Virus record (IMG/VR): IMGVR_UViG_3300011337_000358
Direction: 5' to 3' (one strand)
Length of the DNA stretch: 64,000 nt
Origin: a virus
Taxonomy: Duplodnaviria > Heunggongvirae > Uroviricota > Caudoviricetes
Part shown: one piece after another, positions 1 through 64,000 of the stretch
How positions within the stretch are numbered: position 1 is the stretch's first letter
How the letters are laid out: each line of letters starts with the position of its first letter
Notes under the pieces: generated by a model
What the model saw: the letters and a program-made list of their open reading frames with translations, nothing else
Told to the model about the DNA's origin: nothing
Database searches by the model: none
Program-made: the position numbers and the translations under genes

Positions 1-1
1 G

Positions 2-955
2 GCCGCGGCAATTTCTGCATTAGGCGGTTCAATGGGATCAGCTACAGGCGCGGCTGCAGGAGCAGTTGGCGGTGCCAGTATAATGCAAATTATTAAAAAC
101 TTATTTGCCGCAGACGAGAATAGTATACAAGCAGGAATTAAAAAGTGGGTAGAAAGACAAGTAGGTGACGAAGCCGATGTACAAGAATTTTTACTAACTC
201 ATGCCAAAGCCGCATATGACGGTAAACCTGGTTTCCGTTGGAGGGCTAAAGAGTGGCCTGTTAAATTAAGTAAAGATCAAGCAGAAGCATATTTAGAAAA
301 GAAAGATAAATCTTGGCTTGATTATGAAAAGCAAAAAATAATCGATGCTGAAAAAGCGAAGGCTGAAAAAGATAAAGAAGGTATGATGGAAGAACAACTT
401 GATGAACTAAATTGCTGGTCAGGTTACCATAGAGTTGCCGGCACTAAAGCAGGCTTTCCAGGTAGTTGTGCTAAAAATAAAACAAATGAATCAGAACATA
501 AATGCCCACATTGCGGTGGCGAGATGGTTAGTGAAGAACTAATGAATGAAAAGAAAGATGCTTGCTACTATAAAGTAAAGAGCCGTTATAAAGTATGGCC
601 AAGTGCTTATGCTAGTGGTGCGTTAGTTAAGTGCCGTAAGAGTGGTGCTGATAGCTGGGGCAACGGTGGAAAGAAGAATGAAGGTTCTATACTAGAAGGT
701 ATTAACCGAGCAGACGAAAGTTTGCATGATTGGTTTAATAAAGAAAAGTGGGTTCGCATGGATACTAAAGGAAAGATTAAAGGTCCGTGTGCTAGAGAAC
801 CAGGAGAAGGTAAACCTAAATGTTTACCTCAAGCAAAGGCACATAGTTTAGGCAAAAAAGGTCGTGCAAGCGCGGCTGCTAGAAAACGCAGAGAAGATCC
901 CAATCCAGAACGTAGTGGTAAAGCCATCAATGTTAATACTAAAAAGAAAGACTAA
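2..955 (+). CDS. Hypothetical Gly/Ala-rich, Lys-rich protein with a CxxC…CxxC zinc ribbon; 5'-truncated. Shares Gly-rich and 'EEQLDE(L/I)N' segments with the 593-aa capsid-targeted protein at 30334-32115.
   Basis: Reading frame is open from the window edge ('AAISALGGS' precedes the first Met). It shares 'G(M/T)EEQLDE(L/I)N' and 'GxxGxxG'-type Ala/Gly stretches with ORF 30334-32115(-). 'CPHCGG' is present. Confidence 0.5.
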   Translation, partial: AAAISALGGSMGSATGAAAGAVGGASIMQIIKNLFAADENSIQAGIKKWVERQVGDEADVQEFLLTHAKAAYDGKPGFRWRAKEWPVKLSKDQAEAYLEKKDKSWLDYEKQKIIDAEKAKAEKDKEGMMEEQLDELNCWSGYHRVAGTKAGFPGSCAKNKTNESEHKCPHCGGEMVSEELMNEKKDACYYKVKSRYKVWPSAYASGALVKCRKSGADSWGNGGKKNEGSILEGINRADESLHDWFNKEKWVRMDTKGKIKGPCAREPGEGKPKCLPQAKAHSLGKKGRASAAARKRREDPNPERSGKAINVNTKKKD

Positions 956-964
956 AGGACAATA

Positions 965-1405
965 ATGTTATCAGATAATCTAAAAGTACTTTTAGCTAGT
1001 ACACAAAGTTTTGCTATTAAAACACAAAACTTTCATTGGAATGTTGAGGGGAGTAATTTTCCACAGTATCATGCATTTTTTGATACGTTATACGGTGATG
1101 TAAGTGCTACTATCGATCCTATCGCTGAATATATCAGAATATTAGGTGCTTACACACCCGGCAGTTTACAACGTTATGCTGAACTAAGTATCATTCAAGA
1201 CCAAATCAAAATCCCACGTGCTCAACTAATGTTTGCTGAATCACTACAAGATTGTGAAAAAATGAGTGAATTAGTCGTTGCTATGTTTGACGAAGCAACA
1301 AACGAACGTCAGCAAGGCATTGCTAATTACATGGCTGAACTACAAGACCTATACGGTAAGAAAGCATGGTTCATTCGTTCTACATTGAAAACAGAACGTG
1401 AGTAA
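965..1405 (+). CDS. dps: Dps-like ferritin (DNA-binding protein from starved cells) homolog
   Basis: 'QNFHWNVEGSNF' matches the Dps signature 'HNFHWNVKGPNF'. Size (~146 aa) and the downstream 'ELSIIQD' helix pattern fit the ferritin-like fold. Confidence 0.75.
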   Translation: MLSDNLKVLLASTQSFAIKTQNFHWNVEGSNFPQYHAFFDTLYGDVSATIDPIAEYIRILGAYTPGSLQRYAELSIIQDQIKIPRAQLMFAESLQDCEKMSELVVAMFDEATNERQQGIANYMAELQDLYGKKAWFIRSTLKTERE

Positions 1406-2675
1406 ATTAGAATTTACCCAGAAAGAATGGGAAAAGATAGAAAATAACGGGACTTATTGTCCCGGTTTATTTAACAGCAAATACATAGAAACTGACGGTG
1501 GACTGAGAGCATGTTGTGTTCAAGATTTAAAAGGTGAACATTATACAAATACAGAATCCTATAACACCACTTCGTTAAAACAAGCCAGACAAAATTCATT
1601 ATCAGGGATTAAAGATTCCAGTTGCGCTAGATGTTGGGAAAATGAATCATTAAACACCAGATCATATAGACAAGGTCTAGTAGAGTCTGCTATTCACTGG
1701 AAAAGTAAAATCAAAGATAATATAAATGTTGACTATTCCATCACAGAACCCACCATAGACTACTTAGACATTAGATTTGATAATATCTGTAATTTAAGAT
1801 GTAGATATTGCAGTACTATTTTTAGTTCTAGTTGGAGACACGAAACTGAGTTACTAGAAAAAGAATTACCAATATTTAAATATATAAAAAGAAGATCAGT
1901 AGATACAAAAATATTGAATAGTGTAACCGATATTGACACGATATTAGCTGACCTTAGAACAGTTAAAAAAATATTTTTTGCGGGTGGCGAGCCATTAGTA
2001 AACGATAAACATTATGAAGTGTTAGAATATCTAATAGATAATAATAGAACCAACATTGAAATAACGTATAATACTAATTTTACAAACATTAAAAAAGTTA
2101 TTCCTTATTGGAAAAAGTTTTCAAACATACACGTGGGTGCAAGTTTAGATGCAAATTATAAAAGAGGAGAATACATTCGTAAAAATCTCGTATGGGACCA
2201 GATTGTAGAAAATAGAAAATTAATGATTGCCGAAGTTCCTCATGTTCAATTTGAAATAAATGCGTCAATGAGTATATTGAATGCGTATAATGTAGTAGAT
2301 TTTCATAAAGAATGGATTAATGATAAATTAATTGGACCTTTTGATTTAACTGCATGGAATTTTGTATCTAAACCTGAACATTATGATATTAGGAATTTAC
2401 CTGACCATCATAAGATTAAATTAAAAGAAATATATCAAACTCATATTGATTGGTTAAACTCCCTCACATCAGGCAATGATATTAAGTTTAAAAGTAAAAA
2501 TGATTCTAGTTTTGCTATTCAATCATATCAAGGTATAATTAATAGGTTAAATTTAAGTAGAAATTCATCTTTTGACAAATTTTGGGAATTTGACAAATGG
2601 TTAGATAATAATAGAGATGAAAACTTTTTTGATGTGTTTCCTGAGTATGAGGACTTTGCTAGATATTTTAGCTAA
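1398..2675 (+). CDS. Radical SAM enzyme with an additional N-terminal Cys cluster; substrate unknown
   Basis: 'DIRFDNICNLRCRYCS' is a canonical CxxxCxxC radical-SAM motif. An N-terminal 'YCPG…ACCVQ…SCARCW' extra Cys cluster is present. GTG start overlaps the dps stop. Confidence 0.7.
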   Translation: MSKLEFTQKEWEKIENNGTYCPGLFNSKYIETDGGLRACCVQDLKGEHYTNTESYNTTSLKQARQNSLSGIKDSSCARCWENESLNTRSYRQGLVESAIHWKSKIKDNINVDYSITEPTIDYLDIRFDNICNLRCRYCSTIFSSSWRHETELLEKELPIFKYIKRRSVDTKILNSVTDIDTILADLRTVKKIFFAGGEPLVNDKHYEVLEYLIDNNRTNIEITYNTNFTNIKKVIPYWKKFSNIHVGASLDANYKRGEYIRKNLVWDQIVENRKLMIAEVPHVQFEINASMSILNAYNVVDFHKEWINDKLIGPFDLTAWNFVSKPEHYDIRNLPDHHKIKLKEIYQTHIDWLNSLTSGNDIKFKSKNDSSFAIQSYQGIINRLNLSRNSSFDKFWEFDKWLDNNRDENFFDVFPEYEDFARYFS

Positions 2676-2704
2676 ATATTATTATAAGAACAATAGAGAG
2701 TAAC

Positions 2705-3142
2705 ATGAAAAAAATTATAACAACAATACTATTGGCATTAGCCACTGTAACATATGCACAGAAAACACCTCAAGGTGTTACATACGATGCAAACATCATT
2801 AAAGTAAGTGACGGTGACACTATTGTTATTGCCGCACCTTTTTTACCAGCTCCATTAAAGCCACAGTTAGCAGTTAGAATATTTGGTGTTGACACCCCTG
2901 AAAAAGGATTCAGAGCTAAATGTGAATCAGAAAATCAACGTGGTTTAGCCGCTAGCGAGTTTACTAAGAAACTCGTAGGTGCTAGTCAGAAGCGTCAAGT
3001 GATATTATATGATTGGGATAAGTTTGGCGGCCGTGTCTTGGGTGACATTATATTAGACGGCAAAAGCCTACGACAACAATTGATTGCTAATGGCTTTGCC
3101 CGTGAGTATTTTGGTGAAGCCAAGCAATCTTGGTGTAATTAA
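2705..3142 (+). CDS. Secreted staphylococcal-nuclease (SNase/thermonuclease)-like nuclease with signal peptide
   Basis: N-terminal signal peptide 'MKKIITTILLALATVTYA'. SNase motifs 'VSDGDTIVI' and 'RIFGVDTPE' are present. A C-terminal Cys pair is present. Confidence 0.7.
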   Translation: MKKIITTILLALATVTYAQKTPQGVTYDANIIKVSDGDTIVIAAPFLPAPLKPQLAVRIFGVDTPEKGFRAKCESENQRGLAASEFTKKLVGASQKRQVILYDWDKFGGRVLGDIILDGKSLRQQLIANGFAREYFGEAKQSWCN

Positions 3143-3867
3143 TTCTTAGTATAAACAAAGTATAATCTATCGTTATTGTCTTTCTTAAAGGTATCTAACT
3201 TTAGATTGTATTTCTCAGCAAACTCATTTACAACTTCAAAGCTCCAAGGGAAGATTTCTACATAAGGTCCATTTTTGTGAGGAATTCCTGGATTGGCTCG
3301 TAGATAAAATTTTCCACCTACCTTTAGCAAACTAACACAGTGTTCAAATCGTGTTTCAATCTCATCTTTGCTATTGAAGTTAATTGAACCAAGAGCCAGA
3401 ATTACATCGTGTGATTCTGGTTTTACTTTGTACTCTAATATATCAACTTCATAATCAGCTTGATTATTGTATGGATCAATGCCAATCAGATTCTGAATGC
3501 GACCCTTGAATGGGTGATATCCGCAACCAACATCAAGTACTTTTTCTGGGTTTAGTTTGTTAACTTCATCAGCTAGTTCCCAACCAGTGTGTTCATAGTC
3601 ACCTGTGCGTGGTTTCCAAATCTCACTAAAAAAACGTAAGATATAACGTTCACTTAAGTCATGTACAATTTCTTTTAATGTACCCACATAGTCGCAGGGT
3701 AGACTTAATTCAGCTTCCACCGCGTTTTTAAACTTGCTATATCGTGCAGGAGTCCAGGGTAAGTCTTGGACAATAGTGTTTTCATCAATAGAAATTTTGG
3801 AATACTTAGGTAAATTAAACGCAAGTTCTAAATTTTCCTTGACTAACTTAAAAATTTTTGTGTTCAT
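3139..3867 (-). CDS. Class I SAM-dependent methyltransferase (no DNA-MTase DPPY/NPPY motif, so probably a small-molecule or RNA methyltransferase)
   Basis: Motif I 'VLDVGCGYHPF' followed by 'LIGIDP'. Convergent with the nuclease gene. Confidence 0.65.
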   Translation of the reverse strand: MNTKIFKLVKENLELAFNLPKYSKISIDENTIVQDLPWTPARYSKFKNAVEAELSLPCDYVGTLKEIVHDLSERYILRFFSEIWKPRTGDYEHTGWELADEVNKLNPEKVLDVGCGYHPFKGRIQNLIGIDPYNNQADYEVDILEYKVKPESHDVILALGSINFNSKDEIETRFEHCVSLLKVGGKFYLRANPGIPHKNGPYVEIFPWSFEVVNEFAEKYNLKLDTFKKDNNDRLYFVYTKN

Positions 3868-3947
3868 AGTAATTTTTTCTATATTTTGTAAATTTTTATG
3901 CCAAATGGAATAAATATATGTTCATCATATTTATTATCGGAGGACAG

Positions 3948-4907
3948 ATGAGAAAACTTTTAGTATTATTAGCATTTATACCGTTAGTTGCTTTTGCTTG
4001 GCAACCAACAAAACCTGTAACAGTTATATTCCCAAATGGCCCGGGAGCAGGAAATGAAATATCATTTCGTATTGTAGCAGAGATTGTAGAAAAACAAACT
4101 GGTGCAAAATTTGTACCTGAATATAGGCCGGGAGCTGATGGCAATATAGCTATCAATCACTTTGTAACAGTTCCTACTGATGGGCACACTATCAGTGTTC
4201 CAGCATGTCAGTCAAATTGGGTCACCCCTGAAGTGTGGTATCCAAAGGTAATCAAGTATAACCCAATGGATTTAGAACCCATTGCTAATATTGCACGTAG
4301 TCCATTAGCATTCTGGGCGCATCCTAGCAGTAAGATTAATACTCCCGAAGAACTAGTAGCCGCTATTCGCAAAAAAGAGCGCCCTATTACAATAGCAATA
4401 GGTGGCGGCGGTCATAAGTTAGCAGTTGAATATCTTGCTGCCAAACTAAATGTACCGGGCGGTGATCGAATAGAAACAGCTATGTATAAAGGTCCAGCAC
4501 AAGCGTTATTAGATGTAATGGGAGGTCACGTTGAATTTGGAGTGACCCCGGTTGCTGTTGGATACCCTCACGTACAAACAGGAAAACTAAAGTTAATTGG
4601 TATTGCTGATACTAGACCATTGCCTGGATTAGAAACAGCACCATTGATGAATAAGGCAGCACCTGGATTAAGCATACATGGTTGCTGGAATATAGTTCTA
4701 CCTCCCAATACCCCGCAGGATATACAAAAATGGTATGCTGAACACTTTGTTCCTGCAATACGTAGCGCGGAAGCAGGCGCTAAATTCAAAGAAAACATGA
4801 TGTACATTACACCCGAAGAACATAGCCCAGCAGGTGTTCGTGCTAGTATGTCGAGACTACAGCAAGTTTGGCAACCGATTGCTAGAAGAATAGATCCTAA
4901 TAAATGA
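3948..4907 (+). CDS. Periplasmic TctC/Bug-family (tripartite tricarboxylate transporter substrate-binding) protein homolog
   Basis: Signal peptide 'MRKLLVLLAFIPLVAFA'. 'YRPGADGNIA' and 'PTDGHTISV' match Bug/TctC 'RPGAGG…PDGYTL'. RBS GGAGGA precedes the ATG at 3948. Confidence 0.65.
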   Translation: MRKLLVLLAFIPLVAFAWQPTKPVTVIFPNGPGAGNEISFRIVAEIVEKQTGAKFVPEYRPGADGNIAINHFVTVPTDGHTISVPACQSNWVTPEVWYPKVIKYNPMDLEPIANIARSPLAFWAHPSSKINTPEELVAAIRKKERPITIAIGGGGHKLAVEYLAAKLNVPGGDRIETAMYKGPAQALLDVMGGHVEFGVTPVAVGYPHVQTGKLKLIGIADTRPLPGLETAPLMNKAAPGLSIHGCWNIVLPPNTPQDIQKWYAEHFVPAIRSAEAGAKFKENMMYITPEEHSPAGVRASMSRLQQVWQPIARRIDPNK

Positions 4908-5479
4908 AAATAGGTTTATCAATGGAGATGACCCGCAAGTTGCGTGATACGTGGCATGCGGCTATCAATTACGAATGGTATGACTTTTTATCAGAGCATG
5001 ATACTGTTCCTTTATCCTGTCATGGAAAAGTTCCGCAGACAGATGAGTTTGACTTAATCATATTGGCAGGTGGTAATGACATGCACGGCATTAAAACATG
5101 GCGTGACAATCATTATCCAATACGTGACCACTATGAGCATAGTTTGATTCAACAATGTTTGTTAACTAACACCCCTGTTGCTGGCATATGCAGAGGAGCT
5201 CATTTTATCAATCATGTTATGGGTGGCACACATAAGTTAATGGATCACCCATACGACAATGTTAAAGTTCAATTGCCTCAGTTTGAAGTAACTTGCCATC
5301 ACACAATTCAACTTGATACATTAGCTCCTGGCTTTGAAGTGTTACAACAAGATAAAAATGGTATTGTTGAATTAGCAGTAAATAAATCACAACGTATGTT
5401 AGGTATTGGTTGGCATCCAGAACGTGAAGTTAACAAACATACTAGACAATACATTTTAGATTTGATTAAGGACTTATGA
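4904..5479 (+). CDS. Class I glutamine amidotransferase-like / peptidase C26 (PuuD-type) protein
   Basis: Nucleophile elbow 'GICRGAHF' (GATase1 'G-x-C-x-G'). 'GIGWHPE' matches the His-containing 'QFHPE' block. Confidence 0.6.
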   Translation: MKIGLSMEMTRKLRDTWHAAINYEWYDFLSEHDTVPLSCHGKVPQTDEFDLIILAGGNDMHGIKTWRDNHYPIRDHYEHSLIQQCLLTNTPVAGICRGAHFINHVMGGTHKLMDHPYDNVKVQLPQFEVTCHHTIQLDTLAPGFEVLQQDKNGIVELAVNKSQRMLGIGWHPEREVNKHTRQYILDLIKDL

Positions 5480-6096
5480 AATACATATTTGTAGCAGGTG
5501 CACCGGGCAGTAAGTGGAGTAGTGTGGTAAAGAACATTTACTATAGCCCTAGTGTTGACCAATCAGACTATAGTGATGATAGAACATATTATCACGATGC
5601 CAGTGGTAAGTTGGAGTTGATGCATCTAGGTGCATACTATGATCCTGGTATGGAGTTTGGTAAATTGTTTCACAGACTACCTATGTATGACAAAGAAACA
5701 TTAGAACGTGACTTTGATGAAGCATTTACTGGTGAAGGTGTTCGTATTATTAAGTCACACGTGTTTAGTAATCACATTGACTATATCAAAGAAACATGGC
5801 CTGAATGTCCATTAGTTCTGGTGCATCGTCCCGATGACGCATGTTTAGGATGGTGGGTGAAGTGCGGGCATTTCAACATCACATACCCTGACTATAGTGA
5901 ATATTATCAGAACTTGAAAGTAATGGCTGAAAAGATTAAAGAACAGAATCAGGGTATTATCAAAGCAACATATAAGTATCCAGGTCGAGCACCATTAACT
6001 AATCACATGCTGTGTAAGATGCTAAATATAGAACTACCACCGAGTGAGTATGAACAAAATTACGGTGTATCAAACATAAGGGTAACAGTAATATGA
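5476..6096 (+). CDS. Hypothetical protein with a degenerate P-loop-like N-terminus ('VAGAPGSKWSS')
   Basis: ORF with ATGA overlap to its neighbours. No confident motif. Confidence 0.5.
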   Translation: MKYIFVAGAPGSKWSSVVKNIYYSPSVDQSDYSDDRTYYHDASGKLELMHLGAYYDPGMEFGKLFHRLPMYDKETLERDFDEAFTGEGVRIIKSHVFSNHIDYIKETWPECPLVLVHRPDDACLGWWVKCGHFNITYPDYSEYYQNLKVMAEKIKEQNQGIIKATYKYPGRAPLTNHMLCKMLNIELPPSEYEQNYGVSNIRVTVI

Positions 6097-6779
6097 TAAG
6101 CAGTTGGGAACAAAGTAAGAAAAAAAGTAATTATCATTTTGATAATTTCAAAAATGATTTACAAGTTGACAAAGTAACTAAGTTGGGTAAGATAGTTGCA
6201 GACTACAGTGAGGATGTTAAACATGCAATAGAATCTTCAAAGCCAGCAACATGGCGTACACGTGGTGCAGTGGGTAAAACAAGACCTGAAGAAGAATTAG
6301 CCGCAGAAGACTATGATTTGGAACAATTTGGTTATGGTAAAGATTATCAAATCACTCACTTAAATTGGGAAATAACTCCTAACTTGAAAAAGATTAGTGA
6401 TTTGTTCGGTCTATCAGATTGCATGGAACGTATACATGTTCAAAAGCCCGGTGAAGTTTGGAATCTGCATTTAGATAAATTAGAGAAGTGGGCACCCGAT
6501 TCACCTTGGACAGTCATGCGTGTGCAAGTAGCATTGACTGATTGGGAGCAAGGTCATTTCTGGAGTTATGGTAATTACAATCATCAGCAATGGCATGCAG
6601 GCGATGTGACAACATTTGACTGGCATAATTTACCACATTGTACTGCAAATGCAGGACATAACCCTAGAGTCACGTTTCAATTAACTGGTGTTATTACTGA
6701 AAAAACTACAGAGTTTTTAAGTAGATTAAAGAGATTTGATAATTATACCTTGAATTTGTCAGAGAATTCTTGGTTCTGA
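6093..6779 (+). CDS. Hypothetical His/Trp-rich protein (possible cupin-like metal site)
   Basis: ORF that follows the overlap-coupling pattern. No confident motif. Confidence 0.5.
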   Translation: MISSWEQSKKKSNYHFDNFKNDLQVDKVTKLGKIVADYSEDVKHAIESSKPATWRTRGAVGKTRPEEELAAEDYDLEQFGYGKDYQITHLNWEITPNLKKISDLFGLSDCMERIHVQKPGEVWNLHLDKLEKWAPDSPWTVMRVQVALTDWEQGHFWSYGNYNHQQWHAGDVTTFDWHNLPHCTANAGHNPRVTFQLTGVITEKTTEFLSRLKRFDNYTLNLSENSWF

Positions 6780-6871
6780 ACACACCTTAGGACCGGTACT
6801 TGTTACCGCGGTGTAGCCGGCTGCTGGCTTGACGTATGAATTCGCTACTCAGAAGTCTAAAGTGAGCTTTA
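6780..6871 (+). other. Anomalous GC-rich structured intergenic element
   Basis: ~55% GC in a ~38% GC genome. Hairpin CGGTA-CTTGT-TACCG. Palindrome AGCCGGCT. Contains 'TTACCGCGG', 'CTGCTGGC' and 'TACTTGTTAC', which resemble conserved 16S rRNA primer-site sequences. Confidence 0.3.
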
Positions 6872-7141
6872 ATGATAAATAGTATACAAAGGACATTTAT
6901 TATGAAAGAACATATCTACACATCATCCAAAGGAGAGAGTTTTTTATCATGGGATGATTGGGCACTCCAAACACTAAACGAAAGTGATTTGAGTGTTTAT
7001 CTTAGCCCCCAAGTAGAAGGTTCAACATTATCTGCTGATAAATTGGCTTTATATGCACGTTGGGTAGACGAAGAACAAATATTAACACACGTTGTTAAAG
7101 AAGATGATGTTATAATACAACAATCAAATGCACTCAAGTAA
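6872..7141 (+). CDS. Hypothetical small protein
   Basis: ORF; an alternative start 'MKEHIY' at 6902 is possible. Confidence 0.4.
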   Translation: MINSIQRTFIMKEHIYTSSKGESFLSWDDWALQTLNESDLSVYLSPQVEGSTLSADKLALYARWVDEEQILTHVVKEDDVIIQQSNALK

Positions 7142-7700
7142 TTTTATTACAGAATCTGCCGTAGATGAGTTAGCAAAAAAACTACCCTCATTGACTAAAC
7201 ACGACTATGATACCATTGATACATTAATGAGAAGTATTGCCAGTAGACATAGCATGAGTGGTAATGCATTACATGATTTGTTTGTAAAAAAATATAAAAG
7301 AACACCCGATAACTGGATTAAACATAAATTAGACGAAGGTGATGATTCAGATTTGCAACAAGAAGTTGATAAATTCTGCGATTGGGCATGTAAACGATTG
7401 CATATAAAATCTAAACCTGAAATTGAACTCAGTATGGATACTGAAGAAGCACAAAATAATCATCATACAGGTGGTCATCAAATGGGCGCTGATAGTATTT
7501 GGGTATATGTAAATAATCGTAACCTAGTTGATATACTACGCACAGTATTTCATGAATTGGTTCATGTGCGCCAAGGTGAATTAGATATGATTAAGCCGGG
7601 TGATAGTTACCCAGGTAGCCCAATTGAAGCAATGGCAGATATGCTTGCGGGCAAATACATCAAAATTTATGGTGAACAGAACCATCATATCTTTCAATAA
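7128..7700 (+). CDS. Hypothetical HExxH zinc-metallopeptidase-like protein
   Basis: 'VFHELVHVRQGE' HExxH motif. Confidence 0.45.
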   Translation: MHSSNFITESAVDELAKKLPSLTKHDYDTIDTLMRSIASRHSMSGNALHDLFVKKYKRTPDNWIKHKLDEGDDSDLQQEVDKFCDWACKRLHIKSKPEIELSMDTEEAQNNHHTGGHQMGADSIWVYVNNRNLVDILRTVFHELVHVRQGELDMIKPGDSYPGSPIEAMADMLAGKYIKIYGEQNHHIFQ

Positions 7701-7726
7701 TTGATTATTTGTGCTATAATGCACAG

Positions 7727-8323
7727 ATGATTAAGATTACAGTTCCATTACCCAAACAAATTACTGTTGCATGTAGCGGCGGTGTTGATAGTATGGCTGT
7801 AGTTGACTTTCTAAGTCGCAAACACGATGTAACTATTGCCCATTTTAATCATAGAACACAAAACGGTGAACGTGCCGCCCAATTTGTTTCTGGGTATTGT
7901 GGTGATAATAATATTCCTATGCTATACGGATCACCTCGCAGTGAACGCGGAACAAAAGAATCAATGGAAGAATATTGGCGCAGAGAACGATATGAATTCC
8001 TAAGCGAATTAGGACCGGTCATCACTTGTCATCATCTGGATGACTGTGTTGAGACATATGTTTGGTCTAGTTTACATGGTACAGCCAAAGTTATCCCACT
8101 CACTCGCAAAAATGTATTGCGCCCATTTTTAACTACACGTAAGAGTGAATTTGTTCGATGGTGTGAACAACATAAAGTTCCTTGGATTGAGGACGAATCA
8201 AACAAAGATACCAAATACACAAGAAATTACATTCGCAACGAAATGATGCCACATATATTGAAAGTCAATCCGGGCATTCATACTTTGGTCAAGAAGATTG
8301 TAGAAGGTAAGCAAAATACTTGA
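7727..8323 (+). CDS. tilS: PP-loop ATP pyrophosphatase; matches TilS (tRNA(Ile)-lysidine synthetase) catalytic domain better than QueC
   Basis: 'ACSGGVDSMAV' PP-loop. 'AHFNHR' matches the TilS 'HxNHxLR' block. 'CHHLDDCVETYVW' matches TilS 'HHLDDQAET'. 'WIEDESNKDTKYTRNYIRN' matches TilS 'W.EDESN.D..Y.RN.IR'. The QueC C-terminal CxxC…C zinc cluster is absent. An extended -10 'TGCTATAAT' lies at 7712-7720. Confidence 0.7.
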   Translation: MIKITVPLPKQITVACSGGVDSMAVVDFLSRKHDVTIAHFNHRTQNGERAAQFVSGYCGDNNIPMLYGSPRSERGTKESMEEYWRRERYEFLSELGPVITCHHLDDCVETYVWSSLHGTAKVIPLTRKNVLRPFLTTRKSEFVRWCEQHKVPWIEDESNKDTKYTRNYIRNEMMPHILKVNPGIHTLVKKIVEGKQNT

Positions 8324-8348
8324 CTTCTCTACGCAAGCCAAGTACAAT
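8320..8348 (+). promoter_or_regulatory. Promoter TTGACT-17-TACAAT
   Basis: Hexamers with a 17-nt spacer. Confidence 0.5.
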
Positions 8349-8371
8349 AACTAATTATTTAAGGAGAAACT

Positions 8372-8638
8372 ATGTCAGATTATAACAGAACCTTTAACGG
8401 TGAGGCAAAAATTAAACTAACTCAACTAGTAAATGAGGGCATGACAGTCCTACATGAGATTGATACATTGAATGGTGGATTGAATGACACTATTAAAGCA
8501 GTCGCAGAAGAACTTGAAATCAAGGCTTCTACTTTGAAGAAAGCAATTAAAATTGCTCACAAAGCAAGTCTCGGTCAGACTAACAAAGACCACGATGAAC
8601 TCAACACTATCTTGGAAACTGTGGGCAAAACACTTTGA
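8372..8638 (+). CDS. Hypothetical small protein
   Basis: ORF preceded by TTGACT-17-TACAAT (8320-8348) and RBS AAGGAGA. Confidence 0.55.
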   Translation: MSDYNRTFNGEAKIKLTQLVNEGMTVLHEIDTLNGGLNDTIKAVAEELEIKASTLKKAIKIAHKASLGQTNKDHDELNTILETVGKTL

Positions 8639-11343
8639 GTTACGTTGACGCTATTCATAGTAGGGATGAAGACCGTATCTACGTGGTAGAACGTGATAAG
8701 AATGGCGTACGCCAGTATAAAGAATATCCTACTAACTATGTGTTGTATTACCCTGACCACAAGGGTAAACATCGTAGTATCTATGGCAATCCAGTTAGTC
8801 GTTTCAGTACACGCAAACGCACCGAGTTTGAAAAAGAAAAGCGCATCCACTCAGGTAAAACATTGTTTGAATCTGATATCAATGTAGTCTTTCGTTGTCT
8901 AAGCGAAAACTATCTTAAAGTTGATGCACCTAAACTTCATACTTGCTTCTTTGACATTGAAGTGGACTTTGATCCAGTCAAAGGATTCAGTCCTACAAGT
9001 GATCCATTCAATCCCGTAACTGCTATCAGTTGTTACTTAGATTGGCTTGACCAATGTATTACATTAGTTATTGCTCCTAAGCACATGACCACTGAGACTG
9101 CGTGGGAAATAGTTAGAGAGTTTCCTAATTGTTTTCTTTGCAATAACGAAAAGGAAATGTTTGATACATTCTTTGAATTAATTGAAGATGCTGATGTATT
9201 AACTGGCTGGAACTCAGAAGGATACGATATTCCATATATGGTCAATCGTGTTACTAGAGTAATGAGTAAAGATGATACACGCAAGTTTTGCTTGATGGGT
9301 CAGCTTCCTAAACCTCGTGAGTACGAACGATTTGGTAAGAAAGAAATGACTTACGATTTAGTCGGTAGAATTCACCTTGACTATTTACAACTTTACAAAA
9401 AGTATAACTATGAATCTCGACATTCATATAAGTTAGATGCTATCGGTGAGATGGAAGTTGGTGAAAACAAAACACAATATGAAGGTACTCTTGACCAGTT
9501 GTATAACAAAGACTTTAAAAAGTTCATTGAATACAATAGGCAAGATACAATGTTGTTGGTGAAGATTCACAACAAACTTAAGTTTTTAGAATTAGCTAAT
9601 CAACTTGCACACGAAAATACAGTACTGCTTCCAACAGTAATGGGTTCAGTGGCAATGATTGAGATGGCAATTTTTAATGAGGCCCACGAACGTGGGTTAG
9701 TTGTCCCAGATAAAAAACGAAAGGTTGAAAATGCAGAAGAAATCCAGCAGGCAGCAGGTGCCTATGTTGCTACGCCCAAAAGAGGTATGCACGAATGGGT
9801 CGGCGCCGTCGACATTAACTCGCTCTATCCCTCGGTTATTCGTGCCGTCAACATGGGAGGAGAAACGATTGTCGCACAAGTCAGACAAACATTAACCGAT
9901 CACTACATGAAAGAAAAGGGTCGTAATCTTGCTGAAGGAAAGAAATATTTCAAAGAAGGTGATGAAGATGTGACTGGTGCTATATTATGGGAGAACTTGT
10001 TCGGCTCATTAGAATATACTGCTATTATGAACCAAGAGCGTGGCACAATGCTTACTGTAGATTACGAAGATGGTCGTAGTGAAGAAATGAGTGCGGCAGA
10101 AGTATGGAAGATGATTTTTGATAGTCACAAACCCTGGATGCTCTCTGCAAACGGAACAATCTTCACATATGAAAAAGAAGGTGTTGTTCCTGGTCTACTC
10201 ACACGCTGGTATACAGAACGTAAAGTAATTCAAAAACAAGCAAAAGAAGCATATGGCACAGATATGTATGATTATTACGACAAGCGACAACTAGTTCGTA
10301 AGATTTTATTGAACTCCGCGTATGGTGCATTGTTGAACGAACATTGTCGTTTCTATGATAAGCGCATTGGTCAAAGTGTTACATTGAGTGGGCGTCAAAT
10401 CGTGCGACACATGATGAGTACAATCAATGAATCAGTAACTGGTGATTATAATCACGAAGGTCCTGCAATTGTTTATGGTGATACTGACTCATGTTATTTC
10501 ACAGCATATCCTATTCTTAAACAGCAAATTGAGAGTGGCGAACTAACTTGGGATAAAGAAACTTGTATCGGATTGTATGATGGCATCGCTGACCAAGCTA
10601 ATGAATCGTTCCCTGCATTTATGGAACGTGCATTTCATGCACCTCGCAAGAATGGTGAGATTATTAAAGCTGGTCGTGAACTGATCGGTGATCGTAGTAT
10701 CTTTATCACTAAGAAACGTTATGCTATTAACATCTTTGACAAAGAGGGCAAGCGTAAAGATAAAGACGGTGCTCTTGGTGATATCAAAGCTATGGGTCTT
10801 GACTTGAAACGTGCTGATACACCTAAGTATGTACAAGAATTCTTAATGGATGTGCTTGAGATGGTTCTTCAACGAGGTAAAAATCGTGAGGATGTAATTG
10901 AACGTGTTAAGGAATTTAAACGTGTTATGGTAGCACAGGACAGCTGGACTAAAGGTTCTCCTAAATCAGTTAATAATTTAACTAAGCATACACAAATATT
11001 TGACAAAACAGGTAAGTGTGGTGTTGGTCACGCACGTGCCGCAATCAATTGGAACTATCTACGCAGAATGAATGGGGACAACTACAGTCAACAAATTGTT
11101 GATGGTATGAAAATTATTGTATGTAAACTTAAATCTAACCCATTAGGCTTTAATAGTATTGCTTATCCGGTTGATGAATTACGATTGCCTACATGGTTCA
11201 AAGAATTACCATTTGACGATAGTGCAATGGAATCAACATTGGTTGATGAAAAGATTGACAACTTGCTTGGTGTTCTTAATTGGGACATTAAGAGTAACAT
11301 TGATGTTAAATCTACGTTTGATGACTTATTCAGTTTCGGTTAA
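8635..11343 (+). CDS. Family B DNA polymerase, T4 gp43-like
   Basis: Exonuclease I motif 'FFDIEVDF' and polymerase motif C 'VYGDTDS'. The N-terminus 'RIYVVERDKNGVRQYKEYPTNY' parallels T4 gp43 'NIVERYIDENGKERTREVEYLPTMF'. Length is 902 aa (T4 gp43 is 898 aa). TTG start overlaps the upstream stop. Confidence 0.95.
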   Translation: MSYVDAIHSRDEDRIYVVERDKNGVRQYKEYPTNYVLYYPDHKGKHRSIYGNPVSRFSTRKRTEFEKEKRIHSGKTLFESDINVVFRCLSENYLKVDAPKLHTCFFDIEVDFDPVKGFSPTSDPFNPVTAISCYLDWLDQCITLVIAPKHMTTETAWEIVREFPNCFLCNNEKEMFDTFFELIEDADVLTGWNSEGYDIPYMVNRVTRVMSKDDTRKFCLMGQLPKPREYERFGKKEMTYDLVGRIHLDYLQLYKKYNYESRHSYKLDAIGEMEVGENKTQYEGTLDQLYNKDFKKFIEYNRQDTMLLVKIHNKLKFLELANQLAHENTVLLPTVMGSVAMIEMAIFNEAHERGLVVPDKKRKVENAEEIQQAAGAYVATPKRGMHEWVGAVDINSLYPSVIRAVNMGGETIVAQVRQTLTDHYMKEKGRNLAEGKKYFKEGDEDVTGAILWENLFGSLEYTAIMNQERGTMLTVDYEDGRSEEMSAAEVWKMIFDSHKPWMLSANGTIFTYEKEGVVPGLLTRWYTERKVIQKQAKEAYGTDMYDYYDKRQLVRKILLNSAYGALLNEHCRFYDKRIGQSVTLSGRQIVRHMMSTINESVTGDYNHEGPAIVYGDTDSCYFTAYPILKQQIESGELTWDKETCIGLYDGIADQANESFPAFMERAFHAPRKNGEIIKAGRELIGDRSIFITKKRYAINIFDKEGKRKDKDGALGDIKAMGLDLKRADTPKYVQEFLMDVLEMVLQRGKNREDVIERVKEFKRVMVAQDSWTKGSPKSVNNLTKHTQIFDKTGKCGVGHARAAINWNYLRRMNGDNYSQQIVDGMKIIVCKLKSNPLGFNSIAYPVDELRLPTWFKELPFDDSAMESTLVDEKIDNLLGVLNWDIKSNIDVKSTFDDLFSFG

Positions 11344-11351
11344 ATTGCTCA

Positions 11352-11380
11352 TTGACATTTGCAATAAATGCCATTATAAT
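11352..11380 (+). promoter_or_regulatory. Sigma70-type promoter (TTGACA-17-TATAAT) for 11425-12153
   Basis: Consensus hexamers. Confidence 0.6.
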
Positions 11381-11424
11381 ACACAACATAACTACCTAAA
11401 TAGTACTATACATAAAGGAAAAAC

Positions 11425-12153
11425 ATGAAAGACTATCTTAAAGACTTAATCGACCATACACATGGTCTTGGTATTGATTTGATTAAAATCACAGGTACCG
11501 ACACAGAAACACAATTCAATGCTATTGCAGAAGATAAAAGTGTTATTGTTAGTGGAACATTTAAAAACCCAATTCACGATTTCATCGGTGTATTTGGTAT
11601 GCCTAACTTAAGCAAACTAAAAACAATCGTTGGCTTTGATGAGTATGATGAACATGCTAAAATCAATGTGTCTAAAACACAACGTGACGGTGAAGATGTT
11701 CCCGGAGCAATTCACTTTGAAACAAAGGCAGGTGACTTCATTAATGACTATCGTTTGATGTATAGAACAGTTGTTGAAGAAAAGATTAAATCTGTTGGCT
11801 TTAAAACTCCACCATGGAACGTTAGCTTTGAGCCTACTATTGCTGGCATTCAACGTTTGAAAAAACAAGCAAGTGCTAATAGCGAAGAAGAACATTTTGT
11901 TGCAAAAACTGACGGTGATGACTTGAAATACTATTTTGGTGACCCATCAACACACAGTGGTAGTTTTGTGTTTCATCCACAAGTAGGTGGTACATTATCT
12001 AAGAGTTGGTACTGGCCTGTTAAACAGGTTATTGGCATCATGGATCTAGTCGGTGATAAAATTGTTCGTATCAGTGATGCTGGTGCAACAGAAATTATTG
12101 TTGATAGTGGTTTAGCTACATATTGCTATAGACTCCCAGCACAAGCAAAATGA
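11425..12153 (+). CDS. Hypothetical protein; possible sliding-clamp (gp45-like) by position and size
   Basis: Lies immediately downstream of the polymerase. At 242 aa it is close to T4 gp45 (228 aa), with a loosely similar hydrophobic pattern ('FIGVFGMPNLSKL' vs gp45 'AIYDLNGFLGILSL'). Own promoter at 11352-11380. Confidence 0.35.
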   Translation: MKDYLKDLIDHTHGLGIDLIKITGTDTETQFNAIAEDKSVIVSGTFKNPIHDFIGVFGMPNLSKLKTIVGFDEYDEHAKINVSKTQRDGEDVPGAIHFETKAGDFINDYRLMYRTVVEEKIKSVGFKTPPWNVSFEPTIAGIQRLKKQASANSEEEHFVAKTDGDDLKYYFGDPSTHSGSFVFHPQVGGTLSKSWYWPVKQVIGIMDLVGDKIVRISDAGATEIIVDSGLATYCYRLPAQAK

Positions 12154-12542
12154 TAGACTATATACATGGTGGCGAGTATCTTAATGTTGTTAGTAACAAA
12201 GGTGCTCAGCCTTATATCAATATGAGTAGTACTCAGCCCATGATTGGTGCATTGTCTTATGACCATAGTAGTCAACATATGAAAGTATATGATGGTAATG
12301 GGTGGATGACTATTGGCGGTGGCAGTGCTACTGTCAATCTAGCACCAAATGCTATCAATATTTTAAAGTGGGCTGAACAGAAAATGCTAGAAGAAGCCGA
12401 GCGCAACAAATTAGCAGAAACAACCCCCGCTATTAGAGATTTGATGGACCAGATAAAAGAAAAAGAAGAACAGATAAAAATGGTCATGACTTTAATTAAA
12501 AGTACTGGTAATGATGCAATTAAACCCTCAATGGTACCCTAA
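12150..12542 (+). CDS. Hypothetical protein with C-terminal coiled coil
   Basis: ORF with overlap coupling. Confidence 0.5.
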   Translation: MIDYIHGGEYLNVVSNKGAQPYINMSSTQPMIGALSYDHSSQHMKVYDGNGWMTIGGGSATVNLAPNAINILKWAEQKMLEEAERNKLAETTPAIRDLMDQIKEKEEQIKMVMTLIKSTGNDAIKPSMVP

Positions 12543-14095
12543 TGGAACAAGATAATCTATCAGCAAAACAAAACCCAGAGTGGGCATTGTTCTTACCCGC
12601 AGTTAGTAGTTTTTATATTAGTGGTTTGGGTAAGCAACGTAAAGGTGAGGAGTACTTTGATAAGGCTCGTATCCCTACTCAGTTCAACGGTGATGTTGAG
12701 AAATTAAATTTCTTAAACAGTAGTGAAGGTCTCTATTATTATAAATGGGGCTTGTACAGTGCTGGTCACGCTAACTTAGATACTACTAAAGACGATGCTA
12801 GTGAATCAATCATTAGAGAACGTGAAGAAGGTACATTTATGTTGGGTGACAGTGGTGGATTTCAGATTCTTAAAGGTCAATGGCCAGCAGACTGGAAAGA
12901 TCCTAACTGCCCACGTGCTATGATTAAGCGTAAAGCTGTGTTGAATTGGATGGATACATATATGGATTATGGTATGTGTTTAGATATCCCAAGTCAATCA
13001 CTAACAACGTTTGGCATGAAAGATAAGAATGGTAATAGTCTGCATGGTATCAGTACTATTGAAGAAGCTATTACTGCCACTCACATTAACAACGAATACT
13101 TTATTAAGAATCGTAATGGGAAATGTAAGTTCTTAAATGTACTTCAAGGTCGTAATCATGGTCAGTCGGAAGACTGGTACAATGAAATGAAGAAGTACTG
13201 TGATCCAAACGTATATCCGGACAATCATTTCAATGGCTGGGCATTCGGTGGTCAGAACAAGATTGATGTACACTTGATGTTAACACGTATGGTTGATATT
13301 ATCCATGATGGATTGTTGGTAGAAGGTAAACATGATTTGATTCATTGTTTGGGTACAAGTATCTTAGAGTATGCGGTATTGTTTACTGATATTCAAAAAG
13401 CTATACGTAAATATCATAACTCAAAACTTCAGATTACATTTGACTGTGCTAGTCCATTTTATAGTGCGGCTAAAGGATTAGCATATTTCAATACTAACAT
13501 TGAGCATAATAAAAAATGGTCATACAGTATGGAAAAGACTGCTGAAAAGAAAAGTTATGCTAATGATACACGTAAATACCGTGATGCTGTGTTAGCAGAA
13601 GGCATCCATAAACTCTTTACAGATAGTCCAGTTACTGATAAACTACTACTTAAGGACATGTGTTATCGTGGTCAAGGGTTCATAGGACAACATGGTAAAG
13701 AAACTAAAACTAGTTGGGATACATTAAGTTACACATTGATTCAAAGTCATAATGTTTGGATGCATATGAATGCAGTTCAAGAGGCTAATCGTCAATATGA
13801 AACAGGTATTACTCCTAAAATGCTTATTCATAAATTTGAAGGTAGTAAGTTTTTTGGTGAAATAGTTGATGAAATTTTCTCAAAGAAAACTAAACAAGAA
13901 GCTATTGACTTGATTGATTATCATCGTAGTTATTGGATGCAATTTCAATCAGGTAGTCAGGGTATTAGTGGTAAGCGTACAGTTAATGCTATGACAATGT
14001 TTGACCAATTATTTGAAGTAAATACAGATGAACCGGAAGTTGATGAAGTCATTGAGGACAGTGATGATGAAATTTTCAAAGTACTAGGAGAATAA
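12542..14095 (+). CDS. dpdA: DpdA-like tRNA-guanine transglycosylase (TGT) family protein; likely 7-deazaguanine DNA transglycosylase
   Basis: 'MLGDSGGFQILKG' is the TGT 'DSGGFQ' catalytic-Asp block. 'ITFDCASP' matches TGT 'MFDCV' (second catalytic Asp). No CxCxxC zinc site, as in phage/bacterial DpdA. Confidence 0.8.
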   Translation: MEQDNLSAKQNPEWALFLPAVSSFYISGLGKQRKGEEYFDKARIPTQFNGDVEKLNFLNSSEGLYYYKWGLYSAGHANLDTTKDDASESIIREREEGTFMLGDSGGFQILKGQWPADWKDPNCPRAMIKRKAVLNWMDTYMDYGMCLDIPSQSLTTFGMKDKNGNSLHGISTIEEAITATHINNEYFIKNRNGKCKFLNVLQGRNHGQSEDWYNEMKKYCDPNVYPDNHFNGWAFGGQNKIDVHLMLTRMVDIIHDGLLVEGKHDLIHCLGTSILEYAVLFTDIQKAIRKYHNSKLQITFDCASPFYSAAKGLAYFNTNIEHNKKWSYSMEKTAEKKSYANDTRKYRDAVLAEGIHKLFTDSPVTDKLLLKDMCYRGQGFIGQHGKETKTSWDTLSYTLIQSHNVWMHMNAVQEANRQYETGITPKMLIHKFEGSKFFGEIVDEIFSKKTKQEAIDLIDYHRSYWMQFQSGSQGISGKRTVNAMTMFDQLFEVNTDEPEVDEVIEDSDDEIFKVLGE

Positions 14096-14096
14096 T

Positions 14097-14306
14097 ATGC
14101 CATATAAAAGCCGTATTAAAACATTAGAAGAATCACATAGATTAGTAGAAAATCAACTTTTTCAATTAGAAAAATCAAATGGTGATCCTGAAAAAATTAA
14201 AAAGTTGAGAGAGGCTAAGGAAAAGTATTTCACTGAATTACGTGCAATGAATCGGGCTCAATGGGATCATGACCATGAAACTGTAGATTTGAACGATGAC
14301 CGATGA
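14097..14306 (+). CDS. Hypothetical small coiled-coil protein
   Basis: ORF. Confidence 0.45.
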   Translation: MPYKSRIKTLEESHRLVENQLFQLEKSNGDPEKIKKLREAKEKYFTELRAMNRAQWDHDHETVDLNDDR

Positions 14307-14871
14307 TATTAAATTAATTCCCAATATACTAAAACCAGAGGTAGAGTGGGATATTAATAAACGAGTTATTGTTATTGATAACGCAATTAGCCCGGATATG
14401 TGTGATAGTATTATTAATTTTGCAACTGATAGAGTAGCAAAAGGAGTAAACAAATATCCACATGTATTTGGTATTAGTTTTCATTCATGTCTACTTCAGT
14501 TAGAACATGAAGTTCATCAATTGTTGCAACCAATATGGCAACAATCAATTAATCAATTGGGATTTGATATTGATTTCGTTGAACCATATGAAGTTAAAAA
14601 GTATACTTCTAAAGATTTCTTTGGTAAACACGTAGATAATTACTACAGTTTGACCAAAGACATAGACAGAAAGATAACAATGAGTGTACAATTGACTGAC
14701 AAATCAGAATATACTGGTGGTGAGCTATTAGTGTTAGGTAGAGACATGGGTGCTAAGTCTAAAGGTAGCGTCACTGTGTTTCCTAGCATTTTTTCACATG
14801 AAGTAAAACCCATTACTTTTGGTACACGATGGTCATTAATAAGTTGGGCTTGGGGCCCTTATTGGAAATAA
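14296..14871 (+). CDS. 2OG-Fe(II) oxygenase (prolyl-4-hydroxylase-like fold)
   Basis: HxD 'GKHVDNYY', a second His in 'FSHEVKPI' and a 2OG-binding Arg in 'TRWSLISW'. 'GGELLV' is typical. Confidence 0.65.
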   Translation: MTDDIKLIPNILKPEVEWDINKRVIVIDNAISPDMCDSIINFATDRVAKGVNKYPHVFGISFHSCLLQLEHEVHQLLQPIWQQSINQLGFDIDFVEPYEVKKYTSKDFFGKHVDNYYSLTKDIDRKITMSVQLTDKSEYTGGELLVLGRDMGAKSKGSVTVFPSIFSHEVKPITFGTRWSLISWAWGPYWK

Positions 14872-14872
14872 C

Positions 14873-15325
14873 ATGGAACAACATATTCAAGCAGAAACAG
14901 AAAAACGAGTACGCATTAAGCATCATGCAAAGCGTATGATTTTCGTAACATTTCAAAAAGAGGGTATTCATATGTACCCGGCGGCGGCAACAGATCCAGC
15001 ACTCGCAACGGGTGATGAATATGATGTTCGCTTTTTAGGAACTCCACATCGTCACATCTTTCACTTTAACGTGGCGATTGAAGTATTTCACAACGACAGG
15101 GATATTGAATTCATTCAATTTAAACGCTGGTTAGAGAATCTCTATAAAGGCGGTACACTTGAATTGAATTACAAGAGTTGTGAAATGATTAGTGATGACC
15201 TCTATGAAGTTATTGCTACTCGCTATCCCGATCGTAACATTGAGATTACCGTCAGTGAAGATGGTGAGAACGGTGCTACGATTTATTACAACACAATTAG
15301 ACCTTATCTTTCAACCGCTATTTAA
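14873..15325 (+). CDS. Hypothetical protein
   Basis: ORF. Confidence 0.5.
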   Translation: MEQHIQAETEKRVRIKHHAKRMIFVTFQKEGIHMYPAAATDPALATGDEYDVRFLGTPHRHIFHFNVAIEVFHNDRDIEFIQFKRWLENLYKGGTLELNYKSCEMISDDLYEVIATRYPDRNIEITVSEDGENGATIYYNTIRPYLSTAI

Positions 15326-15337
15326 AGGATTATCAAA

Positions 15338-15544
15338 ATGGCAAAACCAACATTTCAAACTAACCCACGTGTTCATCAAATATTTGAGGACTTGGAAAAG
15401 TATCTTGAATTCTGTCAAGAGTATGGATATAAGTATAATGAGGCAGACCTCTATGACCAACGCAGTTATGTGTTTCGTCAGTTTGCAAAATGCATGACAG
15501 GTAAGCCTGCAAAAAATCAATGGACAGAACACTCACGTCCATGA
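15338..15544 (+). CDS. Hypothetical small protein
   Basis: ORF with RBS. Confidence 0.45.
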   Translation: MAKPTFQTNPRVHQIFEDLEKYLEFCQEYGYKYNEADLYDQRSYVFRQFAKCMTGKPAKNQWTEHSRP

Positions 15545-16293
15545 AGATAGTATTAGTAACTGGTGGATTTGATCCATTACACAGCGGTCATATTGAATAT
15601 TTCAAAGCCGCAAAACAACTCGGTGACAAGTTAGTTGTCGGGGTAAACAGTGATGCATGGTTGGCTCGTAAAAAGGGCCAACCTTTTATGCCTAGCATTG
15701 AGCGTATGTCAATAATTGAAAATTTAAAAATGGTAGATCATTGTGTTATCTTTAATGATGATGATGGTTCTAGTATTGAAGCTATCAATAATGTAAAGAT
15801 GATGTATCCTGATTCTGAAATCATCTTTGCTAATGGAGGGGATAGAACATCAGCCAACATTCCAGAAATGATCTTTGATGATGTAGAATTTGTTTTTGGT
15901 GTAGGTGGCGAGAATAAAATGAACAGTAGTTCATGGATACTACGTGAATGGAAACAACCTAAAACATTGCGGCAATGGGGTTATTATCGTATACTACATG
16001 ATGTGCCCGGGACTAAAGTAAAAGAACTAACAGTAGAATCTGGAAAGAGTTTGAGTTTACAACGACACAAACATAGAGCAGAATACTGGCATGTATCAGA
16101 GGGAAGATGTGCAGTAGAACAAAGAATGCCTAATGGCTATCAACTACCTACTCTAGAATTAGATACACTAAGTCAAATAGTTATTCCTATGAATGATTGG
16201 CATAGGCTATACAATCCGTTTGATGTCCCATGTAGAATTATTGAAGTTCAATATGGTACTATGTGCGAAGAAGAAGATATAGAACGCAAATGA
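15541..16293 (+). CDS. Bifunctional nucleotidyltransferase (RfaE-domain-II / TagD-like HIGH cytidylyl/adenylyltransferase) fused to a C-terminal cupin domain
   Basis: 'VLVTGGFDPLHSGHIEYF' is the HxGH nucleotidyltransferase signature (compare RfaE 'GCFDILHAGHVSYL'). The C-terminal 'QRHKHRAEYWHVSEG' is a cupin G(X)5HXH(X)3-4E(X)6G motif. Confidence 0.7.
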   Translation: MKIVLVTGGFDPLHSGHIEYFKAAKQLGDKLVVGVNSDAWLARKKGQPFMPSIERMSIIENLKMVDHCVIFNDDDGSSIEAINNVKMMYPDSEIIFANGGDRTSANIPEMIFDDVEFVFGVGGENKMNSSSWILREWKQPKTLRQWGYYRILHDVPGTKVKELTVESGKSLSLQRHKHRAEYWHVSEGRCAVEQRMPNGYQLPTLELDTLSQIVIPMNDWHRLYNPFDVPCRIIEVQYGTMCEEEDIERK

Positions 16294-17018
16294 ATCGTGC
16301 TATCTGTGCCCCGTGCGGTGGTTTAATGAATCATGTCAGATGGTTAACATTAATGTCATCTGAATTTAAACTTCCTTTTAAAGGTAAGTTAGAATTTATG
16401 AAGGGTGTTTACGCTACCAACAGATCGCCATTTGTATGGTTAAAAAATGAATATTTTTATAGGGAACGACCTTTTATAAAGGATTTGGTATTTGGAACTC
16501 ATCACATTGAAGACTGCCTAACATTAGAAAGTCCTAGAAAAATTTTAATATTGGTTCCTTCCCCTGAATTAAGTTTCACCCATTATTTAAAGTTTAATCC
16601 ATCATTGAATGGATTATTAAAACTACGAATCAATCAGCCCTACCTTACAGTAGAAGATATAAAAAATCTGTATTTGCTTGGCATTTCGGATCACAATTAC
16701 CGTAATAAGTTGCATGATACCTCAACTAATGATATAATTACTTCAAATATTGATAAATTATATACTAATAGAGAATTAGATGTGGACACGTATCGTACTA
16801 TAACTGATTTTTTTGAGATATCAAATGAATACAACTTAGCAAATGAAGTTCACAATATGTGGTTTGATTTACAAGAACATGGTAAAAAATTAATGCTAAC
16901 ACTCTCAGAAAACGCAAAAGATGTAGAGAATTATTGGAGATTGAATCATATTGAAGCAATCAACCAATCTGATTATAATATTGCACTTAAACTTATTAAA
17001 GAGACATACGGAGAATAA
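16290..17018 (+). CDS. Hypothetical protein
   Basis: ORF; ATGA overlap. Confidence 0.5.
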   Translation: MNRAICAPCGGLMNHVRWLTLMSSEFKLPFKGKLEFMKGVYATNRSPFVWLKNEYFYRERPFIKDLVFGTHHIEDCLTLESPRKILILVPSPELSFTHYLKFNPSLNGLLKLRINQPYLTVEDIKNLYLLGISDHNYRNKLHDTSTNDIITSNIDKLYTNRELDVDTYRTITDFFEISNEYNLANEVHNMWFDLQEHGKKLMLTLSENAKDVENYWRLNHIEAINQSDYNIALKLIKETYGE

Positions 17019-18218
17019 ATGAAAACATTATATTATATGGGACTAGAACCCTACAAAGCACGTTACACTCTACAGTTACAAGAGTGGAATGAACGGGTCT
17101 TTAAACAACGTGGTATTAACTATGTCATTGTACCCGGTGAAACACTAACTAATGACCAAGCTATTGTAACTGGTCAAGTACTAGATGCACATGGTCGTAC
17201 ATACTTTGGTATGAGTCAACTTATGAATCTAGTTAAGATGATGAAGCAAGGTGAAGTAGGTGCAGGTGATATCGTATACTTTGAAGATATGTTTCAGCCG
17301 GGCATTGAGTCATTGCCATACATTATGAAACAGATTCCGATCACAAGTCGTCCTAAGATTTTTGTTCGCTGTTTAGCACAAAGTATTGACCCAGATGACT
17401 TTGTTCATGTCTGGGGTATGAGTGAATTCATGGGTCACTATGAGAAGATGGTTGATTCGTTTGTTGATGGTGTGCTTGCTAGTAACGAAGAAATGGTAAT
17501 GCACATGAAGATTGCGGGTTGGAAAGCTCCTATCTATAATATATCAGGTCTAGCATTTGGTAAAGATGAAGTTCGTAGTCGTATTAATAATAATATTAAA
17601 CCCTTTGATGAACGTAAAATGCGTATTGCTTTTAGTGCAAGATGGGACCAAGAGAAACAACCTGACTTCTACATGGATGTGATTGAAGAATTCTTTAATC
17701 GGTATGGTGAGAAGGATCGTCACGGTATATATCGTGGTGTAGAATTTTGTGTATTCAGTGGTAGCAAATTAAAAAGCAATAACGATAGTTATATGAAACG
17801 CACACACGACTTTCAAGGTCGTGGATTGTTGACAGTTTATGAAGACTTGGACAAGAATGCATATTATGAATTATTAAATGATACCAGAGTATTGTTTAAT
17901 TGTGCATTACAAGATTGGGTAAGTAATACAGTTAGTGAAGCAGATAGTTTGGGTTGTAATGTGTTGTATCCAGCATATCGCAGTTTTCCAGAAACGTTTG
18001 CAAACGACTATACAAGAATGTATGCGCCCTGGTCAGTTGAAGATGCGGCAATAAAGTTGTATAATATGTTACATCAGCCACATATAAATCAAGGAAAGAT
18101 TAGTGATTGGACTGATGGTACTATTGATAGAATCTGTGATATCTTAGAAGGTAAGGGACAACAATGGTTGCGTATGGACAAAGATTATCGCAAACATACT
18201 AGAGAAAATAAATACTAA
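17019..18218 (+). CDS. Hypothetical 399-aa protein; candidate (unsupported) glycosyltransferase by context and size
   Basis: Large ORF inside the sugar-metabolism cluster. No motif identified by eye. Confidence 0.5.
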   Translation: MKTLYYMGLEPYKARYTLQLQEWNERVFKQRGINYVIVPGETLTNDQAIVTGQVLDAHGRTYFGMSQLMNLVKMMKQGEVGAGDIVYFEDMFQPGIESLPYIMKQIPITSRPKIFVRCLAQSIDPDDFVHVWGMSEFMGHYEKMVDSFVDGVLASNEEMVMHMKIAGWKAPIYNISGLAFGKDEVRSRINNNIKPFDERKMRIAFSARWDQEKQPDFYMDVIEEFFNRYGEKDRHGIYRGVEFCVFSGSKLKSNNDSYMKRTHDFQGRGLLTVYEDLDKNAYYELLNDTRVLFNCALQDWVSNTVSEADSLGCNVLYPAYRSFPETFANDYTRMYAPWSVEDAAIKLYNMLHQPHINQGKISDWTDGTIDRICDILEGKGQQWLRMDKDYRKHTRENKY

Positions 18219-18230
18219 AAGGAGAAAATT

Positions 18231-18920
18231 ATGTTTGAAACAACTTATACAGATAATGTAAATTACCGTTCTGCTAGCGAAATTAACTCAGCAATGGGCC
18301 GTGTTTATGGTCACATGAGTCTAGCTGTCATTGTATCAATGTTAGTTAGCTATTTTGTAGGCTCTAGTCCAGAGTTACTACAATTCTTTTTTACAGGTGT
18401 ATTGAAATGGATTGTGATCTTTGCCCCATTAGCGGCAATATTTGGTGTTGCTATGGTCCTAGGTAACAACCCTAGTAAGGGCGTAGCACAACTATGTTTA
18501 CATGGATTTGCCGCACTAATGGGATTAAGTTTTGCTACAATCTTTGCTGTATTCAACATGGGTAGTATTGTAAGCTCATTTATGGGAGCAGCCATATTGT
18601 TTGGCGTTATGAGTGGCTATGGTTATTTTACTAAACAAAGTTTAGACAGTCTTGGCAAGTTTATGTTTGTTGGATTGATTGCAATAGTTATTGCCAGCAT
18701 TGTCAATATCTTTATCGGCAGTACCGTAATGCAAATGGTTATCAGTGCGTTGGCTATCATTATCTTTTTAGGATTGACTGCTTACGACACACAAAAGATT
18801 CGTGAAGAATTAAGTCTAGAAACCAGTGATAGTGCAGAAGTACGCGGTGCATTAACATTGTACATGGACTTCATTAATTTGTTTATTAACCTCTTACAAC
18901 TATTTGGTGATAGGAAATAA
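18231..18920 (+). CDS. Bax-inhibitor-1/YccA family membrane protein (FtsH modulator homolog)
   Basis: Seven-TM-like hydrophobic profile. C-terminal 'ALTLYMDFINLFINLLQLFG' matches the BI-1/YccA C-terminal signature. Strong RBS AAGGAGAAA. Confidence 0.7.
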   Translation: MFETTYTDNVNYRSASEINSAMGRVYGHMSLAVIVSMLVSYFVGSSPELLQFFFTGVLKWIVIFAPLAAIFGVAMVLGNNPSKGVAQLCLHGFAALMGLSFATIFAVFNMGSIVSSFMGAAILFGVMSGYGYFTKQSLDSLGKFMFVGLIAIVIASIVNIFIGSTVMQMVISALAIIIFLGLTAYDTQKIREELSLETSDSAEVRGALTLYMDFINLFINLLQLFGDRK

Positions 18921-18922
18921 TC

Positions 18923-19339
18923 ATGGCAACATGGATATTAAAAACACTGCACAAAAAGAGTGCATATGAAAGACAGCATTGGTACAAAGATGGTAAAGAA
19001 ATCATCCGTGAAGAAGGTTACCGTTGGGGCACATTTTACTGTGAAAGTGATGAGAAACCTGATATTGACCTAACTAATGATGATGGTTATGAAATTGGTC
19101 AAGATGAGTATGAGTGGGAGCTTGATAGCCTCGATGACGGTTGTTGGGCTGATTGGGAATTCCCCGATGACATGAGTGAAGAAGAACAAGAAGAAATTCA
19201 AAATGCTTGGGATGAAAATTATTTTGAAGGCATGGAAGAATTAGGTTGGAGTTGCGATGATACAGATTATATCTTGCAAGGTCCGTTAGAATTATCAGAT
19301 GAAGATGGTAATGTAGTAGGTTCTGGTGATACAGAATAA
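18923..19339 (+). CDS. Acidic Trp-rich protein, 'WEF.DD' family member 1 (DNA-mimic candidate)
   Basis: 'EYEWELDSLDDGCWADWEFPDDMSEEEQEEI' is paralogous to 19735-20220 and 50887-52254. Confidence 0.55.
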   Translation: MATWILKTLHKKSAYERQHWYKDGKEIIREEGYRWGTFYCESDEKPDIDLTNDDGYEIGQDEYEWELDSLDDGCWADWEFPDDMSEEEQEEIQNAWDENYFEGMEELGWSCDDTDYILQGPLELSDEDGNVVGSGDTE

Positions 19340-19362
19340 GTTCATTTCAAATAGGAGAAAAC

Positions 19363-19557
19363 ATGAGCGCACAAAATGATATCGAAACAAGTTTGGCAGC
19401 ATACAACGCTGAAAACGATAAGTTTAACAAAGGCAATGCAGCCGCAGGTACACGTGCCCGCAAAGCATTAGCAGAACTAGCTAAAGCAGTTAAGGCTCGC
19501 CGTAACGAAATTACAGCAGAAAAAGCCGCACGTGCTGAAGCAAAGGTAAAGGCTTAA
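19363..19557 (+). CDS. Small basic Ala/Lys-rich DNA-binding-like protein (histone H1/HU-tail-like)
   Basis: 'KARRNEITAEKAARAEAKVKA'; strong RBS AGGAGAAAAC. Confidence 0.5.
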   Translation: MSAQNDIETSLAAYNAENDKFNKGNAAAGTRARKALAELAKAVKARRNEITAEKAARAEAKVKA

Positions 19558-19558
19558 T

Positions 19559-19732
19559 ATGACCTGCAGAGGCTATGATAGCAGGGCAATTAAATTGCCA
19601 AAAGAGATAAAATGCAGAGCGGCAACTATTTTAGATAATCATCAGCGAGGTGAATTTATACGTAGTTGGGTAGCAATATATAAAGAGGCCGCACATTCAA
19701 GGGGCTCCAATAAAAAACATTCTAAGGATTAA
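19559..19732 (+). CDS. Hypothetical small protein (57 aa)
   Basis: ATG overlaps the upstream stop (TAATATG); below the 60-aa track cutoff. Confidence 0.3.
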   Translation: MTCRGYDSRAIKLPKEIKCRAATILDNHQRGEFIRSWVAIYKEAAHSRGSNKKHSKD

Positions 19733-19734
19733 TA

Positions 19735-20220
19735 ATGGCTAATGTCTACTGTATTAAACCACTAGAGAAGAAAAGTATTAGCTGGCGGGTAGAAATGTAC
19801 CGTGAGAATAGTGACGGATCTTTCAGTTGGTTTAATATGGAAGAATTATATCGTTGGGGTCAGGGTTTTATTGAAGAAGACCTTGATTGCAACCTGCCTT
19901 GGAAAGGTTCTAACTCTGCACATTGCAAAACAGATGCAGGTTGGGGATGTGAGTTTGAAGATTCTATCAGTATTGACTGGGAATTTTCAGACGATATCAC
20001 AGAATTGGAACAACAAGAAATTAAAGAATCATACTATGATGGTGGCGCGGCTTGGTTGTTTGACGGTGAACATGATTGGCAAACTGAAGATGATTATGTC
20101 ATAGTCTTGGCGCCCTTTAGTGTTGACTATGCTAGTGACAACGGTGATATAATCACTGAGAACGTAGAATTAAAAGAACGTCCACCATTAGACCCAAATG
20201 CGGCATGGCCTTTTTCTTAA
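19735..20220 (+). CDS. Acidic Trp-rich protein, 'WEF.DD' family member 2
   Basis: 'GWGCEFEDSISIDWEFSDDITELEQQEIKESY' is a paralog of 18923-19339. Confidence 0.55.
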   Translation: MANVYCIKPLEKKSISWRVEMYRENSDGSFSWFNMEELYRWGQGFIEEDLDCNLPWKGSNSAHCKTDAGWGCEFEDSISIDWEFSDDITELEQQEIKESYYDGGAAWLFDGEHDWQTEDDYVIVLAPFSVDYASDNGDIITENVELKERPPLDPNAAWPFS

Positions 20221-20304
20221 ACAAACACACACTAAGATAAATAAAGATGTAACACAAAGGTTACAAAATTTCAAAACAAAAACCATCACAAAGGAAGGTT
20301 ATCT

Positions 20305-20985
20305 ATGAGTTATAATAAAACAAAAACAGATCCAGAGTTGGGTCAACGAGTACACGAACATCTAGTTAAGATGGGTGTTGAAACTCCCACTAATCCAAAC
20401 AACTATGACCGTAAAGAAAAGATAGATCATATTGAAGCGCATTTTACACACATTATGCGTATCTTGGGTCTTGACTTAACAGACGATAGTTTGATTGAAA
20501 CCCCTAAGCGTGTTGCCAAGATGTATGTCAACGAAATCTTTTGGGGACTTGACTATGACGCATTCCCTAAATGTACAACAGTTGACAACAAGATGCAATA
20601 CAACGAAATGGTTGTAGAGCGTAATGTTAACGTTCAATCTAACTGCGAACATCATTTTGTAGTCATCGATGGACTAGCTACTGTAGCTTATGTCCCTAAA
20701 CAAAAAGTTCTAGGGCTTAGTAAGATAAACCGTATCGTAGAATATTTTAGCAAAAGGCCTCAAATCCAAGAGAGGTTAACAGAGCAAATTTTTCACACCT
20801 TACAGTTCATCCTTGAAACAGAAGATGTTGCAGTTATGATTGATGCACAACACTATTGTGTAAAATCACGTGGTGTAGAAGATACGGGATCTAGTACTGT
20901 TACTTGTCGTTTAGGTGGCGGTTTCAAATCAGATCCTGCGGCAAGACAAGAGTTTTTACAGATTGCTAACAAAGGTTGCAAATGA
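20305..20985 (+). CDS. folE: GTP cyclohydrolase I (FolE)
   Basis: 'QSNCEHHFVVIDG' matches FolE 'CEHHLVPF'. 'GLSKINRIVEYFSKRPQIQERLTEQI' matches the FolE C-terminal block. Confidence 0.9.
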   Translation: MSYNKTKTDPELGQRVHEHLVKMGVETPTNPNNYDRKEKIDHIEAHFTHIMRILGLDLTDDSLIETPKRVAKMYVNEIFWGLDYDAFPKCTTVDNKMQYNEMVVERNVNVQSNCEHHFVVIDGLATVAYVPKQKVLGLSKINRIVEYFSKRPQIQERLTEQIFHTLQFILETEDVAVMIDAQHYCVKSRGVEDTGSSTVTCRLGGGFKSDPAARQEFLQIANKGCK

Positions 20986-21113
20986 TTATTACAATATTAG
21001 TTACAATAGCAGTAATAATAGCTATTGTTATAATGATTGCTACGATGCCAAATGCTAGTAGATGTAACGGAGACTGCAATCAAGGTCGTAACTGTACTTG
21101 TAGGGAGCAATAA
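20982..21113 (+). CDS. Small hydrophobic Cys-rich membrane peptide (43 aa)
   Basis: 'MIITILVTIAVIIAIVIMIA…CNGDCNQGRNCTC'; ATGA-coupled to folE. Confidence 0.35.
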   Translation: MIITILVTIAVIIAIVIMIATMPNASRCNGDCNQGRNCTCREQ

Positions 21114-21331
21114 TGGCACTGATATATAAAGAAGTAGAAGTTGATATTGATCTGAGCGATTTTGATACTGACGAATTAGTTGAAGAATTGGAAAACCGTG
21201 GCTCAGGTGTTATGGACTACGATGACGGCAAGGAAGTACTACAGTCGATTTACGAAAAACGTAGACTTGGACAAGACTATCAGCAAGAACTAGACCAATT
21301 AATTTGGTTAGGATTAGGGAGAGTTGTATGA
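21113..21331 (+). CDS. Hypothetical small acidic protein
   Basis: ORF. Confidence 0.45.
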
Positions 21332-21522
21332 TGAAATTTAAATTAGGTGACATGGTTAAAAAAGTGTCTGGTTCACAATGGCATGGAAAAGTAGTTGGTA
21401 CATACTCAACTGAGTTAACGCCTGAAGGATATGCAGTTGAGAGTCATACAGAAAAAGGTTCTGTACAAATATACCCTGCAAAGGCTCTTGAGTTATGGGA
21501 GTTGAATAATGGGATTTCGTAA
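21328..21522 (+). CDS. Hypothetical small protein
   Basis: ORF with ATGA overlap. Confidence 0.45.
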
Positions 21523-21745
21523 ACAAATGGACTACAATGCAGTACATCATCAAATCTATATGAGTGGTGTAGAATTACATAGTAATTACAATGATGGTTA
21601 CAATCAGTTTGAAATCAAAAAAGATTTACATCGTATCAAGTGGTTGTTAGATGAGATTATGGCTGACAGCCCTACATTTGCAGGGGAAGACGAATTCTTA
21701 AAAGAACATGAACAAACTAAGATGTGGAGAACTCTTTCAAAATGA
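21509..21745 (+). CDS. Hypothetical small protein
   Basis: ORF. Confidence 0.45.
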
Positions 21746-22215
21746 TTTTCAATCACATTAAAAAACTCAAACAAGATGGAAAGAAGATAGGTATTACTTT
21801 TAGTACATTCGACCTACTTCACGCAGGTCATATTGCTATGTTAAGTGAAGCAAAAAATCATTGTGATTATCTTATTTGTGGATTACAAACTGACCCCACG
21901 ATTGATCGACCTGAAACAAAGAATAAACCCATTCAAAGTATCGTAGAACGACAGATTCAACTTGCGGCTTGCCGCTATGTCGATGAAGTTGTTGTTTATC
22001 AAACTGAACAGGACCTTATTGACTTGTTACTTATTCTACCACTAGATGTTCGCATTTTGGGTGTAGAGTATGCAGATAAAGACTTTACCGGAAGATATGA
22101 AGGTAGTGAGCGTGGCATTGAAATTGTATTCAATGGTCGTGACCACAGTTTCAGCAGTAGTAGTTTACGAAAACGGGTAGCTGATGCCCAGATTATTAAC
22201 GTTCTTAATAAATAA
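21742..22215 (+). CDS. Cytidylyltransferase-like nucleotidyltransferase (TagD / glycerol-3-phosphate cytidylyltransferase-like)
   Basis: 'GITFSTFDLLHAGHIAMLSEAK' matches TagD 'VITYGTFDLLHWGHIKLLERAK'. Confidence 0.75.
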   Translation: MIFNHIKKLKQDGKKIGITFSTFDLLHAGHIAMLSEAKNHCDYLICGLQTDPTIDRPETKNKPIQSIVERQIQLAACRYVDEVVVYQTEQDLIDLLLILPLDVRILGVEYADKDFTGRYEGSERGIEIVFNGRDHSFSSSSLRKRVADAQIINVLNK

Positions 22216-22243
22216 CTATAGCGGTCTTTGGACATCATCCCGC

Positions 22244-22271
22244 TTTACAAATTCTGCTGCCTATGCTATAA
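22244..22271 (+). promoter_or_regulatory. Promoter TTTACA-16-TATAAT for queD
   Basis: Hexamers. Confidence 0.5.
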
Positions 22272-22289
22272 TCAACATAGGAGAAATTC

Positions 22290-22772
22290 ATGGCAAACAA
22301 AAAATTCTTTTCAACAAAGACATACAGACAAATAGGTCCTGTCGCTTATCGTCAATGGCGTGCTGACAGTCATTGTAACTTAATTCATGGCTATGCTATG
22401 AGTTTTCACTTTGAGTTTGAGGCTGATACGTTAGACGCACGTAACTGGGTAACTGACTTCGGTGGATTACGACCTCTCAAAGATAAACTAGAAGAATGGT
22501 TTGACCATACATTACTAGTTGCACAAGATGACCCAATGCGTGAACATCTATTAGAACTAGGTCGTTTAAAGCTAGCTAAAATTACAGAAGTAGAACGTAC
22601 TGGGTGTGAAGGTATTTCTGACTTTTTATATGAATACATTAACACAATTTTTTTGCCTAACTGCGGTAGTGAAGAAGCTAAACGTGTATGGTGCTGTAGA
22701 GTAGAAGTCCGCGAGACTGATAGTAACATGGCAGGACGTAGTGGTCATAGGGAAGATAGAGAGTTTGAATAA
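22290..22772 (+). CDS. queD: QueD / 6-pyruvoyl-tetrahydropterin synthase family protein (CPH4 synthase-like), variant metal site
   Basis: 'HCNLIHGYAMSFHFEFE' matches QueD 'CGRLHGHSFMVRLE' (C-x3-H-G-[HY]). Own promoter TTTACA-16-TATAAT at 22244-22271. Confidence 0.7.
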   Translation: MANKKFFSTKTYRQIGPVAYRQWRADSHCNLIHGYAMSFHFEFEADTLDARNWVTDFGGLRPLKDKLEEWFDHTLLVAQDDPMREHLLELGRLKLAKITEVERTGCEGISDFLYEYINTIFLPNCGSEEAKRVWCCRVEVRETDSNMAGRSGHREDREFE

Positions 22773-23395
22773 TGTTAGAAACAATTTGCGATACATTAGT
22801 TGAAGCATATAAACGCAACTGGATTACCAGTCGTGATGGCAATGTAAGTATTCGTCATCATGATCGGGATCATTTTTACATCACACCCAGTGGTGTGCGT
22901 AAGCAGACAATGCAACCGGATCAGTTTAAGAAGATTCGTATTGTTGGTAGTATGTTATGGGAAGAGCAACCATACACTGATATCAGTGCTAATCTTAAAC
23001 CGTCAGGTGAGCTACCACTACACCTCGGACTACAGCGAAAAATGGGACAGCACAATAATGATGTTAGAGTAGTAGTACATTTACATCCCACATACTGTGT
23101 TGCCGCTATGCACCGCGGCATTGAGTTGAGTAGTCTGGCTAATGACTTTCCTGAACTCAGTCGCTATACTAGCGTGGCACCCAATGTGGGTGATGTGCCT
23201 CCTATTAGCCAGGAACTTGCAGACCGCTGTCATGAAAATTTGGGACTAGATAAGAATGGTACTATTGCTTATGACATTGTAGGTATCAAAGGTCACGGTG
23301 TGGTCGCTATAGATACTAGCCCATGGAGGGCTTTTGAACATATTGAACGATTAGAACATATTTGTCAAATCGTATTAGCATCAGGGAAATATTAA
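22772..23395 (+). CDS. Class II aldolase/adducin-family protein (fuculose-1-phosphate aldolase-like)
   Basis: 'GELPLHLGL' and 'VVHLHPTYCVAAM' match the class II aldolase metal-binding blocks. Confidence 0.55.
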   Translation: MLETICDTLVEAYKRNWITSRDGNVSIRHHDRDHFYITPSGVRKQTMQPDQFKKIRIVGSMLWEEQPYTDISANLKPSGELPLHLGLQRKMGQHNNDVRVVVHLHPTYCVAAMHRGIELSSLANDFPELSRYTSVAPNVGDVPPISQELADRCHENLGLDKNGTIAYDIVGIKGHGVVAIDTSPWRAFEHIERLEHICQIVLASGKY

Positions 23396-23396
23396 A

Positions 23397-23810
23397 ATGT
23401 TAGACTGTATAATTATAGGTGATAGCATTGCAGTTGGTACAGCTATGGCTCGTCCAGAGTGTGTAAGTTATTCAAAAGGCGGCTGGAACAGTTGGCAATG
23501 GAACAAGGATTACTTAGCCAAAGCCTCTGCTCAACCTGCTCAAACTATAATCATTAGTCTTGGAGCCAACGACCACAAGGGTGTTAAGACTGAGCTTGAG
23601 TTACGTAAAATGCGAGAAGCAGTTAAGGGCCAGCGTGTGTTTTGGATCGATCCAGGTCAAGACCGTAAACCTATTCCACACGATGCAATTATTCGCATTG
23701 CTAAAGAATATGGTGATACAGTATTGCCTAGGCCAAAGAATCATATGAGTGCTGACGGAGTACATCCAACTGGTCGAGGTTATAAGATTTTAGGAGAGAT
23801 GGCAAAATGA
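23397..23810 (+). CDS. SGNH/GDSL-family hydrolase (short)
   Basis: Block I 'IIGDSIAVG', block III 'GANDH' and block V 'DGVHPT'. Confidence 0.6.
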   Translation: MLDCIIIGDSIAVGTAMARPECVSYSKGGWNSWQWNKDYLAKASAQPAQTIIISLGANDHKGVKTELELRKMREAVKGQRVFWIDPGQDRKPIPHDAIIRIAKEYGDTVLPRPKNHMSADGVHPTGRGYKILGEMAK

Positions 23811-24442
23811 GTTATATTGTAGGATCATTACCTCCTATTAAGTGTTGGATAAAACGTGAATTTCTTTACAACTTTGAAAAAGGTCACGGAGAATTAGAAC
23901 CTGCCATATGGGTAAGTCTTAAAGCATTACGTGGACAAGTGTTTCGTATTGAATCATTATTACCCAATTACGGAGCACTCTACGATAAACTGCCCATTCA
24001 TGCCTATGTATGGCAAGACAACTACACAGGCAATCTACCTATAGATACTTTACAACTCTGGGACTGCATGGGTTATCGCTTTACTATCATTGAAAAAATA
24101 GGTTTACGTAATCTAGGCGTTAAGTTCTTGGGCAAAGATAAAGAATGGCATCACGGAACTTATTTATTTACAGTAGATTTTTGTGCTGATGGAATGGATG
24201 TAGATACAGGTTTTACTGAAGTAGCAGAAGAACACAAGTCGTTTAATTTTATTAGATTAGAAAATGGACAGTTTGCTTGTCAACCCAATAATCGATGTTT
24301 GTGGTACGACCAAAGTTTGATTTCAGGTACAGTGAAATTTCCAGACTTTAAAGCCGCACAGACCATATTTACAGTAGATGGTACTCGCAAGTGGAGTGCA
24401 GGAGATGATTGGTTTTATTCTATTGAGGAAAAAAATGAATAG
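23807..24442 (+). CDS. Hypothetical protein
   Basis: ORF. Confidence 0.5.
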   Translation: MSYIVGSLPPIKCWIKREFLYNFEKGHGELEPAIWVSLKALRGQVFRIESLLPNYGALYDKLPIHAYVWQDNYTGNLPIDTLQLWDCMGYRFTIIEKIGLRNLGVKFLGKDKEWHHGTYLFTVDFCADGMDVDTGFTEVAEEHKSFNFIRLENGQFACQPNNRCLWYDQSLISGTVKFPDFKAAQTIFTVDGTRKWSAGDDWFYSIEEKNE

Positions 24443-24626
24443 TTTAGAAAAAATATGGGCTAGAGCAACTGGTCATTTAATGGGTAACACTGATGATGAT
24501 AGACCCGATGTACCTATTCTTACTTTACGAGAAGCAAGAATTGCATTGTTCCTAAAAACTTTCTGGATTATACTACATGTGATAACATGTTGTTTCATCA
24601 TAGCAAATACATTACGTCATTGGTAA
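24435..24626 (+). CDS. Hypothetical small membrane protein
   Basis: C-terminal TM 'FWIILHVITCCFIIANTL'. Confidence 0.35.
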   Translation: MNSLEKIWARATGHLMGNTDDDRPDVPILTLREARIALFLKTFWIILHVITCCFIIANTLRHW

Positions 24627-24629
24627 AAT

Positions 24630-24827
24630 ATGAACAAAAAAATTACAGAACTATGGGAACAGGCCGCTCAACGAGATGACTTACTAGACGAAAAACGGTA
24701 TGAGCATTTTGCTGAATTATTAATTAGAGATTGTGCAAAACAAGTTAATCATCTGGCTAAACAAGGTGGCGGAACTTGGGGCGAAGTCATTCTAGAAAAC
24801 TACAATATAAGTGTATATAAAAAATGA
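24630..24827 (+). CDS. Hypothetical small protein
   Basis: ORF. Confidence 0.4.
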   Translation: MNKKITELWEQAAQRDDLLDEKRYEHFAELLIRDCAKQVNHLAKQGGGTWGEVILENYNISVYKK

Positions 24828-25672
24828 GTCATTTAAAAGTATCAGAATTATTTTACAGTATCCAGGGAGAAGGTCGCTATATGGGAGTGCCAAGTATTTT
24901 CCTAAGAACATATGGATGCAATTTTACATGCGGTGGCTTCGGTATGCCTAAGGGAGAAATGAGTAATGAGAGAGATGTTATCGCAATTAAAGCAGAAGAT
25001 TATACAGATTATAAATCCTTACCACTTGTCAGTACTGGATGTGATAGTTACGCATCTTGGGACCCTCGCTTTAAACATCTTAGTCCTGTTATCTCTACCG
25101 ATTCTATTGCTGACAGTATTATGGATATACTTCCTCACAAGCGTTGGATGGATGAACATCTTGTTATTACAGGTGGTGAACCTTTGCTTGGATGGCAAAG
25201 AGCGTATCCAGACTTACTTTCAAACGAGAAAATGAGAGCATTGAAAGAGATTACATTTGAAACTAATGGCACACAAGAACTAAGTAAAGACCTTACTAAC
25301 TATCTTCATCAATGGAAGATCAGCCGTGAAAATAACGCACTTACATTCAGTGTGAGTCCTAAACTTAGTATCAGCGGTGAGAAGTGGGAAGAAGCAATAT
25401 GTCCACAAGTTGTTCGTCAATATGAAAGTGTTGGCTTTGTATATCTTAAATTTGTTATTGCTACTAAAGAAGATGCGATTGAGGCAGATAAAGCAGTTAA
25501 AGAATTTCGTACAGCTGGATTCAGAGGTCCAATATACTTCATGCCATGCGGTGGTGTAGAAAGTATCTATAATTTAAATGCTAGAAATGTTGCTATTGAA
25601 GCAATGAATCGTGGCTATCGCTATAGTGATAGATTACAGGTGCCTCTATTTAAAAATGAATGGGGGACATAA
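24824..25672 (+). CDS. queE: QueE-family radical SAM 7-carboxy-7-deazaguanine synthase
   Basis: 'ELFYSIQGEGRYMGVPSIFLRTYGCN' matches QueE 'EMFQTLQGEGYFTGVPAIFIRLQGC'. The Cys cluster 'GCNFTCGG' is atypical. Confidence 0.8.
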   Translation: MSHLKVSELFYSIQGEGRYMGVPSIFLRTYGCNFTCGGFGMPKGEMSNERDVIAIKAEDYTDYKSLPLVSTGCDSYASWDPRFKHLSPVISTDSIADSIMDILPHKRWMDEHLVITGGEPLLGWQRAYPDLLSNEKMRALKEITFETNGTQELSKDLTNYLHQWKISRENNALTFSVSPKLSISGEKWEEAICPQVVRQYESVGFVYLKFVIATKEDAIEADKAVKEFRTAGFRGPIYFMPCGGVESIYNLNARNVAIEAMNRGYRYSDRLQVPLFKNEWGT

Positions 25673-25875
25673 TGACAGAAACAAAAAAACGCACAGTGGT
25701 AAGGATGCTTACCTATAGATTGACAGCATGGTTATTCACAATCTTTTGGACTTATCTGTTTACAGGTAATCTAGGTAACTCAGCCGGCTTTGCTACTGCA
25801 TTACATATATTATTAAGTATAGACTATTACATTCACGAACGCATTTGGTTGAGAATCAAATGGGGTAAGGAATAA
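25672..25875 (+). CDS. Hypothetical small membrane protein
   Basis: Two hydrophobic segments. Confidence 0.4.
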   Translation: MTETKKRTVVRMLTYRLTAWLFTIFWTYLFTGNLGNSAGFATALHILLSIDYYIHERIWLRIKWGKE

Positions 25876-25876
25876 T

Positions 25877-26101
25877 ATGCCATTAGATCAAGTCCAATCA
25901 TATGATTACTTTTATGACAAATTGATAGGTACTGAACTTAAGTTTACTTGGCTACCCCAAACTTGTGACATATCAGGTAAGCGTATTTGGTTAAAGTATG
26001 GGTATAGGATGACTAGGATGATTACTGGACCGGGCACACCTGTCTTTGAGTATAGATGGCACGATAAGAATACCCATATTATATGGAAACTAAAAAGGTA
26101 A
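25877..26101 (+). CDS. Hypothetical small protein
   Basis: ORF. Confidence 0.4.
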   Translation: MPLDQVQSYDYFYDKLIGTELKFTWLPQTCDISGKRIWLKYGYRMTRMITGPGTPVFEYRWHDKNTHIIWKLKR

Positions 26102-26105
26102 ATAT

Positions 26106-26285
26106 ATGTATGAATTAAGATATCTTGTCCGAAACGGTTGGGATGGACCTGAACAAGTGTTACAATATAGAACTCAACATGAAGTAACAGACTATAGTGG
26201 CACAGATCCTAAAACAGGTGGATTCATTAGAAAAATAGAATGGACTGAATGGAAGTATGTCCCCACCGTAGATGAAACAAAATGA
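26106..26285 (+). CDS. Hypothetical small protein (59 aa)
   Basis: ORF coupled to neighbours. Confidence 0.3.
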   Translation: MYELRYLVRNGWDGPEQVLQYRTQHEVTDYSGTDPKTGGFIRKIEWTEWKYVPTVDETK

Positions 26286-27631
26286 AATTATACGATAAAC
26301 GAATTGCTTTTTTGATTAGTGACCAACATTTTATACCGCATGGTGGTATAGGTAGTTTTGCTAAAGGCTTTACTGAGATGTGTGGTCGTATCGGGTGGAA
26401 GGTTGATATTATATTAGACAAAGCACCTACTAATTTATTCAGTGATTTAATTATTAGTCTAGGTGCTAACATTGTTTACCCTGATGAACCACTACGATAC
26501 AGTGACCATACTGCTACGTTTGCATTTAGCGATACTATCAACTTTGAAAAGATTATCAACTTCCGTAAAGCAATATTAAAAGCATTTGAAACAAATGTAT
26601 ACGACATGATTGTGTGTAATACACAAGAGGCAATGACTGCTAGTTATGCCATGACGGTTAACAAGTATATACCTGTTGTATTCTATACTCATTTGCACAG
26701 TATGATTTTTCGTGAAAGTCAAGGTAGTGATGTATTTTTAGACAGCTATCACAATTTCTATAACAAACATATGGAGTTTACTGATATCATTATAGGCACA
26801 CAAAGTCAAAAGAACATTGACGAACTAACTAAGTTTGGTGCAACTAACTGTCAGTTATTGCGTATGCCAATGAGTGAACGTGGTCTATTAGAACGATACA
26901 ATGGATCTAAGAAGGGTGTACTATTCATTGGACGATGGGAAGAAGGTAAGAACCCTGAAGCATATATTCGTGTAATGAAAGAATGTAAATTACCATGTAA
27001 GGTAATGACAAATAGTAACGGTGCAAAAAAGTTTGAGAAGGCATTCAGTGACGCAGGTATTACTGATTATGAAATCAAAGCCGGTATTACTGGACAAGAG
27101 AAAGTAGATTTTGTTCGTGGTGCTAATGTATTCTTTATGCCCAGCCTTCGTGAAAACTATCCATTTGCATTTTTAGAATGTCTTGGTCATATGCCTTGTG
27201 TTGTGCTTGATAATCAAGATTGGTCAGACAACTTTGAGCGAGAATACTATCATCAAGTTTCAATTGGTTCAGCAGCCGACATGATTAAAACATTGTATGG
27301 CACAAATCAATTATCTTCAGTATTAGACTATGTGAAACAATTAGATGATGAGGTAGCTCAAGGTTGGATTACATTCTTAGATAATTTTGCAGGCAAGCGT
27401 AGCAACACAAATGCCGCAAAGATTAATACATATGATACAGTTAAGTATAGTGATTATATCAAGGATTTAAATCGTACACATTTAGCACGTGAGGACTTTG
27501 AAAGCGTACTCGCAAACAAATATAAGTTTTTAAATGTCTGCTACACAGATAGTGACACTTACCTAAGCAAAGACCCAACATATAAACCAGTCGAGGAAGA
27601 AACAGCATTAAGTCTGTTTGAAGGATTATGA
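26282..27631 (+). CDS. GT-B glycosyltransferase, family 4-like
   Basis: N-terminal 'ISDQHFIPHGGIGSF' (GT4 N-domain) and C-terminal 'FMPSLRENYPFAFLECLGHMPCVV' (E-x7-E motif). Confidence 0.7.
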   Translation: MKLYDKRIAFLISDQHFIPHGGIGSFAKGFTEMCGRIGWKVDIILDKAPTNLFSDLIISLGANIVYPDEPLRYSDHTATFAFSDTINFEKIINFRKAILKAFETNVYDMIVCNTQEAMTASYAMTVNKYIPVVFYTHLHSMIFRESQGSDVFLDSYHNFYNKHMEFTDIIIGTQSQKNIDELTKFGATNCQLLRMPMSERGLLERYNGSKKGVLFIGRWEEGKNPEAYIRVMKECKLPCKVMTNSNGAKKFEKAFSDAGITDYEIKAGITGQEKVDFVRGANVFFMPSLRENYPFAFLECLGHMPCVVLDNQDWSDNFEREYYHQVSIGSAADMIKTLYGTNQLSSVLDYVKQLDDEVAQGWITFLDNFAGKRSNTNAAKINTYDTVKYSDYIKDLNRTHLAREDFESVLANKYKFLNVCYTDSDTYLSKDPTYKPVEEETALSLFEGL

Positions 27632-28458
27632 AAAAAGTTTTAATTACAGGTAACTCAGGTTACATTGGCAGTCATCTAAGTAAGATGTTAATGGATACAA
27701 TGAAATATGAAGTTCATGGATTAGATATCCGTGACCCGCAATATGCATTGAATAGATTTTATCGTCAAGATATCAATAGACAATTTTCATTAGATGAAGA
27801 ATTTGATGCAGTCATTCACTTAGCCGCATTAGTTAATGTAGGTGAAAGTGAACAGATACCCATTCAATATTATATCACTAACTTAAATGGCACAATGAAT
27901 GTCATTAACAAAGTAAAGACTAAAAACTTTATATTTGCAAGTACGGGTGCCGCAGTTGGTTGCGAAAGTGCTTATGGTATCAGTAAACGTGCCGCAGAAG
28001 ATGTAGTCAAAGAATACTGCACACATCACAATAAAAAAGATTATACTATCTTTAGATTTTATAATGTGATTGGTACTACCGTTGTTCCACCTACAAATCC
28101 AGATGGATTAATGTATAACTTAATGAAAGCACGTGAAACAGGTGAGTTTACTATCTTCGGTAATGACTATGACGTTAGTGATGACGGTACATGTGTGCGT
28201 GATTATGTACATGTGAATGAAATTTGTGACTCATTAGCACAGGCTATCGAAAAGCCTAGTAACCAAATTGAATCATTGGGTCACGGAGTGGGATGGACAG
28301 TTAAAGAGATTGTCGATGAGTTTCAAAAAGTCAATCACGTTGACTTTGAAGTAAAATACGGCCCAAGAAGAAAGGGTGATCTTGCTAGTTCTGTACTAGA
28401 AGATGTTTCACCCTATATGCGTAATCTATATACTATGGATGAGTTGCTTAAGGTTTAA
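27628..28458 (+). CDS. NAD-dependent epimerase/dehydratase (extended SDR; UDP-sugar 4-epimerase-like)
   Basis: Rossmann 'ITGNSGYIGSHL' and catalytic 'YGISK' (YxxxK). Confidence 0.75.
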   Translation: MKKVLITGNSGYIGSHLSKMLMDTMKYEVHGLDIRDPQYALNRFYRQDINRQFSLDEEFDAVIHLAALVNVGESEQIPIQYYITNLNGTMNVINKVKTKNFIFASTGAAVGCESAYGISKRAAEDVVKEYCTHHNKKDYTIFRFYNVIGTTVVPPTNPDGLMYNLMKARETGEFTIFGNDYDVSDDGTCVRDYVHVNEICDSLAQAIEKPSNQIESLGHGVGWTVKEIVDEFQKVNHVDFEVKYGPRRKGDLASSVLEDVSPYMRNLYTMDELLKV

Positions 28459-28459
28459 T

Positions 28460-28933
28460 TTATAGACCAATCTTGGGTGGATACATTGGGCCAGACTTTA
28501 TTCGTTCACCACCGTCAAAGTAACTAATTTCTACTGGTAATTCTTTCCAGCCTAATCTATGTGCAGCCATGATACGATGATTACCTTCGTTTACCCAGGC
28601 ACTGCCATCATAGGCCACATTGATAAAAGGTTTGTATTCTTCACTAGAGTGTGAATGTAATGGTAGCTTGCCGGTGTCCTTCATTATTTTCATAATTGCA
28701 ATAAGATCACCTTGACGCACATTTTGTTGTTCGTTTCGCATACCGGGTATTTGTCTTAGTAAGTTAACAGGAATTTCAACTTTTCTGACAGTAGCAGTTG
28801 TCTTTCCCATGTAGGGCAAACCATTACGATCAGGACTTTTTTGCTTGGCATACGCAATAGCATCGTTTAGCCATTCCTCATTAGGCACATCAACACTAAG
28901 TGTTCCTTCAGTTATAAATTCTTTTGCTCTCAC
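28460..28933 (-). CDS. ParB/sulfiredoxin-superfamily protein with T4-type capsid-targeting N-terminus
   Basis: 'GNHRIMAAHRLGWKELP' matches ParB 'GERRWRAAKLAGL'. N-terminus 'MRAKEFITE|G' resembles the T4 capsid-targeting sequence / gp21 cleavage site. Confidence 0.55.
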   Translation of the reverse strand: MRAKEFITEGTLSVDVPNEEWLNDAIAYAKQKSPDRNGLPYMGKTTATVRKVEIPVNLLRQIPGMRNEQQNVRQGDLIAIMKIMKDTGKLPLHSHSSEEYKPFINVAYDGSAWVNEGNHRIMAAHRLGWKELPVEISYFDGGERIKSGPMYPPKIGL

Positions 28934-29604
28934 ATTGATCCTTTAGAATTAACAAACCAGGGGTCAACTATAACTAATTCTCCATTACTACGTTGCATGA
29001 CATTTTCGGTGTGCAAGTCCCAACCAAATTTGTTTATTCTACCCGATTGATATAATAGTTTCATTACACTAAACAAGGTAGCATACGTCTTATAAAAAGT
29101 AACACCTTGCTGTGTCATTGCATTATCTATAAGTTTAGCCATTTTAGATGATATTGGGCTAGAGAAGAATTTCCAAGTTTCAGGATCAGTTAGTGAAGGT
29201 AAGATTTGTTGCCAAGTCTCACCTGTAACAGCATAGTCACTTAATATCCAGACCATTGCTTCTTCAACACTGTTCTTTTTAATAGGCTGAAGATGTTCCA
29301 TGTCAATTTGTATGTAATCCTCACCGGCAATATCGATTGTATTCATTTCATTAAATATAGGTAAACAAGAAATCTCAGGATGATTTTCACAGAATTCGTA
29401 AAACTTTTTAAATACTTTTTCAGCGTGACCACTAGGATCATCTGGCATTAATATTTTAATCACATGACTAGTATCTTTAGCCCATACTCTTGCATCAGCT
29501 CCGCTACCAATATGTTTGTAACCTAGTGATTTTAAATGCGCGGCAATTTCTTTGAAGGCTGGTCCTGTTGCAGCCTCATCTACTGCAAATTCATTGGCTC
29601 TCAT
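28930..29604 (-). CDS. Protein-kinase-like fold protein with capsid-targeting N-terminus (candidate injected kinase)
   Basis: Gly-rich loop 'IGSGADARVW'. Catalytic-loop-like 'WDLHTENVM' (D-L-H-x-x-N). 'LVIVDPWF' is DFG-like. N-terminus 'MRANEFAVDE|A'. Confidence 0.55.
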   Translation of the reverse strand: MRANEFAVDEAATGPAFKEIAAHLKSLGYKHIGSGADARVWAKDTSHVIKILMPDDPSGHAEKVFKKFYEFCENHPEISCLPIFNEMNTIDIAGEDYIQIDMEHLQPIKKNSVEEAMVWILSDYAVTGETWQQILPSLTDPETWKFFSSPISSKMAKLIDNAMTQQGVTFYKTYATLFSVMKLLYQSGRINKFGWDLHTENVMQRSNGELVIVDPWFVNSKGSM

Positions 29605-29783
29605 TTCTTGCGACCCCTAAACCCTACTGGCATCTGCAAATCATTAACGGGAAACATTGCTTTGAACCACTCATCAGTACCAGGCTTAGCAGTAATTTTG
29701 CTACGGTCTATAGGCACAGAAGATGTAGGTTTTCCTCTATGGTCGGTAACTCCTGCAAGTCTTTTAAGTTGATCTATGTTCAT
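29601..29783 (-). CDS. Hypothetical small protein
   Basis: ORF coupled within the minus-strand operon. Confidence 0.4.
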   Translation of the reverse strand: MNIDQLKRLAGVTDHRGKPTSSVPIDRSKITAKPGTDEWFKAMFPVNDLQMPVGFRGRKK

Positions 29784-30334
29784 AGACTCTTACCCCAGCG
29801 TGTGTTAATCACATTCCAGTTGATAATCTTCCACTGTTCAGCCAAATACTTTTTCTTATCAGCACCGTAGTCTAATATCCACGCATGTTCCCACCAATCA
29901 ACTAATAACAATATATCATTGCGTACTTCATGGTTCTTAATTGTTTTAATTTTACCATCAGTTGCTAAATATACCCACCCACTACCTTGTATCTTCATTG
30001 CTTCAGTTTCAAACTGTGACTTCATATTATCGTATGAGCCAAAATGTTTGTTAATAAAGCCCATCATGGGGCCGTTTGGATTGTTTTTATTTCTTACTTC
30101 ACGGAACTGAGGGAACAATGTATTATGTAAGAATGCACCTGCATAGTTAAATTCTTTATCTCCGATATCTTTGTTATATCTTTCAGCATAGCCATGTGCT
30201 AACTTGCCATAGTGTAAGTCTATAGTGTCTACCGACAAAACCGGACTTAGTTCTTTTGGCTCAAAATTAAGCTGAATGATTTCTATATCTTGAGGTTTTG
30301 ACTTATCCTCAAGTAACTGAATTAAATCACGCAT
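29780..30334 (-). CDS. Fe/Mn superoxide dismutase-like protein
   Basis: C-terminal 'VDWWEHAWILDYGADKKKYLAEQWKIINW' matches SOD 'DVWEHAYYL…Y……INW' (Asp/His metal ligands). 'HYGKLAHGYAERYNK' and 'AFLHNTLF' resemble the SOD N-terminal His blocks. Length is 184 aa. Confidence 0.6.
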   Translation of the reverse strand: MRDLIQLLEDKSKPQDIEIIQLNFEPKELSPVLSVDTIDLHYGKLAHGYAERYNKDIGDKEFNYAGAFLHNTLFPQFREVRNKNNPNGPMMGFINKHFGSYDNMKSQFETEAMKIQGSGWVYLATDGKIKTIKNHEVRNDILLLVDWWEHAWILDYGADKKKYLAEQWKIINWNVINTRWGKSL

Positions 30335-32115
30335 CAGTGTTTCAATAATAATGTAGAAATGATGTTAGGATCGTTAGCACTGATATCACCTTCACCGGGT
30401 GCAACGATAACATTGTACTTCATACCGGCTGGTATTGATTTACGTTTAGCCATGTACTGATTATAGTCTAATATAGAGTTGGCACTTAATCCATACTCTT
30501 TTGCAAGACGATTCTTTAGTTCAGGTAACTTATCAGGTTGTACTTGCCATTGGCCTTCTGACCCCTTAACTAAGTTTTTCTTTTCGTCCTTAACTAATAA
30601 ATCTTGGAACAAGTCATCTGGAACAATACGACTATTCTTAGTTTTATCTAAGTTAGCATCACTTGCCTTAACTTGTTTCTCTTGTGATGTATGAGCACCT
30701 TCACTCCAATTGATAATAAAGTTAGGTGGCTTCTGACCTAATGCGGCACCAGCCATCTTTGTGTAAGCATAGAACTTAGTATCAGGATGCTTTGCAGCCA
30801 TCTTTAATGCCAAGTCTAAATATTCTGGGCTGAAGAAGTCACCAGCATCATGCCAACGAATAGTAGTTTGCCAACCTTTAGGGAATTTCTTATCACCCTT
30901 TTGACCAGCTTGTTCTTCTTTGCTAATCTCACTACTTAATTGATTGAAGAACCCGTCTGGATCATTCAATAGATATGTTAATATTCTTCCGTCACTTTGC
31001 CATGCGTTCTTAAACTGAATTTTTCCGCCCTTCATAGCAAAACAATCTATTTTACATGAGCCTGCGCCCGGGCATGTATTAACAATGATTAGTTTATTTG
31101 TTTGTTCGTCTAGTGCAATACCAGTCAATGCCGCAAAGCCAACGTTGAAGAATTGTTCAAACTCTCCGTTACTATGCTTCATCTTTTCGTTTTGCTTTAG
31201 TAATGATTTAGGGCGTTGTGACAATGTTTTCTTAACTGCATCCTCATCATATGTTGCACCATCTGGACCTAAGTATTCAACTACACTACTACGGTGGATA
31301 TAAGGCATTTTGTATCTATCTGTTTTTGTTTTACCAGATACATATTTTTCATTACCCTTTTTATCTACCTTAACATTACCTGCTTTGTCTGTATCAGGAG
31401 TACCAACAATACGTTTCATGTAATCTTGGAACTCATCGCCACCAAACTCACGGCTACTTGCTGGCAGTTTAGTTGCTTCTTCTAAGCCAGATAGTTTGCG
31501 AATTCTATCTAAGCCTTCCGCCACACCTTCATTTGCACTTTGACTAGCCAATTTATAAATATACGCAGTACCGTTGGGTAATAGATACGTAGTATAATTT
31601 CCTATACCCCTCTCACCCATTTGAGCCTGTTGAATTTTTATCATTTTTGCGCCGCGCGGCGTTGGGCCATCTTTAGGTACCAGCATACCTTTATATTCTT
31701 TGCCTCCATGGTGCACAACTATACCAGTGTCGCTTCGTTCTACTTTTTCTGCTGTATCAACATTTTGATTTGGCATCTGACCACCAGATTTTTCTGCACT
31801 GGCTTGAAATCCTTGTTGAGCCATTTGTTGTGCGGCACTAGGTGACATTTGGCCATCAGCACCAAGACTAACTCTTGCGTGTGCAGAGCCAGCTGACCCT
31901 AACGCACCCATTGCACCTAATGCCATTGCACCTGTTGCGGCTGCTTTTTTCCAATTAATTTCGTCAAGTTGCTCTTCCGTCATACCTTCTTCTGATTCTT
32001 CATCGGGCATATCACCCGCTTTAGTAACGAATTGCTGAGGTGTCATAATTTGGATGCCACTAGGTGCTCCAGGCATTTTTGGCTCTACGCCTTCGAATAG
32101 TTCTTTGAAATTCAT
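30334..32115 (-). CDS. Large internal-protein-like protein (593 aa) with capsid-targeting N-terminus; Alt-like by architecture only
   Basis: N-terminus 'MNFKELFE|GV' (compare T4 Alt 'MELITELFDE'). Gly/Ala-rich linker. Shares 'EEQLDEIN' with ORF 2-955. Confidence 0.5.
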   Translation of the reverse strand: MNFKELFEGVEPKMPGAPSGIQIMTPQQFVTKAGDMPDEESEEGMTEEQLDEINWKKAAATGAMALGAMGALGSAGSAHARVSLGADGQMSPSAAQQMAQQGFQASAEKSGGQMPNQNVDTAEKVERSDTGIVVHHGGKEYKGMLVPKDGPTPRGAKMIKIQQAQMGERGIGNYTTYLLPNGTAYIYKLASQSANEGVAEGLDRIRKLSGLEEATKLPASSREFGGDEFQDYMKRIVGTPDTDKAGNVKVDKKGNEKYVSGKTKTDRYKMPYIHRSSVVEYLGPDGATYDEDAVKKTLSQRPKSLLKQNEKMKHSNGEFEQFFNVGFAALTGIALDEQTNKLIIVNTCPGAGSCKIDCFAMKGGKIQFKNAWQSDGRILTYLLNDPDGFFNQLSSEISKEEQAGQKGDKKFPKGWQTTIRWHDAGDFFSPEYLDLALKMAAKHPDTKFYAYTKMAGAALGQKPPNFIINWSEGAHTSQEKQVKASDANLDKTKNSRIVPDDLFQDLLVKDEKKNLVKGSEGQWQVQPDKLPELKNRLAKEYGLSANSILDYNQYMAKRKSIPAGMKYNVIVAPGEGDISANDPNIISTLLLKH

Positions 32116-32804
32116 TTCTTGTGGTTCCTAATAAATTGTTCTGCTAGCATTACTAATTCTTGCATTTGCTCAATAGATTCACAATGCCATCTACGTAAAC
32201 TCTTATTAATATTGCTGTTTGGATCACGTGCTGTTTTAGCACTTGTACGATGTTTCTTCATACCGCGCATTCTAGCGCAAAAACTAGCACGGCGCTTTGC
32301 GTCCTTGCTACCCTTTTTAATCTTGCTTGGCTTTTTAGTAACTGCTGTTTGAATCTTGCTACCAGGATGACTACGGCGATAACTACTTACAGATTTTTTA
32401 CTCATCCCACCTACACGTTTGTTATTGTGCTTTGACCAATTCTCGCCTTCCGCCACACCTTGACTTAATAATTTTTTAACAGATATTGGACCTGATTGAT
32501 TTTCTGCACCGGTTAAAAATTCATTTCCCCATGGGGTTATCCAACCATCAAATTCAATATCATTGCCTTGAACCATAATATCATTATTACCATCAAGGTT
32601 TTGATATCCATTCAACTCTTTGTACCATTTTCTTAATGATTGTAACTTGTATGGACCTTTGTAGCCTTGTTTTTTCAAAATAGAAATAATTTCCGGAGTA
32701 AATCCAACTGGTTGACCCTCAGATACTTTCTCTTTTTTGCTAATAGCAATAGCGGCTTGTTGTGCTGGATTTGCGGCTTCTGTTAAAATTTCTGTTATTC
32801 TCAT
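32112..32804 (-). CDS. Basic internal-protein-like protein with capsid-targeting N-terminus
   Basis: N-terminus 'MRITEILTE|A'. Very basic C-terminal half. First gene of the minus-strand operon. Upstream 'GATAAATA' (rc of 32860-32867) is T4 late-promoter-like. Confidence 0.5.
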   Translation of the reverse strand: MRITEILTEAANPAQQAAIAISKKEKVSEGQPVGFTPEIISILKKQGYKGPYKLQSLRKWYKELNGYQNLDGNNDIMVQGNDIEFDGWITPWGNEFLTGAENQSGPISVKKLLSQGVAEGENWSKHNNKRVGGMSKKSVSSYRRSHPGSKIQTAVTKKPSKIKKGSKDAKRRASFCARMRGMKKHRTSAKTARDPNSNINKSLRRWHCESIEQMQELVMLAEQFIRNHKK

Positions 32805-32822
32805 AATGGTATCCGTAAATAG

Positions 32823-32851
32823 TTGACTTTATTGCGTAGTTGTGCTACACT
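32823..32851 (+). promoter_or_regulatory. Promoter TTGACT-17-TACACT for uvdE. The divergent region also carries rc 'GATAAATA' (32860-32867) for the minus-strand late operon.
   Basis: Hexamers; T4 late promoter consensus is TATAAATA. Confidence 0.5.
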
Positions 32852-32880
32852 GTATATATTATTTATCACTTTGGGCTTTT

Positions 32881-33909
32881 ATGTACACAAATCAATCAGT
32901 CAAACGTATCGGCTTTGCTTGCAAATGGGCAGAAATCAACAAGAAAGGTGAAATTGCTTCAGCCGAAGGTCTTAACACTGGCGGCACAACTCATGCTTGG
33001 GCAAAGCGTAATAGTCGTAATGTAGTAGAAGAAAAGATTATGGATGTTGCAAAACGCAATATTATGAATACACATGCACTAGTTAAACGTGTCGCTACAC
33101 TAGAACCACAATTACGTATGTTGCGTCTTACTAGCGATATGCTGAGTTTTTACACACTAGATGAATATAAAGGCTTTTGGCAAAGTAGTGATGTACAAAA
33201 CAGCTTGGCTCGATGGTTTGCCCCGATCGGGGAAACAGCACGTGCCAATGATGTTCGTCTTAGTTTTCACCCTGACCAGTTTGTAGTTTTAGCAAGCGAC
33301 CGTGAAGAAGTAGTAAATAAGAGTATTGAAGAATTTGAATATCATTGTGACATGGTTCGTTGGATGGGCTATGGCAAAGAGTTTCAAGACTTCAAAGTAA
33401 ATGTACATATCTCGGGACGTAAAGGCCCACAAGGCATCAGGGATGTGTACAACAGATTGTCGCCAGAAGCGAGAAACACACTAACACTAGAGAATGAGGA
33501 ATACACACATGGACTTACTGACTGCTTATCATTATCTGACCTCGTACCTACGGTCATGGACATACATCACAATTGGATTCGTGAGGGAGAATATATTTCC
33601 CCCAATGATGACAACGTTAAAAAGGTTATTGATAGTTGGCGCGGTATTAGGCCTACTTTACATTACTCCGTCAGCCGTGAAGATGTACTTGTCGGGCATT
33701 CCGGATCACAGTTACCCGATCATGGTGCGTTGATTGAATCTGGATACAGTAAGCAAAAACTTCGGGCACATAGTGATTACTATTGGAACGAAGCTGTGAA
33801 CGATTGGGCATTGACATTCATTGATAAATTTGATATGATGTGTGAATCGAAGGCAAAGAATCTTGCCAGCTTTAAATTATTAGAGAGATATAAATGTTTG
33901 ACAAAATAA
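32881..33909 (+). CDS. uvsE: UV DNA damage endonuclease (UvdE/UvsE) homolog
   Basis: The ordered blocks match B. subtilis UvsE: 'RIGFACKW' / 'RFGFVSNA', 'VRLSFHPDQFVVLAS' / 'LRTSFHPNQFTLFTS', 'VNVHISG' / 'INIHIGG', 'TLTLENEE' / 'RMTLENDD', 'DIHHNW' / 'DFHHF', 'RAHSDYV' / 'RSHADYV'. Promoter TTGACT-17-TACACT at 32823-32851. Confidence 0.8.
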   Translation: MYTNQSVKRIGFACKWAEINKKGEIASAEGLNTGGTTHAWAKRNSRNVVEEKIMDVAKRNIMNTHALVKRVATLEPQLRMLRLTSDMLSFYTLDEYKGFWQSSDVQNSLARWFAPIGETARANDVRLSFHPDQFVVLASDREEVVNKSIEEFEYHCDMVRWMGYGKEFQDFKVNVHISGRKGPQGIRDVYNRLSPEARNTLTLENEEYTHGLTDCLSLSDLVPTVMDIHHNWIREGEYISPNDDNVKKVIDSWRGIRPTLHYSVSREDVLVGHSGSQLPDHGALIESGYSKQKLRAHSDYYWNEAVNDWALTFIDKFDMMCESKAKNLASFKLLERYKCLTK

Positions 33910-34325
33910 AAAACTTATTTAAAAAGCCAGAACCTGTAAAGCCTGTACAGCAAAAGAAACCACGACAGCCTAAAAAGAAGAAGGAAGATACACCTCTTTC
34001 AGAAAAAGAAAAAGCTACAATGGAAGGCATGCCCTATGTTAATATTCTTAAAATGGAACTAGATCCATACGATATTAATACAGGTGCATTTGAATTAGAT
34101 TGGAACGATAAGTTTGTATTGAACTTAATCAAATCTGGATTTAAGATTCGTGAGGATGATACTGATACAATGATTGTTGAACGTTGGTTTCAAACAGTAT
34201 GCCGCAATGTCGCACTAGAACTCTATGAACAGCAACAAGCTGATCCAGAGAATCGTACAATGGCTAGTGAAATGCGTGTGGTCCGTGCTAAAGATTTGGG
34301 CGATGGCCGTACTGAGGTAAGCTAA
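33894..34325 (+). CDS. Hypothetical protein with basic Lys/Pro-rich N-terminus
   Basis: ORF. Confidence 0.5.
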   Translation: MFDKIKNLFKKPEPVKPVQQKKPRQPKKKKEDTPLSEKEKATMEGMPYVNILKMELDPYDINTGAFELDWNDKFVLNLIKSGFKIREDDTDTMIVERWFQTVCRNVALELYEQQQADPENRTMASEMRVVRAKDLGDGRTEVS

Positions 34326-34351
34326 TTTACCCAAAATCTTAACGAATAAAG

Positions 34352-34380
34352 TTGACATATATTCCATTTAACTGTATAAT
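34352..34380 (+). promoter_or_regulatory. Promoter TTGACA-17-TATAAT
   Basis: Consensus. Confidence 0.65.
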
Positions 34381-34415
34381 ACTATTTCTTTCAACAACTC
34401 TTAAGGGGTAAACAA

Positions 34416-35600
34416 ATGGCTTATTTCTATAAATGGAAAAACAATAGTCAAAAACGCAAACTTGTCCCAATCGACAATAAACTCAAACGTGAGAAGAATA
34501 CCTTTAAGGTTAAGGATGTTGTTGGATTAGCAAAAGAATTGAATGATCCTTCCAATACAGGATGGCATGACAACATTGCACACTATACTGCAAACAATAT
34601 TTATTTTGAACTTAACAAGCGTCCTAAGCATGACCAAATTGAATTGCGTCTGTTACTTAGTGACGAGGACATTCAACGGTTGTTAGATGGTGGACACTGT
34701 GCTGACATTTCGGCCCCGGGAGTATTTGATGAGCGCAGACTTAATCCCATTTTTGCTGTAAAATTACCTAACGAAGATTATTTTCACGTTACTGATGGCC
34801 AACACACTCTTGCAGTTATTGCTGGATTAGCACTAGCAGGTAGATTGAAACTTAATGGTAAAATCATTGAGTCAAAAGATTGGTTGAGCGTTAAGGTTGA
34901 TGTGATGTATGTAGAAAGTGATAGCCTAAGTTTTGCACGTAAACACTTCCTATATATCAATGGTGAAGGTAAGAAACCAATTGAAGAATATGATACTCAT
35001 GCAGTTAATACATTATGTGTTCGTTTAGATAGTGATACTGATCCAGATTCTCTCAAAGCAGAAGAATTGCAGGCTATTGCAGAAGAATATGGTATTACTA
35101 CATTACCTAAAAATCATTCTCAATCAGAAGAACCAAACGCAGTAACTCACATTAGTGGTATGAATAAGATGACTGCTGAGGCATGGCGCTTCTTATGTGC
35201 AAATCACGCAAAATATTGGTCAAGCGAGAAAGTTGACAATGCTGAATTTGGTTTGTTTGGTGGACTGTATGAACATTGTACTAAAACTAAATCTGGAATA
35301 CGTACTGATACTAAAGCATTCACTGAATTTCTCCGTGATTTTAATGCTACAGTAAAAGAAGTTTTTGTAAATCCAAATGGATTAAAGGAAGCTACTACTG
35401 AAGCATATAAAAAGTATTCACTGCAAACAGTTAAGTATGAAAAAAGTCCTGATAAAACAGTTGCATTGGCAATCGTACTAAAGATTTACAAAAAAGCAGG
35501 TGGCACACATATTGTTCCCGGAGTTATTATGGCTCACGCACAAGATGGGTACGATGTTACTGATTTTCTTTCTGATGAAATTAAGGCAAAGTTACCATGA
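34416..35600 (+). CDS. Hypothetical protein (394 aa)
   Basis: Strong promoter at 34352-34380 and RBS AAGGGGTAAACAAATG. Confidence 0.6.
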   Translation: MAYFYKWKNNSQKRKLVPIDNKLKREKNTFKVKDVVGLAKELNDPSNTGWHDNIAHYTANNIYFELNKRPKHDQIELRLLLSDEDIQRLLDGGHCADISAPGVFDERRLNPIFAVKLPNEDYFHVTDGQHTLAVIAGLALAGRLKLNGKIIESKDWLSVKVDVMYVESDSLSFARKHFLYINGEGKKPIEEYDTHAVNTLCVRLDSDTDPDSLKAEELQAIAEEYGITTLPKNHSQSEEPNAVTHISGMNKMTAEAWRFLCANHAKYWSSEKVDNAEFGLFGGLYEHCTKTKSGIRTDTKAFTEFLRDFNATVKEVFVNPNGLKEATTEAYKKYSLQTVKYEKSPDKTVALAIVLKIYKKAGGTHIVPGVIMAHAQDGYDVTDFLSDEIKAKLP

Positions 35601-36019
35601 AATGGTTCTATGTTATTAAAACAAGTCACAATGACACACTAGGATTTGGAATTACTATTCATTTGTCTAAACGATTAGTTGATGGTTATTGTAATCCTAG
35701 TGCGGCAAAACAACAATTTTCAAAATTGTATTATGGAGAAAATCTCCATATCAATCAATTAGAAAAATATATCAAACAGGTATATAGTAATAAACGATTA
35801 AACTTTACTAACACACGTACCCGTAAATTAGAATGGATAGATCCAAAATATGACATTTCAATTGAGGATTTGATTGATACTGTTGAGGATCGTATTTTGG
35901 GCTACCCATTACCTATCAAACGTATCAGGGATAAATTCTTACCATACACCCTTGATAATCCGGATATCTTTAAAACAATCAATGAGAATCCTGATTTGTT
36001 TTTGGAACAACTCGGTTGA
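35597..36019 (+). CDS. Hypothetical protein
   Basis: ORF. Confidence 0.5.
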   Translation: MKWFYVIKTSHNDTLGFGITIHLSKRLVDGYCNPSAAKQQFSKLYYGENLHINQLEKYIKQVYSNKRLNFTNTRTRKLEWIDPKYDISIEDLIDTVEDRILGYPLPIKRIRDKFLPYTLDNPDIFKTINENPDLFLEQLG

Positions 36020-36044
36020 CAACATCTAAATAGTAGTATATAAT
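36016..36044 (+). promoter_or_regulatory. Promoter TTGACA-17-TATAAT for the rnh-like gene
   Basis: Consensus. Confidence 0.65.
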
Positions 36045-36050
36045 AGACAC

Positions 36051-37049
36051 ATGAAATACGCACTCATTGACACAGCAAATACATTCTTCCGTGCCCGTCA
36101 CATTGCATCACGTAATAGTGATACATGGGAAAAGATCGGCATGGCCCTACACTTGACATTGGCAAGTACTAATCAAATTGTTCGCAAGTTTGGTGTGGAT
36201 CACGTTGTGTTTTGTTTAGAGGGTCGTAGCTGGCGCAAAAGTTTCTACGAGCCATACAAGAAAAATCGCATTGTTGATACACTATCACAAACAGAAGCCG
36301 AGATTGAAGAAAATAAAATGTTCTGGGAGACGTATGAAGTATTTACAAATTTTTTACGTGAGAAAACTAATGTTAGTGTCCTTCGTCATGCTGAGGCTGA
36401 GGCTGATGACTTAATTGCACGTTTCATTCACTTGCATCCCGATGATGAACATTTTATTATCAGTAGCGATAGCGACTATGTGCAATTGATTACCGAAAAT
36501 GTAAAACAATATAATGGGGTAGCTAATCAACTGATTACGTTAGATGGTTACTTTGATGACAAGGGTAAGATTGTCAAAGATAAGAAAACTAAAGAACCCA
36601 AGCTACTAGAAGATCCACAATATTTGCTATTTAAAAAATGTATGCGGGGTGATGGTACTGACAATGTGTTTAGTGCTTATCCTGGTGTGCGTGAGAAAGG
36701 TAGCAAGAATAAAGTTGGCTTGATGGAAGCATATGCTGATAGAGAAAAACAGGGCTACCAGTGGAACAATCTACTACTTCAACGCTGGCTAGACCATAAT
36801 GGAGTAGAACATCGTGTACGTGAGGATTATGAACGTAATCGTATACTAATTGATTTGACTGCACAACCTCAGGATATCAAAGACAAGGTTGATGCTAGTA
36901 TCATTGAGGGTGTTCGTACAACTACTACCCCTCAAGTTGGTATTCACTTTATGCGATTCTGTGGCAAATATGAGTTGACTAAGATTAGTGAACAAGCAGA
37001 AACATATGCGAAATGGTTGAATAGTCCTTACATGGGAAGTTTAGTATGA
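36051..37049 (+). CDS. rnh: 5'-3' exonuclease / flap endonuclease (T4 RNase H-like)
   Basis: 'LIDTANTFFRARHI' matches the FEN 'LLVDGSSLAFRAFYA' block. 'ISSDSDYVQLI' matches 'GDKDLLQLV'. Promoter at 36016-36044. Confidence 0.8.
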   Translation: MKYALIDTANTFFRARHIASRNSDTWEKIGMALHLTLASTNQIVRKFGVDHVVFCLEGRSWRKSFYEPYKKNRIVDTLSQTEAEIEENKMFWETYEVFTNFLREKTNVSVLRHAEAEADDLIARFIHLHPDDEHFIISSDSDYVQLITENVKQYNGVANQLITLDGYFDDKGKIVKDKKTKEPKLLEDPQYLLFKKCMRGDGTDNVFSAYPGVREKGSKNKVGLMEAYADREKQGYQWNNLLLQRWLDHNGVEHRVREDYERNRILIDLTAQPQDIKDKVDASIIEGVRTTTTPQVGIHFMRFCGKYELTKISEQAETYAKWLNSPYMGSLV

Positions 37050-37252
37050 ATGAAATAATTAAAGAACTAATGAAACATGCCGGTACTGATACTAGTGGTA
37101 AATGGATGGGTGTAGAACACGCTGAAAAGTTCACCGAATTGATTGTGCAGGAATGTGCTGATGTTCTATTAAAGTGGAAGGGTGAACCCTTTCCATTTGA
37201 TGAAGACCTTGCGGCAAGTCTAATTAAAGAACATTTCGGAGTTGGATCGTGA
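37046..37252 (+). CDS. Small protein, 'MNERI…FAELIVREC…KEHFGV' family member
   Basis: 'FTELIVQECADV…IKEHFGVGS'. Confidence 0.5.
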   Translation: MNEIIKELMKHAGTDTSGKWMGVEHAEKFTELIVQECADVLLKWKGEPFPFDEDLAASLIKEHFGVGS

Positions 37253-37452
37253 ACGAACGAATTAAACAGATTGCAGATGACTGCGGATTGTATATTGCCT
37301 ACGACAATAGAGAAGTGACTAACAAAGAGTTATCATTTTTTGCCGAGACAATCGTGCGAGAATGTATGGATGTTGTTAGTAAAGCCACTGCCAGTCCAAA
37401 CGGATATCAGGCTCTTATGAAACATTTCGGAGTTGATAATGTGGGCACGTGA
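37249..37452 (+). CDS. Small protein, same family
   Basis: 'MNERIKQIADD…FAETIVRECMDV…MKHFGVDN'. Confidence 0.5.
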   Translation: MNERIKQIADDCGLYIAYDNREVTNKELSFFAETIVRECMDVVSKATASPNGYQALMKHFGVDNVGT

Positions 37453-37639
37453 ACAAAGTATACACTATCTCAAACAGTATATTCATGCCAGGAAAACAAC
37501 ACCATGGGTTGTGAGTATGTGTCCCAATAGTGAAGAACGTGCTAGATGTGCTATACAATACTTAGGTGGCATGGCCGGAGATTGGTATGGTAACCGAAAT
37601 GACTGTCACTACTATTATTCTCAACAGGTAAAAGAATGA
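37439..37639 (+). CDS. Hypothetical small Cys/His-containing protein
   Basis: ORF; the track start 37433 is a TTG. Confidence 0.4.
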   Translation: MWAREQSIHYLKQYIHARKTTPWVVSMCPNSEERARCAIQYLGGMAGDWYGNRNDCHYYYSQQVKE

Positions 37640-37779
37640 AACTATACAAACACAGCAACGGTAAGTCAAGTCTCTTCCCCGAGCATATCCCTAAGGGTTG
37701 GGAAGTTATGTTGAAGCCAACTACATTCGAAATTGTATGGCGTAGAATTAAATCAGGCCTACTGCATATCAAGCGTTAA
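37636..37779 (+). CDS. Hypothetical small protein (47 aa)
   Basis: ATGA-coupled ORF. Confidence 0.3.
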   Translation: MKLYKHSNGKSSLFPEHIPKGWEVMLKPTTFEIVWRRIKSGLLHIKR

Positions 37780-37801
37780 TGGAACATTGGAGTATTGAAG
37801 A

Positions 37802-38029
37802 ATGAACTACTCATTCCCTGACAAAATTATCAAAACGATTAGGAAAGATGATCCAGACTTTCATATTGTTAATGGCATCACTATGGCACCACGTGCAGGG
37901 TTTGAGATTAGTAACAAATGTCCGAGTCAATATAAATTTATGATTATAGAAGCTATTAACAATGGTTGGCTCAAACCCATAGCATACATGAAAGATTCTG
38001 AATATATGTGGGAAAAACTAGGAGAATAA
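37802..38029 (+). CDS. Hypothetical small protein
   Basis: ORF. Confidence 0.45.
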   Translation: MNYSFPDKIIKTIRKDDPDFHIVNGITMAPRAGFEISNKCPSQYKFMIIEAINNGWLKPIAYMKDSEYMWEKLGE

Positions 38030-38030
38030 T

Positions 38031-38273
38031 ATGAATGATGAAGGACGAGAATACATTATCAATGGATTAACCTCAGCAGAAGTTAAAATGCTTGAAATAA
38101 TGTGGAATATCCAATCGTCTGACGATATGGAAGATTGGTTAATGAGCCTTAGTCGTAAAAAACGTGTAATGGCGCATCGTCTTAAAATGTTGTTGCTCAT
38201 TGAAATGATTGATTATGATGCAATAAAAGATTTGTCTATAGCCAAAACTTACTTGAAAAAGTTTCAATTATGA
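38031..38273 (+). CDS. Hypothetical small protein
   Basis: ORF. Confidence 0.45.
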   Translation: MNDEGREYIINGLTSAEVKMLEIMWNIQSSDDMEDWLMSLSRKKRVMAHRLKMLLLIEMIDYDAIKDLSIAKTYLKKFQL

Positions 38274-38734
38274 AAAAAATATTTTATGAAAAGGTAGGTC
38301 GTAGATACGTACCAGTGTACGAATACGACCAAACCATGATGGATGCTTTTCCCAAAGGTAATCACATTGTGATGTGCTACCCAGGGGGACAAAGCCGTCG
38401 GTACAATATTGATCCCAACTATGCGGCTATGATTGCCGCAGGGCGTGTAGCTGAGGATGCTATTAGCAGTGCTATTCACAAAGCAAGCGAACTAAGTCCA
38501 CAACGAACACCACTAACTAAGAGTCAACTTAAGGCTTGGCAGAACTTGGCTAAAGAGTTTGGTGAAGAGCTTTGCACCTTGCAAGGGGCAAGCACCCGAG
38601 ACATTGCGGAAGCAGGCGTAAAGGCTATGATGGAAGAGGCTAATAAATTGATGTCAAATCCAGCCGCTAAAAAAGCATTCGAACATTTTCTTTTAGTGTG
38701 TGAATTAACTAAAGAACAACATGAACCTAGCTGA
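38270..38734 (+). CDS. Hypothetical protein
   Basis: ORF. Confidence 0.5.
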   Translation: MKKIFYEKVGRRYVPVYEYDQTMMDAFPKGNHIVMCYPGGQSRRYNIDPNYAAMIAAGRVAEDAISSAIHKASELSPQRTPLTKSQLKAWQNLAKEFGEELCTLQGASTRDIAEAGVKAMMEEANKLMSNPAAKKAFEHFLLVCELTKEQHEPS

Positions 38735-38999
38735 TTACTTTGATAAACATCGGTACAAGCCCAAATATGAGTTTATGGCTAGGGTAACCGGAATGCACGG
38801 AAAAATCAGATGGATTGGTAGTGTGGGTAATGACACTGTTATAAGTGAACAGCGTGGACCCGAATTACATATCCATCTAGATTTACCATTAAAGATTGAC
38901 AATAGATACACAAATGTGTTAGTATGTACACATAAGGGCGTAACAAGATTAACTAATTTTGATGACGAGCCTTCAACAAAGAAAAGAAAAAAATTATGA
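38721..38999 (+). CDS. Hypothetical small protein
   Basis: ORF. Confidence 0.45.
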   Translation: MNLADYFDKHRYKPKYEFMARVTGMHGKIRWIGSVGNDTVISEQRGPELHIHLDLPLKIDNRYTNVLVCTHKGVTRLTNFDDEPSTKKRKKL

Positions 39000-39457
39000 C
39001 TAATAAAATACTAATTGCAAAACCAGTAGTACAGAACCAGTTCTGGATAGTAACAGACGGAAACGAAAAAGTCGGTAACGTATTAGCTGATGGTTCCGGG
39101 TTTGAAGTTAAACTGAATGGTAACAAAACTCATTTTAAAAATACAAATGCTATTGAGAAGCAAACTAAAATTGAATTCCAGAAGGTTAAGAAAGAAAAAG
39201 TTAAAAAAGATATTCCTTTCAGTGAATACCCAACAACTAAAAAGGTATATAATTCTATCTTAGATATCAAACGTAAGATTCACTTGTTTACAAAGACACC
39301 AAAAAGTAAGTGTTATTATGCCGCAGGATGGTATATTGTTAGTCAGGGTAGTGAACCTACTATAGAATTTTGCCCTAAATATATCTTTATTCAGCGTTAT
39401 GACTACGTTGGTCCATTTAAAACAGAAGATGAAGCAAAAGACTTGATAAATATCTAA
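38996..39457 (+). CDS. Hypothetical protein
   Basis: ORF. Confidence 0.5.
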   Translation: MTNKILIAKPVVQNQFWIVTDGNEKVGNVLADGSGFEVKLNGNKTHFKNTNAIEKQTKIEFQKVKKEKVKKDIPFSEYPTTKKVYNSILDIKRKIHLFTKTPKSKCYYAAGWYIVSQGSEPTIEFCPKYIFIQRYDYVGPFKTEDEAKDLINI

Positions 39458-39654
39458 TGATTCAAATTAAGCGGTTTATTGAGAGAGTATCGTTAATTGA
39501 GGGGCGCCAAGGTAAGGATGTGGTTATTCCAGTATCTGACGCTAGAGGCCTACGTGATGAATTATCTAAGCTATTAGCAGACCACTATGAAATGAAAAAG
39601 GATTCCCCGAATGAGGTAATTCAAGTTCAAGTAACCGGGGGAACATTTAAATGA
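39457..39654 (+). CDS. Hypothetical small protein
   Basis: ORF. Confidence 0.4.
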   Translation: MIQIKRFIERVSLIEGRQGKDVVIPVSDARGLRDELSKLLADHYEMKKDSPNEVIQVQVTGGTFK

Positions 39655-39944
39655 GTAGAACACAACCAAAAGTCTTACTAGAATTAGTAGATAAAGTAAC
39701 ATACAAGTGCGATCAGATTGTTGAAGCAAGTGGCATCTGGGCTGTATTCTATGATGGACAACCAATTAATCTAAAATCACAACATTACTTAGATAACGAG
39801 GCTACACCCAAGTATAAGAAGACAAGTTTTAGTAATCCCGGTCACGCAAGAAACTTATGTAGAAAATTAAACGCACAATTTAAATCTGATAAATTTACTG
39901 TCGTGTTTATGAATAATGGTACTATTGTGTACCCCAATGAGTGA
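39651..39944 (+). CDS. Hypothetical small protein
   Basis: ORF. Confidence 0.45.
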   Translation: MSRTQPKVLLELVDKVTYKCDQIVEASGIWAVFYDGQPINLKSQHYLDNEATPKYKKTSFSNPGHARNLCRKLNAQFKSDKFTVVFMNNGTIVYPNE

Positions 39945-40329
39945 TAGCAAATCAAATAAGCAACGTATCACTGAGGCTGTACTTAAACAGTTGCCGCCCA
40001 CAGATCAACCTATAGATAAAATAATTAACGAATGGTGGTTCACTAGATCCAGTGAGGGACTACGATTATCTGCCATTGGTGATTTAAGTTTTCGTCACGC
40101 ACAAATAGAATTCTTTAATCTCCCATTAAAAATTACTCAGGACAATTGGCATAAGTTTATAGTTGATTGTAGTAAGAAGATTAAATGTCCATATTACTTT
40201 GGTGTCAATAAAAATGAATTAAAAGAAAAAGAGGCATACATAAGATTGTATGACAGTAAAATTGCTATGATGATACAATTATATGGGGATATACACAGTT
40301 ATTTAGAATCAGTAAAGGCAAGAAAATGA
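39937..40329 (+). CDS. Hypothetical protein
   Basis: ATGA-coupled start at 39937. Confidence 0.45.
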   Translation: MSDSKSNKQRITEAVLKQLPPTDQPIDKIINEWWFTRSSEGLRLSAIGDLSFRHAQIEFFNLPLKITQDNWHKFIVDCSKKIKCPYYFGVNKNELKEKEAYIRLYDSKIAMMIQLYGDIHSYLESVKARK

Positions 40330-40493
40330 CAGAAGAAAAGAAAAGTAAAAATCCGTTTATTAATTTAGCTAATGCCGCTAAGAAAGATAGTAAGCATCCT
40401 GGATTAGGTAAAGCTCCTAAATCACAAGGACCTAAACCAACTAAGGGTAACGGTGGTGCAACGGTTGTTCGTAGAAGCGGTCGCGGTGGTTAA
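40326..40493 (+). CDS. Small basic Gly/Lys-rich protein (55 aa)
   Basis: '…KAPKSQGPKPTKGNGGATVVRRSGRGG'; below the track cutoff. Confidence 0.3.
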   Translation: MTEEKKSKNPFINLANAAKKDSKHPGLGKAPKSQGPKPTKGNGGATVVRRSGRGG

Positions 40494-40978
40494 TACCATC
40501 TACCTTCATTACGCATACGTTTAATGAGAGTTAGATAAGTGCTACATACACCATAGCATTTTAATTGCACAGTACTAAACAAACTACGGTCATCTATTTC
40601 GGGAAGAAAGATAATACTAGTATTGTTTATAGCAACAGTACCCGGAGTGATTAGTTTCCCACTACTTGTAGTAACTGGGGTACTCTCAGTAGCATCGGGA
40701 AACCAAAAGTAATTAGGATATAATTTACTCGGTTGAGTAGTTAACCAAGTTTGCATGTCTGTATTTCTAGCGTTGATCCAAAAACGTACACCTTGTAGAT
40801 ATTTTTCGGTCACTTCAGTAGTTGGTTCAAAACTACCCAAATATAGTTTTCCATCTACTCTCCAAACATCTACCATGCAGGAATATCCGGCGTTGAATGC
40901 TTTTCCTATTTGTGCTGGGGTATTAGCATCTTCAAAATTTTGGCTATCAAAGATACCCTGGTAAGATATATATAACAT
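40490..40978 (-). CDS. Hypothetical protein (lone minus-strand gene)
   Basis: 162-aa ORF, convergent with the upstream + strand genes. Confidence 0.45.
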   Translation of the reverse strand: MLYISYQGIFDSQNFEDANTPAQIGKAFNAGYSCMVDVWRVDGKLYLGSFEPTTEVTEKYLQGVRFWINARNTDMQTWLTTQPSKLYPNYFWFPDATESTPVTTSSGKLITPGTVAINNTSIIFLPEIDDRSLFSTVQLKCYGVCSTYLTLIKRMRNEGRWY

Positions 40979-41076
40979 AATATGTATTTATGTCAACGGA
41001 ATACATAGCTGCCGCGTTATATATATGTAGACACAAAAAATGTTGTTCTACTTTCATTAACATAAAGGAAATCAAA

Positions 41077-41397
41077 ATGAAACAACTTATCGCTCTATTT
41101 GCCGCTGTTGCAGTTGGCACCGCTTTTGCTCAAGCTCCTGCTAAAAAGGAAGAAGCCAAGCCAGCCGCGGCTGCTCCTGCTAAAAAGGAAGAAGCCAAGC
41201 CAGCCGCGGCTGCTCCTGCTCCAGCTAAAGCAACAGCGCCGGCTGCACCTGCTAAAGCAGAAGCACCAAAAGAAGAAATGAAATTAGCTAAGAAGAAAGA
41301 AGACAAAAAAGCTGATGCCACTAAAAGTGAAGCAAAGCCTGCTAGTCCAGCGCCAGCAAAAGCTGACGATAAAAAAGCCGAAGCTCCTAAGAAGTAA
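41077..41397 (+). CDS. Secreted low-complexity Ala/Lys/Pro-rich repeat protein
   Basis: Signal peptide 'MKQLIALFAAVAVGTAFA'. Tandem 'APAKKEEAKPAAAA' repeats (42-bp direct DNA repeat at 41136-41219). RBS AAAGGAAATC. Confidence 0.6.
   Translation: MKQLIALFAAVAVGTAFAQAPAKKEEAKPAAAAPAKKEEAKPAAAAPAPAKATAPAAPAKAEAPKEEMKLAKKKEDKKADATKSEAKPASPAPAKADDKKAEAPKK
41136..41219 (+). repeat. 42-bp perfect tandem duplication inside the AKP-rich gene
   Basis: 'GCTCCTGCTAAAAAGGAAGAAGCCAAGCCAGCCGCGGCT' ×2. Confidence 0.8.
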
Positions 41398-41614
41398 TCC
41401 ATATAGGCTCACTGCAATTAGAATCTGGGGTTTCGATCCCAATAAGGTTCTAGTTGATGATGAGGATATATTAGTTAATTCCCGTCGTATCATATTAAAG
41501 ATTAAAACTTCTTTAGATAATGATGTGGAATTAACTGATTATGTCAAGTTAAGATTGTTTCTGGCCAGAGAAATGGCTATGTCAAAATATAGAGAAATCT
41601 ATCAGACGGCATAA
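41315..41614 (+). CDS. Overlapping/+1-frame ORF. The C-terminal 72 codons (41399-41614) look protein-like but have no canonical start.
   Basis: Frame-2 ORF overlaps the 3' end of 41077-41397. A6 runs lie in the overlap. A terminator-like hairpin follows at 41631-41657. Confidence 0.25.
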   Translation: MPLKVKQSLLVQRQQKLTIKKPKLLRSNPYRLTAIRIWGFDPNKVLVDDEDILVNSRRIILKIKTSLDNDVELTDYVKLRLFLAREMAMSKYREIYQTA

Positions 41615-41630
41615 ATATACATGAAGTTAT

Positions 41631-41657
41631 GAGTTCTTCATAAAAACTCAATTTTTA
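41631..41657 (+). terminator. Terminator-like hairpin GAGTT-N9-AACTC followed by AATTTTT
   Basis: Hairpin plus T-run. Confidence 0.4.
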
Positions 41658-41680
41658 AACACACACATAGGAGATATAAA

Positions 41681-41956
41681 ATGTTTAACACAGCAACTTA
41701 CGCCTTTATTGACGGCGTTTCAGACTTCAAAAAGAAATTCGTAGAACAAACAGTTCAACACGATGGCATCAAAACAGCATTAAACGGTTTTGTTGATGCA
41801 CAATCAAAATACACAAAAGCAGCCGCAGATGCAGGAATGCAATCTATGATGGCTATGGGTATGATTTTTAGTAGCAAAGAATTCTACACACAATTAGCTG
41901 ACCAGTATAAAGCAATGGTTCCTGCTTTCAACGCTAAAAAAGCTAAGGCTAAGTAA
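41681..41956 (+). CDS. Hypothetical small abundant-looking protein
   Basis: Strong RBS TAGGAGATATAAAATG. Confidence 0.55.
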   Translation: MFNTATYAFIDGVSDFKKKFVEQTVQHDGIKTALNGFVDAQSKYTKAAADAGMQSMMAMGMIFSSKEFYTQLADQYKAMVPAFNAKKAKAK

Positions 41957-42329
41957 TTATGAAACTTTTAGGAATGCTAATAGCGTTCCTAGGTTTCTCT
42001 ACAGACACCTACGGAACTGAGTTGGAAAAATATATAGTCGGCCGAAATCCACAAGATGTAGGTGACATTGAACGATTAACATACGAGTTCCATCGCAAAC
42101 AATCTGATTGGAGATTTCTATGAACACACTTAAACAACTTTTTAACAGCCTACTAGAGGCAATACAATCTATCAAAGACTACAAAGCGAGTAAAATGAAA
42201 TGAATCAATGGCAACCTATGACTGACGAAGATTGGGAATGGGTTAATCATGGTACATTACCAAAACCGGTTGACATCCCAGTCAAAACAAACTATAATTA
42301 ACACACATACACTTTTTTAAGGAAATAAA

Positions 42330-42605
42330 ATGACAGACTTTACACCAAAATTGCCAGAAGTTAAATTTAACAAAAATGGCTACGAACTACGTACAGATAT
42401 TTTAGCTATGGCTAAAGATGTTGTTCAACAAGAATATCAAATGAAATTTCAAGGTTGGGAACTAACAGCAAAACGTGATGAGAAAACAGGTCAACTAGTA
42501 ACAACAGTTGGTATGCCTGAGTTTCCAGGTCTAGATAAGGTCCTTGAAACTGCTGAAAAAATGTACGGCTTTGTAAATCAAGGTCAAACACAATCTAAGA
42601 AGTAA
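42330..42605 (+). CDS. Hypothetical small protein
   Basis: RBS AAGGAAATAAAATG. Confidence 0.55.
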   Translation: MTDFTPKLPEVKFNKNGYELRTDILAMAKDVVQQEYQMKFQGWELTAKRDEKTGQLVTTVGMPEFPGLDKVLETAEKMYGFVNQGQTQSKK

Positions 42606-42613
42606 TTCTTAAC

Positions 42614-43282
42614 ATGAAGGCTCTTTGTGAGCCTTCCTTTACGGCTATAAATAATTTTATGAAATATCATATTTTAGGAAGACCGGGCGGAAGCAGACCA
42701 CTAGTATCAACTATTTTTAATATGATGGGATACAATTCGTATTACGGCTCTTTAGATAAACCCAATGACAATGATACAGCAATATTAATAACATATCAAT
42801 ACGATATGTTCGCATGGGTAATGACCTCTAGATACGTTGAAGATATATTATACAATTATAATTTAGGTAATAAAGAAAACTTTAATCATTGGCTTACTCA
42901 CTATGTGGGTCCAGGCACACCGTCAACCCCAGATGATATCAGCATGAGTGATTGGGCGGCGCACGTAGTGAACAGTTATAAACACATAGGAATGTTTGCT
43001 CCTTTAAACGGTATCTATGAAGATTTAGAATTATATTGTAAAGATTCAAAATGTATGCGACACGAATTGCCGTTAGAATTAATTGTAGATAGTCCAAATC
43101 AGGCTATAATTAGGATAGAAGAAATTACAGAAAAAGTTATGGATCAACAAATTAAGAATTTTTTCTTAAAAGAAGTTGAGAAACAAAAAATATTACTTTC
43201 TCCATGGATGGATGATTACTATAAAGCAAAAGAAAAATCCACAGACAGTTATCTGTGGCTTAAAAAGCAATCCTCAATTTGA
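42614..43282 (+). CDS. Hypothetical protein
   Basis: ORF; start uncertain (42614 or 42659). Confidence 0.45.
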   Translation: MKALCEPSFTAINNFMKYHILGRPGGSRPLVSTIFNMMGYNSYYGSLDKPNDNDTAILITYQYDMFAWVMTSRYVEDILYNYNLGNKENFNHWLTHYVGPGTPSTPDDISMSDWAAHVVNSYKHIGMFAPLNGIYEDLELYCKDSKCMRHELPLELIVDSPNQAIIRIEEITEKVMDQQIKNFFLKEVEKQKILLSPWMDDYYKAKEKSTDSYLWLKKQSSI

Positions 43283-43307
43283 CATAAATTCCAAATAGTG
43301 TTACAAT
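43279..43307 (+). promoter_or_regulatory. Promoter TTGACA-17-TACAAT for the lipoprotein
   Basis: Consensus. Confidence 0.6.
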
Positions 43308-43313
43308 AAGGGT

Positions 43314-44615
43314 ATGAAAAAATTTATACTCATACTATCTATTGTTCTATCCGGTTGTGGGGGCGGTGGTGGCACCAGTACTGGCGATAGTTCGCAGGCA
43401 GTATCAGTAAAATCAACGTGTACCCTTGCTGTAAATTCAAATACAGTTCCACAATCATATTATGGCACTAATTCAATACCCACACCATTATCAAAATTTG
43501 ATAATACTATTCTAAGAGGTATTGGTCTTAAAGATTATCATCCTAGATTTAATCTGGCAAATACAAATTGCACTCAAGATGAACATTCCAGATTACTATA
43601 TCAAAAAACACTAGACAGATTAAAACTATTAAACGTAGATTATGTTGAAGTATATCAATATGGCCCGGTAGTTGATTTTAATGCTACTACTTGGGTAGTA
43701 GATAAATCTACATGGCAAATACCAGAAAGTGAATTGATCTGGTTTATTAAAGAGGCTAATAGTAGAAACATTAAAGTAAATATTATTTGGCAATTATGGC
43801 CAACTGATAGTAAAGGTAATACTATAAATTCAAGTTATGATATGTCAGAAGCGGAAATGTTAAAAGTATTGCGGGGATGGCATAATATTATTGTAGATTT
43901 AGCTAAGTTTGGTGGTAGTAATGGTTTGAATATATTAACCGTACATTGGAATGCATTTCATTTTCCAGTAACTAACAAATATAAAGAATCTGCCACCTTA
44001 GAATTTTTATCAATCATTAATGATGTGCGACAACATTTTAATGGTAAATTATTTATGGGAGCATCGCCTGTATTTTTTGATAAGAGAATTGTTGAAAAGG
44101 TCGATGGTATTATTATTCCATTAACTCCTAGTAATTGGTCTAGAAATGATGATATTAATATATCTGTCAGTTTGTTAAAAAGCCGATATTTAGATAATAT
44201 ATTAGGAAAAGCATTAGAACTTTCTATGGCTACTGGATTAGATTTAAAAAGTATTCCGGTTATCTGGGATTTTAATATTCAGAGCAGAGATAAAGCATTG
44301 AGTGAAGGTTGGGTAGAAGATGGATTTTGTATTAAAGAAGGTGGCGATGGTGCCCCTGTAAGTTGGGGTAATCCTGAATGTGCCAAACAAATGAATTATA
44401 TAACCGATTTTAGTATTCAAGCATTAGCTATTGAAGGTGCATTTCAGGCTATTAAAGAACAAACATTAATTAAAACATATGGTATTAACTTTAGTACTAG
44501 TTATTGGCATACTGATACGTTAGTACCCGGGCAAGAAGGCTTTCCCAACTTGTCGCAATCTATTCGAGGAAAACCTGCTGAGAATGTAGTCAAACATTGG
44601 TTCTCCAAAAATTGA
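43314..44615 (+). CDS. Lipoprotein (433 aa), unknown function
   Basis: Lipobox 'LSIVLSGCGGGGG'. Promoter TTGACA-17-TACAAT at 43279-43307. Confidence 0.6.
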   Translation: MKKFILILSIVLSGCGGGGGTSTGDSSQAVSVKSTCTLAVNSNTVPQSYYGTNSIPTPLSKFDNTILRGIGLKDYHPRFNLANTNCTQDEHSRLLYQKTLDRLKLLNVDYVEVYQYGPVVDFNATTWVVDKSTWQIPESELIWFIKEANSRNIKVNIIWQLWPTDSKGNTINSSYDMSEAEMLKVLRGWHNIIVDLAKFGGSNGLNILTVHWNAFHFPVTNKYKESATLEFLSIINDVRQHFNGKLFMGASPVFFDKRIVEKVDGIIIPLTPSNWSRNDDINISVSLLKSRYLDNILGKALELSMATGLDLKSIPVIWDFNIQSRDKALSEGWVEDGFCIKEGGDGAPVSWGNPECAKQMNYITDFSIQALAIEGAFQAIKEQTLIKTYGINFSTSYWHTDTLVPGQEGFPNLSQSIRGKPAENVVKHWFSKN

Positions 44616-44640
44616 CAATAAATGGGTATTGTGCTATAAT
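44612..44640 (+). promoter_or_regulatory. Sigma70-type early promoter cassette, copy 1 (TTGACA-17-TATAAT) with conserved UTR 'AGAATCTTAAACAGTAAAGAAAAGGA'
   Basis: Exact consensus hexamers with a 17-nt spacer. Confidence 0.7.
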
Positions 44641-44672
44641 AGAATCTTAAACAGTAAAGAAAAGGAAACGAA

Positions 44673-44945
44673 ATGTCAGCACTCACAGAATACACATTGG
44701 AAATTTACAAAACTGACAAGCGTACCAAAGAAGGTAAGCGTTTGGTTTCAAAGCAAGATTTTGCACCAGTAACAGTAGACTACATTAATGCCGTTGCAGA
44801 CGGTAAGCGTAGGTTGGGTTTTGTTGTTGAAGTGTTCGAAACCTTTGTTACCCGCAAAAACTTGATGGCAGGTAAGTCATTCCAAGAACGTTATGACACC
44901 CCTTACTTTTGTTCACCAAGTTCCGAATCTTACTGGTCAATGTAA
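44673..44945 (+). CDS. Hypothetical small protein (promoter-cassette gene)
   Basis: Cassette promoter at 44612-44640 plus the conserved UTR. Confidence 0.55.
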   Translation: MSALTEYTLEIYKTDKRTKEGKRLVSKQDFAPVTVDYINAVADGKRRLGFVVEVFETFVTRKNLMAGKSFQERYDTPYFCSPSSESYWSM

Positions 44946-44948
44946 AGG

Positions 44949-44977
44949 TTGACAGTAATTGGATTTGGGTATATAAT
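44949..44977 (+). promoter_or_regulatory. Promoter cassette copy 2 (TTGACA-17-TATAAT)
   Basis: Spacer '…ATTGGATTTGGGTA' is shared. Confidence 0.7.
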
Positions 44978-45008
44978 ACTTGTATTGACTTGATTAAAGG
45001 ACTACAAA

Positions 45009-45275
45009 ATGGCTAAGAAAATCTCTATCAAAGTGTTTGCAGACCCCGGACATGCTTGGGCACGTTTTCCCAAAGCAAAATTGGTCAGTCTCGGTATTGC
45101 TGACAAAATTAGTACTTATAGTTACATGAATGGTTCCAATGCATTCTTGGAAGAGGACTGTGATTTGTCTGTATTGCTGGTTGCTCTCCGTAATCGTGGC
45201 TATGAGATTAAATTTAACGAAAGTCACACAAACCGTCAAAGCAAAATCCGCAATTATTTTACCTACAAGGCTTGA
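45009..45275 (+). CDS. Hypothetical small protein (promoter-cassette gene)
   Basis: Cassette promoter at 44949-44977. Confidence 0.55.
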   Translation: MAKKISIKVFADPGHAWARFPKAKLVSLGIADKISTYSYMNGSNAFLEEDCDLSVLLVALRNRGYEIKFNESHTNRQSKIRNYFTYKA

Positions 45276-45300
45276 CAATAAATCACTTTGGGTATATAAT
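45272..45300 (+). promoter_or_regulatory. Promoter cassette copy 3 (TTGACA-17-TATAAT), UTR subtype 2
   Basis: Consensus. Confidence 0.7.
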
Positions 45301-45334
45301 AGAGTCTTATTCAGTCAAACAACAGGAGTTAAAA

Positions 45335-45538
45335 ATGGGTCTCGAAAAAGACGTTCTCGCTAAGGTTGCTAGTGTTATCGGTGATGACAAATCTGCCGCG
45401 TTTGAATATGGTACTTTGTTTGTTATGTGTGAAGAAAGTCAGGCCCGTTCAGTGTTTCACAAACTGAGCAAAGACTACGGTTTTGGTAAAGTACGTGTTT
45501 CTAAAACCCCCTTTGAATATGCTTTTGATTTTGTTTAA
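45335..45538 (+). CDS. Hypothetical small protein (promoter-cassette gene)
   Basis: Cassette promoter at 45272-45300; RBS AGGAG. Confidence 0.55.
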   Translation: MGLEKDVLAKVASVIGDDKSAAFEYGTLFVMCEESQARSVFHKLSKDYGFGKVRVSKTPFEYAFDFV

Positions 45539-45547
45539 GGAGTAATC

Positions 45548-46201
45548 ATGGCTCGCTATCAAAAACCCGTTCTCAATATCCCTGCTGAAAACGTCTGGGG
45601 TGCGGCATGTCAGGCACAACGCATTAACGGTGCCTATGTTAAACTGAGTGTGTTGACAGAGGCTGACAAGACAGAGAACAAATTGTCCAATCGTCAACTG
45701 GTCGAAAGTTTCATGGTTGACCCTAGCTTGATTACCGAAGAAGATATGGAGCAAGGTAAAAAAGTTCGTGCATTTTATCAGGCATTCACTTTCAAAATCT
45801 TGCAAGGCAAACGATTGAATGAATTTGACAACACCGCAATGTTGCTTGCCAATCGTGATGTTATTACTGGTAGTTATGATGTTGCGGTTATTGCTAGTTT
45901 GCCAAGTTGCTATGAGCGTGGTATGAAACGTCAAACAGCAGACCAACGTGTTAATTTTGCTAGCGGTGGATTTGTGGGTTCAGTTGGTGATAAAGTTTCA
46001 ACTACTATTGAAGTATTGAAATCTGTATTCTCAATGAAATGGGGCACACACTATGTTACCGGCATCACTAGTGATGACCAAGTAGTGTTCTTTGCTTACA
46101 AAAGTGAATTACCAATTGGTAAGATATATGATATTTATGGTACTGTTAAAGCACACCGAGATAACACTACCCAACTTAATCGTGTAAAGGTTATTGTATG
46201 A
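45548..46201 (+). CDS. Hypothetical protein
   Basis: RBS AAGGAG. Confidence 0.55.
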   Translation: MARYQKPVLNIPAENVWGAACQAQRINGAYVKLSVLTEADKTENKLSNRQLVESFMVDPSLITEEDMEQGKKVRAFYQAFTFKILQGKRLNEFDNTAMLLANRDVITGSYDVAVIASLPSCYERGMKRQTADQRVNFASGGFVGSVGDKVSTTIEVLKSVFSMKWGTHYVTGITSDDQVVFFAYKSELPIGKIYDIYGTVKAHRDNTTQLNRVKVIV

Positions 46202-46485
46202 ACGAACGAATTCGACAACTGGCTCTACAGGCTGATGAATATGCTGAACAAACTGTTCATTATTATATGGGTCAGTTTGATGGATTGACTTGGGAAGGCA
46301 AAATCAAACAAACAAGAGATACAAAGTTCGCCGAGTTGATTGTTAGGGAATGTATTGACAAGATTACAACTTATGATTTGGTTCCAGGTCATTCAGCCAA
46401 ATGGGAAGATATCTACGATATCCATACTAGGCTGCTACAAGACTTAGGTGAAGAATTGAAAGAACATTTCGGAGTTGAAGAATGA
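46198..46485 (+). CDS. Small protein, 'MNERIRQL…FAELIVREC…KEHFGVEE' family
   Basis: Paralog motifs present. Confidence 0.5.
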   Translation: MNERIRQLALQADEYAEQTVHYYMGQFDGLTWEGKIKQTRDTKFAELIVRECIDKITTYDLVPGHSAKWEDIYDIHTRLLQDLGEELKEHFGVEE

Positions 46486-46709
46486 ATACAGAATTGATTC
46501 AGAAATTGAAGTCACAATGTATCTTCCGTGAAATGCGTGGTACTACTGCGTTTAACAGTTATATGGTAGATCGGTTTGATAGTGAAAAGTTTGCAGAACT
46601 GATTGTACGAGAGTGTGACCGTTATGCCCGTAGTGTATGGGAACATGGTCCATTGTTAGGTAAGGATTTGTTAATACATTTTGGAATTGAGGAGATGAGT
46701 GATGAGTAA
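46482..46709 (+). CDS. Small protein, same family
   Basis: 'FAELIVRECDRY…IHFGIEE'. Confidence 0.5.
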   Translation: MNTELIQKLKSQCIFREMRGTTAFNSYMVDRFDSEKFAELIVRECDRYARSVWEHGPLLGKDLLIHFGIEEMSDE

Positions 46710-46830
46710 ATTAATTATTGGTTTTATTCTTGGTATTGTTGTATCAACGGTTGGCTTTAGTGGCATCGCTAGAATGGCTGATAAAGGCGTAGACAAGGTT
46801 AAAGAAGTAACCATCGAACAAGCAAAGTGA
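46702..46830 (+). CDS. Small single-TM membrane peptide (42 aa)
   Basis: 'MSKLIIGFILGIVVSTVGFSGIA'. Confidence 0.3.
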   Translation: MSKLIIGFILGIVVSTVGFSGIARMADKGVDKVKEVTIEQAK

Positions 46831-46859
46831 AATTTAAACGTAAACAGGTGGAGGATAAA

Positions 46860-47282
46860 ATGGGACTAGATATGTATGCTTATGTTGCCAGCAGAAAAGG
46901 TCAGTATGATGAATTCCATGAAAAGGCTGAATGGGATGAGACTATAAAAGATTTTACCTCTCCTATCAGTAAGCCATTGGAGATTGCTTATTGGCGTAAG
47001 CATCCTAACTTGCATGGTTGGATGGAACAACTATGGGAACGCAAAGGCAAACCCGGTGCAGGCCCTAAAGAAATATTCAATGGCATTGAATTGGAACTGA
47101 CATGGGATGATTTGGATGAGCTTGAACGAGCTATTCTCCGTGGTCAACTCCCGGATACTCAAGGTTTCTTTTTTGGTAAACCAGCAGATAATCGTTATTA
47201 TGAACAAGACCTAGAGTTTGTAGACAACGCTAAGGCGGAAGTGTTTTTGGGATTGAAAGTATTTTACAACAGTAGTTGGTAA
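46860..47282 (+). CDS. Hypothetical protein
   Basis: RBS GGTGGAGG 7 nt upstream of the ATG at 46860. Confidence 0.5.
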   Translation: MGLDMYAYVASRKGQYDEFHEKAEWDETIKDFTSPISKPLEIAYWRKHPNLHGWMEQLWERKGKPGAGPKEIFNGIELELTWDDLDELERAILRGQLPDTQGFFFGKPADNRYYEQDLEFVDNAKAEVFLGLKVFYNSSW

Positions 47283-47385
47283 TGTATATTACAAATAAAT
47301 ATCATTCAATTAAGTTGCCATATAGTGAAGATTTATTAGAATGGCTGATTGAAACATATCCTAAATCAGAATATAGAGTAGTAAA

Positions 47386-47724
47386 ATGAACGAAAATATT
47401 AAAGCAGGTGGAGACATTCACGCAGGTGATGGTGGTTACTCTATTGGCACCAAAGAAAAATATGATGAATTTGTGAAGAATAGGAATCGTATGAACGACC
47501 GAATTCGACAACTTATAGAGCAAGCTACGGATACTATAGAAATTGTTAATCCAGATACTGGAATCACTCATTATCGTGAGTTTTTTGATAAGGAAAAATT
47601 TGCCGAGTTGATTGTGTGGGAATGTATGGAACAGGTTTGGTATAGTCGTGAAGATAGTATCAACGGCAATGTTTCCGAAGTTATCAAAGACAGGATTAAG
47701 AAACATTTCGGAGTTGAAGAATGA
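47386..47724 (+). CDS. Small protein of the MNERIRQ family (alternative start at 47491 'MNDRIRQL' matches the paralogs)
   Basis: 'MNDRIRQLIEQ…FAELIVWECMEQ…KKHFGVEE'. Confidence 0.45.
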   Translation: MNENIKAGGDIHAGDGGYSIGTKEKYDEFVKNRNRMNDRIRQLIEQATDTIEIVNPDTGITHYREFFDKEKFAELIVWECMEQVWYSREDSINGNVSEVIKDRIKKHFGVEE

Positions 47725-48116
47725 ACTTAACAAAATACAGTAAAAACAAAATGTTGCAAACATTTGCACGTTGGGAAGTTCCCAAAGAGTTTGTTGAACC
47801 TTTCTATAACTATCTAGTCTGGGGATTTAGGCCAGGTAGTTGTTTTGAAGCAATACTGGCTAATGATTTTGCCAAGGCAATCTCACGTAGTCATCCTAGT
47901 AATACTATAGAAGCGTACAAAGCCTTGGTAGGTTGGATTGACAGCACAGTACCGAAAGTAGCACGTGGCAGTCATAAACAGATTCTGCTTTGGTCTAGTA
48001 TTGATGAAGAACAACGTAGAAGTATTTTAGAAGAACATCGCTTGATCTTCACCAGCAAGGAAGAAGTTATGTTGATTCTAAAAGATGAACGTATAGTTGA
48101 ACCACACTTATATTAA
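47721..48116 (+). CDS. Hypothetical protein
   Basis: ORF. Confidence 0.5.
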   Translation: MNLTKYSKNKMLQTFARWEVPKEFVEPFYNYLVWGFRPGSCFEAILANDFAKAISRSHPSNTIEAYKALVGWIDSTVPKVARGSHKQILLWSSIDEEQRRSILEEHRLIFTSKEEVMLILKDERIVEPHLY

Positions 48117-48156
48117 GGTAACATAATCACTAACTAAATATGCTACTAGGTGTAGT

Positions 48157-48390
48157 ATGTTCCACAAATTGTTTAAAGATGTAATTATAATAATATTATC
48201 AATATTAGCAATATACTTTTGGTTGGGAAATGAAACAGAATATTATGAATATGATAACTCCGATGATGTTACCATTGAATATAAATGTAGTGTAATTAAA
48301 GAATACCAACATGTTCCAGCCGAAGTTCTTAAGGAATGTAGGAAACGGAAAAACGTACCCGAAGATATTGACGATAAAACAGCAGTGTGA
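48157..48390 (+). CDS. Hypothetical small membrane protein
   Basis: N-terminal TM segment. Confidence 0.4.
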   Translation: MFHKLFKDVIIIILSILAIYFWLGNETEYYEYDNSDDVTIEYKCSVIKEYQHVPAEVLKECRKRKNVPEDIDDKTAV

Positions 48391-48396
48391 TATAAT
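48368..48396 (+). promoter_or_regulatory. Promoter TTGACG-17-TATAAT (extended TGTGATATAAT) for the ligase
   Basis: Hexamers. Confidence 0.55.
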
Positions 48397-48425
48397 ATAA
48401 CATATTATTAACTTAAGGAATTTTC

Positions 48426-49763
48426 ATGTCAGCATCGTGGATTCGTAAACTAAATGAATCAGACAGCCGCCTTCACAAGGAAGACGTAATCAAACAAGCA
48501 TTAGAGGCAAGTGTCCTTGGTAGCACAAATGCTATTAATTTCCTCTCATTCACTAAAGCCTGTTATAACCCGTATGTAACATTTGGTGTTCGTCAAATAC
48601 CAGAACTGGTAGGGATCACTAACGCAGAAAATCCCTGGGAAGAATTTAATGAGTTGATGTTACAACTTAGTCAACGTAGATTGACTGGTCATGCCGCACG
48701 TGATGCTATTCAAAGTATGGCTGAACGTTTTGATAGTGACGAATGGAATACATTCTTAGCACCTGTATTGCGTAGAGACTTACGTGCAGGCATTAGCGAC
48801 AAAACAATCAATAAAATTTGTAAGAAAACAGATTATGAAATTCCAATCTTTGGTTGTCAATTAGCGACCAACAGTGAAGGTCGTCCTGAGATGAAAGGCA
48901 TCAAACGTCTTGAACCTAAGTTAGACGGTGTTCGCATGTTGATGATGGTCATCCCAAGCGATTTTGGTGATGTGACTATTATCTGTTTTAGTCGCAATGG
49001 CAAACAGTTTGATAACTTCATTGACATTGAAAAACAAGTGCGTGATAATTGGGTCAAGATGGTTCGCAAGGCCGCAACGTCAAACTTGAGTATGGGATTT
49101 GTACTTGATGGTGAAGTGATTGGTAATAGTTTCCAAGAACTAATGCGACAAGCCCGCCGCAAGACTGATGTACGAGCAGAAGATAGTGTCTATAATGTGT
49201 TTGACATTTTACCTCTAGATGCTTTCCGTGAAGGTCATTGGAATGCTCAACTTGAAAAGCGCATCAAAATCTTAGATGACATGCGCCCGATCATTGATAC
49301 TATGCCTAATGTCGAATTGCTTCCGCACATCATGGTTGACCTTGATACGGCCGCAGGTAAGGATCAACTTGAACGCTATGCCAAAGATAATGTGAACGCA
49401 GGGTTTGAGGGCATTATGATTAAAGAATTAGAAGCACCATATATCTGTAAGCGTAGTACAGATTGGATGAAATGGAAACCTACGATTACAGTAGACTTGG
49501 AGGTAGTAGGTGTTGAAGAAGGAACTGGTAGAAATTTGGGAAGACTTGGAGCACTTGTTTGTCATGGAGTTGACGACGGGAAAGAAATTACAGTCAATGT
49601 GGGTAGTGGCTTTAGTGATACTGATAGAGATGACTATTGGACTAACCGTAATTTGGTCATTGGTCGTACTGCTGAAGTCCTGTGTGATGTGATTACACAG
49701 AACCAAGATGGAACATACAGTTTACGTTTTCCTCGATTTGTTAGATTTAGGGATGACAAATGA
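48426..49763 (+). CDS. ATP-dependent DNA ligase, T4 gp30-like
   Basis: Motif I 'LEPKLDGVRMLM' (KxDG). 'LTGHAARDAI' and 'VLRRDLRAGISDKT' parallel T4 ligase 'LTGNAAIEEL' and 'VMMRDLECGASVS'. Promoter TTGACG-17-TATAAT at 48368-48396. Confidence 0.85.
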   Translation: MSASWIRKLNESDSRLHKEDVIKQALEASVLGSTNAINFLSFTKACYNPYVTFGVRQIPELVGITNAENPWEEFNELMLQLSQRRLTGHAARDAIQSMAERFDSDEWNTFLAPVLRRDLRAGISDKTINKICKKTDYEIPIFGCQLATNSEGRPEMKGIKRLEPKLDGVRMLMMVIPSDFGDVTIICFSRNGKQFDNFIDIEKQVRDNWVKMVRKAATSNLSMGFVLDGEVIGNSFQELMRQARRKTDVRAEDSVYNVFDILPLDAFREGHWNAQLEKRIKILDDMRPIIDTMPNVELLPHIMVDLDTAAGKDQLERYAKDNVNAGFEGIMIKELEAPYICKRSTDWMKWKPTITVDLEVVGVEEGTGRNLGRLGALVCHGVDDGKEITVNVGSGFSDTDRDDYWTNRNLVIGRTAEVLCDVITQNQDGTYSLRFPRFVRFRDDK

Positions 49764-49936
49764 TTAAAGTAGTATTTGCATTCATTGTTATTTTTGCACT
49801 ATTCTTTTTGGGCATCAAAACTATCAGAAATATGTCCGGTAAAGATGCATTGGCATTGACAAAAATAGTAGGTTATAGTATACTATGTTCACTACTGACG
49901 ATTGCGATATTAATTTCAATCGTTGTTATTTTTTAA
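49760..49936 (+). CDS. Small two-TM membrane protein (58 aa)
   Basis: 'MIKVVFAFIVIFALFFLGI…ILCSLLTIAILISIVVIF'. Confidence 0.35.
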   Translation: MIKVVFAFIVIFALFFLGIKTIRNMSGKDALALTKIVGYSILCSLLTIAILISIVVIF

Positions 49937-49946
49937 GGACTATAAT

Positions 49947-50033
49947 ATGTTTCCTGACTTTCTTATTAGACCTTTGTATTTTATACTTGGGTTTGTTTTT
50001 TGTTTTTTTCTTTTTGTAAAAGGTATTATCTAA
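49947..50033 (+). CDS. Tiny hydrophobic peptide (28 aa)
   Basis: 'MFPDFLIRPLYFILGFVFCFFLFVKGII'. Confidence 0.2.
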   Translation: MFPDFLIRPLYFILGFVFCFFLFVKGII

Positions 50034-50034
50034 A

Positions 50035-50832
50035 ATGATTCGCTCTATTAAAATTGGTTTTGTTCTCACCGCAGTTGCACTGGTTAGTGCATGTACTCGC
50101 ATTGAGACTGGTGAGGTTGGTGTACGTGTTGGTTTTGATAAACAAGTGCAAAGTGGTGAACTCTTACCCGGCTCATTTAATCAAACCTTTATTGGTGACG
50201 TTCTTACATTTCCAATCAAAGACGTTAATGTTAAACTGGATGATATGACTCCAGTTGCTAAAGATAACAGCACCATGAAAGACTTTGATGCTGTGGTTAT
50301 CTATAACATCAATCAAGCACAGGTTGCTGAATTGTACTCAACTAAGAGTCAAGCATTCCACGCTCGGCATAACGGTGATATTTACTTGATGTACAACTAT
50401 ATTGTTCAAGCCACACGTAATGCTATCTACAAAGAAGCACGTAAGTATGAAGCACTGGATATGGCAGACAATCGCCAGGCTATGGAACAGGCAATTAAAG
50501 AACAAGTTCAAAAGTCACTAGCTGATGAAAAACTTGACGGTAGTTTAATTATTGGACAGGTATTGATTCGAAATATTGTACCTGCAGATTCAGTTGTTGC
50601 TAGTGCAAATGAGTTGGTTCGTGCTAAGAATGAATTGAAACAAAAAGAAGTTGAAGTTAAGACAGCAAAGATGGAAGCTGAACGTATGCAAGCATTGAGT
50701 AATCAAGGTGCTCAAAGTATTGCTTACATGCAAGCGCAGGCCATGATGAATATTTCTGAAGGTATTAAGAACGGCAAGGTGCAGACTATTGTTGTTCCAA
50801 GTAACTTCAATGCATTGATGATGAGCAGGTAA
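50035..50832 (+). CDS. SPFH/band-7 (HflC/prohibitin-like) domain lipoprotein
   Basis: Lipobox 'ALVSAC'. 'IETGEVGVRVGFDKQV' matches the SPFH N-terminal block. Long C-terminal coiled coil. A terminator follows. Confidence 0.65.
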   Translation: MIRSIKIGFVLTAVALVSACTRIETGEVGVRVGFDKQVQSGELLPGSFNQTFIGDVLTFPIKDVNVKLDDMTPVAKDNSTMKDFDAVVIYNINQAQVAELYSTKSQAFHARHNGDIYLMYNYIVQATRNAIYKEARKYEALDMADNRQAMEQAIKEQVQKSLADEKLDGSLIIGQVLIRNIVPADSVVASANELVRAKNELKQKEVEVKTAKMEAERMQALSNQGAQSIAYMQAQAMMNISEGIKNGKVQTIVVPSNFNALMMSR

Positions 50833-50840
50833 TAAAAATA

Positions 50841-50875
50841 GGGGAGATTCTCTCCCTTATTCCTTAATTTTTGAA
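50841..50875 (+). terminator. Rho-independent terminator after the SPFH gene
   Basis: 'GGGGAGATTCTCTCCC' hairpin followed by 'TTATTCCTTAATTTTT'. Confidence 0.6.
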
Positions 50876-50886
50876 AGGACCATATT

Positions 50887-52254
50887 ATGGTAACAATCGT
50901 TAAACATGAATGGCATCAACATGATAGACAATATGCTATTGAACTTGATGAAGCACTATTGAGTGAGATTTATCCCGACAAGGAAGAAGATGAGATTAAA
51001 GTAATACTAGATGGTATTGCTGATGGCACATATGATTATGAAGATGTTATTAATGATGCCTATGAGAATGACGTAGAGATTGAATGGGAGTTTCAGTATG
51101 ATGATTGTTGGACTGACCGCAAAGGTGGGTACGATGTTACATACGAACTAGGTGATGAAGATAGTTGGCATAGTGACCCGCCTCCACCAGAGCCTACTCA
51201 TAAGTGCACCAAATGTAAGTGGACTGGTCAGAGTTATGATGCTGAATGGGTGTGGCCCGATGAAGATGCTCCCGGCAAGCATGAGGCAAAGAAAGTCTGT
51301 CCTTACTGTGAAAGTGATGTTGAACTAACAGAAGCCGGTGTCATAGCAGAAAAAGAAAGTGCTGAACGTACAGCACGATGGGCTAAAGAAGCCAGTGATG
51401 CTGAGGAAGAAGTTCCTTGTTTCAGTTGTGGTGCAATGCACAAAGAAAGTGAACTACCTGAAATCAAAGAGAGTGGTTACTACTGTCCTGATTGCCATGA
51501 AGGTTGGGTTATGATGGAAGATCGGCCGACAGATGAAGAACCGGTTGATGAGGTTGAATTGGAACGAGCATTAGAAGAACTCAAAGCAGAGTTTGAAACA
51601 TTGACTGCGGATGATGATTCATTAAAAGAAAGTTATCCTGAAGATACATATACAATTCGTATCTGGGGTCGCACCCGTGAGATTGGTGTACATAAGATTA
51701 AGAAACAACAATACGACCATTGGAGTAGTGAAGAACACGAAGATGATTTGAGTGATGCTCTTAATGAGAACTATGACTATGATGAGAATGGTACTCCCAA
51801 AGCGGCAAGATTTGATTCTGCTTATTACGAGTACCAAGATAAGATTTCGTTCTGGGGTTTTGACCAAGATGATACACACATGACTATTGAAAATAGTGAA
51901 GGTGAAACAATATATGATGGTGATTTGGAATCATTCTTTGGCGAAGCACATGGTGAAGAAGATAGTCTATATGATACTACCGAAGAACAAGAAGAACTAT
52001 ATCCAGAATATCTTGGTAAAGGTTACTGGTTGATGTGGACACAAGGTGGTAAAGGATCTTGTATTCAAACTACTATTGAGGGTGTGTTTGAACCTAAGAA
52101 ACTTAAAGCACTTAACTGGGATATTCAGGGCACAAGTGTAGTTACACGATTAGTATATGACGGTGAAGAATTAAGTGATGATGGTATGGACAGTGAACAT
52201 GACAACTGGCGTGGTCAGTGGTCACAGTTTGATGTATATCATAATACAAAATGA
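50887..52254 (+). CDS. Acidic protein with two zinc ribbons, 'WEF.DD' family member 3
   Basis: 'VEIEWEFQYDDCW'; 'CTKCKW…CPYCESD'; 'CFSCGAMH…CPDCHEG'. Confidence 0.55.
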   Translation: MVTIVKHEWHQHDRQYAIELDEALLSEIYPDKEEDEIKVILDGIADGTYDYEDVINDAYENDVEIEWEFQYDDCWTDRKGGYDVTYELGDEDSWHSDPPPPEPTHKCTKCKWTGQSYDAEWVWPDEDAPGKHEAKKVCPYCESDVELTEAGVIAEKESAERTARWAKEASDAEEEVPCFSCGAMHKESELPEIKESGYYCPDCHEGWVMMEDRPTDEEPVDEVELERALEELKAEFETLTADDDSLKESYPEDTYTIRIWGRTREIGVHKIKKQQYDHWSSEEHEDDLSDALNENYDYDENGTPKAARFDSAYYEYQDKISFWGFDQDDTHMTIENSEGETIYDGDLESFFGEAHGEEDSLYDTTEEQEELYPEYLGKGYWLMWTQGGKGSCIQTTIEGVFEPKKLKALNWDIQGTSVVTRLVYDGEELSDDGMDSEHDNWRGQWSQFDVYHNTK

Positions 52255-52472
52255 CACCAGAACAATTAATACCCGGATTAAGCTATACGTTTGAAGATGG
52301 TAATAAGATTGAAATCATTCAAGTAAGAATGGTTGATGAACAAAGAGGTGGCCCATCAGTCACTTACTTTACTCATCAAGGTCGTGGCATACCTCAAAAG
52401 TTAATTATGCCTATGGAACCCTTCCTTGAATTGTATGGCCATCTATTCGAAGATAATCCACCCATAGAATAG
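52251..52472 (+). CDS. Hypothetical small protein
   Basis: ORF. Confidence 0.45.
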   Translation: MTPEQLIPGLSYTFEDGNKIEIIQVRMVDEQRGGPSVTYFTHQGRGIPQKLIMPMEPFLELYGHLFEDNPPIE

Positions 52473-52485
52473 ACTAAATACATAG

Positions 52486-54096
52486 ATGTTAAATAGAATA
52501 TTAAATTTTTCCAACCTCACATTATTAGTAGCACTGTCACTTAGTTCAGTAGCTGCCTGGTATAGTATCATAGGTCTAACTGCTATCTTTGCAGGTGCAG
52601 TTATTCCTGTTATCATCATGGGTAGTATCCTAGAAATAGGTAAGATTACTACTACAGTATGGCTACGTAAATACTGGCATCGTGCTGGATGGCTACTAAA
52701 ACTATACTTGGTTCCCGCCGTTATAGCATTGGCATTATTAACCAGCATGGGTATCTTTGGCTTCTTAAGCAAAGCACACATGGATCAAGGTATGATATCA
52801 GGTGACGTAATAGCTAAGATTGCAATATATGATGAAAAAATCAAAACCGAAAAAGAGAATATTGAAGCAAACCGTAAGGCACTTAAACAGATGGATGAGG
52901 GAGTGGACCAAGTACTGGGCCGCTCAACAACAGAAACGGGTGCAGAAAGAGCTGTGGCTATGCGAAAGTCCCAGCAGAAAGAGCGTACTCGACTTCAAAA
53001 TGAAATACTACAGTCGCAAAAGTCTATCGCGGAACTTAACGATGCACGTGCGCCTATTGCCGCCGAGGTACGTAAAGTCGAAGCAGAAGTTGGGCCAATT
53101 AAGTATATCGCCGCATTAATATACGGTGACAATACTGATGCGAACATGTTGGAAGCCGCAGTTCGTTGGGTTATTATTTTACTTGTTATTGTATTTGATC
53201 CATTAGCTATTGCACTTGTACTTGCGGCAAATGCAAGCAGAGAATGGGACGATGAAGAACCTAATAAAGAAGAACCGGCATATGAACCAGATGACGGACC
53301 ATTAACAGAAAATCAAATTGAACAAATAAAACAAAATGTTAATGATCTTGAGGTAACAACAGAAGAGGAAGAAGCGTTTAAATCGCTTGAACCAAAAGGT
53401 AGTGACCCTACAAATAACTGTTATTTGTGTGGTACTGAGTTAATCAATGCTCCCGGTATAGGTCCATTCTGTCCCAATAAGTCATGTAAGGTGATGGATA
53501 ATACAATGGGGGCAAACTGGGAAGTTATTAAACCGGAACCTGAAAAATCTTTATTAGAACAACATCCTTACTTAAATAAAGGATTTGACCATTTCAAAAA
53601 TCTAAAGCCAATGGTTACGTCAACTAATAAGATAGTTCCAGAAATAACGGAACTTACAGTTGACTCAACTAAGCCAATTGATGTTGTAACTGAGGGTGTT
53701 ACTATTCCCAAACCGTTTAAAGAATTAGAAGGTGGTTATGTAACATTTGAAGGTAAACACATGCACCGTGATGTGTTAATGGGTAATCATCCCGAAGTAT
53801 TTAAATTAGTAGCAGATTCCGCAAGATCAGCTAATACTAGTTTTGGAACTGAATTCCCAAAAATAGCAGAAAAAGGTGATTCTTTTGTTCGGGTAGATGT
53901 ATTGCCAAACCGTGTGTATAAGTTTGATGGAACTAGATGGATTATCGTAAATAAGGATGTATCCAAAAGTTATTTACATGACCAAGAATATATAAAATAT
54001 CTCATAACTAAAATAGACAATGGTGAGTATGATATTGAATTATTGAGTGATTCCGAAAAACAGCAAATTGAAGAACACTTGACCAAAAAGTCTTGA
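52486..54096 (+). CDS. Membrane protein (N-terminal multi-TM) with coiled coil and zinc ribbon
   Basis: Hydrophobic N-terminal 110 aa plus 'IILLVIVFDPLAIALVLAA'; 'CYLCG…CPNKSC'. Confidence 0.55.
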   Translation: MLNRILNFSNLTLLVALSLSSVAAWYSIIGLTAIFAGAVIPVIIMGSILEIGKITTTVWLRKYWHRAGWLLKLYLVPAVIALALLTSMGIFGFLSKAHMDQGMISGDVIAKIAIYDEKIKTEKENIEANRKALKQMDEGVDQVLGRSTTETGAERAVAMRKSQQKERTRLQNEILQSQKSIAELNDARAPIAAEVRKVEAEVGPIKYIAALIYGDNTDANMLEAAVRWVIILLVIVFDPLAIALVLAANASREWDDEEPNKEEPAYEPDDGPLTENQIEQIKQNVNDLEVTTEEEEAFKSLEPKGSDPTNNCYLCGTELINAPGIGPFCPNKSCKVMDNTMGANWEVIKPEPEKSLLEQHPYLNKGFDHFKNLKPMVTSTNKIVPEITELTVDSTKPIDVVTEGVTIPKPFKELEGGYVTFEGKHMHRDVLMGNHPEVFKLVADSARSANTSFGTEFPKIAEKGDSFVRVDVLPNRVYKFDGTRWIIVNKDVSKSYLHDQEYIKYLITKIDNGEYDIELLSDSEKQQIEEHLTKKS

Positions 54097-54121
54097 ACAA
54101 AACTCCAGTTTAGTATATAAT
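54093..54121 (+). promoter_or_regulatory. Promoter TTGAAC-17-TATAAT for the lipoprotein
   Basis: Hexamers. Confidence 0.5.
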
Positions 54122-54151
54122 AATAACATTATTAACTAACTGGAGTTTCCA

Positions 54152-54784
54152 ATGAAAAAACTAATTGTTTGTGCAACTGTACTAGCCTTAACTGGTTGCG
54201 GCAATTTTGGTAAAAAATCTGATGAGCATGAACCAATTCGCAATCAGAAACTTTCAACCTCTTTTAAAAATGATACAATCCGTATTGAAACAGATTGTGT
54301 TTGGTATAAGCCATGGAAAAGTGATTGTGATGTGACTTCAATCGAAGCTACCGCAACTGCTAGTGCTAACGGCAATACTGATTCAAATCGCCGTACTGCG
54401 TTGATTCGTGCAGGTGATCGTGCTAGGGCTAGTGTTCGTCATTTTATTCAAGAAGACTTGAATAGTACCCGAACTCAGTCTACACTTGCCAAGAATGTAG
54501 AGAAAGCAAGTGATAGAATGAAATCATCTACTGTCAATGGCGAGACGGTAGCAATTAGTGATACTGATGCTGAAAAGGATTCAAGCCATAGTATTCGCAC
54601 TAATAGCAATGATACTGCATATCAATTACAAGAATCTATTCGTGTTAATGCAAGTGGCATTTTGCGTGGATTCAGGGTAGTAAAACAAGAAGTTATTGGT
54701 GGGCAAGAAGTTAGTGTAACGATTCGCTGGGATAAAGATTCCGAAAATACTGCTAATCTTTTGCGTAAAAAATTCGGTAATTAA
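54152..54784 (+). CDS. Lipoprotein (210 aa)
   Basis: Lipobox 'LALTGCG'. Promoter TTGAAC-17-TATAAT at 54093-54121. Confidence 0.6.
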   Translation: MKKLIVCATVLALTGCGNFGKKSDEHEPIRNQKLSTSFKNDTIRIETDCVWYKPWKSDCDVTSIEATATASANGNTDSNRRTALIRAGDRARASVRHFIQEDLNSTRTQSTLAKNVEKASDRMKSSTVNGETVAISDTDAEKDSSHSIRTNSNDTAYQLQESIRVNASGILRGFRVVKQEVIGGQEVSVTIRWDKDSENTANLLRKKFGN

Positions 54785-54787
54785 AAA

Positions 54788-55753
54788 ATGAGACTGCTGT
54801 TAATAGCGGTTTGTTTATTCTTTACAAATGCATTTGCTGGTGACTATACTAGAGTGGTAGGGCACGGGCCTAACATTGAGACTGCAAAAGAAAATGCATT
54901 TCGTGAAGCAATAATGATTCGTGTAGGTACCGTTGTACTTAGTGAGCGTGAATCTACTATAAACAATCTAAAACGTGATGACATTTCTGTGTACAGCGCC
55001 GGCTATGTTAATGATTACAAAATCATTTCAGTAGAAAGATATGGATCAACAGTTAAAGTAACAGTTGATGTGTTAGTTGCTGATAGTAAACTTGTCAATC
55101 AACGATTAAATTCAGGTACTACAATTAATACTATCAACGGTGATAATGCATTTACCAATTACAAAACCTTTATTGACCAAAAACTTAAAGCTGATAGATT
55201 AATCAAATCAGTCTTATCATCCTATCCCAACAATGCTTATATAGTAGAGCAATCACCTTATCAAATAGGTGTTGATTCTTTTCGCAATGCTATACTAACA
55301 GTTCAATATAAGTTAAAGTGGAACTATGATTATATCATTGCCTTTAATGAATTAATGTCATTAGTAGAAGATAGTAAGTATGGCATGCTAGAACATGCAC
55401 CTAGTAATGTCATCATTCTAGGTAAAAATCCCAAAGATTTTGTTTTAGGTGAAAAGAAGCATTATAAATTTAGTGATATCCTTTTGTTAGATAGAATTAA
55501 AGACTCAATGACATACGGGAGAGAAGTAAAGTTAAAATTGTCAATGAGTGATATTAATTTTAACAATTTAATTTCTCAATGTTTTAACGTGAACAAAACT
55601 TATTTTTCAGTTGGCAATCCTAGAAGTCTGGTGTTATACGGGAATACTAAAGAAGAAGGGGTATTGCAATTACGTATCCCAGTAGAGTATAATAACGTTA
55701 TACAACGAGCAAGCAACATACAAGTATCGGTTGTTCCATACAATCAATGTTAA
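54788..55753 (+). CDS. Secreted protein (signal peptide)
   Basis: 'MRLLLIAVCLFFTNAFA'. Confidence 0.55.
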   Translation: MRLLLIAVCLFFTNAFAGDYTRVVGHGPNIETAKENAFREAIMIRVGTVVLSERESTINNLKRDDISVYSAGYVNDYKIISVERYGSTVKVTVDVLVADSKLVNQRLNSGTTINTINGDNAFTNYKTFIDQKLKADRLIKSVLSSYPNNAYIVEQSPYQIGVDSFRNAILTVQYKLKWNYDYIIAFNELMSLVEDSKYGMLEHAPSNVIILGKNPKDFVLGEKKHYKFSDILLLDRIKDSMTYGREVKLKLSMSDINFNNLISQCFNVNKTYFSVGNPRSLVLYGNTKEEGVLQLRIPVEYNNVIQRASNIQVSVVPYNQC

Positions 55754-55789
55754 AAAATATTAGTGAAAATAAAAACGATAAATTAAAGT

Positions 55790-56995
55790 ATGACCTCTGA
55801 ATCTAAACTAAACCATTGTTCCTTTTGTGGCAATCACAAAGATAAAGTTACTAAACTTATCGTAAGCGAAGATGTTGCTATTTGTAGTGACTGTATTGAA
55901 TTATGCAACCAATTAGTTATTGATGAACTTGTAACCAGTGAATCGGCTAATGTAAAAGAAAACACCATTAATGACCCTCATTTAATTAAAGAGTACCTGG
56001 ATGAGCATGTAATTGGACAAGATTCTGCTAAAACAGTACTGAGTGTGGCTATTGCTAATCATTATAAACGCATTACCTATCCACCAAAAGACTTAGAAAT
56101 TTCTAAAGGTAATGTCTTAATTATTGGGCCTACTGGATCAGGTAAAACACTATTAGCTAAAACAGTAGCAAAATACTTAAATGTACCTTTCATTGTTGCT
56201 GATGCTACTAGTTTAACTGAAGCAGGGTATGTGGGTGATGATGTTGAATCAATGATTAGTATGCTTGTTAATGCCGCAGGTGGAGATCCTAAACTAGCAG
56301 AACGTGGTATTGTGTTTGTTGATGAAATTGATAAGATTGCACGTAAGAGTGAGGGTACTAGTATTACCCGTGACGTATCAGGTGAGGGTGTTCAACAGGC
56401 GTTATTGAAATTAGTTGAAGGCACCGTGTGTCGTATTCCAGCTAGTGGCGGACGCAAACATCCCGGTGGTGATATGCTAGAAATTAATACAAAAAATATA
56501 TTGTTCATTGCAGGTGGGGCATTTGTTGGATTAAAAGAAATTATTTCTAATCGTAAAAACGGTACCAGTATTGGATTTGGGGCAAATATTAAAGAAAATA
56601 AAAAAGAAGGTGAACTAAGCCAAGTAACTCCTGACGATTTGACTAAGTTTGGTATGATTCCTGAGTTTATCGGCCGCTTTACTACTACAGTTAGCATTGG
56701 TGAATTGGGGAAAGATGAGTTAAAACAAATATTAACTTCCGTTAAAAACAATTACATCAAGCAATATCAATATCTATTAAGTATTGATGGTATTGAATTG
56801 AACTTTGAAGATGGTGCTTTGAATCAAATTGTAGATAATTGCTTGAAATTAAAGACCGGAGCACGTGGATTACATACTGAAATTGAACGTGTATTGATGC
56901 CACATATGTTTAATGTCAACAAGTATAAGGAAAATAACGTAAAAGTGATAAATATAAGTCAGGACGCAGTTATAGAACCAAAAATTATGTTATGA
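55790..56995 (+). CDS. clpX: ClpX ATP-dependent protease unfoldase subunit
   Basis: N-terminal C4 zinc-binding domain 'CSFCGN…CSDCIELC'. Walker A '[11 protein letters not shown]'. Length 401 aa. Confidence 0.9.
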
Positions 56996-57213
56996 GTATT
57001 AAAGGAAGACGAGTTATTGTACAAGACGGGAATTTTGAAAAAGCATTACGCAAATTCAAAAAGAAGATATCCGACCTGGATTTATTACAAGAAGTTCGTG
57101 ACCGTCAACAATATGTTAAACCTACTGTTAAACGCAAACTAGCAAAAAGCCAAGCTAAACGTAGATGGCAAAAATATCTACGTGACCAAAGTCTACCCAA
57201 GAAACTTTTTTAA
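56992..57213 (+). CDS. rpsU: Ribosomal protein bS21 (RpsU) homolog
   Basis: '[41 protein letters not shown]' matches E. coli S21 '[41 protein letters not shown]'. Length 73 aa. Confidence 0.85.
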
Positions 57214-57261
57214 CCTAAATATTATAATTTATTGCGTATTAGTAGTATAATAAATACATAC

Positions 57262-57313
57262 GTAGATGCCGATAATCGGGTCTACATATAGTCATCTTGC
57301 TTAATAAAGGAGA
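57262..57313 (+). promoter_or_regulatory. Candidate ROSE-like RNA thermometer in the Hsp20 5'UTR
   Basis: Nested hairpin 'GTAGATGCCGATAATCGGGTCTAC' followed by 'UUGCU' (57297-57301) positioned to pair with SD 'AGGAG' (57308-57312), with the G·G mismatch typical of ROSE elements. Confidence 0.4.
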
Positions 57314-57319
57314 AAACAA

Positions 57320-57772
57320 ATGACAAAAACTTTAACCCTTCGTTCCCTCGACATTCCGTCGCTTCATAAATTTGGTATCGGTTTCGATTCAATGTTTGAT
57401 GAATTGCACAGAATTCATTCTCAACAATCCAACACAAACTATCCCCCATATAACATAGTCCAAATTAATGAGGACGAGTATATGATTAGTGTAGCTGTAG
57501 CTGGATTTGGTCTTGATAATCTTTCAATAACAAAAGACAAAAACTTTTTGATTATTGAAGGGAAGGAATATCAATCTGATAGCGAAGAAATCATACCAAA
57601 CTATCTACACAAAGGTATTAGCAACAGAGACTTCCGTCGTGAATTCAAACTTGCAGACCACGTAGAGATAGTGGATGCAAATTTAGAATTGGGTATCCTC
57701 AACGTTCATTTAAAACGTGAAGTTCCTGAAGAACAAAAGCCCAAGTCTATTGCAATTACTTATACTAAGTGA
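57320..57772 (+). CDS. Small heat-shock protein Hsp20/alpha-crystallin family (IbpA-like)
   Basis: 'FRREFKLADHVEIVDANLELGILNVHLKRE' is the alpha-crystallin domain C-terminal block. Confidence 0.85.
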   Translation: MTKTLTLRSLDIPSLHKFGIGFDSMFDELHRIHSQQSNTNYPPYNIVQINEDEYMISVAVAGFGLDNLSITKDKNFLIIEGKEYQSDSEEIIPNYLHKGISNRDFRREFKLADHVEIVDANLELGILNVHLKREVPEEQKPKSIAITYTK

Positions 57773-57795
57773 TATAATAGAATTTCAATAAATAA

Positions 57796-57817
57796 GTGTG
57801 CGGGGTAACTCGCACAC
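57796..57817 (+). promoter_or_regulatory. Stem-loop (GTGTGCG-N8-CGCACAC) in the clpS leader, after a TGATATAAT extended -10
   Basis: 7-bp perfect inverted repeat. Confidence 0.35.
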
Positions 57818-57832
57818 AACTTAAATAAAATT

Positions 57833-58138
57833 ATGTCCAAAACTGATACTAAAGTAAAAATCAAACCTAATCTCGCTTTAAGAGAGCCGCCCTTGTTTAA
57901 AATCATTTATTTCAATGATGATGTTACAAGTCTGGAATTTGTTGTGGGAAGTTTAATTGATTATTTTAATTATAATCAGGATACTGCTACTTCTATTAGT
58001 GAAAATATTCATCATCAAGGAAGTGCTGTGGTTGCAGTACTACCTTATGAAATTGCAGAGCAAAAAGGCATCGAAGTTACACTAGAAGCTAGAAGCCAAG
58101 GTTACCCGCTTCAAGTTAAGATTGAAGCTGAAGTTTAA
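57833..58138 (+). CDS. clpS: ClpS adaptor protein
   Basis: 'PLFKIIYFNDDVTSLEFVVGSL' matches E. coli ClpS '[23 protein letters not shown]'. Confidence 0.85.
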   Translation: MSKTDTKVKIKPNLALREPPLFKIIYFNDDVTSLEFVVGSLIDYFNYNQDTATSISENIHHQGSAVVAVLPYEIAEQKGIEVTLEARSQGYPLQVKIEAEV

Positions 58139-58836
58139 ATAGTTATTTCAATTCGTTTAGCCCAATAAGGGTTTCGATTGTAATATGAATTGTTGATGTA
58201 GTTGATACCATTAATAGTGGTATCAACTACTTTTCCATATGTGCCATAGACCCAATTAGTTACTTTACTTTCGGTATCATATGTTAAAGTAATTCCCAAA
58301 CTTAGTTGATTTTTTACTGATTCCGGTTGTTCTTTAAAATACAAATCTACACTAGGCACAGAGTTAGATACTAATATAATTTTTTTAACATCTAAGTGTT
58401 TTTGTAATCGTTCAACCGTATTTTTAAGATATAGTATATCTTCATTCCTGTGTTGTTCAATTAATGCTTCTGTCGTTGCATCAGATGGTATAGTATTTCC
58501 GTACCATCCATTTGCTCCAGCTAATGCAATGCCATCAACAATTACCACATGATGGTGCATCACTGCAACATTTTTTATGGTTTGACATAGTTTATGAATT
58601 TCGTTGGTTCGTGCTTCTATATCAGACGTTTGATGATATTCAGTAGAACCTAAGGTATAGAAAATACCCTGATAAAACCTAGACAGATGCAATAGAGTTT
58701 GCCTAATTGTGCGTAAATCACTACTAATATTACCTGCAATAATGAGGTATAAACTAGTTGCTTTGCCTTCCCAATTAAAACTACTTTCGGGTGACAAATT
58801 TAAGTCACTGATTACGTCAAACCCTATTGTTGTCAT
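58135..58836 (-). CDS. Hypothetical protein, possibly a degenerate calcineurin-like metallophosphoesterase
   Basis: 'VISDLNL' (DxH-like with H→N), 'IIAGN', 'MHHHVVIVDG'. Weak. Confidence 0.35.
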   Translation of the reverse strand: MTTIGFDVISDLNLSPESSFNWEGKATSLYLIIAGNISSDLRTIRQTLLHLSRFYQGIFYTLGSTEYHQTSDIEARTNEIHKLCQTIKNVAVMHHHVVIVDGIALAGANGWYGNTIPSDATTEALIEQHRNEDILYLKNTVERLQKHLDVKKIILVSNSVPSVDLYFKEQPESVKNQLSLGITLTYDTESKVTNWVYGTYGKVVDTTINGINYINNSYYNRNPYWAKRIEITI

Positions 58837-58839
58837 CAG

Positions 58840-59094
58840 TTATTTTGCTACGCTAATTTTTGGCTTTCTTGGTGCCTTTGGCTTAGCAGGTGCTTTAGCT
58901 TTTGGGGCAGCCGGTCCTCGGGCGGCGGCTGTGCGAGCCGGAGCTTTTGGCTTAGCTGGTGCTTTTTCAGCAACCGGGGCAGGTGTTTCCACTTTTGCCG
59001 GTTCAACCGCTTTTGGTGCTTCTACTTTGTACGGGGCGGGCGCCTCGACTGGTTTAGCTGAAAAGCCAAATAAACGCTTGATAAAGTCTATCAT
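58840..59094 (-). CDS. Small basic Ala/Lys/Pro-rich histone-H1-tail-like protein
   Basis: 'APKAVEPAKVETPAPVAEKAPAKPKAPARTAAARGPAAPKAKAPAKPKAPRKPK'. Confidence 0.5.
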   Translation of the reverse strand: MIDFIKRLFGFSAKPVEAPAPYKVEAPKAVEPAKVETPAPVAEKAPAKPKAPARTAAARGPAAPKAKAPAKPKAPRKPKISVAK

Positions 59095-59175
59095 TTCTAT
59101 CTCCTAAACATATATTTACTCGGGTTTGAACCATAAACATTTTTTCCTTAAGTATATGAAGTTTCCAAAAGTTAA

Positions 59176-59685
59176 GTGTATCATAAATACATGATGTTCA
59201 GAAAAGCCAATCTTGCCGAACTTATGCGTGAGGAGTTGCCTCCGATAGCATACCAAAAACGCCTTTGTTACAGGACCGACCGTGACGAAGTTGTAATGCT
59301 TTATCGTCTAATTAATAAGACAATTTTTGACAACAAATTAAAGATGCCAGAGATTGAAGTTATGGCACGATGCCGTAAATATTGGGGAATGTGCTATGGG
59401 TCATACGAAACACCCACAAAAAACAAAAGCTCCTGCAAGATTAGAATGATGGACAAATGGTACTGTCGGCAATGGCTTATTACAGTATTAGCACACGAAA
59501 TGTGCCATCAATATCAATGGGATGTGCAGGGTATAGAACGTAGAAAGATCGGAAAAGATCCTATTATGAGTCATGGTCCTAGCTTCTTTGTATTCAGAGA
59601 TAAATTAAAGAAGAATGGAATCTCATTAAAAAGCGCACATGGCCGCAAACGTTGGTTCAAACATCAAAACTTCTTTAAGTGCTAA
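59176..59685 (+). CDS. SprT-like zinc metalloprotease domain protein
   Basis: 'VLAHEMCHQYQW' matches the SprT 'HEMCH' signature. Confidence 0.6.
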   Translation: MYHKYMMFRKANLAELMREELPPIAYQKRLCYRTDRDEVVMLYRLINKTIFDNKLKMPEIEVMARCRKYWGMCYGSYETPTKNKSSCKIRMMDKWYCRQWLITVLAHEMCHQYQWDVQGIERRKIGKDPIMSHGPSFFVFRDKLKKNGISLKSAHGRKRWFKHQNFFKC

Positions 59686-59689
59686 CATT

Positions 59690-59697
59690 GATAAATA
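59690..59697 (+). promoter_or_regulatory. T4 late-promoter-like motif 'GATAAATA' ~20 nt upstream of the capsid-targeted protein gene
   Basis: 7/8 match to TATAAATA. Same motif in front of the minus-strand capsid-targeted operon. Confidence 0.4.
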
Positions 59698-59715
59698 CTT
59701 CATAGGTATATTATT

Positions 59716-61140
59716 ATGAGAGCACTAGAATTTTTAACTGAAGCCCCACTTACACCAGGAAACTTATTTGACCCTCGTCACTTAAACTGGAGACCACAAA
59801 ACTTTCTTAAAAAGTTAGAAGCAGGGACACCGTTCGTAGATAAATCCGGTAATAAGTATTACCCGGAAGATGGAGAATTTGAAAGAATTACTCCTATCGT
59901 TACTCAAATATTACAACAGTTAGAAAAACAACCTAACGCCCCTCTACCAAGTATCAGCATCAATATGAAAGATGTTGGTCCTGTTTCATTGAGCAAATTA
60001 GAAAAAGCAGATTTGCAAACAGCAGGTGGACAGTTTACTAGTGACGTTAATGTACAACCATTAGGTATTGGTATTGCGGCTGATCCTATCAATAAACCCG
60101 GCACAAAGCCTGCTGATAAAATAACAATGACAACTGATGAAGAAATTCAGGCTGCATTGGACAAACATCAAGAAATTAAAGCTGGTCAATTGTATGAGGT
60201 TATCATGTCTAATAAGACACTTGACCAAGCAGGAGAGTTGGGTAAAGCAATCAAGCAAGCCGCAACTGAAATGAATAATAATCAAGTACCTATTATTAAA
60301 CAGTATGCGGAATCAGTACAAAAGAAAATCGCAATTGATGCAGGTGAATATTTAGGTGTATTGGCAATGGTCAAAGATGTTGCTGACTTTCCCAAAAAAG
60401 CCGCATTCTTAAACTTTCTACGTGCAAATGATTTTGAAAATTTATCAATTATTTTTCCCGGAGAACAGAACTCTCCATTAGGTGACAGTTACGGTGTACA
60501 AAATGCAGAAACTGGTCATAATATTGTTATCAGTAGCAAAGGTGGTAAGGGTAGTACGGCATCTGGCGCCGCCCCTAGCCTAGGAGGTTTAAAGACTTCT
60601 GTTGACAAACGTGCATCGAAGATTAGAAAAGGTAACGGACTCGATTTTATTAATCATATTATTCAAGTTAGTCCAACTTCAGCGCAAGGCTTTGCAGGTA
60701 TTAATTGGATTGCAAATAATTATCCAGAATCAGTGCCAGACAAATATAAAAATTTAGTTCCATTCTACAGCGAAGATGTGAAACAAATATTGAAAAACAT
60801 TCGCACAAAGGGCGCAGAACCTATTCCAGAAAAGTTCTTATCATTAATCAGTGCTCCTAGTATTCAAGCAAGTAAAGGTACTGATGGTGGTAAGTTAGTA
60901 TATGTTGTAACTAAAGATTTGGTGAGTGCCATCAATGCAGGTATCATTAAAAACTTTAGAACTACTGTGTTAGAACTATTAGATGAGAACTTTGTTCAAA
61001 TCTTCTCACGCATTATTGGTGGCAAACTTGTTACCAAAGTATTGTGGCCAGGTAAAGTTGATGGCAATGTATCGTTGCATACTAAGATTTCTCCGGGAGA
61101 TCCAGGTGGTGCAGGATTAAGTTTCAAGGTTACCGATTAA
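59716..61140 (+). CDS. Internal-protein-like protein (474 aa) with capsid-targeting N-terminus
   Basis: N-terminus 'MRALEFLTE|A', paralogous to the minus-strand block N-termini. Upstream 'GATAAATA' at 59690-59697 is late-promoter-like. Confidence 0.55.
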   Translation: MRALEFLTEAPLTPGNLFDPRHLNWRPQNFLKKLEAGTPFVDKSGNKYYPEDGEFERITPIVTQILQQLEKQPNAPLPSISINMKDVGPVSLSKLEKADLQTAGGQFTSDVNVQPLGIGIAADPINKPGTKPADKITMTTDEEIQAALDKHQEIKAGQLYEVIMSNKTLDQAGELGKAIKQAATEMNNNQVPIIKQYAESVQKKIAIDAGEYLGVLAMVKDVADFPKKAAFLNFLRANDFENLSIIFPGEQNSPLGDSYGVQNAETGHNIVISSKGGKGSTASGAAPSLGGLKTSVDKRASKIRKGNGLDFINHIIQVSPTSAQGFAGINWIANNYPESVPDKYKNLVPFYSEDVKQILKNIRTKGAEPIPEKFLSLISAPSIQASKGTDGGKLVYVVTKDLVSAINAGIIKNFRTTVLELLDENFVQIFSRIIGGKLVTKVLWPGKVDGNVSLHTKISPGDPGGAGLSFKVTD

Positions 61141-61152
61141 CACTAAAATCAA

Positions 61153-61181
61153 TTGACTTTGACATAAACTTCCGTTATAAT
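61153..61181 (+). promoter_or_regulatory. Promoter TTGACT-17-TATAAT for clpP
   Basis: Hexamers. Confidence 0.6.
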
Positions 61182-61209
61182 AGTGGAAACATTTATATAA
61201 AGGAAGTTT

Positions 61210-61797
61210 ATGTCTCTAGTCCCAATGGTTCTTGAACAAACAGCAAAAGGTGAGCGTAGCTATGATATCTACAGCCGCCTATTACGTGACCGTGTTATTT
61301 TACTTGAAGGTGAAGTGCATGACCAAATGGCAAATCTTATCGTTGCCCAATTGCTTTACTTAGAAAGTGAAAGCGACAAAGATATCTCAATGTACATCAA
61401 TAGCCCAGGTGGTAGTGTGACTGCTGGTATGGCAATATATGATTGTATGCAATTTGTTAAACCTGACATTCACACTATTGTAATGGGTCAAGCCTGTTCA
61501 ATGGGGTCATTACTTGCACAAGCAGGCAGTGCAGGCAAACGATTTATGTTGCCCAATGCACGACATATGATTCACCAACCAAGTGGTGGCGCACGTGGTA
61601 TGCAAAGTGACATTGAAATCAGTTACAAAGAAATCACATACTTGAAAAAACGTCTAACTGAAATTTATGTTAAGCATAACTCAGCCGGCAAATCATACGA
61701 AGATTTTGAACGTGACATGGATCGTGATAAGTTTATGAGTGCTGAGGAAGCTTTGGCCTACGGACTTATTGACAAGATTGTTGAAAAGCGCCAGTGA
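61210..61797 (+). CDS. clpP: ClpP protease proteolytic subunit
   Basis: '[17 protein letters not shown]', catalytic Ser '[10 protein letters not shown]', His 'MIHQPSGG'. Promoter TTGACT-17-TATAAT at 61153-61181. Confidence 0.9.
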
Positions 61798-62465
61798 TTA
61801 AATTTATCCCCGTACCTGTAAATGAGCATGATGCAATATTGGGTAGTAACTTTAATCAATTATTTGCCCAAGAAATGCAGTCATACTATTCACCTTTCGT
61901 TGCCAAGAACAGAGATATTCAGGTAGCAAAAGAGACATGGGAGTATGCTGTTGCTGATAGCATACTTAACTCTGAGTGGTGCGGGGCAGGAAAAAACGTA
62001 GTAGATGTTAAAGCACCTATAGCAGACCTAGATGTTAAGGGTATTAGTATCGGGGTGATTACTGACAGCCAAACGACAGAAGCCAGTTTCTTACAGAATA
62101 ACAAACAAGAAAACGATGGTTTTAGTAAATTGTTTGAGAACAAAGATTTTTTAGCATTAAAGCAAATGTTTGTCGATCCAATGGATGACAAAATAAAGGG
62201 CACTAACAATTTACATTTGCTTAGTATCATCAGAGAAAAATCCACTAGGAAAGTATATTATTGTTTACTTAAGGTGGAATCCAGCACAATATCCGATATT
62301 GATTTTCTATCACAAATGACTATCGATGGAAAACGTAGCGTGACATTACCTATGATCGATCCTACACACGGAAAAACATACATCTACATAGCCAAACGAA
62401 GACTGGAAATTCGGTTGAACGGGGAGGGCCTGACACCGTTCTTGGTCTATTCCCATAGCTACTGA
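61794..62465 (+). CDS. Hypothetical protein
   Basis: ORF coupled to clpP. Confidence 0.5.
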
Positions 62466-62467
62466 CG

Positions 62468-62496
62468 GTTGACAATAAATGGATTTGGGTTTATAA
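62468..62496 (+). promoter_or_regulatory. Promoter cassette copy 4
   Basis: 'TTGACAATAAATGGATTTGGGTTTATAAT'. Confidence 0.7.
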
Positions 62497-62528
62497 TACA
62501 TGTATTGAATCGATAAAAGGAGCTAGTA

Positions 62529-62816
62529 ATGAGTAACGTAGATTTTGACATTCGTGTAGCAGTCGGTAACGATATGCAACAAAAACGTGAAATTCGTATG
62601 TATGGTTGCACAGAAGCCCAAATGCGTGAGGCTGTAGAACAAAGTCTTACTTTACGTCATTCAGGTCCTGCAATGATGGCCGCTAGTCTCATGTCCGATG
62701 CCCAAGAGATGATTAACACCGAATACGGTGACATTGACTACATGCGAGCCGAGGACGCCCGTCAATGTCTGAACCGTGCTAAGTGGATCCTGTTTGAGTA
62801 TTGCGATAAAAAGTAA
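62529..62816 (+). CDS. Hypothetical small protein (promoter-cassette gene)
   Basis: Cassette promoter at 62468-62496; RBS AAAGGAG. Confidence 0.55.
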   Translation: MSNVDFDIRVAVGNDMQQKREIRMYGCTEAQMREAVEQSLTLRHSGPAMMAASLMSDAQEMINTEYGDIDYMRAEDARQCLNRAKWILFEYCDKK

Positions 62817-62840
62817 TACTTAGTACTACATATCCAAAAT

Positions 62841-62869
62841 TTGACAATAAATGGCTTTGGGTATATAAT
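62841..62869 (+). promoter_or_regulatory. Promoter cassette copy 5 with conserved UTR 'AGAATCTTAGACAGTAAAGAAAAGGA'
   Basis: Consensus. Confidence 0.7.
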
Positions 62870-62902
62870 AGAATCTTAGACAGTAAAGAAAAGGAACACA
62901 AA

Positions 62903-63394
62903 ATGAATTGCAACCCCACTCTGACAGCCGATGAATTCAAGACCATTCACAATGCATTGTGTGAATTGGATTATGTCAAGCGAAGATTGGAAGATATCCT
63001 GAGCAAGGATCTATACATTAAATTGGTTAAAGCCTCTAATGATATCCGTAAGGGTCTGGAAGGTGCTTACGAGCAGGACAGCAAGGCTTTTGATACTAAG
63101 ATGGACTATTACGATAGCGTCCGTAAAGAACTTGGTTTGAGTGCTACTTGGTCTATGTACGAGGTTGACAATCTTAGCGACCGTCATCCGTTTGAAGGTG
63201 TGACAAAAGTGGTATATCGTGCTTATGGCTCCGGCGATCATGAGGTTGCTATCAATGGTGCTACTTGGGCGGCATTGTATGTTGCGGCCAATGCACTTAT
63301 CCGCGATAGCGGTGACGATCACCATTCATTCATTGAGGGTTTTACTCAGTCCTCTATTGACCCCACAATTCTTTTCTTGTCAACTGGATCCTAA
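62903..63394 (+). CDS. Hypothetical protein (promoter-cassette gene)
   Basis: Cassette promoter at 62841-62869 plus the conserved UTR. Confidence 0.55.
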   Translation: MNCNPTLTADEFKTIHNALCELDYVKRRLEDILSKDLYIKLVKASNDIRKGLEGAYEQDSKAFDTKMDYYDSVRKELGLSATWSMYEVDNLSDRHPFEGVTKVVYRAYGSGDHEVAINGATWAALYVAANALIRDSGDDHHSFIEGFTQSSIDPTILFLSTGS

Positions 63395-63395
63395 A

Positions 63396-63617
63396 ATGAC
63401 TAAATTTGAAAACCTCCAAGAATTGGTATCTTTGCTTAACGAAGCACAGGATATGATTGAAGAAATTTTTGGTGATGCTGACGAGGCTTTTGACATGTCC
63501 ATCAACCTTAGCAATGTCATCTCTGATGCGGAAAACTTGATGGAATTCCAAGAGTTTGTCGATAACCAAAACTTGACAATAAATGGTGTTTCTGTTACAA
63601 TAGAATCTAGACAGTAA
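63396..63617 (+). CDS. Hypothetical small acidic protein
   Basis: ATG at 63396 directly follows the upstream stop. Confidence 0.45.
   Translation: MTKFENLQELVSLLNEAQDMIEEIFGDADEAFDMSINLSNVISDAENLMEFQEFVDNQNLTINGVSVTIESRQ
63574..63602 (+). promoter_or_regulatory. Promoter cassette copy 6 (TTGACA-17-TACAAT) with conserved UTR
   Basis: Consensus. Confidence 0.65.
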
Positions 63618-63632
63618 AGAAAAGGACTTGAA

Positions 63633-63905
63633 ATGCGTACAAAAACTATCATCGAAGGTTTCAAAAATTCACAAAAATTCCGTGTAATTTTTAAGGGTGA
63701 CGGATCCGAAAACGATATCGGCATGTACTTGACCATCAAGCAAATGTCCGAGCAATTTGCTACTGTTAACGCTAGGGCTACTTGCTGGGATGCTATGATT
63801 AAATTGTCATACCTGCGTTATGAGGCCAAGCGCAAAAACGAGACAGTCCCAACAGGTCTAGGCACTACGATCCGCAACAAACAAGTCCAAGTTGACTTGG
63901 TGTAA
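63633..63905 (+). CDS. Hypothetical small protein, 'MRTKTIIEGF' family (promoter-cassette gene)
   Basis: Cassette promoter at 63574-63602. Confidence 0.55.
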   Translation: MRTKTIIEGFKNSQKFRVIFKGDGSENDIGMYLTIKQMSEQFATVNARATCWDAMIKLSYLRYEAKRKNETVPTGLGTTIRNKQVQVDLV

Positions 63906-63909
63906 AAGG

Positions 63910-63938
63910 TTGACAATAAATGGATTTGGGTATATAAT
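63910..63938 (+). promoter_or_regulatory. Promoter cassette copy 7, UTR subtype 2
   Basis: Consensus. Confidence 0.7.
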
Positions 63939-63972
63939 AGAGTCTTAGATAGTTAAACAACGGAGCAAACAA

Positions 63973-64000
63973 ATGCGTAGGAAAACAATCATCGAAGGTT
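63973..64000 (+). CDS. 3'-truncated paralog of 63633-63905 ('MRRKTIIEG…')
   Basis: Cassette promoter at 63910-63938. The N-terminus is near-identical to the previous gene. Confidence 0.45.

Follow-up and report, generated by a model that had tools for sequence, protein, structure and literature searches.

We found that a 64,000-nucleotide stretch of viral DNA, referred to here as the window, encodes a 157-amino-acid (aa) protein in which a fold of the ParB/sulfiredoxin (Srx) superfamily follows a 9-residue N-terminal leader, MRAKEFITE, that closely resembles the capsid-targeting signal (CTS) of phage T4. We regard the ParB/Srx fold as highly likely, and the leader is probably a targeting and cleavage propeptide of the T4 type. 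Taking fold and leader together, we propose with moderate confidence that the protein is a head-packaged, host-injected ParB/Srx NTP-binding effector, a reading in which we infer both packaging and cleavage. As far as can be judged from sequence, what is new is a free-standing ParB/Srx module with a T4-type address tag. Two ideas that have been separate so far meet in this gene, namely, the experimentally defined T4 CTS and the computationally predicted delivery of polyvalent modules, and the gene makes the delivery hypothesis directly testable.

A conserved gene at the end of a translationally coupled operon

The open reading frame (ORF) reported in the preliminary description of this DNA exists exactly as stated, including the string quoted from it. 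In the encoded protein, EGNHRIMAAHRLGW corresponds to aa 116 to 129, and GNHRIMAAHRLGWKELP corresponds to aa 117 to 133 (nucleotides 28535 to 28585). The gene starts with GTG, and this codon overlaps the stop codon of its upstream neighbor as GTGA. A search of ~5.8 billion proteins returned at least 120 metagenomic homologs (E ≤ 1e-3), all of them unnamed, and for most of the full-length homologs the alignment covers essentially the full length, with identities of 43 to 98%. Homologs with an ATG start begin at the same first residue (MRAKEF...) as the GTG-started window protein. In an alignment of 50 diverse members, the segment E116-G-N-H-R-I121 is invariant, as are P17, W21, T46, G64, E68, Q69, and R73. 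We conclude that the ORF is a genuine gene because of the number of homologs, the shared start residue, and the invariant motif.

The gene is the last cistron of an operon (Table 1) whose members, as read from the ORF list and domain scans, encode a DUF6321 protein, a GP88-domain protein, an Fe/Mn SOD, a 60-aa ORF product, a kinase-like protein, and the ParB/Srx protein, with the last gene translationally coupled to that of the kinase-like protein. The strand switch at this minus-strand operon is also seen in the GC skew.

Megablast of the locus against 50,697 phage records found no close relative. Among cultured phages, tblastn with the ParB/Srx protein gave only a 31% match, located inside an 1185-aa protein of Dolichospermum phage Dfl-JY45, and tblastn queries with the kinase-like gene, the GP88 neighbor, and the leader family that is most abundant yielded no useful match. 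The family-B DNA polymerase of the window has 44 to 49% identity to its counterparts in Rak2-like jumbo phages (Sinorhizobium phage Phosso, Agrobacterium phage Atu_ph07, Klebsiella phages RaK2 and K64-1, and Escherichia coli phage 121Q), and, on this comparison, the window phage belongs with these phages, which form a jumbo branch (Rak2-like) within the T4 superfamily.

Table 1. Features of the ParB/Srx gene, its operon, and leader-bearing genes elsewhere in the window. Slashes mark predicted cleavage positions.
Feature	Position	Strand	Details
ParB/Srx-fold gene, complete CDS	28460..28933	-	157 aa, 17.7 kDa, pI 8.8; leader plus module; MRAKEFITE/G
Leader MRAKEFITE	28907..28933	-	aa 1-9; putative capsid-targeting propeptide with I-x-E protease site, then G10
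N-terminal subdomain of mature module	28802..28906	-	aa 10-44; VDVPNEEWL..., helix 19-31, invariant P17 and W21
ParB/Srx-fold core	28514..28801	-	~aa 45-140; box-I-like NVRxxDL...GKLP segment plus GNHR box
E116-G-N-H-R120 motif	28574..28588	-	Invariant in 50 members; presumed phosphate/Mg-binding site
Kinase-like protein	28930-29604	-	MRANEFAVDE/A; phrog_15752, weak Kinase-PolyVal
Fe/Mn SOD	29780-30334	-	MRDLIQLLE/D, looser variant
GP88-domain protein	30334-32115	-	MNFKELFE/G, looser variant
DUF6321 protein	32112-32804	-	MRITEILTE/A
Six-gene operon, candidate packaged proteins	28460..32804	-	Start/stop overlaps of 1-4 nt
Promoter-like element GATAAATA	32860..32867	-	~55 nt upstream of the first ATG in the operon; weak evidence
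190-aa HExxH (zincin-like) peptidase	7128-7700	+	MHSSNFITE/S, looser variant
474-aa protein, unrelated	59716-61140	+	MRALEFLTE/A

A compact ParB/Srx fold with an EGNHR box

An AlphaFold (AF2) model of the 157-aa protein (pLDDT, 92.2; pTM, 0.85) has the characteristic alpha/beta fold of the ParB N-domain, Srx, and SerK/SbnI, with residues 1 to 8 disordered (pLDDT, <50). The top structural matches of this model were ParB/Srx structures only (SbnI, sulfiredoxin, SerK, PadC, pNOB8 ParB, and KorB), and Noc was also found among its matches, together with KorB and ParB. In BFVD, homologs from "uncultured Caudovirales" have 57 to 74% identity to the window protein, and 2/3 are labeled "ParB/Sulfiredoxin." The profile phrog_8071 ("ParB-like partition protein") matched aa 62 to 136 of the window protein (E = 7.9e-4); across the 50 aligned members, ParB-like PHROG profiles matched 23 (phrog_8071), 13 (phrog_1033), and 2 (phrog_723) proteins, with a best E value of 3.5e-5.

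The preliminary description had assigned the protein to this superfamily and had named Pfam PF02195 as the family to search. At E ≤ 1, that search matched neither the window protein nor a single one of the 50 homologs. Scans of the window protein against Pfam, NCBIfam, and PADLOC returned nothing, the Pfam scan of the 50 homologs returned noise only, apart from one weak ddrB-ParB match and one weak DUF6551 match, and sequence and profile searches of the PDB returned only nonsignificant matches to SbnI (E of ~1.2). The superfamily assignment holds despite the PF02195 result because of the structural matches of the model, the PHROG profile matches, and the BFVD relatives. The clade to which the window protein belongs is missed by PF02195-based surveys and would therefore extend the rising number of noncanonical NTP-binding ParB-fold proteins by a new and compact one of 148 aa.

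The G-x-x-R phosphate-binding box of the superfamily (GERR/GCHR/DGxHR) is present as EGNHR, which was aligned with DGVHR of SbnI ("vidGvhR") in the nonsignificant PDB profile match. We presume that EGNHR forms a phosphate/Mg-binding site and is the counterpart of GERR in ParB, DGVHR in SbnI, and GCHR in Srx. The earlier comparison to a GERR-like ParB box was right as to position, in that the segment aligns with the GxxR box of the superfamily; the residues read GNHR and not GERR. The best structural matches, SbnI, SerK, and sulfiredoxin, use ATP and have a [DE]-G-x-H-R motif at the same position, whereas their identity to the window protein is about 19 to 21% over 78 residues and their biological context is different. 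The HR dyad and these nearest structures favor nucleotide binding of the ATP type. The nuclease/CTPase activity that had been suggested for the protein is not established, given a GNHR motif in place of GERR and closest structures that are ATP-using enzymes and not CTP clamps. The additional subdomain of ~35 aa at the start of the mature module (aa 10 to 44) is without a counterpart in the aligned ParB/Srx structures.

The same module occurs in polyvalent proteins

When a profile of the mature module without its leader (profile positions ~7 to 157) was searched against 1.84 billion cluster representatives, the module was found in 966 clusters formed at 50% identity. Many of these module-bearing clusters are multidomain proteins of 1 to 4.4 kaa, several of them between 2 and 4.4 kaa. 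One such protein (P0398) has SNF2-type helicase, ART-PolyVal, and LPD39 domains by Pfam, and three others (P0362, P0366, and P0336) have ART-PolyVal domains; an ART-like domain directly adjoins the module in 13 of the 15 ART-containing relatives. By their Pfam domains, the giant proteins that bear the module are bona fide polyvalent proteins.

Packaging and injection have been predicted for polyvalent proteins, and ParB domains are a recognized component of them (Iyer, Burroughs, Anand, de Souza, and Aravind, 2017; PMC5512222). In the same work, the activity predicted for the ParB modules of polyvalent proteins is that of an NTP-regulated DNase, and P1 DdrB, a protein with a ParB/Srx domain, is noted to become part of the P1 head (PMC5512222). 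The preliminary description had called the packaging of such a protein unusual; packaging of ParB-like domains already has precedent in P1 DdrB and the polyvalent proteins and is for that reason not unusual in principle, and the very module of the window protein lies inside polyvalent proteins. As in those proteins, the ParB/Srx module is accompanied here by modules of the ART, kinase, GNAT, metallopeptidase, and lysozyme types, all of them presumed to be injected and to act early as effectors. In contrast to them, the window module is a free-standing 157-aa protein with a leader of its own and not a domain of a giant polypeptide. It also differs from the DdrB-ParB family by the extra N-terminal subdomain, and membership in the DdrB-like ParB family (PF18763) was rejected, with 1 of 50 members matching at an E value of 0.051 and an hhalign probability of 0.2% against P1 DdrB.

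These associations bear on what the protein would do once delivered. It is possible, if on the unlikely side, that the protein is packaged and acts not as a nuclease but as an ATP-dependent phosphotransferase on a host small molecule or protein, in the manner of SerK, SbnI, and sulfiredoxin, or as a nucleotide-binding accessory subunit for the neighboring kinase, GNAT, and ART modules. The translational coupling of the ParB/Srx gene to the kinase-like gene, recurrent GNAT fusions (among them a 452-aa leader protein with a GNAT-like region and a C-terminal ParB module), and the adjacency of ART-PolyVal domains described above all speak for this alternative, as does the ability of ParB-fold proteins to bind ATP or GTP (PMC12704722). 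We rejected two specific assignments. Sulfiredoxin function, suggested by the SOD neighbor, is opposed by the replacement of the catalytic Cys with an invariant Asn118, and a SerK/SbnI kinase (~240 aa) would have a C-terminal substrate-binding domain, whereas the window protein is without it and ends ~20 residues after the fold. Moreover, no substrate can be inferred for a phosphotransferase, and the published prediction for polyvalent ParB modules is the NTP-regulated DNase (PMC5512222). That kinase, GNAT, and ART modules are coupled to it suggests that the module serves as a partner or regulator.

The leader is shared by unrelated proteins and resembles T4 propeptides

In the T4 sequences, ipII and ipIII start with MKTYQEFIAE/A, to which MRAKEFITE/G of the window protein is closely similar, gp23 contains FLTE/AEIGG, and gp24 starts with MAKINELLRE/S. 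The cut positions in gp23 and gp24 (FLTE/A and LLRE/S) are well established. The closest known counterparts of the window leader are in T4 IPI, IPII, and IPIII, together with the propeptides of gp24, Alt, and gp23, where a CTS is processed by the prohead protease gp21, and the leader shares the core of MKTYQEFIAE. Like the T4 CTS, it has L/I-x-E as its last three residues, with a small residue next, and, as with the T4 internal proteins, it is found on unrelated, fast-evolving cargo; it differs from the T4 CTS in being one residue shorter and in beginning with M-R-A. Residues 1 to 10 of IPIII are enough for packaging in the T4 head, and gp21 cuts after L/I-x-E to remove the IPIII leader (PMC9026906); the string MKTYQEFIAE is also present in PMC8442874. 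A literature search for the leader strings found no paper.

The leader or a variant of it is present on at least four to seven proteins of the window (Table 1), including a 474-aa protein for which the scans gave no family match. Among the 82 window ORFs of at least 100 aa, the pattern ^M[RK]..[ED][FLIV].{1,3}E was matched by 4, compared to 0.07 expected and a maximum of 2 in 2000 resamplings. A degenerate DNA pattern for MRAxEFITE was found at 120 or more loci in IMG/VR viral contigs; all 132 of the matches listed open ORFs, 126 of these ORFs are at least 70 aa long, and by our own estimate the chance of a match is ~1e-11 per position. Because of the excess over expectation and the opening of an ORF by every match listed, we consider the leader to be real and not a product of chance. 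The 132 listed matches comprise 115 distinct 27-mers in which all synonymous codons are used, and this free synonymous variation therefore points to selection at the level of the peptide.

The family logo reads M-R-A-x-E-F-I-T-E, and in 52% of the sequences the next residue is G, S, or A. Among the matches listed, the exact leader is found on at least 13 unrelated protein clusters. Some of these are muralytic enzymes of GH19/LysM-like and SLT-like types, and others are a Nudix-like protein, an HExxH peptidase, and fusions of GNAT-like with kinase-like regions, with domain labels that are motifs read from the sequences. In multidomain relatives, the leader is at the N terminus of the polypeptide wherever the ParB module lies; in a protein of 1161 aa (P0302), for example, the leader is N-terminal and the module is at positions 1010 to 1160.

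Head genes are absent from the 64-kb window. The annotation of RaK2 includes T4-type gp20, gp21 (prohead core scaffold and protease), gp23, and gp55, and a homolog search with RaK2 gp21 returned only close relatives of RaK2. Local tblastn of the loci that carry the leader found, at one locus (L067), a gp21-like protease, a scaffold, and gp23, directly followed by a 67-aa protein that starts with MRASEFITE; at a second (L119), gp23 with two leader genes; and at four others, homologs of the tail sheath or gp15. In a metagenomic Rak2-like head cluster (L134), a small ORF between the portal and Peptidase_S77 genes starts with MRANDLLLE and occupies the place of the T4 core proteins gp67 and gp68, and its RaK2 equivalent starts with MLFKDIFE. 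The capsid proteins of this clade have (I/L)(T/L)E/G about 20 residues in. Because the protease, scaffold, and gp23 genes lie on leader contigs, phages that use the leader appear to have a gene for the enzyme by which such sites are cleaved in T4, and for the window genome we infer the same from those other contigs. The capsid-targeting signal of the preliminary description is well supported by circumstantial evidence, namely, how nearly the leader matches the T4 CTS, its presence on unrelated proteins, and its linkage to T4-type gp21 protease genes; the signal stays putative.

The shared N terminus bears as well on the unlikely alternative that the protein is a cytoplasmic, nonpackaged ParB-like nuclease, NTPase, or regulator made during infection. 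The N terminus could then be an initiation or coupling element for ATGA-overlapped cistrons, a tag for the ClpX-like AAA+ unfoldase encoded in the window at 55790 to 56995, or a recombination "cassette junction." The start codon is in an ATGA overlap with an upstream stop codon in 58 of the 126 leader genes listed, and the AGA Arg codon, which creates this overlap, is used in 109 of the 132 matches listed. In addition, no T4-type late promoter (TATAAATA) was found upstream, this sequence being depleted (2 found versus 9.1 expected). However, the leader is conserved as amino acids, with synonymous variation at every codon, and the motif runs 6 residues past the ATGA overlap to end in the exact T4 gp21 cleavage tripeptide. 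The leader also appears unlike the N-terminal degron motifs of ClpX, its cargo of muralytic enzymes and polyvalent modules is as expected of proteins delivered by the virion, and leader genes are located inside head and tail gene clusters. These observations favor a packaged protein over a cytoplasmic one.

Proposed route from the operon to the host

In the pathway that we propose for the packaged effector, the protein is a stand-alone copy of the ParB/Srx module of polyvalent proteins, fused to a 9-residue propeptide that would work like the T4 CTS and translated from the last cistron of a coupled operon whose products bear similar tags. The leader would dock the protein on the scaffolding core of the assembling prohead, where a T4-type Peptidase S77 (gp21-like) prohead protease would cut after Glu9 (I-T-E/G), and the predicted new N terminus would be G10 (GTLSVDVPNEEWL...). 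The basic mature protein of 148 residues would be kept in the head with the DNA, and its pI of 8.8 is compatible with residence on DNA. The protein would probably be injected into the host along with the phage DNA at infection. There, the E-G-N-H-R nucleotide-binding pocket may make it an NTP-dependent enzyme or switch, most likely acting on DNA (as a nicking enzyme or nuclease) or in phosphate transfer and aiding early takeover or counterdefense.

The comparison to T4 extends beyond the leader itself. The window phage belongs to the same superfamily as T4, and contigs with the same leader encode a Peptidase_S77 protease, scaffold, and gp23. In contrast to T4, the leader is found on far more kinds of cargo, which are enzymatic (ParB/Srx, kinase-like, GNAT, HExxH peptidase, lysozymes, Nudix, and possibly SOD), multidomain leader cargo reaches ~1160 aa, and the phages that use this leader are uncultured Rak2-like jumbo phages. 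We suggest tentatively, and with somewhat less than even confidence, that MRAxEF(I/L)TE marks a large, modular, individually addressed "cargo arsenal" of this widespread clade of phages. The modules that other phages string together in giant polyvalent proteins (ParB/Srx, kinase, GNAT, zincin peptidase, muralytic enzymes, Nudix, and perhaps SOD) would here be split, and each would be loaded into the head by a T4-type propeptide. The ParB/Srx clade would then be a nucleotide-gated partner of modules that modify proteins or DNA (ART, GNAT, and kinase) and not a partition protein.

A canonical ParB-type partition or DNA-clamp protein that uses a CTP switch in phage segregation or transcription, like ParB, KorB, and Noc, is highly improbable: the PHROG names ("ParB-like partition protein"), the presence of KorB, Noc, and ParB among the structural matches, and the N-terminal-domain fold with box-I-like and box-II-like segments in the same order (NVRxxDL...GKLP...EGNHRIMAA) agree with it, but we rejected it given a length of only 157 aa with no helix-turn-helix (HTH) or dimerization domain found by Pfam, GNHR in place of GERR, an absent box III segment, no ParA among the neighbors scanned, a module that lies beside ART domains in polyvalent proteins and not in par loci, and best structural matches that are ATP-using enzymes.

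If the leader works as it does in T4, this 9-residue tag would predict the injected proteome of a large, uncultured jumbo-phage clade from metagenomes. It would then also yield a catalog of candidate early effectors and counterdefense enzymes, as well as a portable tag with which foreign proteins could be loaded into large capsids.

Promoter-like octamer and an HExxH peptidase with a leader variant

The octamer GATAAATA upstream of the operon is weak evidence for a promoter because it is not enriched in the window overall (6 found versus 5.9 expected). The same octamer lies 19 nt upstream of the ORF at 59716, which bears the leader, and it precedes a GTP cyclohydrolase gene as well. As a separate observation, the C-terminal region of the 190-aa HExxH peptidase closely resembles that of a protein family with the exact leader (represented by L010).

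Arrays of leader-bearing genes in IMG/VR

Among the IMG/VR matches listed, 126 ORFs of at least 70 aa carry the leader, the N-terminus resembling the T4 capsid-targeting propeptide, and 58 of these start in a 4-nt ATGA overlap with the preceding stop codon, with a further 23 overlapping it by 1 nt (81 of 126 together). The tagged genes thus arranged form long, translationally coupled arrays. The largest leader-bearing cluster comprises 78 of the 126 proteins (about 125 aa each; viral-contig loci L004 to L123), and its genes are often paired in tandem. A C-terminal S-P-x-x-x-F-K-G-Y-(K/P)-(K/R) motif is common to several of its representatives, and tblastn found no counterpart of the cluster in cultured phages. 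Members of the cluster may be internal head proteins that are present in abundance. We also found that two larger proteins, from loci L048 (456 aa) and L102 (442 aa), combine the leader with a GH19/chitinase-like muralytic domain (GRGYIQLTG) and further modules, namely a second, different ParB-like domain (HEGRNRMIALQEL) in L048 and a LysM-like segment in L102.

Partners of the ParB/Srx module

We compared 15 ART-containing polyvalent relatives of the ParB/Srx module (P0398, P0362, P0366, P0336, and 11 others). In 13 of them the ART-PolyVal ADP-ribosyltransferase domain directly adjoins the module, at a spacing of 10 to 65 residues, and this adjacency suggests that the two form a functional dyad. 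In the window, the ParB/Srx gene is translationally coupled to the kinase-like gene, whose product bears the leader MRANEFAVDE/A (the slash marks the putative cleavage site). In loci L041, L045, and L059, homologues of this kinase-like protein occur as fusions with GNAT domains, and the fusion proteins bear the leader.

Other N termini of the leader operon

The superoxide dismutase (SOD) of the leader operon has a leader-like N terminus, MRDLIQLLE/D, by which it may be a packaged protein. A second recurrent N-terminal motif may also be present, judging from the forms "..LKRLAGV..", "MDKELKRILQLSGI..", and "..LKQLAGIL.." in small proteins of this operon and of L134, a metagenomic Rak2-like head cluster; such a motif might serve as a tag of another type.

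Promoter-like elements and other window genes

All six GATAAATA octamers in the window are sense-oriented and lie between genes or at gene ends, and two have leader-bearing genes directly downstream. The T4 late-promoter octamer TATAAATA is rarer in the window than expected by chance (2 found versus 9.1 expected). In some IMG/VR loci, ATAAATA lies merely 5 to 8 nt 5' of the ATG, a spacing that hints at near-leaderless transcripts. The plus-strand gene cluster that includes GTP cyclohydrolase I resembles a pathway for hypermodification of DNA with 7-deazaguanine and/or sugars.

Coordinates of features in the window and in L134
Feature	Source	Position	Strand	Remarks
GATAAATA octamer	Window	32860-32867	-	
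GATAAATA octamer	Window	59690-59697	+	
GATAAATA octamers	Window	6874, 20236, 39445, 56947	+	
Gene cluster	Window	20305-28458	+	GTP cyclohydrolase I, PTPS/QueD-like, QueE-like radical SAM, cytidylyltransferase, class II aldolase, glycosyltransferase, NAD-dependent epimerase
Kinase-like protein	Window	28930-29604	-	phrog_15752, T7 gp0.7-type; weak Kinase-PolyVal
Candidate second motif	Window	29601-29783	-	
Candidate second motif	L134	6534-7346, 8171-8644, 14986-15249		
Fe/Mn SOD	Window	29780-30334	-	Sod_Fe_C, E 4e-24
ClpX-like AAA+ unfoldase	Window	55790-56995	+	ClpX zinc finger
Hsp20 small heat-shock protein	Window	57320-57772	+

What the first reader, a model, noticed from the sequence alone, without database searches (positions are those of the whole stretch)
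29780..30334. Phage-encoded Fe/Mn superoxide dismutase-like protein in the internal-protein operon
The C-terminus 'VDWWEHAWILDYGADKKKYLAEQWKIINW' mirrors the SOD metal-binding 'D-x-WEHAYY…Y……INW' block, and the N-terminal His blocks are partly conserved. A phage SOD, possibly virion-associated, together with the Dps homolog at 965-1405 suggests active management of oxidative stress or Fe/ROS-based host defence. One of the canonical His ligands appears substituted, so the protein may be catalytically altered.
Basis: partly seen in the sequence, partly recalled or inferred. Interest (0 to 1): 0.6.

Follow-up and report, generated by a model that had tools for sequence, protein, structure and literature searches.

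The report
Compact phage Fe/Mn superoxide dismutase with leader
A jumbo bacteriophage carries a real but unusually small iron/manganese superoxide dismutase gene with an intact active site and a short conserved N-terminal tag like those that load proteins into T4 phage heads, so the enzyme may be delivered into the host with the DNA, though this is unproven.

Summary
The ORF at 29780-30334 (minus strand, 184 aa) is real and is a Fe/Mn superoxide dismutase (SodFM) homologue. Pfam Sod_Fe_C scores 4e-24, the best PDB sequence match 3e-23, and the AlphaFold model matches crystal SODs at TM 0.77-0.83.

All four ligands (H41, H70, D146, H150) are present and invariant. The changes are in the second sphere and in size:
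- HxxxHH has become HYGKLA.
- The interface Tyr has become Ile153.
- The water-coordinating residue is a C-terminal His (H135).
- About 25 and about 12 residues are deleted.

The protein belongs to a clade of compact SODs from large phages (PA5oct group 38% identity; thousands of metagenomic relatives). Nearly all members carry a 10-25-residue N-terminal extension with a hydrophobic-x-Glu core, the cleavage motif of the T4 prohead protease.

In this lineage the SOD gene heads a hypervariable array of genes that almost all start MRAxEFITE (42/67 ORFs versus 7/592 in the flanks), reminiscent of the T4 internal-protein locus. Deeper relatives instead link the SOD to Fe-S assembly genes (IscA-like, a full Suf operon).

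Verdict: an active SOD that supports redox and Fe-S maintenance in the infected cell. Virion packaging is plausible (about 0.35-0.4) but unproven.

The parts
29780..30334 (-). SOD gene: 184 codons plus stop (TGA at 29780-29782). It overlaps the stop of the upstream GP88 gene and the start of the downstream 60-aa ORF.
30281..30334 (-). N-terminal extension, residues 1-18 (MRDLIQLLEDKSKPQDIE). It lies outside the SOD fold and is conserved as MR[DE][IL]IxLLE[DE]KxKPxDIE.
   Evidence: E. coli SodB/SodA start at residue ~18 of this protein. Residues 1-13 have pLDDT < 50. It is conserved in 120 homologues. Its codon-position entropy, 0.49/0.26/1.09, matches the core's 0.40/0.25/1.14.
30308..30316 (-). 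Leu7-Leu8-Glu9: a candidate prohead-protease site of the L/I-x-E type, which would cleave after Glu9.
   Evidence: The motif is defined for T4 gp21 in PMC9026906. E9 is invariant and L8 is >= 90% conserved. Cleavage itself is inferred, not shown.
30086..30280 (-). Truncated N-terminal two-helix hairpin domain (residues 19-83). It holds ligands His41 (30212-30214) and His70 (30125-30127), gateway Tyr49, and Leu45/Ala46 in place of the HH of HxxxHH. About 25 residues are deleted between the helices.
   Evidence: Pfam Sod_Fe_N is partial and below cut-off (22.6 bits against 27). The model has helices 35-54 and 60-76.
29798..30076 (-). C-terminal alpha/beta domain (residues 87-179). It holds Trp120, the C-terminal water-coordinating His135 (29930-29932), X(D-2) Leu144, ligands Asp146 (29897-29899) and His150 (29885-29887), bridging Glu149, and Ile153 in place of the interface Tyr.
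   Evidence: Pfam Sod_Fe_C 4.3e-24. Columns are mapped, codons.
30334..32115 (-). Upstream operon gene: 593 aa with a GP88 domain (PF17338) and the leader MNFKELFE.
   Evidence: It is the conserved neighbour in about 24 related loci.
32112..32804 (-). First operon gene: 230 aa with a C-terminal DUF6321 domain and the leader MRITEILTE.
   Evidence: DUF6321 also occurs in structural-module proteins of cyanomyophages.
29601..29783 (-). 60-aa ORF directly downstream of the SOD, overlapping it by ATGA. Its N-terminus is MNIDQLKRLAGV, not the MRA leader.
   Evidence: It is conserved after the SOD in L020, L032, L037 and L089.
28930..29604 (-). 224-aa kinase-like protein (phrog_15752, T7 0.7-like; weak Kinase-PolyVal match) with the leader MRANEFAVDE.
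28460..28933 (-). 157-aa protein, weakly ParB-like, with the leader (V/M)RAKEFITE. It is the last gene of the operon.
59716..61140 (+). A further gene with the same leader (MRALEFLTE): 474 aa, no family match, between the SprT-like and ClpP genes.
965..1405 (+). It is a possible partner in iron and ROS management.
   Evidence: PF00210 7.2e-16 and phrog_3636 4.8e-29

Best explanation
The gene encodes a catalytically competent but stripped-down Fe/Mn superoxide dismutase of a clade confined to large (mostly jumbo) phages.

Mechanism. A single Fe or Mn ion is held by His41, His70, Asp146 and His150. It cycles between the 3+ and 2+ states to convert superoxide to O2 and H2O2. Tyr49 gates the site and a C-terminal-domain His (His135) holds the metal-bound solvent, as in the SodFM3/4 subfamilies. 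The proton-relay and interface pair His30...Tyr166' of classical enzymes is replaced by Leu45/Ile153, and the helical hairpin is shortened. Kinetics and metal preference are therefore probably altered (X(D-2) = Leu, as in the cambialistic S. aureus SodM).

Role. In the infected cell it most likely acts together with phage-encoded iron and Fe-S functions to keep superoxide from destroying Fe-S enzymes and releasing iron. Those functions are the Dps-like ferritin and radical-SAM enzyme in this window, and IscA-like or Suf genes next to the SOD in relatives.

Leader. The conserved 9-residue leader ending in Leu-Leu-Glu, and the position at the head of an array of MRAxEFITE-leader genes, suggest that the precursor is also recruited to the prohead core, trimmed by the gp21-type protease, and carried in the virion.

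Status of each step. Shown: homology, intact ligands, fold, clade, leader conservation, gene linkage. Inferred: activity, metal, role in Fe-S protection, cleavage and packaging.
For: Homology and fold:
- Pfam Sod_Fe_C 4.3e-24; PDB sequence hits to 160 SODs.
- AlphaFold pLDDT 83, and Foldseek TM 0.77-0.83 to crystal SODs only.

Active site:
- The four ligands plus Tyr49, Trp120 and Glu149 are invariant in 51 homologues. They are kept in essentially all full-length compact-clade members at 31-60% identity.
- His135 falls in the column of E. coli SodA Gln146. The SodFM framework is in PMC10172142.

Expression:
- The PA5oct homologue is made as protein (GenBank note ESI-MS/MS).

Fe-S linkage:
- IF1-SOD-IscA-like order in relatives at 77-86% identity and at about 41-45% identity.
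- SOD followed by SufB-C-D-S-E in L158.
- Dps-like and radical-SAM genes in the window.

Leader:
- The extension is conserved and under protein-level purifying selection, and it is not part of the fold.
- A similar hydrophobic-x-Glu core is present across the clade and absent from cellular SODs.
- The slot next to the SOD is enriched for MRAxEFITE leaders: 42/67 versus 7/592, p = 2e-41.
- The T4 CTS and the L/I-x-E rule are in PMC9026906. The related phage PA5oct has a Peptidase_S77 protease.
- In L146/L144 the SOD sits between the head-tail adaptor and tail sheath genes.
Against: - No activity or metal data exist for any member of this clade. None was found in the library searched.
- His30 and the interface Tyr are lost, and the Sod_Fe_N profile scores below its cut-off. 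A strongly reduced or different activity cannot be excluded.
- The SOD leader (MRDLIQLLE) is only loosely like the cassette leader (MRAxEFITE).
- The PA5oct MS list also contains RNR, ThyA, FolE, ligase, ClpP and MazG, so MS detection does not show packaging.
- In PA5oct the strict leader motif is not significantly enriched among MS-positive proteins (4/90 versus 7/356, p = 0.16).
- The prohead protease of this particular phage lies outside the window and was not seen.
- No IscA-like or IF1-like gene lies in this 64-kb window.
Confidence: 0.6

Rival explanations
1. Purely cytoplasmic auxiliary enzyme. The SOD acts only inside the infected cell, protecting Fe-S assembly, radical-SAM enzymes and DNA from ROS. 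The N-terminal extension has another role, such as partner binding, oligomerisation or stability, and the protein is never packaged.
For: - Deep, recurrent linkage to IscA-like and Suf genes and to IF1.
- In PA5oct and Vibrio phage 2.275.O the gene lies beside ClpS, S21 and HSP20 housekeeping-type genes.
- The Vibrio phage SOD and a few clade members lack the extension.
- PA5oct MS is contaminated with soluble enzymes, and the leader enrichment in PA5oct is not significant.
Against: - The extension is retained across the clade with a hydrophobic-x-Glu core and is under purifying selection, yet it is unstructured in the model.
- Constant adjacency to leader-bearing cassette genes in two different genome arrangements.
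- Position inside the neck/tail module in L146.
Confidence: 0.4
2. Non-catalytic SOD-fold protein recruited for a structural or regulatory role, as with the Fe-SOD-like PAP4/FSD3 subunits of the plastid RNA polymerase. It could be, for example, a head-core component or a metal carrier.
For: - PAP4/FSD3 chains appear among the PDB sequence hits, so SOD folds can be co-opted.
- His30, His31 and the interface Tyr are lost, the hairpin is truncated, and Sod_Fe_N is below cut-off.
Against: All four ligands, the gateway Tyr, Trp120, Glu149 and a water-coordinating His are conserved over a clade diverged to about 31% identity. This is the signature of selection for catalysis.
Confidence: 0.08
3. Recently captured host sodB/sodA copy or an assembly contaminant. 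The gene would be an ordinary cellular SOD gene sitting in a phage contig.
For: The 'phages' collection contains such cases: SOD hits in records that are really Salmonella, Staphylococcus or Listeria DNA (hits H14-H28).
Against: - It is only about 27-32% identical to E. coli SodA/SodB.
- It belongs to a distinct compact clade found on viral contigs of up to 525 kb.
- Its GC content equals that of the window (0.36 versus 0.37).
- It is translationally coupled to phage genes.
- The same operon was recovered on independent metagenome contigs.
Confidence: 0.01

Closest known systems
SOD homologue of Pseudomonas jumbo phage PA5oct (EST35_0261; annotated sodB in phages Callisto and MIJ3)
   Same: - 38.5% identity over residues 1-182, similar length (182 aa).
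- Same HxxxL, Asn-His and Leu(D-2) features.
- N-terminal extension with IAE|A.
- Jumbo phage of the T4 supergroup, with the same ClpX-S21-HSP20-ClpS...ClpP gene set nearby.

   Different: - In PA5oct the gene follows ClpS in the proteostasis cluster, not a leader-gene operon.
- None of the other operon proteins has a PA5oct homologue.
- It is uncharacterised and is called 'hypothetical protein' in the PA5oct record.
SodFM3/SodFM4 subfamilies of Fe/Mn SODs (Sendra et al. 2023, PMC10172142)
   Same: A C-terminal-domain His as the water-coordinating residue and Gly at the N-terminal Gln position. SodFM4 has already lost the last His of HxxxHH. Some leader-bearing relatives are HxxxHT with Tyr-Tyr (P0144, P0172, P0186), bridging to this type.
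   Different: - Both later His of HxxxHH are lost (HYGKLA) and the interface Tyr is lost.
- The hairpin is shorter, whereas SodFM3/4 have long hairpins and are tetramers.
- It has an N-terminal leader and is phage-borne.
- No phylogeny was run, so placement is by motifs only.
Cambialistic/Fe SODs of Bacteroidales (P. gingivalis 1ues/1qnn; B. fragilis SodFM2 8avl)
   Same: Best sequence matches among solved structures (3e-23 to 7e-22, about 30% identity), with TM about 0.78.
   Different: They use an N-terminal Gln, keep HxxxH and Tyr-Tyr, are about 191 aa with no leader, and are cellular.
T4 internal proteins IPI/IPII/IPIII and Alt with their capsid targeting sequence
   Same: A short N-terminal leader ending in L/I-x-Glu on otherwise unrelated proteins, a hyperplastic locus, and a T4-type Peptidase_S77 protease in the lineage. 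The T4 CTS is MKTYQEFIAE (from memory); the window leaders are MRAKEFITE, MRALEFLTE and MRITEILTE.
   Different: No T4 internal protein is a SOD. Cleavage and packaging are not demonstrated here. The SOD's own leader deviates from the cassette consensus.
Virion-packaged Cu,Zn SODs of giant eukaryotic viruses (e.g. Megavirus chilensis)
   Same: A virus-encoded superoxide dismutase reported among virion-packaged redox enzymes (PMC9405923).
   Different: An unrelated fold and metal (Cu,Zn beta-barrel), a eukaryotic virus, and a different packaging route.

Membership tests
Fe/Mn superoxide dismutase (SodFM; Pfam PF00081 + PF02777) | C-terminal alpha/beta domain (PF02777) above the gathering score | tested here: met
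   84.9 bits against 20.9; residues 87-179 cover profile positions 2-102 of 102
Fe/Mn superoxide dismutase (SodFM; Pfam PF00081 + PF02777) | N-terminal alpha-hairpin domain (PF00081) above the gathering score | tested here: inconclusive
   22.6 bits against 27; only profile positions 3-48 of 82 matched. The model still has the two long helices (35-54, 60-76), with about 25 residues deleted between them.
Fe/Mn superoxide dismutase (SodFM; Pfam PF00081 + PF02777) | Four metal ligands: His, His, Asp, His | tested here: met
   H41, H70, D146 and H150 align with E. coli SodB H26, H73, D156 and H160. They are invariant in 51 homologues.
Fe/Mn superoxide dismutase (SodFM; Pfam PF00081 + PF02777) | Water-coordinating second-sphere Gln or His, and gateway Tyr34 | tested here: met
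   His135 lies in the column of SodA Gln146. Tyr49 is invariant.
Fe/Mn superoxide dismutase (SodFM; Pfam PF00081 + PF02777) | HxxxHH motif and the interface Tyr (His30...Tyr166' pair) | tested here: not met
   H41-YGK-L45-A46, and Ile153 in place of Tyr. The same loss is seen across the compact phage clade. SodFM4 also lacks the last His, so this marks a variant and is not grounds for exclusion.
Fe/Mn superoxide dismutase (SodFM; Pfam PF00081 + PF02777) | Overall two-domain SOD fold | tested here: met
   The top 50 Foldseek PDB hits are all Fe/Mn SODs, TM(query) 0.72-0.83
Fe/Mn superoxide dismutase (SodFM; Pfam PF00081 + PF02777) | Metal binding and superoxide dismutase activity | not testable with these tools
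   Needs recombinant protein, metal analysis and an activity assay
T4-type capsid-targeted internal (ejected) proteins | Short N-terminal leader outside the folded domain, ending in L/I-x-Glu | tested here: met
   MRDLIQ-L7-L8-E9. The extension precedes the SOD fold, has pLDDT < 50 and is conserved. The motif definition is in PMC9026906. This is sequence evidence only.
T4-type capsid-targeted internal (ejected) proteins | Gene lies in a variable locus of unrelated genes sharing the leader | tested here: met
   42/67 slot ORFs against 7/592 flank ORFs carry the leader. Five of six operon genes in the window carry it.
T4-type capsid-targeted internal (ejected) proteins | Phage encodes a gp21-type (Peptidase_S77) prohead protease | not tested
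   The head genes are outside the window. The related phage PA5oct has one (PF03420, 5e-24). A scan for relatives of that protease did not return contigs of this lineage.
T4-type capsid-targeted internal (ejected) proteins | Protein present in purified virions and N-terminally trimmed | tested here: inconclusive
   The PA5oct homologue is flagged ESI-MS/MS, but so are many soluble enzymes. The N-terminus was not determined, and leader enrichment in the PA5oct MS set is not significant (p = 0.16).

The most novel reading that the evidence does not exclude
The SOD is a true capsid-internal, ejected protein. It would be made as a precursor, targeted to the prohead core by its 9-residue leader, cut after Glu9 by the gp21-type protease, and injected with the DNA. 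The infection would then start with a dose of superoxide dismutase before any phage gene is expressed. The SOD would be the conserved anchor of an internal-protein-like, rapidly shuffling arsenal of injected effector enzymes (GNAT acetyltransferases, kinases, ParB-like proteins, GP88, DUF6321) in a widespread group of uncultured jumbo phages. This would be the first Fe/Mn SOD delivered by a phage particle. It would point to superoxide, or Fe-S damage, as an immediate-early barrier to infection.
Probability: 0.35. Interest if true: 0.75.

Novelty: new variant of a known kind. Interest (0 to 1): 0.5.

Why it matters
Fe/Mn SODs are among the best-studied metalloenzymes, yet I found no biochemical work on this phage clade in the library searched. 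The clade is the smallest natural form seen here (a core of about 165 residues). It lacks the His30/Tyr166 relay and uses a C-terminal His, which makes it a natural experiment for the current question of how second-sphere residues set Fe versus Mn preference.

For phage biology there are three points:
- Large phages repeatedly pair a SOD with Fe-S assembly genes, up to a full Suf operon. This indicates that superoxide damage to Fe-S enzymes limits phage production in oxic waters.
- The T4 capsid-targeting principle appears to operate in distant, uncultured jumbo phages, with a recognisable leader (MRAxEFITE). That leader can be used to predict their injected effector repertoires from sequence alone.
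- If the SOD itself is packaged, ROS management would begin at the moment of DNA entry.

Tried and rejected
- A near-identical DNA search of the phage collection found nothing. The phage is uncultured, and only protein-level relatives exist.
- PHROGs has no family for this SOD.
- The PA5oct and MIJ3 papers do not mention the SOD, and the PA5oct supplementary tables are not held. The MS evidence therefore comes only from the GenBank note.
- None of the other operon proteins has a PA5oct homologue, so the PA5oct proteome could not be used to test them.
- The strict leader motif in PA5oct occurs in 4/90 MS-positive ORFs and 7/356 others (p = 0.16). This is not significant, so it is not used as support.
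- A scan for relatives of the PA5oct prohead protease returned 40 loci, none on contigs of the window's lineage. The protease and capsid cleavage sites of this lineage remain unseen.
- The promoter/terminator scan around the operon was at background level (25 found, 21 expected).
- No tRNAs are present.
- Literature searches for a characterised phage Fe/Mn SOD found nothing relevant.
- The 'host gene or contaminant' reading was rejected on identity, clade, GC content and synteny.
- The pseudo-enzyme reading was rejected as the main explanation because every catalytic residue is conserved.
- The model coordinates could not be read by script, so ligand geometry and the position of His135 rest on alignments, not on measured distances.
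Full report
**1. The observation**

The minus strand of 29780-30334 holds an ATG-to-TGA ORF of 184 codons. It is the third of six co-directional genes at 28460-32804 whose stops and starts overlap. Plus-strand genes flank this block on both sides.

Homology is secure:
- Pfam Sod_Fe_C matches residues 87-179 end to end (E = 4.3e-24; 84.9 bits against a cut-off of 20.9).
- Sod_Fe_N matches only its first half and stays below its cut-off (22.6 against 27 bits).
- phmmer against all PDB sequences returns 160 superoxide dismutases. The best are the Porphyromonas gingivalis and Bacteroides fragilis enzymes (3e-23 to 7e-22).
- An AlphaFold2 model built on 51 homologues has mean pLDDT 83 and pTM 0.78. 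Every one of its top 50 Foldseek PDB matches is a Fe/Mn SOD (TM 0.72-0.83).

**2. The ligands**

Three alignments disagree: phmmer to P. gingivalis SOD, MAFFT with E. coli SodB and SodA fetched from MG1655, and MAFFT with 85 family representatives. All place His41, His70, Asp146 and His150 on the ligands His26, His73, Asp156 and His160 of E. coli FeSOD.

These four residues are invariant in 51 homologues of 78-86% identity, as are Tyr49 (gateway Tyr34), Trp120 and Glu149 (bridging Glu159). They are kept in essentially all full-length members of the wider clade down to about 31% identity. The codons were checked.

The differences lie elsewhere. I use the SodFM1-5 framework of Sendra et al. (PMC10172142).
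- The HxxxHH motif is H41-Y-G-K-L45-A46, so both later His are lost. SodFM4 loses only the last one.
- The N-terminal Gln position is Gly66. The column of the C-terminal Gln of E. coli SodA holds His135 (Asn134-His135, invariant), the 'HCterm' state typical of SodFM3/4.
- X(D-2) is Leu144, the residue found in the cambialistic S. aureus SodM.
- The interface Tyr (Tyr163 in FeSOD, Tyr166 in human MnSOD), which hydrogen-bonds His30 of the other subunit, is Ile153. The His...Tyr pair is thus replaced on both sides.
- About 25 residues between the two hairpin helices and about 12 before Asp146 are deleted.

The protein therefore looks catalytically competent, with a rebuilt proton-relay and interface region. 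Metal preference cannot be called from sequence.

**3. Whose gene it is**

The window has no near DNA match among 50,697 phage records. Its family-B DNA polymerase is 44-49% identical to those of Sinorhizobium phage Phosso, Agrobacterium phage Atu_ph07, Klebsiella phage RaK2/K64-1 and E. coli phage 121Q.

The window also encodes ligase, UvdE, a Dps-like ferritin, a radical-SAM enzyme and a ClpX-S21-HSP20-ClpS...ClpP cluster. That cluster is syntenic with Pseudomonas jumbo phage PA5oct. The window thus comes from an uncultured jumbo phage of the T4 supergroup.

Evidence that the gene and operon are genuine and widespread:
- The exact SOD protein and its operon recur on independent metagenome contigs.
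- The big protein collection holds more than 3,600 homologues, the top 120 all about 184 aa and 78-86% identical. One of them is named SodA of an 'uncultured Caudovirales phage', and that cluster's longest contig is 369 kb.
- IMG/VR has 398 loci, on contigs of up to 525 kb.

**4. A phage clade of compact SODs**

In cultured phages the only good matches are the PA5oct group (38.5% identity, full length) and Vibrio phage 2.275.O (36.5%). The PA5oct-group gene is annotated sodB in Callisto and MIJ3 and 'hypothetical' in PA5oct. The other hits are ordinary cellular-type SODs.

An exhaustive HMMER search of 1.8 billion cluster representatives gives 34 clusters at E <= 1e-30. In their alignment, the short proteins (about 170-190 aa) share HxxxL, Asn-His, Leu/Ile at X(D-2) and a variable residue at the interface Tyr position. 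Cellular-type hits have HxxxHH and Tyr-Tyr. A few leader-bearing relatives are HxxxHT with Tyr-Tyr (P0144, P0172, P0186), which suggests a link to SodFM4. I ran no phylogeny, so this is a motif-level inference.

**5. The N-terminal extension**

Residues 1-18 (MRDLIQLLEDKSKPQDIE) precede the point where cellular SODs begin. Residues 1-13 are modelled with pLDDT below 50.

The extension is conserved in the 120 closest homologues as MR[DE][IL]IxLLE[DE]KxKPxDIE, with Arg2 and Glu9 invariant. Among 64 distinct gene sequences, its codons show the same pattern as the catalytic core. Mean entropy at codon positions 1/2/3 is 0.49/0.26/1.09, against 0.40/0.25/1.14 for the core. It is therefore translated and under purifying selection.

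Across the whole compact clade the extension varies in sequence and length but keeps a hydrophobic-x-hydrophobic-hydrophobic-Glu core. Examples are MQNIREIITLVEAAS, MTEDVRKLINLIEAAG, MYNFIKNLTEGR, MKISDFLVEKE and PA5oct MNDSIKKYISIAEAAS. Cellular SODs have no extension.

The T4 prohead protease gp21 cuts after Glu in L/I-x-E. The first ten residues of IPIII act as a capsid targeting sequence (CTS), with residues 8 and 10 governing cleavage (PMC9026906; PMC3012670). The T4 CTS is MKTYQEFIAE (from memory). Leu7-Leu8-Glu9 of the SOD fits that rule.

**6. The operon and the cassette array**

Of about 107 ORFs in the window, a loose leader pattern picks out seven. Five are in this operon: MRITEILTE (DUF6321 protein), MNFKELFE (GP88 protein), MRDLIQLLE (SOD), MRANEFAVDE (kinase-like) and MRAKEFITE (ParB-like). 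The sixth is MRALEFLTE on a 474-aa ORF at 59716, and the seventh is a probable false positive.

The 80 IMG/VR relatives show two genome arrangements:
- The window type: UvdE(-) | DUF6321-GP88-SOD-[variable]-| epimerase(-), in about 24 loci.
- IF1-like-SOD-[variable]-IscA-like, in about 45 loci.

In both, the stretch directly downstream of the SOD is a variable slot. Of its 67 distinct ORFs, 42 begin with M[KRN]x(1-4)[EDQ][ILFV]x(1-3)E, mostly MRA[NKTS]EFITE. Several more do so from an internal start. Only 7 of 592 ORFs further out match (Fisher p = 2e-41).

The bodies of the slot proteins are unrelated: GNAT acetyltransferases, PolyVal-type kinase-like proteins, DUF6934 and ParB-like proteins. 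This is the organisation described for the T-even internal-protein genes, a diverse set of proteins with only a conserved CTS (PMC3012670).

Two further points bear on the head-targeting reading. PA5oct has a T4-type Peptidase_S77 prohead protease. Some of its MS-detected head proteins start in the same style: gp150 next to the portal gene (MKINDIITEG), VKIKDILVES, MKILEFNLTEK and the capsid propeptide ...ALTEG.

The leader's function is inferred by analogy.

**7. Is the SOD itself packaged?**

For packaging:
- Its conserved leader.
- Its constant position at the head of the cassette array in two arrangements.
- Its location between the head-tail adaptor and tail sheath genes, followed by a leader ORF, in L146/L144.
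- The GenBank note 'ESI-MS/MS' on the PA5oct homologue. This marks the 93 products found by mass spectrometry of purified particles.

Against packaging:
- The same note is on RNR alpha and beta, ThyA, FolE, QueD, FtsH, ligase, ClpP, MazG and RNase H. That preparation carried abundant soluble enzymes, so it proves only that the protein is made.
- The strict leader motif is not significantly enriched among PA5oct MS-positive proteins (4/90 versus 7/356, p = 0.16).
- The SOD leader departs from the cassette consensus.
- A few clade members, including the Vibrio phage enzyme, have no extension.

I put packaging at about 0.35-0.4.

**8. What it most likely does**

The most deeply conserved neighbours of the compact SOD are Fe-S cluster genes.
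- An IscA/SufA-type carrier (PF01521) lies directly downstream. Its start overlaps the end of the SOD gene in L012 and in L005-L008. This holds in relatives of 77-86% identity and in clades only about 41-45% identical (L140, L141, L149, L150).
- A complete SufB-SufC-SufD-SufS-SufE/FeS_assembly_P operon lies downstream in L158.
- The window itself adds a Dps-like ferritin and a radical-SAM enzyme.

From established biochemistry, superoxide destroys exposed [4Fe-4S] clusters and releases iron, Suf is the stress-resistant assembly route, and Dps sequesters iron. The coherent reading is a phage-borne kit that keeps Fe-S enzymes working and limits Fenton chemistry during infection. The SOD would be its superoxide-removing member. 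This is inference from gene linkage and needs experiment.

**9. Comparison and novelty**

Phage Fe/Mn SOD genes are already annotated in GenBank (Callisto, MIJ3, Vibrio 2.275.O, an uncultured Caudovirales phage). The bare statement 'phage encodes a SOD' is therefore not new.

I found no study of such an enzyme in the library. The PA5oct and MIJ3 papers do not mention it. The SodFM survey text does not contain the words 'phage' or 'virus'.

What is new here:
- The definition of a compact, leader-bearing, HCterm, HxxxL clade restricted to large phages.
- Its recurrent linkage to Fe-S assembly genes.
- Its position at the head of a T4-IP-like cassette array.

Virion-packaged SODs are known only as Cu,Zn enzymes of giant eukaryotic viruses (PMC9405923).

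I rate it a new variant of a known kind, with interest 0.5. The packaged-SOD reading, if true, would deserve about 0.75.

Noticed in passing
L020-L099, directly downstream of the SOD gene (e.g. L058 8563-12426, L082 3742-9159, L063 9458-12167); window 28460-29604: This is a hypervariable slot filled with unrelated genes of 150-730 aa that nearly all begin MRA[NKTS]EFITE (42/67 distinct ORFs versus 7/592 in the flanks). They encode GNAT acetyltransferases, PolyVal-kinase-like, DUF6934 and ParB-like proteins. It looks like a T4 internal-protein-type effector cassette array in uncultured jumbo phages.
   Followed up: partly
window 59716-61140 (+): A 474-aa ORF with no family match starts with the same leader (MRALEFLTE). 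It sits between a SprT-like gene and ClpP, about 28 kb from the operon.
   Followed up: partly
L158 8600-13404 (also partly L160, L163, L169): A phage contig carries a complete Suf Fe-S assembly operon (SufB, SufC, SufD, SufS, SufE fused to FeS_assembly_P). It lies immediately downstream of its compact SOD, with UvdE upstream.
   Followed up: partly
L005/L006 7778-8875; L012 5750-6875; L149 7725-8872: A translation factor IF1 homologue (PF01176), the SOD and an IscA/SufA-like protein (PF01521) form a conserved gene trio. It persists in relatives from 86% down to about 41% SOD identity. The IscA-like start overlaps the end of the SOD gene in L005/L006 and L012.
   Followed up: partly
window 55790-61797 (+): A proteostasis/translation cluster ClpX - ribosomal protein S21-like (56992-57213, by eye) - HSP20 - ClpS ... 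SprT-like - ClpP is syntenic with PA5oct. There the SOD gene follows ClpS.
   Followed up: partly
window 29601-29783 (-): The 60-aa ORF after the SOD starts MNIDQLKRLAGV. This resembles the N-terminus of the PA5oct MS-detected structural protein at 127321-128817 (MFNINDILRLAGV), possibly a second type of shared N-terminal tag.
   Followed up: no
window 30334-32115 (-), residues ~1-300: The GP88-domain protein has a long low-complexity N-terminal half with an acidic stretch and a Gly/Ala-rich hydrophobic segment (AAATGAMALGAMGALGSAGSAHA). That segment could be membrane-active.
   Followed up: no
window 32112-32804 (-); L171 950-2860; L172 2087-2788: The C-terminal DUF6321 domain (...RRASFCARM[RK]GMKK...INKSLR.W.C) is shared with hundreds of T4-like cyanophages and pelagiphages. 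There it ends proteins encoded inside the structural module (between gp16 and gp17 in P-HM1; called 'structural protein' in Sf-FS3).
   Followed up: partly
window 965-2675 (+): The Dps-like ferritin gene (965-1405) overlaps the start of a 425-aa radical-SAM enzyme gene (1398-2675), which suggests co-expression of iron storage with an Fe-S enzyme.
   Followed up: no
window 32842-33909 (+); L158 6453-7469: A UV-damage endonuclease UvdE gene lies divergent from the operon. UvdE is also the near-upstream neighbour of the SOD in the MYNFIK-leader clade, so UV and ROS damage functions travel together.
   Followed up: no
PA5oct MK797984 (L014-L019): The 93 'virion' proteins flagged ESI-MS/MS include RNR alpha/beta, ThyA, FolE, QueD, FtsH, DNA ligase, ClpP, MazG and RNase H. 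The published structural proteome of PA5oct probably contains co-purifying soluble enzymes.
   Followed up: yes

Follow-up and report, generated by a model that had tools for sequence, protein, structure and literature searches.

A block of genes encoding ClpX, the ribosomal protein bS21, Hsp20 (a small heat-shock protein), ClpS and ClpP is conserved in a large clade of huge phages that have not been cultivated and that are related to T4-like jumbo phages of the Atu_ph07/Phosso/Rak2 group. The 64,000-nucleotide stretch of DNA analysed here (the window) comes from one such uncultivated huge phage. Judging from gene content and sequence motifs, we consider that the block probably serves as an auxiliary 'proteostasis plus translation' set for general remodelling and maintenance of the protein pool of the infected cell. 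The original prediction had placed the five genes between positions 55790 and 61797, and all five identities were upheld. The features of this interval are the following:

55790-56995, plus strand: clpX, AAA+ unfoldase, 401 aa (NCBIfam, Pfam, structure alignment)
56992-57213, plus strand: rpsU-like gene, ribosomal protein bS21, 73 aa (TIGR00030, Pfam)
57232-57256, plus strand: conserved box TTGCGT-N8-TATAATAAATA, upstream of the hsp20 leader
57262-57324, plus strand: ROSE-like leader of hsp20 (Rfam ROSE_3 match, covariation)
57320-57772, plus strand: hsp20, IbpA-like small heat-shock protein (holdase), 150 aa (Pfam, PHROG)
57750-57778, plus strand: candidate σ70-like promoter before clpS, TTGCAA-17-TATAAT with upstream TG (consensus scan, 10/12)
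57833-58138, plus strand: clpS, N-degron adaptor of ClpA/ClpC-type unfoldases, 101 aa (Pfam, alignment)
58135-58836, minus strand: conserved convergent gene, 233 aa (homologues, AlphaFold2, Foldseek)
58840-59094, minus strand: Lys/Ala/Pro-rich small ORF, 84 aa (ORF list)
59176-59685, plus strand: SprT-like zinc metalloprotease, H107-E108-x-x-H111 (Pfam SprT-like, 34.1 vs 25.6)
59716-61140, plus strand: 474-aa protein (ORF, synteny table)
61153-61181, plus strand: σ70-type promoter of clpP, TTGACT-17-TATAAT (11/12 consensus matches)
61161-61214, plus strand: long hairpin before and at the clpP start (RNA fold, helix comparison)
61210-61797, plus strand: clpP, canonical S14 serine peptidase, 195 aa (Pfam, NCBIfam, alignment)

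The clustering of these genes is non-random, as shown by the gene order of related loci in IMG/VR. ClpX, Hsp20 and ClpS follow one another in this order in 84 of 84 distinct loci, in which the order and orientation of the block were retained at protein identities of 45-95%, and S21 lay between these genes in 70 of the 84. ClpP was found downstream in all 55 loci with at least 6.5 kb of downstream sequence, and the distance from ClpX to ClpP was 3.4-7.4 kb. Since S21 is absent from 14 of 84 loci and the SprT-like gene from 14 of 55, neither is essential to the block. Within the block, a DnaK gene occupies the interval between S21 and Hsp20 in 28 of 150 related loci.

All five proteins have close cellular counterparts, and among the 'phage' records that ClpP and ClpX match in the databases, several are short, lack annotation and may be host DNA, which would suit a reading of the stretch as bacterial DNA mis-assigned to a phage and carrying ordinary cellular Clp, Hsp20 and S21 genes. 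Cellular arrangements are tig-clpP-clpX-lon and clpS-clpA, and the order of the block differs from both. Furthermore, the same contig encodes a T4-type PolB whose nearest relatives are the PolBs of Sinorhizobium phage Phosso and Agrobacterium phage Atu_ph07, related loci reside on IMG/VR contigs of 300-524 kb, the block is broken up by homing endonucleases in relatives, and ClpX, ClpP and Hsp20 are only 37-62% identical to the cellular-type sequences found. A host origin is therefore extremely improbable, and the assignment to a phage is borne out by the T4-type PolB, by the size of the related contigs and by σ70-type promoters, which are dense in the window (20 sites, where 1.4 would be expected).

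The ClpX protein matched the NCBIfam equivalog NF003745 with 524 bits (cutoff 359) and contains the Pfam domains zf-C4_ClpX, AAA_2 and ClpB_D2-small. Residue-by-residue alignment to a solved ClpX (8e91) located the C4 zinc finger (C10, C13, C32 and C35), Walker A (113-120), Walker B (D178/E179), sensor-2 (R359), the pore-1 loop GYVG (146-149), the RKH loop (222-224) and the ClpP-docking loop IGF (261-263). The AAA+ motifs were invariant in 85 distinct homologues and the four zinc-finger cysteines were at least 90% conserved. Because the substrate-contacting GYVG and RKH loops and the zinc finger are canonical, they suggest ordinary ClpX degron recognition, and the substrate selection of its own that had been proposed for the phage machinery is not supported.

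The authors who described Atu_ph07 (PMC6102473) and AP-J-162 (PMC11242549) proposed that ClpX acts chiefly as an ATPase that remodels phage complexes for replication or assembly, as in the cases of λ O and MuA, with ClpP being secondary, because clpX lies near topoisomerase genes in those genomes. The presence of PolB, DNA ligase, 5'-3' exonuclease and UvdE in the region of the window is in keeping with such a role. However, the neighbours of clpX in the clade are not replication genes; lipoprotein and membrane-protein genes lie upstream, and rpsU and chaperone genes lie downstream. Retention of the IGF loop, together with the constant presence of ClpP, argues for a working protease, and we regard a predominantly replicative or morphogenetic role as improbable.

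The bS21 protein scored 58.4 bits against TIGR00030 (cutoff 28.95) and 57.6 bits in Pfam, and its top solved matches were bacterial bS21 chains of 71 aa that belong to the E. coli type. The translational coupling claimed for clpX and rpsU gained support from the comparison of loci. The sequence ATGTTATGA was found at the junction, where the clpX stop codon TGA (56993-56995) shares a 4-nt overlap with the rpsU ATG (56992-56994), and no Shine-Dalgarno sequence of its own was visible before the rpsU start. This ATGA overlap recurred in 111 of 118 loci, and clpX and rpsU are thus predicted to be translationally coupled in these loci.

The absence of a catalytic triad from ClpP had been set beforehand as the observation that would refute the interpretation of the block. 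The triad Ser97-His122-Asp173 is present, aligns with those of solved ClpPs and was invariant in 74 distinct homologues. The protein scored 265 bits against Pfam CLP_protease, lacks a propeptide, since its first residues, MSLVPMV, align with the N-terminus of the ClpP chains of E. coli (1tyf/1yg6, 193 residues), and is 57-62% identical over its full length to cellular ClpPs. It was also suggested that ClpP could be an alternative to a prohead protease. Indeed, PHROGs assigns the protein to phrog_94 'head maturation protease' (168 bits), and the Atu_ph07 homologue carries that same label in RefSeq. However, ClpP passed the NCBIfam ClpP subfamily model NF001368 (304 vs 249) and failed the ClpP-related head-maturation model (102.6, below the cutoff of 120). 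No scaffold or capsid fusion was found in ClpP, no capsid, portal or scaffold genes occurred among the window ORFs scanned, and the nameable ORFs closest to clpP are non-structural genes. The protein is moreover paired with an IGF-bearing ClpX, and Atu_ph07 has a separate prophage Clp protease-like protein (PMC6102473). By these alignments and profiles it is a canonical ClpP, and a role as prohead protease is very improbable. The motifs with which ClpX and ClpP hydrolyse ATP, grip substrates, dock to one another and cleave peptide bonds are all intact, and the phage ClpX, ClpP, ClpS, small heat-shock protein and bS21 are apparently functional.

The σ70-type promoter of clpP suggests expression by host RNA polymerase. 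A hairpin (RNA fold of -30 kcal/mol, z -6.5) places its 5' arm, GACATAAACTTCC (61161-61173), inside the promoter spacer and its 3' arm, GGAAGTTTATGTC (61202-61214), over the Shine-Dalgarno sequence and ATG of clpP. In 18 related loci the helix was 84% paired, compared with 30-56% in slid positions, and two pairs showed compensatory changes, a modest covariation in a structure limited to a sub-clade of about 18 sequences. Because the 5' arm is upstream of the promoter start point, only transcripts from clpP's own promoter should be translated.

ClpS was recovered by Pfam (79.8 vs a cutoff of 23), and its conservation was examined over 78 homologues. Alignment to E. coli ClpS structures (offset 6) equates pocket residues N28, D29, T32 and H60 with E. 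coli N34, D35, T38 and H66; the E. coli gatekeeper M40 is replaced by Leu34, and a 19-residue N-terminal extension and a Pro19-Pro20 junction are present (for residue roles see PMC8346999 and PMC8666677). The promoter candidate before clpS is weak when taken alone. The original prediction spoke of a complete ClpXP protease plus its N-degron adaptor. ClpX, ClpP and ClpS indeed have intact motifs, but ClpS is an adaptor of ClpA/ClpC and not of ClpX; it docks on the ClpA/ClpC N-domain and delivers N-degron substrates to ClpAP (PMC8666677). Neither the window nor the ±10 kb around 150 related loci contained a ClpA/ClpC/ClpB-like gene, and consequently the phage brings no visible self-contained N-degron pathway. 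Note that ClpS, Hsp20 and ClpP score below NCBIfam equivalog cutoffs and are therefore diverged from their cellular orthologues.

A more pointed function, raised in the original prediction, would be targeted takeover, in which phage ClpXP and a ClpS-steered ClpAP mainly destroy particular host defence or regulatory proteins. The patchily distributed peptidases of jumbo phages (ClpP, SprT-like) and ClpS have been proposed to be deployed against host proteins (PMC7824862), and the clpP promoter suggests use of unmodified host RNA polymerase, i.e., early transcription. However, no phage-specific adaptor or altered recognition loop was visible, the ClpS pocket being as canonical as the ClpX loops and zinc finger, the proteases keep company with general chaperones, namely Hsp20 and, in relatives, DnaK, and the block is universal in the clade, whereas arms-race genes are usually patchy. 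Targeted counter-defence is thus unlikely, and general maintenance of the protein pool remains our preferred explanation.

The Hsp20 protein matched Pfam HSP20 (53.8 bits vs 20.8) and PHROG 432 (140.6 bits), stayed under the NCBIfam IbpA cutoff (123.9 vs 212 bits) and had 7ck4 as its best solved match, followed by Salmonella AgsA. Its leader was matched over the full Rfam ROSE_3 model with 30 bits (E 7e-5), below the gathering score of 43. Hairpin I (57262-57285) is formed by GUAGAU-G-CCGA/UCGG-GUCUAC with the G bulged. Downstream, an anti-Shine-Dalgarno segment CUUGCU (57296-57301) pairs with AGGAG (57308-57312), and a possible lower stem joins GUCAU (57291-57295) to AUGAC (57320-57324), start codon included. 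The series UUGCU..AGGAG..ATG precedes hsp20 in 136 of 142 loci. Since this second hairpin is invariant, covariation is uninformative for it and the signal comes from hairpin I, in which 99.8% of cells were paired (38-53% in slid controls) and compensatory changes affected 7 of 9 pairs. Among bacterial genome hits of the motif, mostly in Pseudomonas and relatives, 87 of 120 lay directly before an Hsp20 homologue, and this bacterial counterpart has been experimentally validated (PMC3669281). An in-silico temperature scan gave no melting trend. Overall, these patterns suggest a ROSE-like, RNA-thermometer-like leader. The box TTGCGT-N8-TATAATAAATA occurs once in the window and also upstream of hsp20 in many related loci, and is possibly a phage-specific promoter; its spacing does not fit a σ70 promoter.

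The interval also holds three ORFs that had not been described originally: the SprT-like gene, the convergent gene and the Lys/Ala/Pro-rich ORF. Residues H107, E108 and H111 of the SprT-like protein were invariant in 57 homologues, and the gene was present in 41 of 55 loci. The convergent gene occurred in 55 of 55 loci with enough flank and showed no Pfam domain across 950 homologues. Its AlphaFold2 model (pLDDT 85, pTM 0.86) matched PptH, Dbr1, Rv0805 and Mre11 in Foldseek (TM 0.5-0.69), the predicted fold being that of a calcineurin-like metallophosphoesterase in which the canonical metal-binding motifs look degenerate. The Lys/Ala/Pro-rich ORF had no family match in Pfam, PHROGs or NCBIfam and was detected in a minority of related loci only, one of which (L031) encodes a 109-aa homologue with a hydrophobic N-terminus. 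The 474-aa protein, likewise without a match in Pfam, PHROGs or NCBIfam, is a variable filler and was detected in about 25 related loci only.

Under the general maintenance hypothesis, phage ClpX and ClpP would assemble as ClpXP, possibly mixed with host subunits, and would raise the capacity for unfolding and degradation, with the degron specificity of an ordinary ClpX. ClpS would dock on the N-domain of a ClpA/ClpC-type unfoldase, which we assume to be most likely that of the host, and would divert the protease away from its usual clients towards proteins whose N-terminus is Phe, Leu, Trp or Tyr. The small heat-shock protein, adjoined by a phage DnaK in some relatives, would hold unfolding proteins, its translation being gated by the leader through pairing of UUGCU with the Shine-Dalgarno sequence. 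bS21 would be made in step with ClpX by termination-reinitiation at the ATGA and would join host 30S subunits, favouring initiation on Shine-Dalgarno-rich phage mRNAs. Host RNA polymerase would transcribe clpP from its σ70-type promoter, and the hairpin would hide the ribosome site on all but these transcripts. The net effect in a large and long infection would be to keep massive phage protein synthesis under quality control and to turn over host proteins, with no single dedicated anti-defence target.

The novelty implied for this gene set is exaggerated, as the set was published already for Atu_ph07 (PMC6102473), for AP-J-162 (PMC11242549) and for jumbo phages generally (PMC7824862), and Hsp20 and Clp genes near phage bS21 have been counted (PMC9723584). 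In the literature searched we found no description of the ROSE-like hsp20 leader, of the conserved clpX-rpsU coupling or of the hairpin that masks the ribosome site of clpP and contains a σ70-type promoter. The leader, with its two hairpins, resembles the ibpA-type ROSE of Pseudomonas, and the same ROSE-like leader precedes hsp20 in Atu_ph07 and Phosso. These cultured relatives display an older synteny, ClpX-IF3-...-Hsp20-TK-ClpS in Atu_ph07 and Hsp20-TK-ClpS-...-RRF in Phosso. As its gene content is already known from related giant phages in culture, the block should be seen as a well-preserved example; the kind of system is not new.

The genes for ClpX, bS21 (rpsU), Hsp20, ClpS and ClpP lie within 6 kb of one another in the window, and curated models together with gene coordinates bear out the clustering that the original prediction had described. 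Their arrangement, and that of the genes placed among them, is as follows.

Genes of the block (window coordinates, strand, product)
55790-56995, plus strand, clpX, 401 aa
56992-57213, plus strand, rpsU (bS21), 73 aa
57320-57772, plus strand, hsp20, 150 aa, Hsp20 family
57833-58138, plus strand, clpS, 101 aa
58135-58836, minus strand, convergent gene between clpS and the SprT-like gene, 233 aa
58840-59094, minus strand, Lys/Ala/Pro-rich ORF between clpS and the SprT-like gene, 84 aa
59176-59685, plus strand, SprT-like gene with an HExxH motif
59716-61140, plus strand, 474-aa protein without assigned function
61210-61797, plus strand, clpP, 195 aa

Scans of IMG/VR with ClpX and ClpS recovered hundreds of relatives, whose contigs reach 524 kb and whose ClpX proteins are 72-92% identical to that of the window. 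All window proteins were mapped on 150 fetched loci and duplicates were collapsed. The order ClpX, Hsp20, ClpS on a single strand was present in all distinct loci holding both ClpX and ClpS (84/84), and S21 was placed between these two genes in 70 of the 84. When counts were limited to the 55 loci with at least 6.5 kb of sequence after ClpS, every one carried ClpP and the 233-aa convergent gene, and 41 carried SprT. ClpX and ClpP were 3.4 to 7.4 kb apart (median 5.4 kb). Since cultured relatives keep a looser version of the same order, the block is old in this phage lineage and became compacted in the clade of the window. A very abundant clade of uncultivated huge phages retains a complete and compact complement of protein-quality-control genes along with a ribosomal protein.

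Several variations on this layout were seen in relatives. A full-length DnaK (Hsp70) of 632-648 aa is inserted between S21 and Hsp20 in 28 of the 150 related loci, giving the order ClpX-S21-DnaK-Hsp20-ClpS (for example, at 11479-13425 of locus L033 and 12292-14190 of locus L048). ORFs resembling homing endonucleases (HNH, GIY-YIG) split the block in some relatives (L048 11390-12202, plus strand; related locus L031 11953-12633, minus strand). Downstream, a 223-aa ORF (61794-62465, plus strand) has a GTG start that overlaps the clpP stop, and few relatives carry it. Related locus L001 extends past the 3' end of the window and, about 860 bases further on, encodes a 129-aa ORF (13650-14039) whose match to the Ribosomal_L12 C-terminal domain is borderline, at 26.2 bits for a cutoff of 25.9. 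Upstream of clpX, the stretch 50035-55753 encodes an SPFH/Band-7 protein (50035-50832), a 455-aa protein with a weak DUF7564 match, a 536-aa membrane protein, and two proteins with N-termini resembling signals for secretion or lipoproteins. Most relatives keep the 455-aa and 536-aa proteins beside clpX, and many keep the two with signal-like N-termini.

The window had no near-identical DNA among deposited phages. Its PolB is a T4-type family-B DNA polymerase (phrog_262, 658 bits) that is nearest to those of Sinorhizobium phage Phosso (49%) and Agrobacterium phage Atu_ph07 (46%), followed by Rak2-like Klebsiella and Escherichia jumbo phages. The nearest ClpP proteins among deposited phages are again those of Phosso (66.5%) and Atu_ph07 (64.4%), and a 17.5-kb JGI metagenome contig and five Logan assemblies encode a ClpP identical to that of the window. 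The 'Moraphage' lineage (PMC12619734), which has Bacteroidota hosts, is a different one. Further window genes encode an ATP-dependent DNA ligase, a 5'-3' exonuclease, UvdE and radical-SAM proteins; the cargo at 1398-2675, 24824-25672, 26282-28458 and 32842-33909 comprises radical-SAM genes, a glycosyltransferase-like ORF beside an NAD-dependent epimerase, and the UvdE UV-endonuclease. No tRNAs and no Rfam families at gathering thresholds were detected across the window.

ClpX is a canonical member of its family. It scored above two NCBIfam equivalogs (NF003745, 524 vs 359; TIGR00382, 499.9 vs 370.75) and above the Pfam zf-C4_ClpX threshold (47.7 vs 27). Alignment to E. coli ClpX (8e91) located the zinc-finger cysteines C10, C13, C32 and C35, Walker A at 113-120, Walker B at D178/E179, the pore-1 loop GYVG at 146-149, RKH at 222-224, the ClpP-docking IGF loop at 261-263, and the sensor-2 residue R359. 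Among 85 distinct homologues from related loci the AAA+ motifs were invariant and the zinc-finger cysteines at least 90% conserved. The neighbouring bS21 scored 58.4 against 28.95 for TIGR00030, and its 73 aa compare with 71 aa for the E. coli-type chains that match it best in ribosome structures. This type of bS21 fits the strong AGGAG ribosome sites predicted for the phage genes, and as sequence evidence argues against a Bacteroidota host. The overlap between clpX and rpsU that had been proposed as translational coupling was also borne out: the clpX stop and rpsU start share an ATGA (56992-56995), no separate Shine-Dalgarno (SD) sequence is visible before rpsU, and 111 of the 118 loci share the ATGA overlap. 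This adds one regulatory hypothesis, in which a ribosomal protein and an unfoldase would be coupled through their start and stop codons.

ClpP matches Pfam PF00574 over residues 13-193 (265 bits vs 20.2) and scores above the NCBIfam subfamily NF001368 (304.4 vs 249), falling narrowly under the strict equivalog TIGR00493 (289 vs 308.6). Its alignment with solved ClpPs spans the whole length, and it lacks a propeptide, since its start (MSLVPMV) coincides in the alignment with the first residues of the E. coli ClpP chains 1tyf and 1yg6, which have 193 residues. The Ser-His-Asp triad, whose loss would have refuted the original prediction, is intact as S97 (GQACSMG), H122 (MIHQP) and D173 (RDKF) and is invariant in 74 distinct homologues. 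It had also been suggested that this ClpP might serve as an alternative prohead (head-maturation) protease, and PHROGs does group it with 'head maturation protease' families. That placement is explained, however, by the lumping of S14 peptidases in the library. The protein scores under the NCBIfam model of ClpP-related head-maturation proteases (NF045542, 102.6 vs 120) but above the canonical ClpP model, it is partnered with an IGF-bearing ClpX, and no capsid, portal or scaffold genes were identified among the scanned window ORFs. The suggestion is therefore disfavoured, and we consider a head-maturation role very improbable.

ClpS is a diverged member of its family, as all nine NCBIfam ClpS equivalogs remained under cutoff (the top one at 74.7 vs 149), while Pfam PF02617 was clearly matched (79.8 vs 23). 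In an alignment to E. coli ClpS with an offset of six residues, N28, D29, T32 and H60 correspond to N34, D35, T38 and H66, the residues of the N-degron pocket, whose roles have been described (PMC8346999), and these four positions are invariant in 78 homologues. The gatekeeper is Leu34 where E. coli has Met40, and it varies within the clade. An N-terminal extension of 19 residues (2-20) precedes the core, with a Pro19-Pro20 junction and a conserved EPP. ClpS is known to need an N-terminal extension that is unstructured, has 14 residues or more and includes a Pro junction; the N-domain of ClpA is its binding site, and the ClpA pore engages the extension (PMC8666677).

The established partner of ClpS is thus ClpA (PMC8666677), and its assignment as the N-degron adaptor of the phage ClpXP was not sustained; in this respect the analysis corrects a tempting misreading of the block. 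A tblastn search with phage ClpC-like and Atu_ph07 ClpB-like queries found no ClpA/ClpC gene in the window or in the 150 related loci, and a search of deposited phages for such a partner added nothing for the clade of the window. The sole window ORF of more than 600 aa is the polymerase. The Atu_ph07 'ClpB/ClpA' protein has 661 aa and no Clp_N domain; a ClpC-like protein with an N-domain (L200, from other contigs) does occur in other IMG/VR huge phages. The island was absent from the contigs of the best 80 loci for the L200 protein and for the Atu_ph07 protein. On this evidence the most economical reading would be that the phage ClpS hijacks host ClpAP, as has been published for phage ClpS (PMC7824862). 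A viral partner may also be encoded elsewhere in the genome, beyond the 64 kb and the flanks covered. A third reading, in which ClpS of this clade has been rewired from ClpA and would deliver N-degron substrates to the phage ClpXP, draws indirect support from the fact that clpX, clpS and clpP stay together in every locus examined and that a ClpA/ClpC gene was not found in the block. If true, it would constitute the first ClpS-ClpX pairing and a self-contained viral N-degron pathway, but we consider it very improbable.

Regulatory features were recognized ahead of two genes of the block, the first being hsp20. Its product carries an α-crystallin (HSP20) domain (Pfam 53.8 vs 20.8) and is best placed in phage family phrog_432; it scored 123.9 against 212 for the IbpA equivalog, and the nearest solved small heat-shock protein is 7ck4, followed by Salmonella AgsA. 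The leader of the gene (57260-57325, plus strand) matches ROSE_3, the Rfam model of a short ROSE-like thermometer, over the full length of the model. The match reaches 30 bits, under the gathering score of 43, with an E-value of 0.0037 when 7 kb were searched and of 7e-5 in a local search. Hairpin I (57262-57285) has a bulged G and a core, GAUGCCGA...UCGGGUC, that is identical to the ROSE_3 family consensus. In hairpin II, CUUGCU (57296-57301) is paired with the SD sequence AGGAG (57308-57312), 8 nt ahead of the ATG, in line with the definition of ROSE elements, in which U(U/C)GCU pairs with the SD in the 3'-proximal hairpin of the 5' UTR of a small heat-shock gene (PMC3669281). The succession UUGCU...AGGAG...ATG precedes hsp20 in 136 of 142 loci. 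Across 60 distinct leaders, hairpin I was 99.8% paired, with compensatory changes at 7 of 9 pairs, compared with 38-53% pairing in slid controls; hairpin II was invariant in the same leaders and was therefore uninformative for covariation. A candidate lower stem, GUCAU:AUGAC, which would cover the start codon, was 84% paired with weak covariation. In a ViennaRNA partition-function scan from 5 to 42 °C the SD-pairing probability stayed flat at about 0.6. The validated P. putida leader likewise gave no melting trend there, which makes the scan uninformative on thermal opening of the SD.

The distribution of the motif links the phage leader to a characterized bacterial element. When one genome per bacterial species was scanned, the motif was found mainly in Pseudomonas, Azotobacter and Stutzerimonas, and in 87 of 120 loci it was placed directly upstream of an Hsp20 homologue with 36-41% identity to the phage protein. 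In experiments, the short ROSE-like thermometers of Pseudomonas ibpA raised expression 4- to 6-fold from 25 to 42 °C (Krajewski et al. 2013, PMC3669281). A matching two-hairpin leader with compensatory differences is present in Atu_ph07 (locus L151, 27671-27735, minus strand; 28 bits) and in Phosso (locus L435, approximately 3940-4003, plus strand), so that the thermometer idea is directly testable in Agrobacterium or Sinorhizobium. We found no report of a phage-borne ROSE-type element in the literature searched, and the predicted thermometer-type leader on a viral chaperone gene adds another regulatory hypothesis. A match of the same region (57243-57322, plus strand) to the Rfam freshwater-2 motif, at 23.4 bits vs 49.9, was not taken as family membership. 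The 3' end of the freshwater-2 consensus, AAGGAGAAAAcAAAUG, matches the hsp20 ribosome site, and the motif may derive from phages of this kind.

The second regulatory feature concerns clpP, which is preceded by a promoter embedded in an inverted repeat.

Elements of the clpP promoter (sequence match to the σ70 type)
61153-61158, plus strand, TTGACT
61176-61181, plus strand, TATAAT

The spacer of this promoter holds GACATAAACTTCC (61161-61173), the perfect complement of GGAAGTTTATGTC (61202-61214), which together form a 13-bp inverted repeat whose 3' arm contains the SD sequence and ATG of clpP. The RNA fold of the hairpin has an energy of -30 kcal/mol (z -6.5). Among 18 related loci that share this promoter, the helix was 84% paired, against 30-56% in slid alignments, and showed compensatory changes of C-G to U-A as well as an A-U/U-A swap linked to a TCT/AGT serine codon. 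The arrangement is limited to a sub-clade. In read-through transcripts, the SD and AUG of clpP would be folded into the 13-bp stem and the ribosome site would be hidden. Transcripts from the internal promoter would lack the 5' arm because the promoter start point falls inside the hairpin, and in these the ribosome site would stay open. The promoters of T4 gene e (lysozyme) and soc lie within hairpins that sequester the ribosome-binding site, and by analogy the clpP element looks like a gene-e-style switch that would allow translation of promoter-proximal transcripts alone. The internal promoter of gene e and soc is a late promoter, whereas that of clpP is a σ70 consensus predicted from sequence. 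This promoter-in-hairpin switch adds a further regulatory hypothesis. A match of 61147-61230 on both strands to Rfam mir-3204 only mirrors the clpP palindrome and was not accepted as family membership.

Promoters of the σ70 type are enriched in the window. With TTGACA-17-TATAAT and at most one mismatch as the criterion, 20 sites were seen against 1.4 expected, nearly all on the coding strand. Plus-strand sites include those at 44612, 44949, 45272, 62469, 62841, 63573 and 63910, several of which carry the extended consensus TTGACAATAAATGGnTTTGGGTATATAAT before small genes. Judged by their sequence, the sites sharing TTGACAATAAATGGnTTTGGGTATATAAT look like an early-gene promoter family. The T4-type late promoter TATAAATA was depleted in the window (2 vs 9 expected), and T4-type late-promoter control is therefore not indicated in the region. 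A box of the form TTGCGT-N8-TATAATAAATA was rejected as a recurrent promoter class, having a single occurrence in the window.

Two of the proteins encoded between clpS and clpP could be described further. The 233-aa protein of the convergent gene has 950 homologous clusters in public metagenomes, none of them with a Pfam domain, and a profile search of PDB sequences gave no significant match. An AlphaFold2 model made from database homologues (pLDDT 85) has a calcineurin-like metallophosphoesterase fold and matches the structures of PptH, Dbr1, Rv0805 and Mre11 (TM 0.5-0.69); from the sequence, its canonical metal-binding motifs look degenerate. The SprT-like protein keeps H107-E108-x-x-H111, and its HExxH residues are invariant in 57 homologues.

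The gene content of the block and its general interpretation were already known from published accounts of Atu_ph07, AP-J-162 and phage bS21 neighbourhoods; the presence of Clp, Hsp20 and S21 genes in giant phages has been published before. In Atu_ph07, ClpX, ClpP, ClpS, ClpA and ClpB were described, and ClpS was discussed as a modulator of ClpAP (Attai et al. 2018, PMC6102473). S21, L7/L12 and IF3 were recorded in AP-J-162, where clpX adjoins IF3 (PMC11242549), and its L7/L12 gene lies near both. Within ten genes of phage bS21, Hsp20 (n=127) and two Clp protease families (n=50 and 47) have been counted (Chen et al. 2022, PMC9723584). What appears to be unreported in the papers searched is the compact and conserved clpX-rpsU-coupled arrangement, the ROSE-like leader of a phage hsp20, and the promoter-in-hairpin of clpP. 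Overall, the observation behind the original prediction is confirmed and its interpretation is partly supported; the gene content is ordinary, and the regulatory details are testable in cultured relatives.

Comparison with cellular systems shows both retention and departure. The defining motifs of ClpX, ClpP and ClpS in E. coli ClpXP and ClpAPS are kept, and the best matches among solved structures are bacterial. Cells typically arrange these genes as tig-clpP-clpX-lon and pair clpS with clpA. Unlike in E. coli, both arrangements are absent from the window, no ClpA was found in the material covered, ClpP lacks a propeptide, Met40 of ClpS is replaced by Leu, and ClpS and ClpP score under NCBIfam equivalog cutoffs. 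The hsp20 leader shares with Pseudomonas ibpA ROSE elements the two hairpins, the identical hairpin I core (GAUGCCGA/UCGGGUC with its bulged G), the U(U/C)GCU anti-SD in hairpin II, and a position directly before an IbpA-type gene. It differs in being phage-borne, in its shorter and A/U-rich hairpin II, in a possible extra stem over the AUG, and in scoring under the Rfam gathering threshold.

Among phages, the bS21 of the window resembles those of Chen et al. 2022 (PMC9723584) in its normal length and in belonging to large freshwater phages. The five clades of that study, however, have Bacteroidota hosts, and their bS21 genes lie on the reverse strand with capsid, portal and terminase genes around them (PMC9723584), whereas in the window it is co-directional and translationally coupled with clpX, and SD sites are strong (AGGAG). 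The closest parallels are the cultured Rak2-like or 'group 2.2' jumbo phages Atu_ph07, Phosso and AP-J-162, which have ClpX, ClpP, ClpS, Hsp20, an SprT-like peptidase, S21 and an L7/L12-like protein in common. Protein identities between the window and these phages are only 40-66%. In Atu_ph07, ClpX is followed by IF3, then by five small genes, and then by Hsp20, thymidine kinase and ClpS, while about 22-27 kb separate ClpP from ClpS and ClpX; in Phosso, Hsp20, thymidine kinase, ClpS and ribosome recycling factor are near one another, and ClpP is hundreds of kb from ClpX. The gene right after clpX in Atu_ph07 (locus L152, 244-747, minus strand) is a bona fide IF3 with IF3_N and IF3_C domains. 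The position after clpX is taken by IF3 in Atu_ph07 and AP-J-162 and by S21 in the window; IF3 and bS21 both act in 30S initiation. The cultured phages have thymidine kinase between Hsp20 and ClpS and dispersed genes, whereas the window holds all of the block within 6 kb and overlaps rpsU with clpX by an ATGA; the order ClpX ... Hsp20 ... ClpS and the ROSE-like hsp20 leader are common to both.
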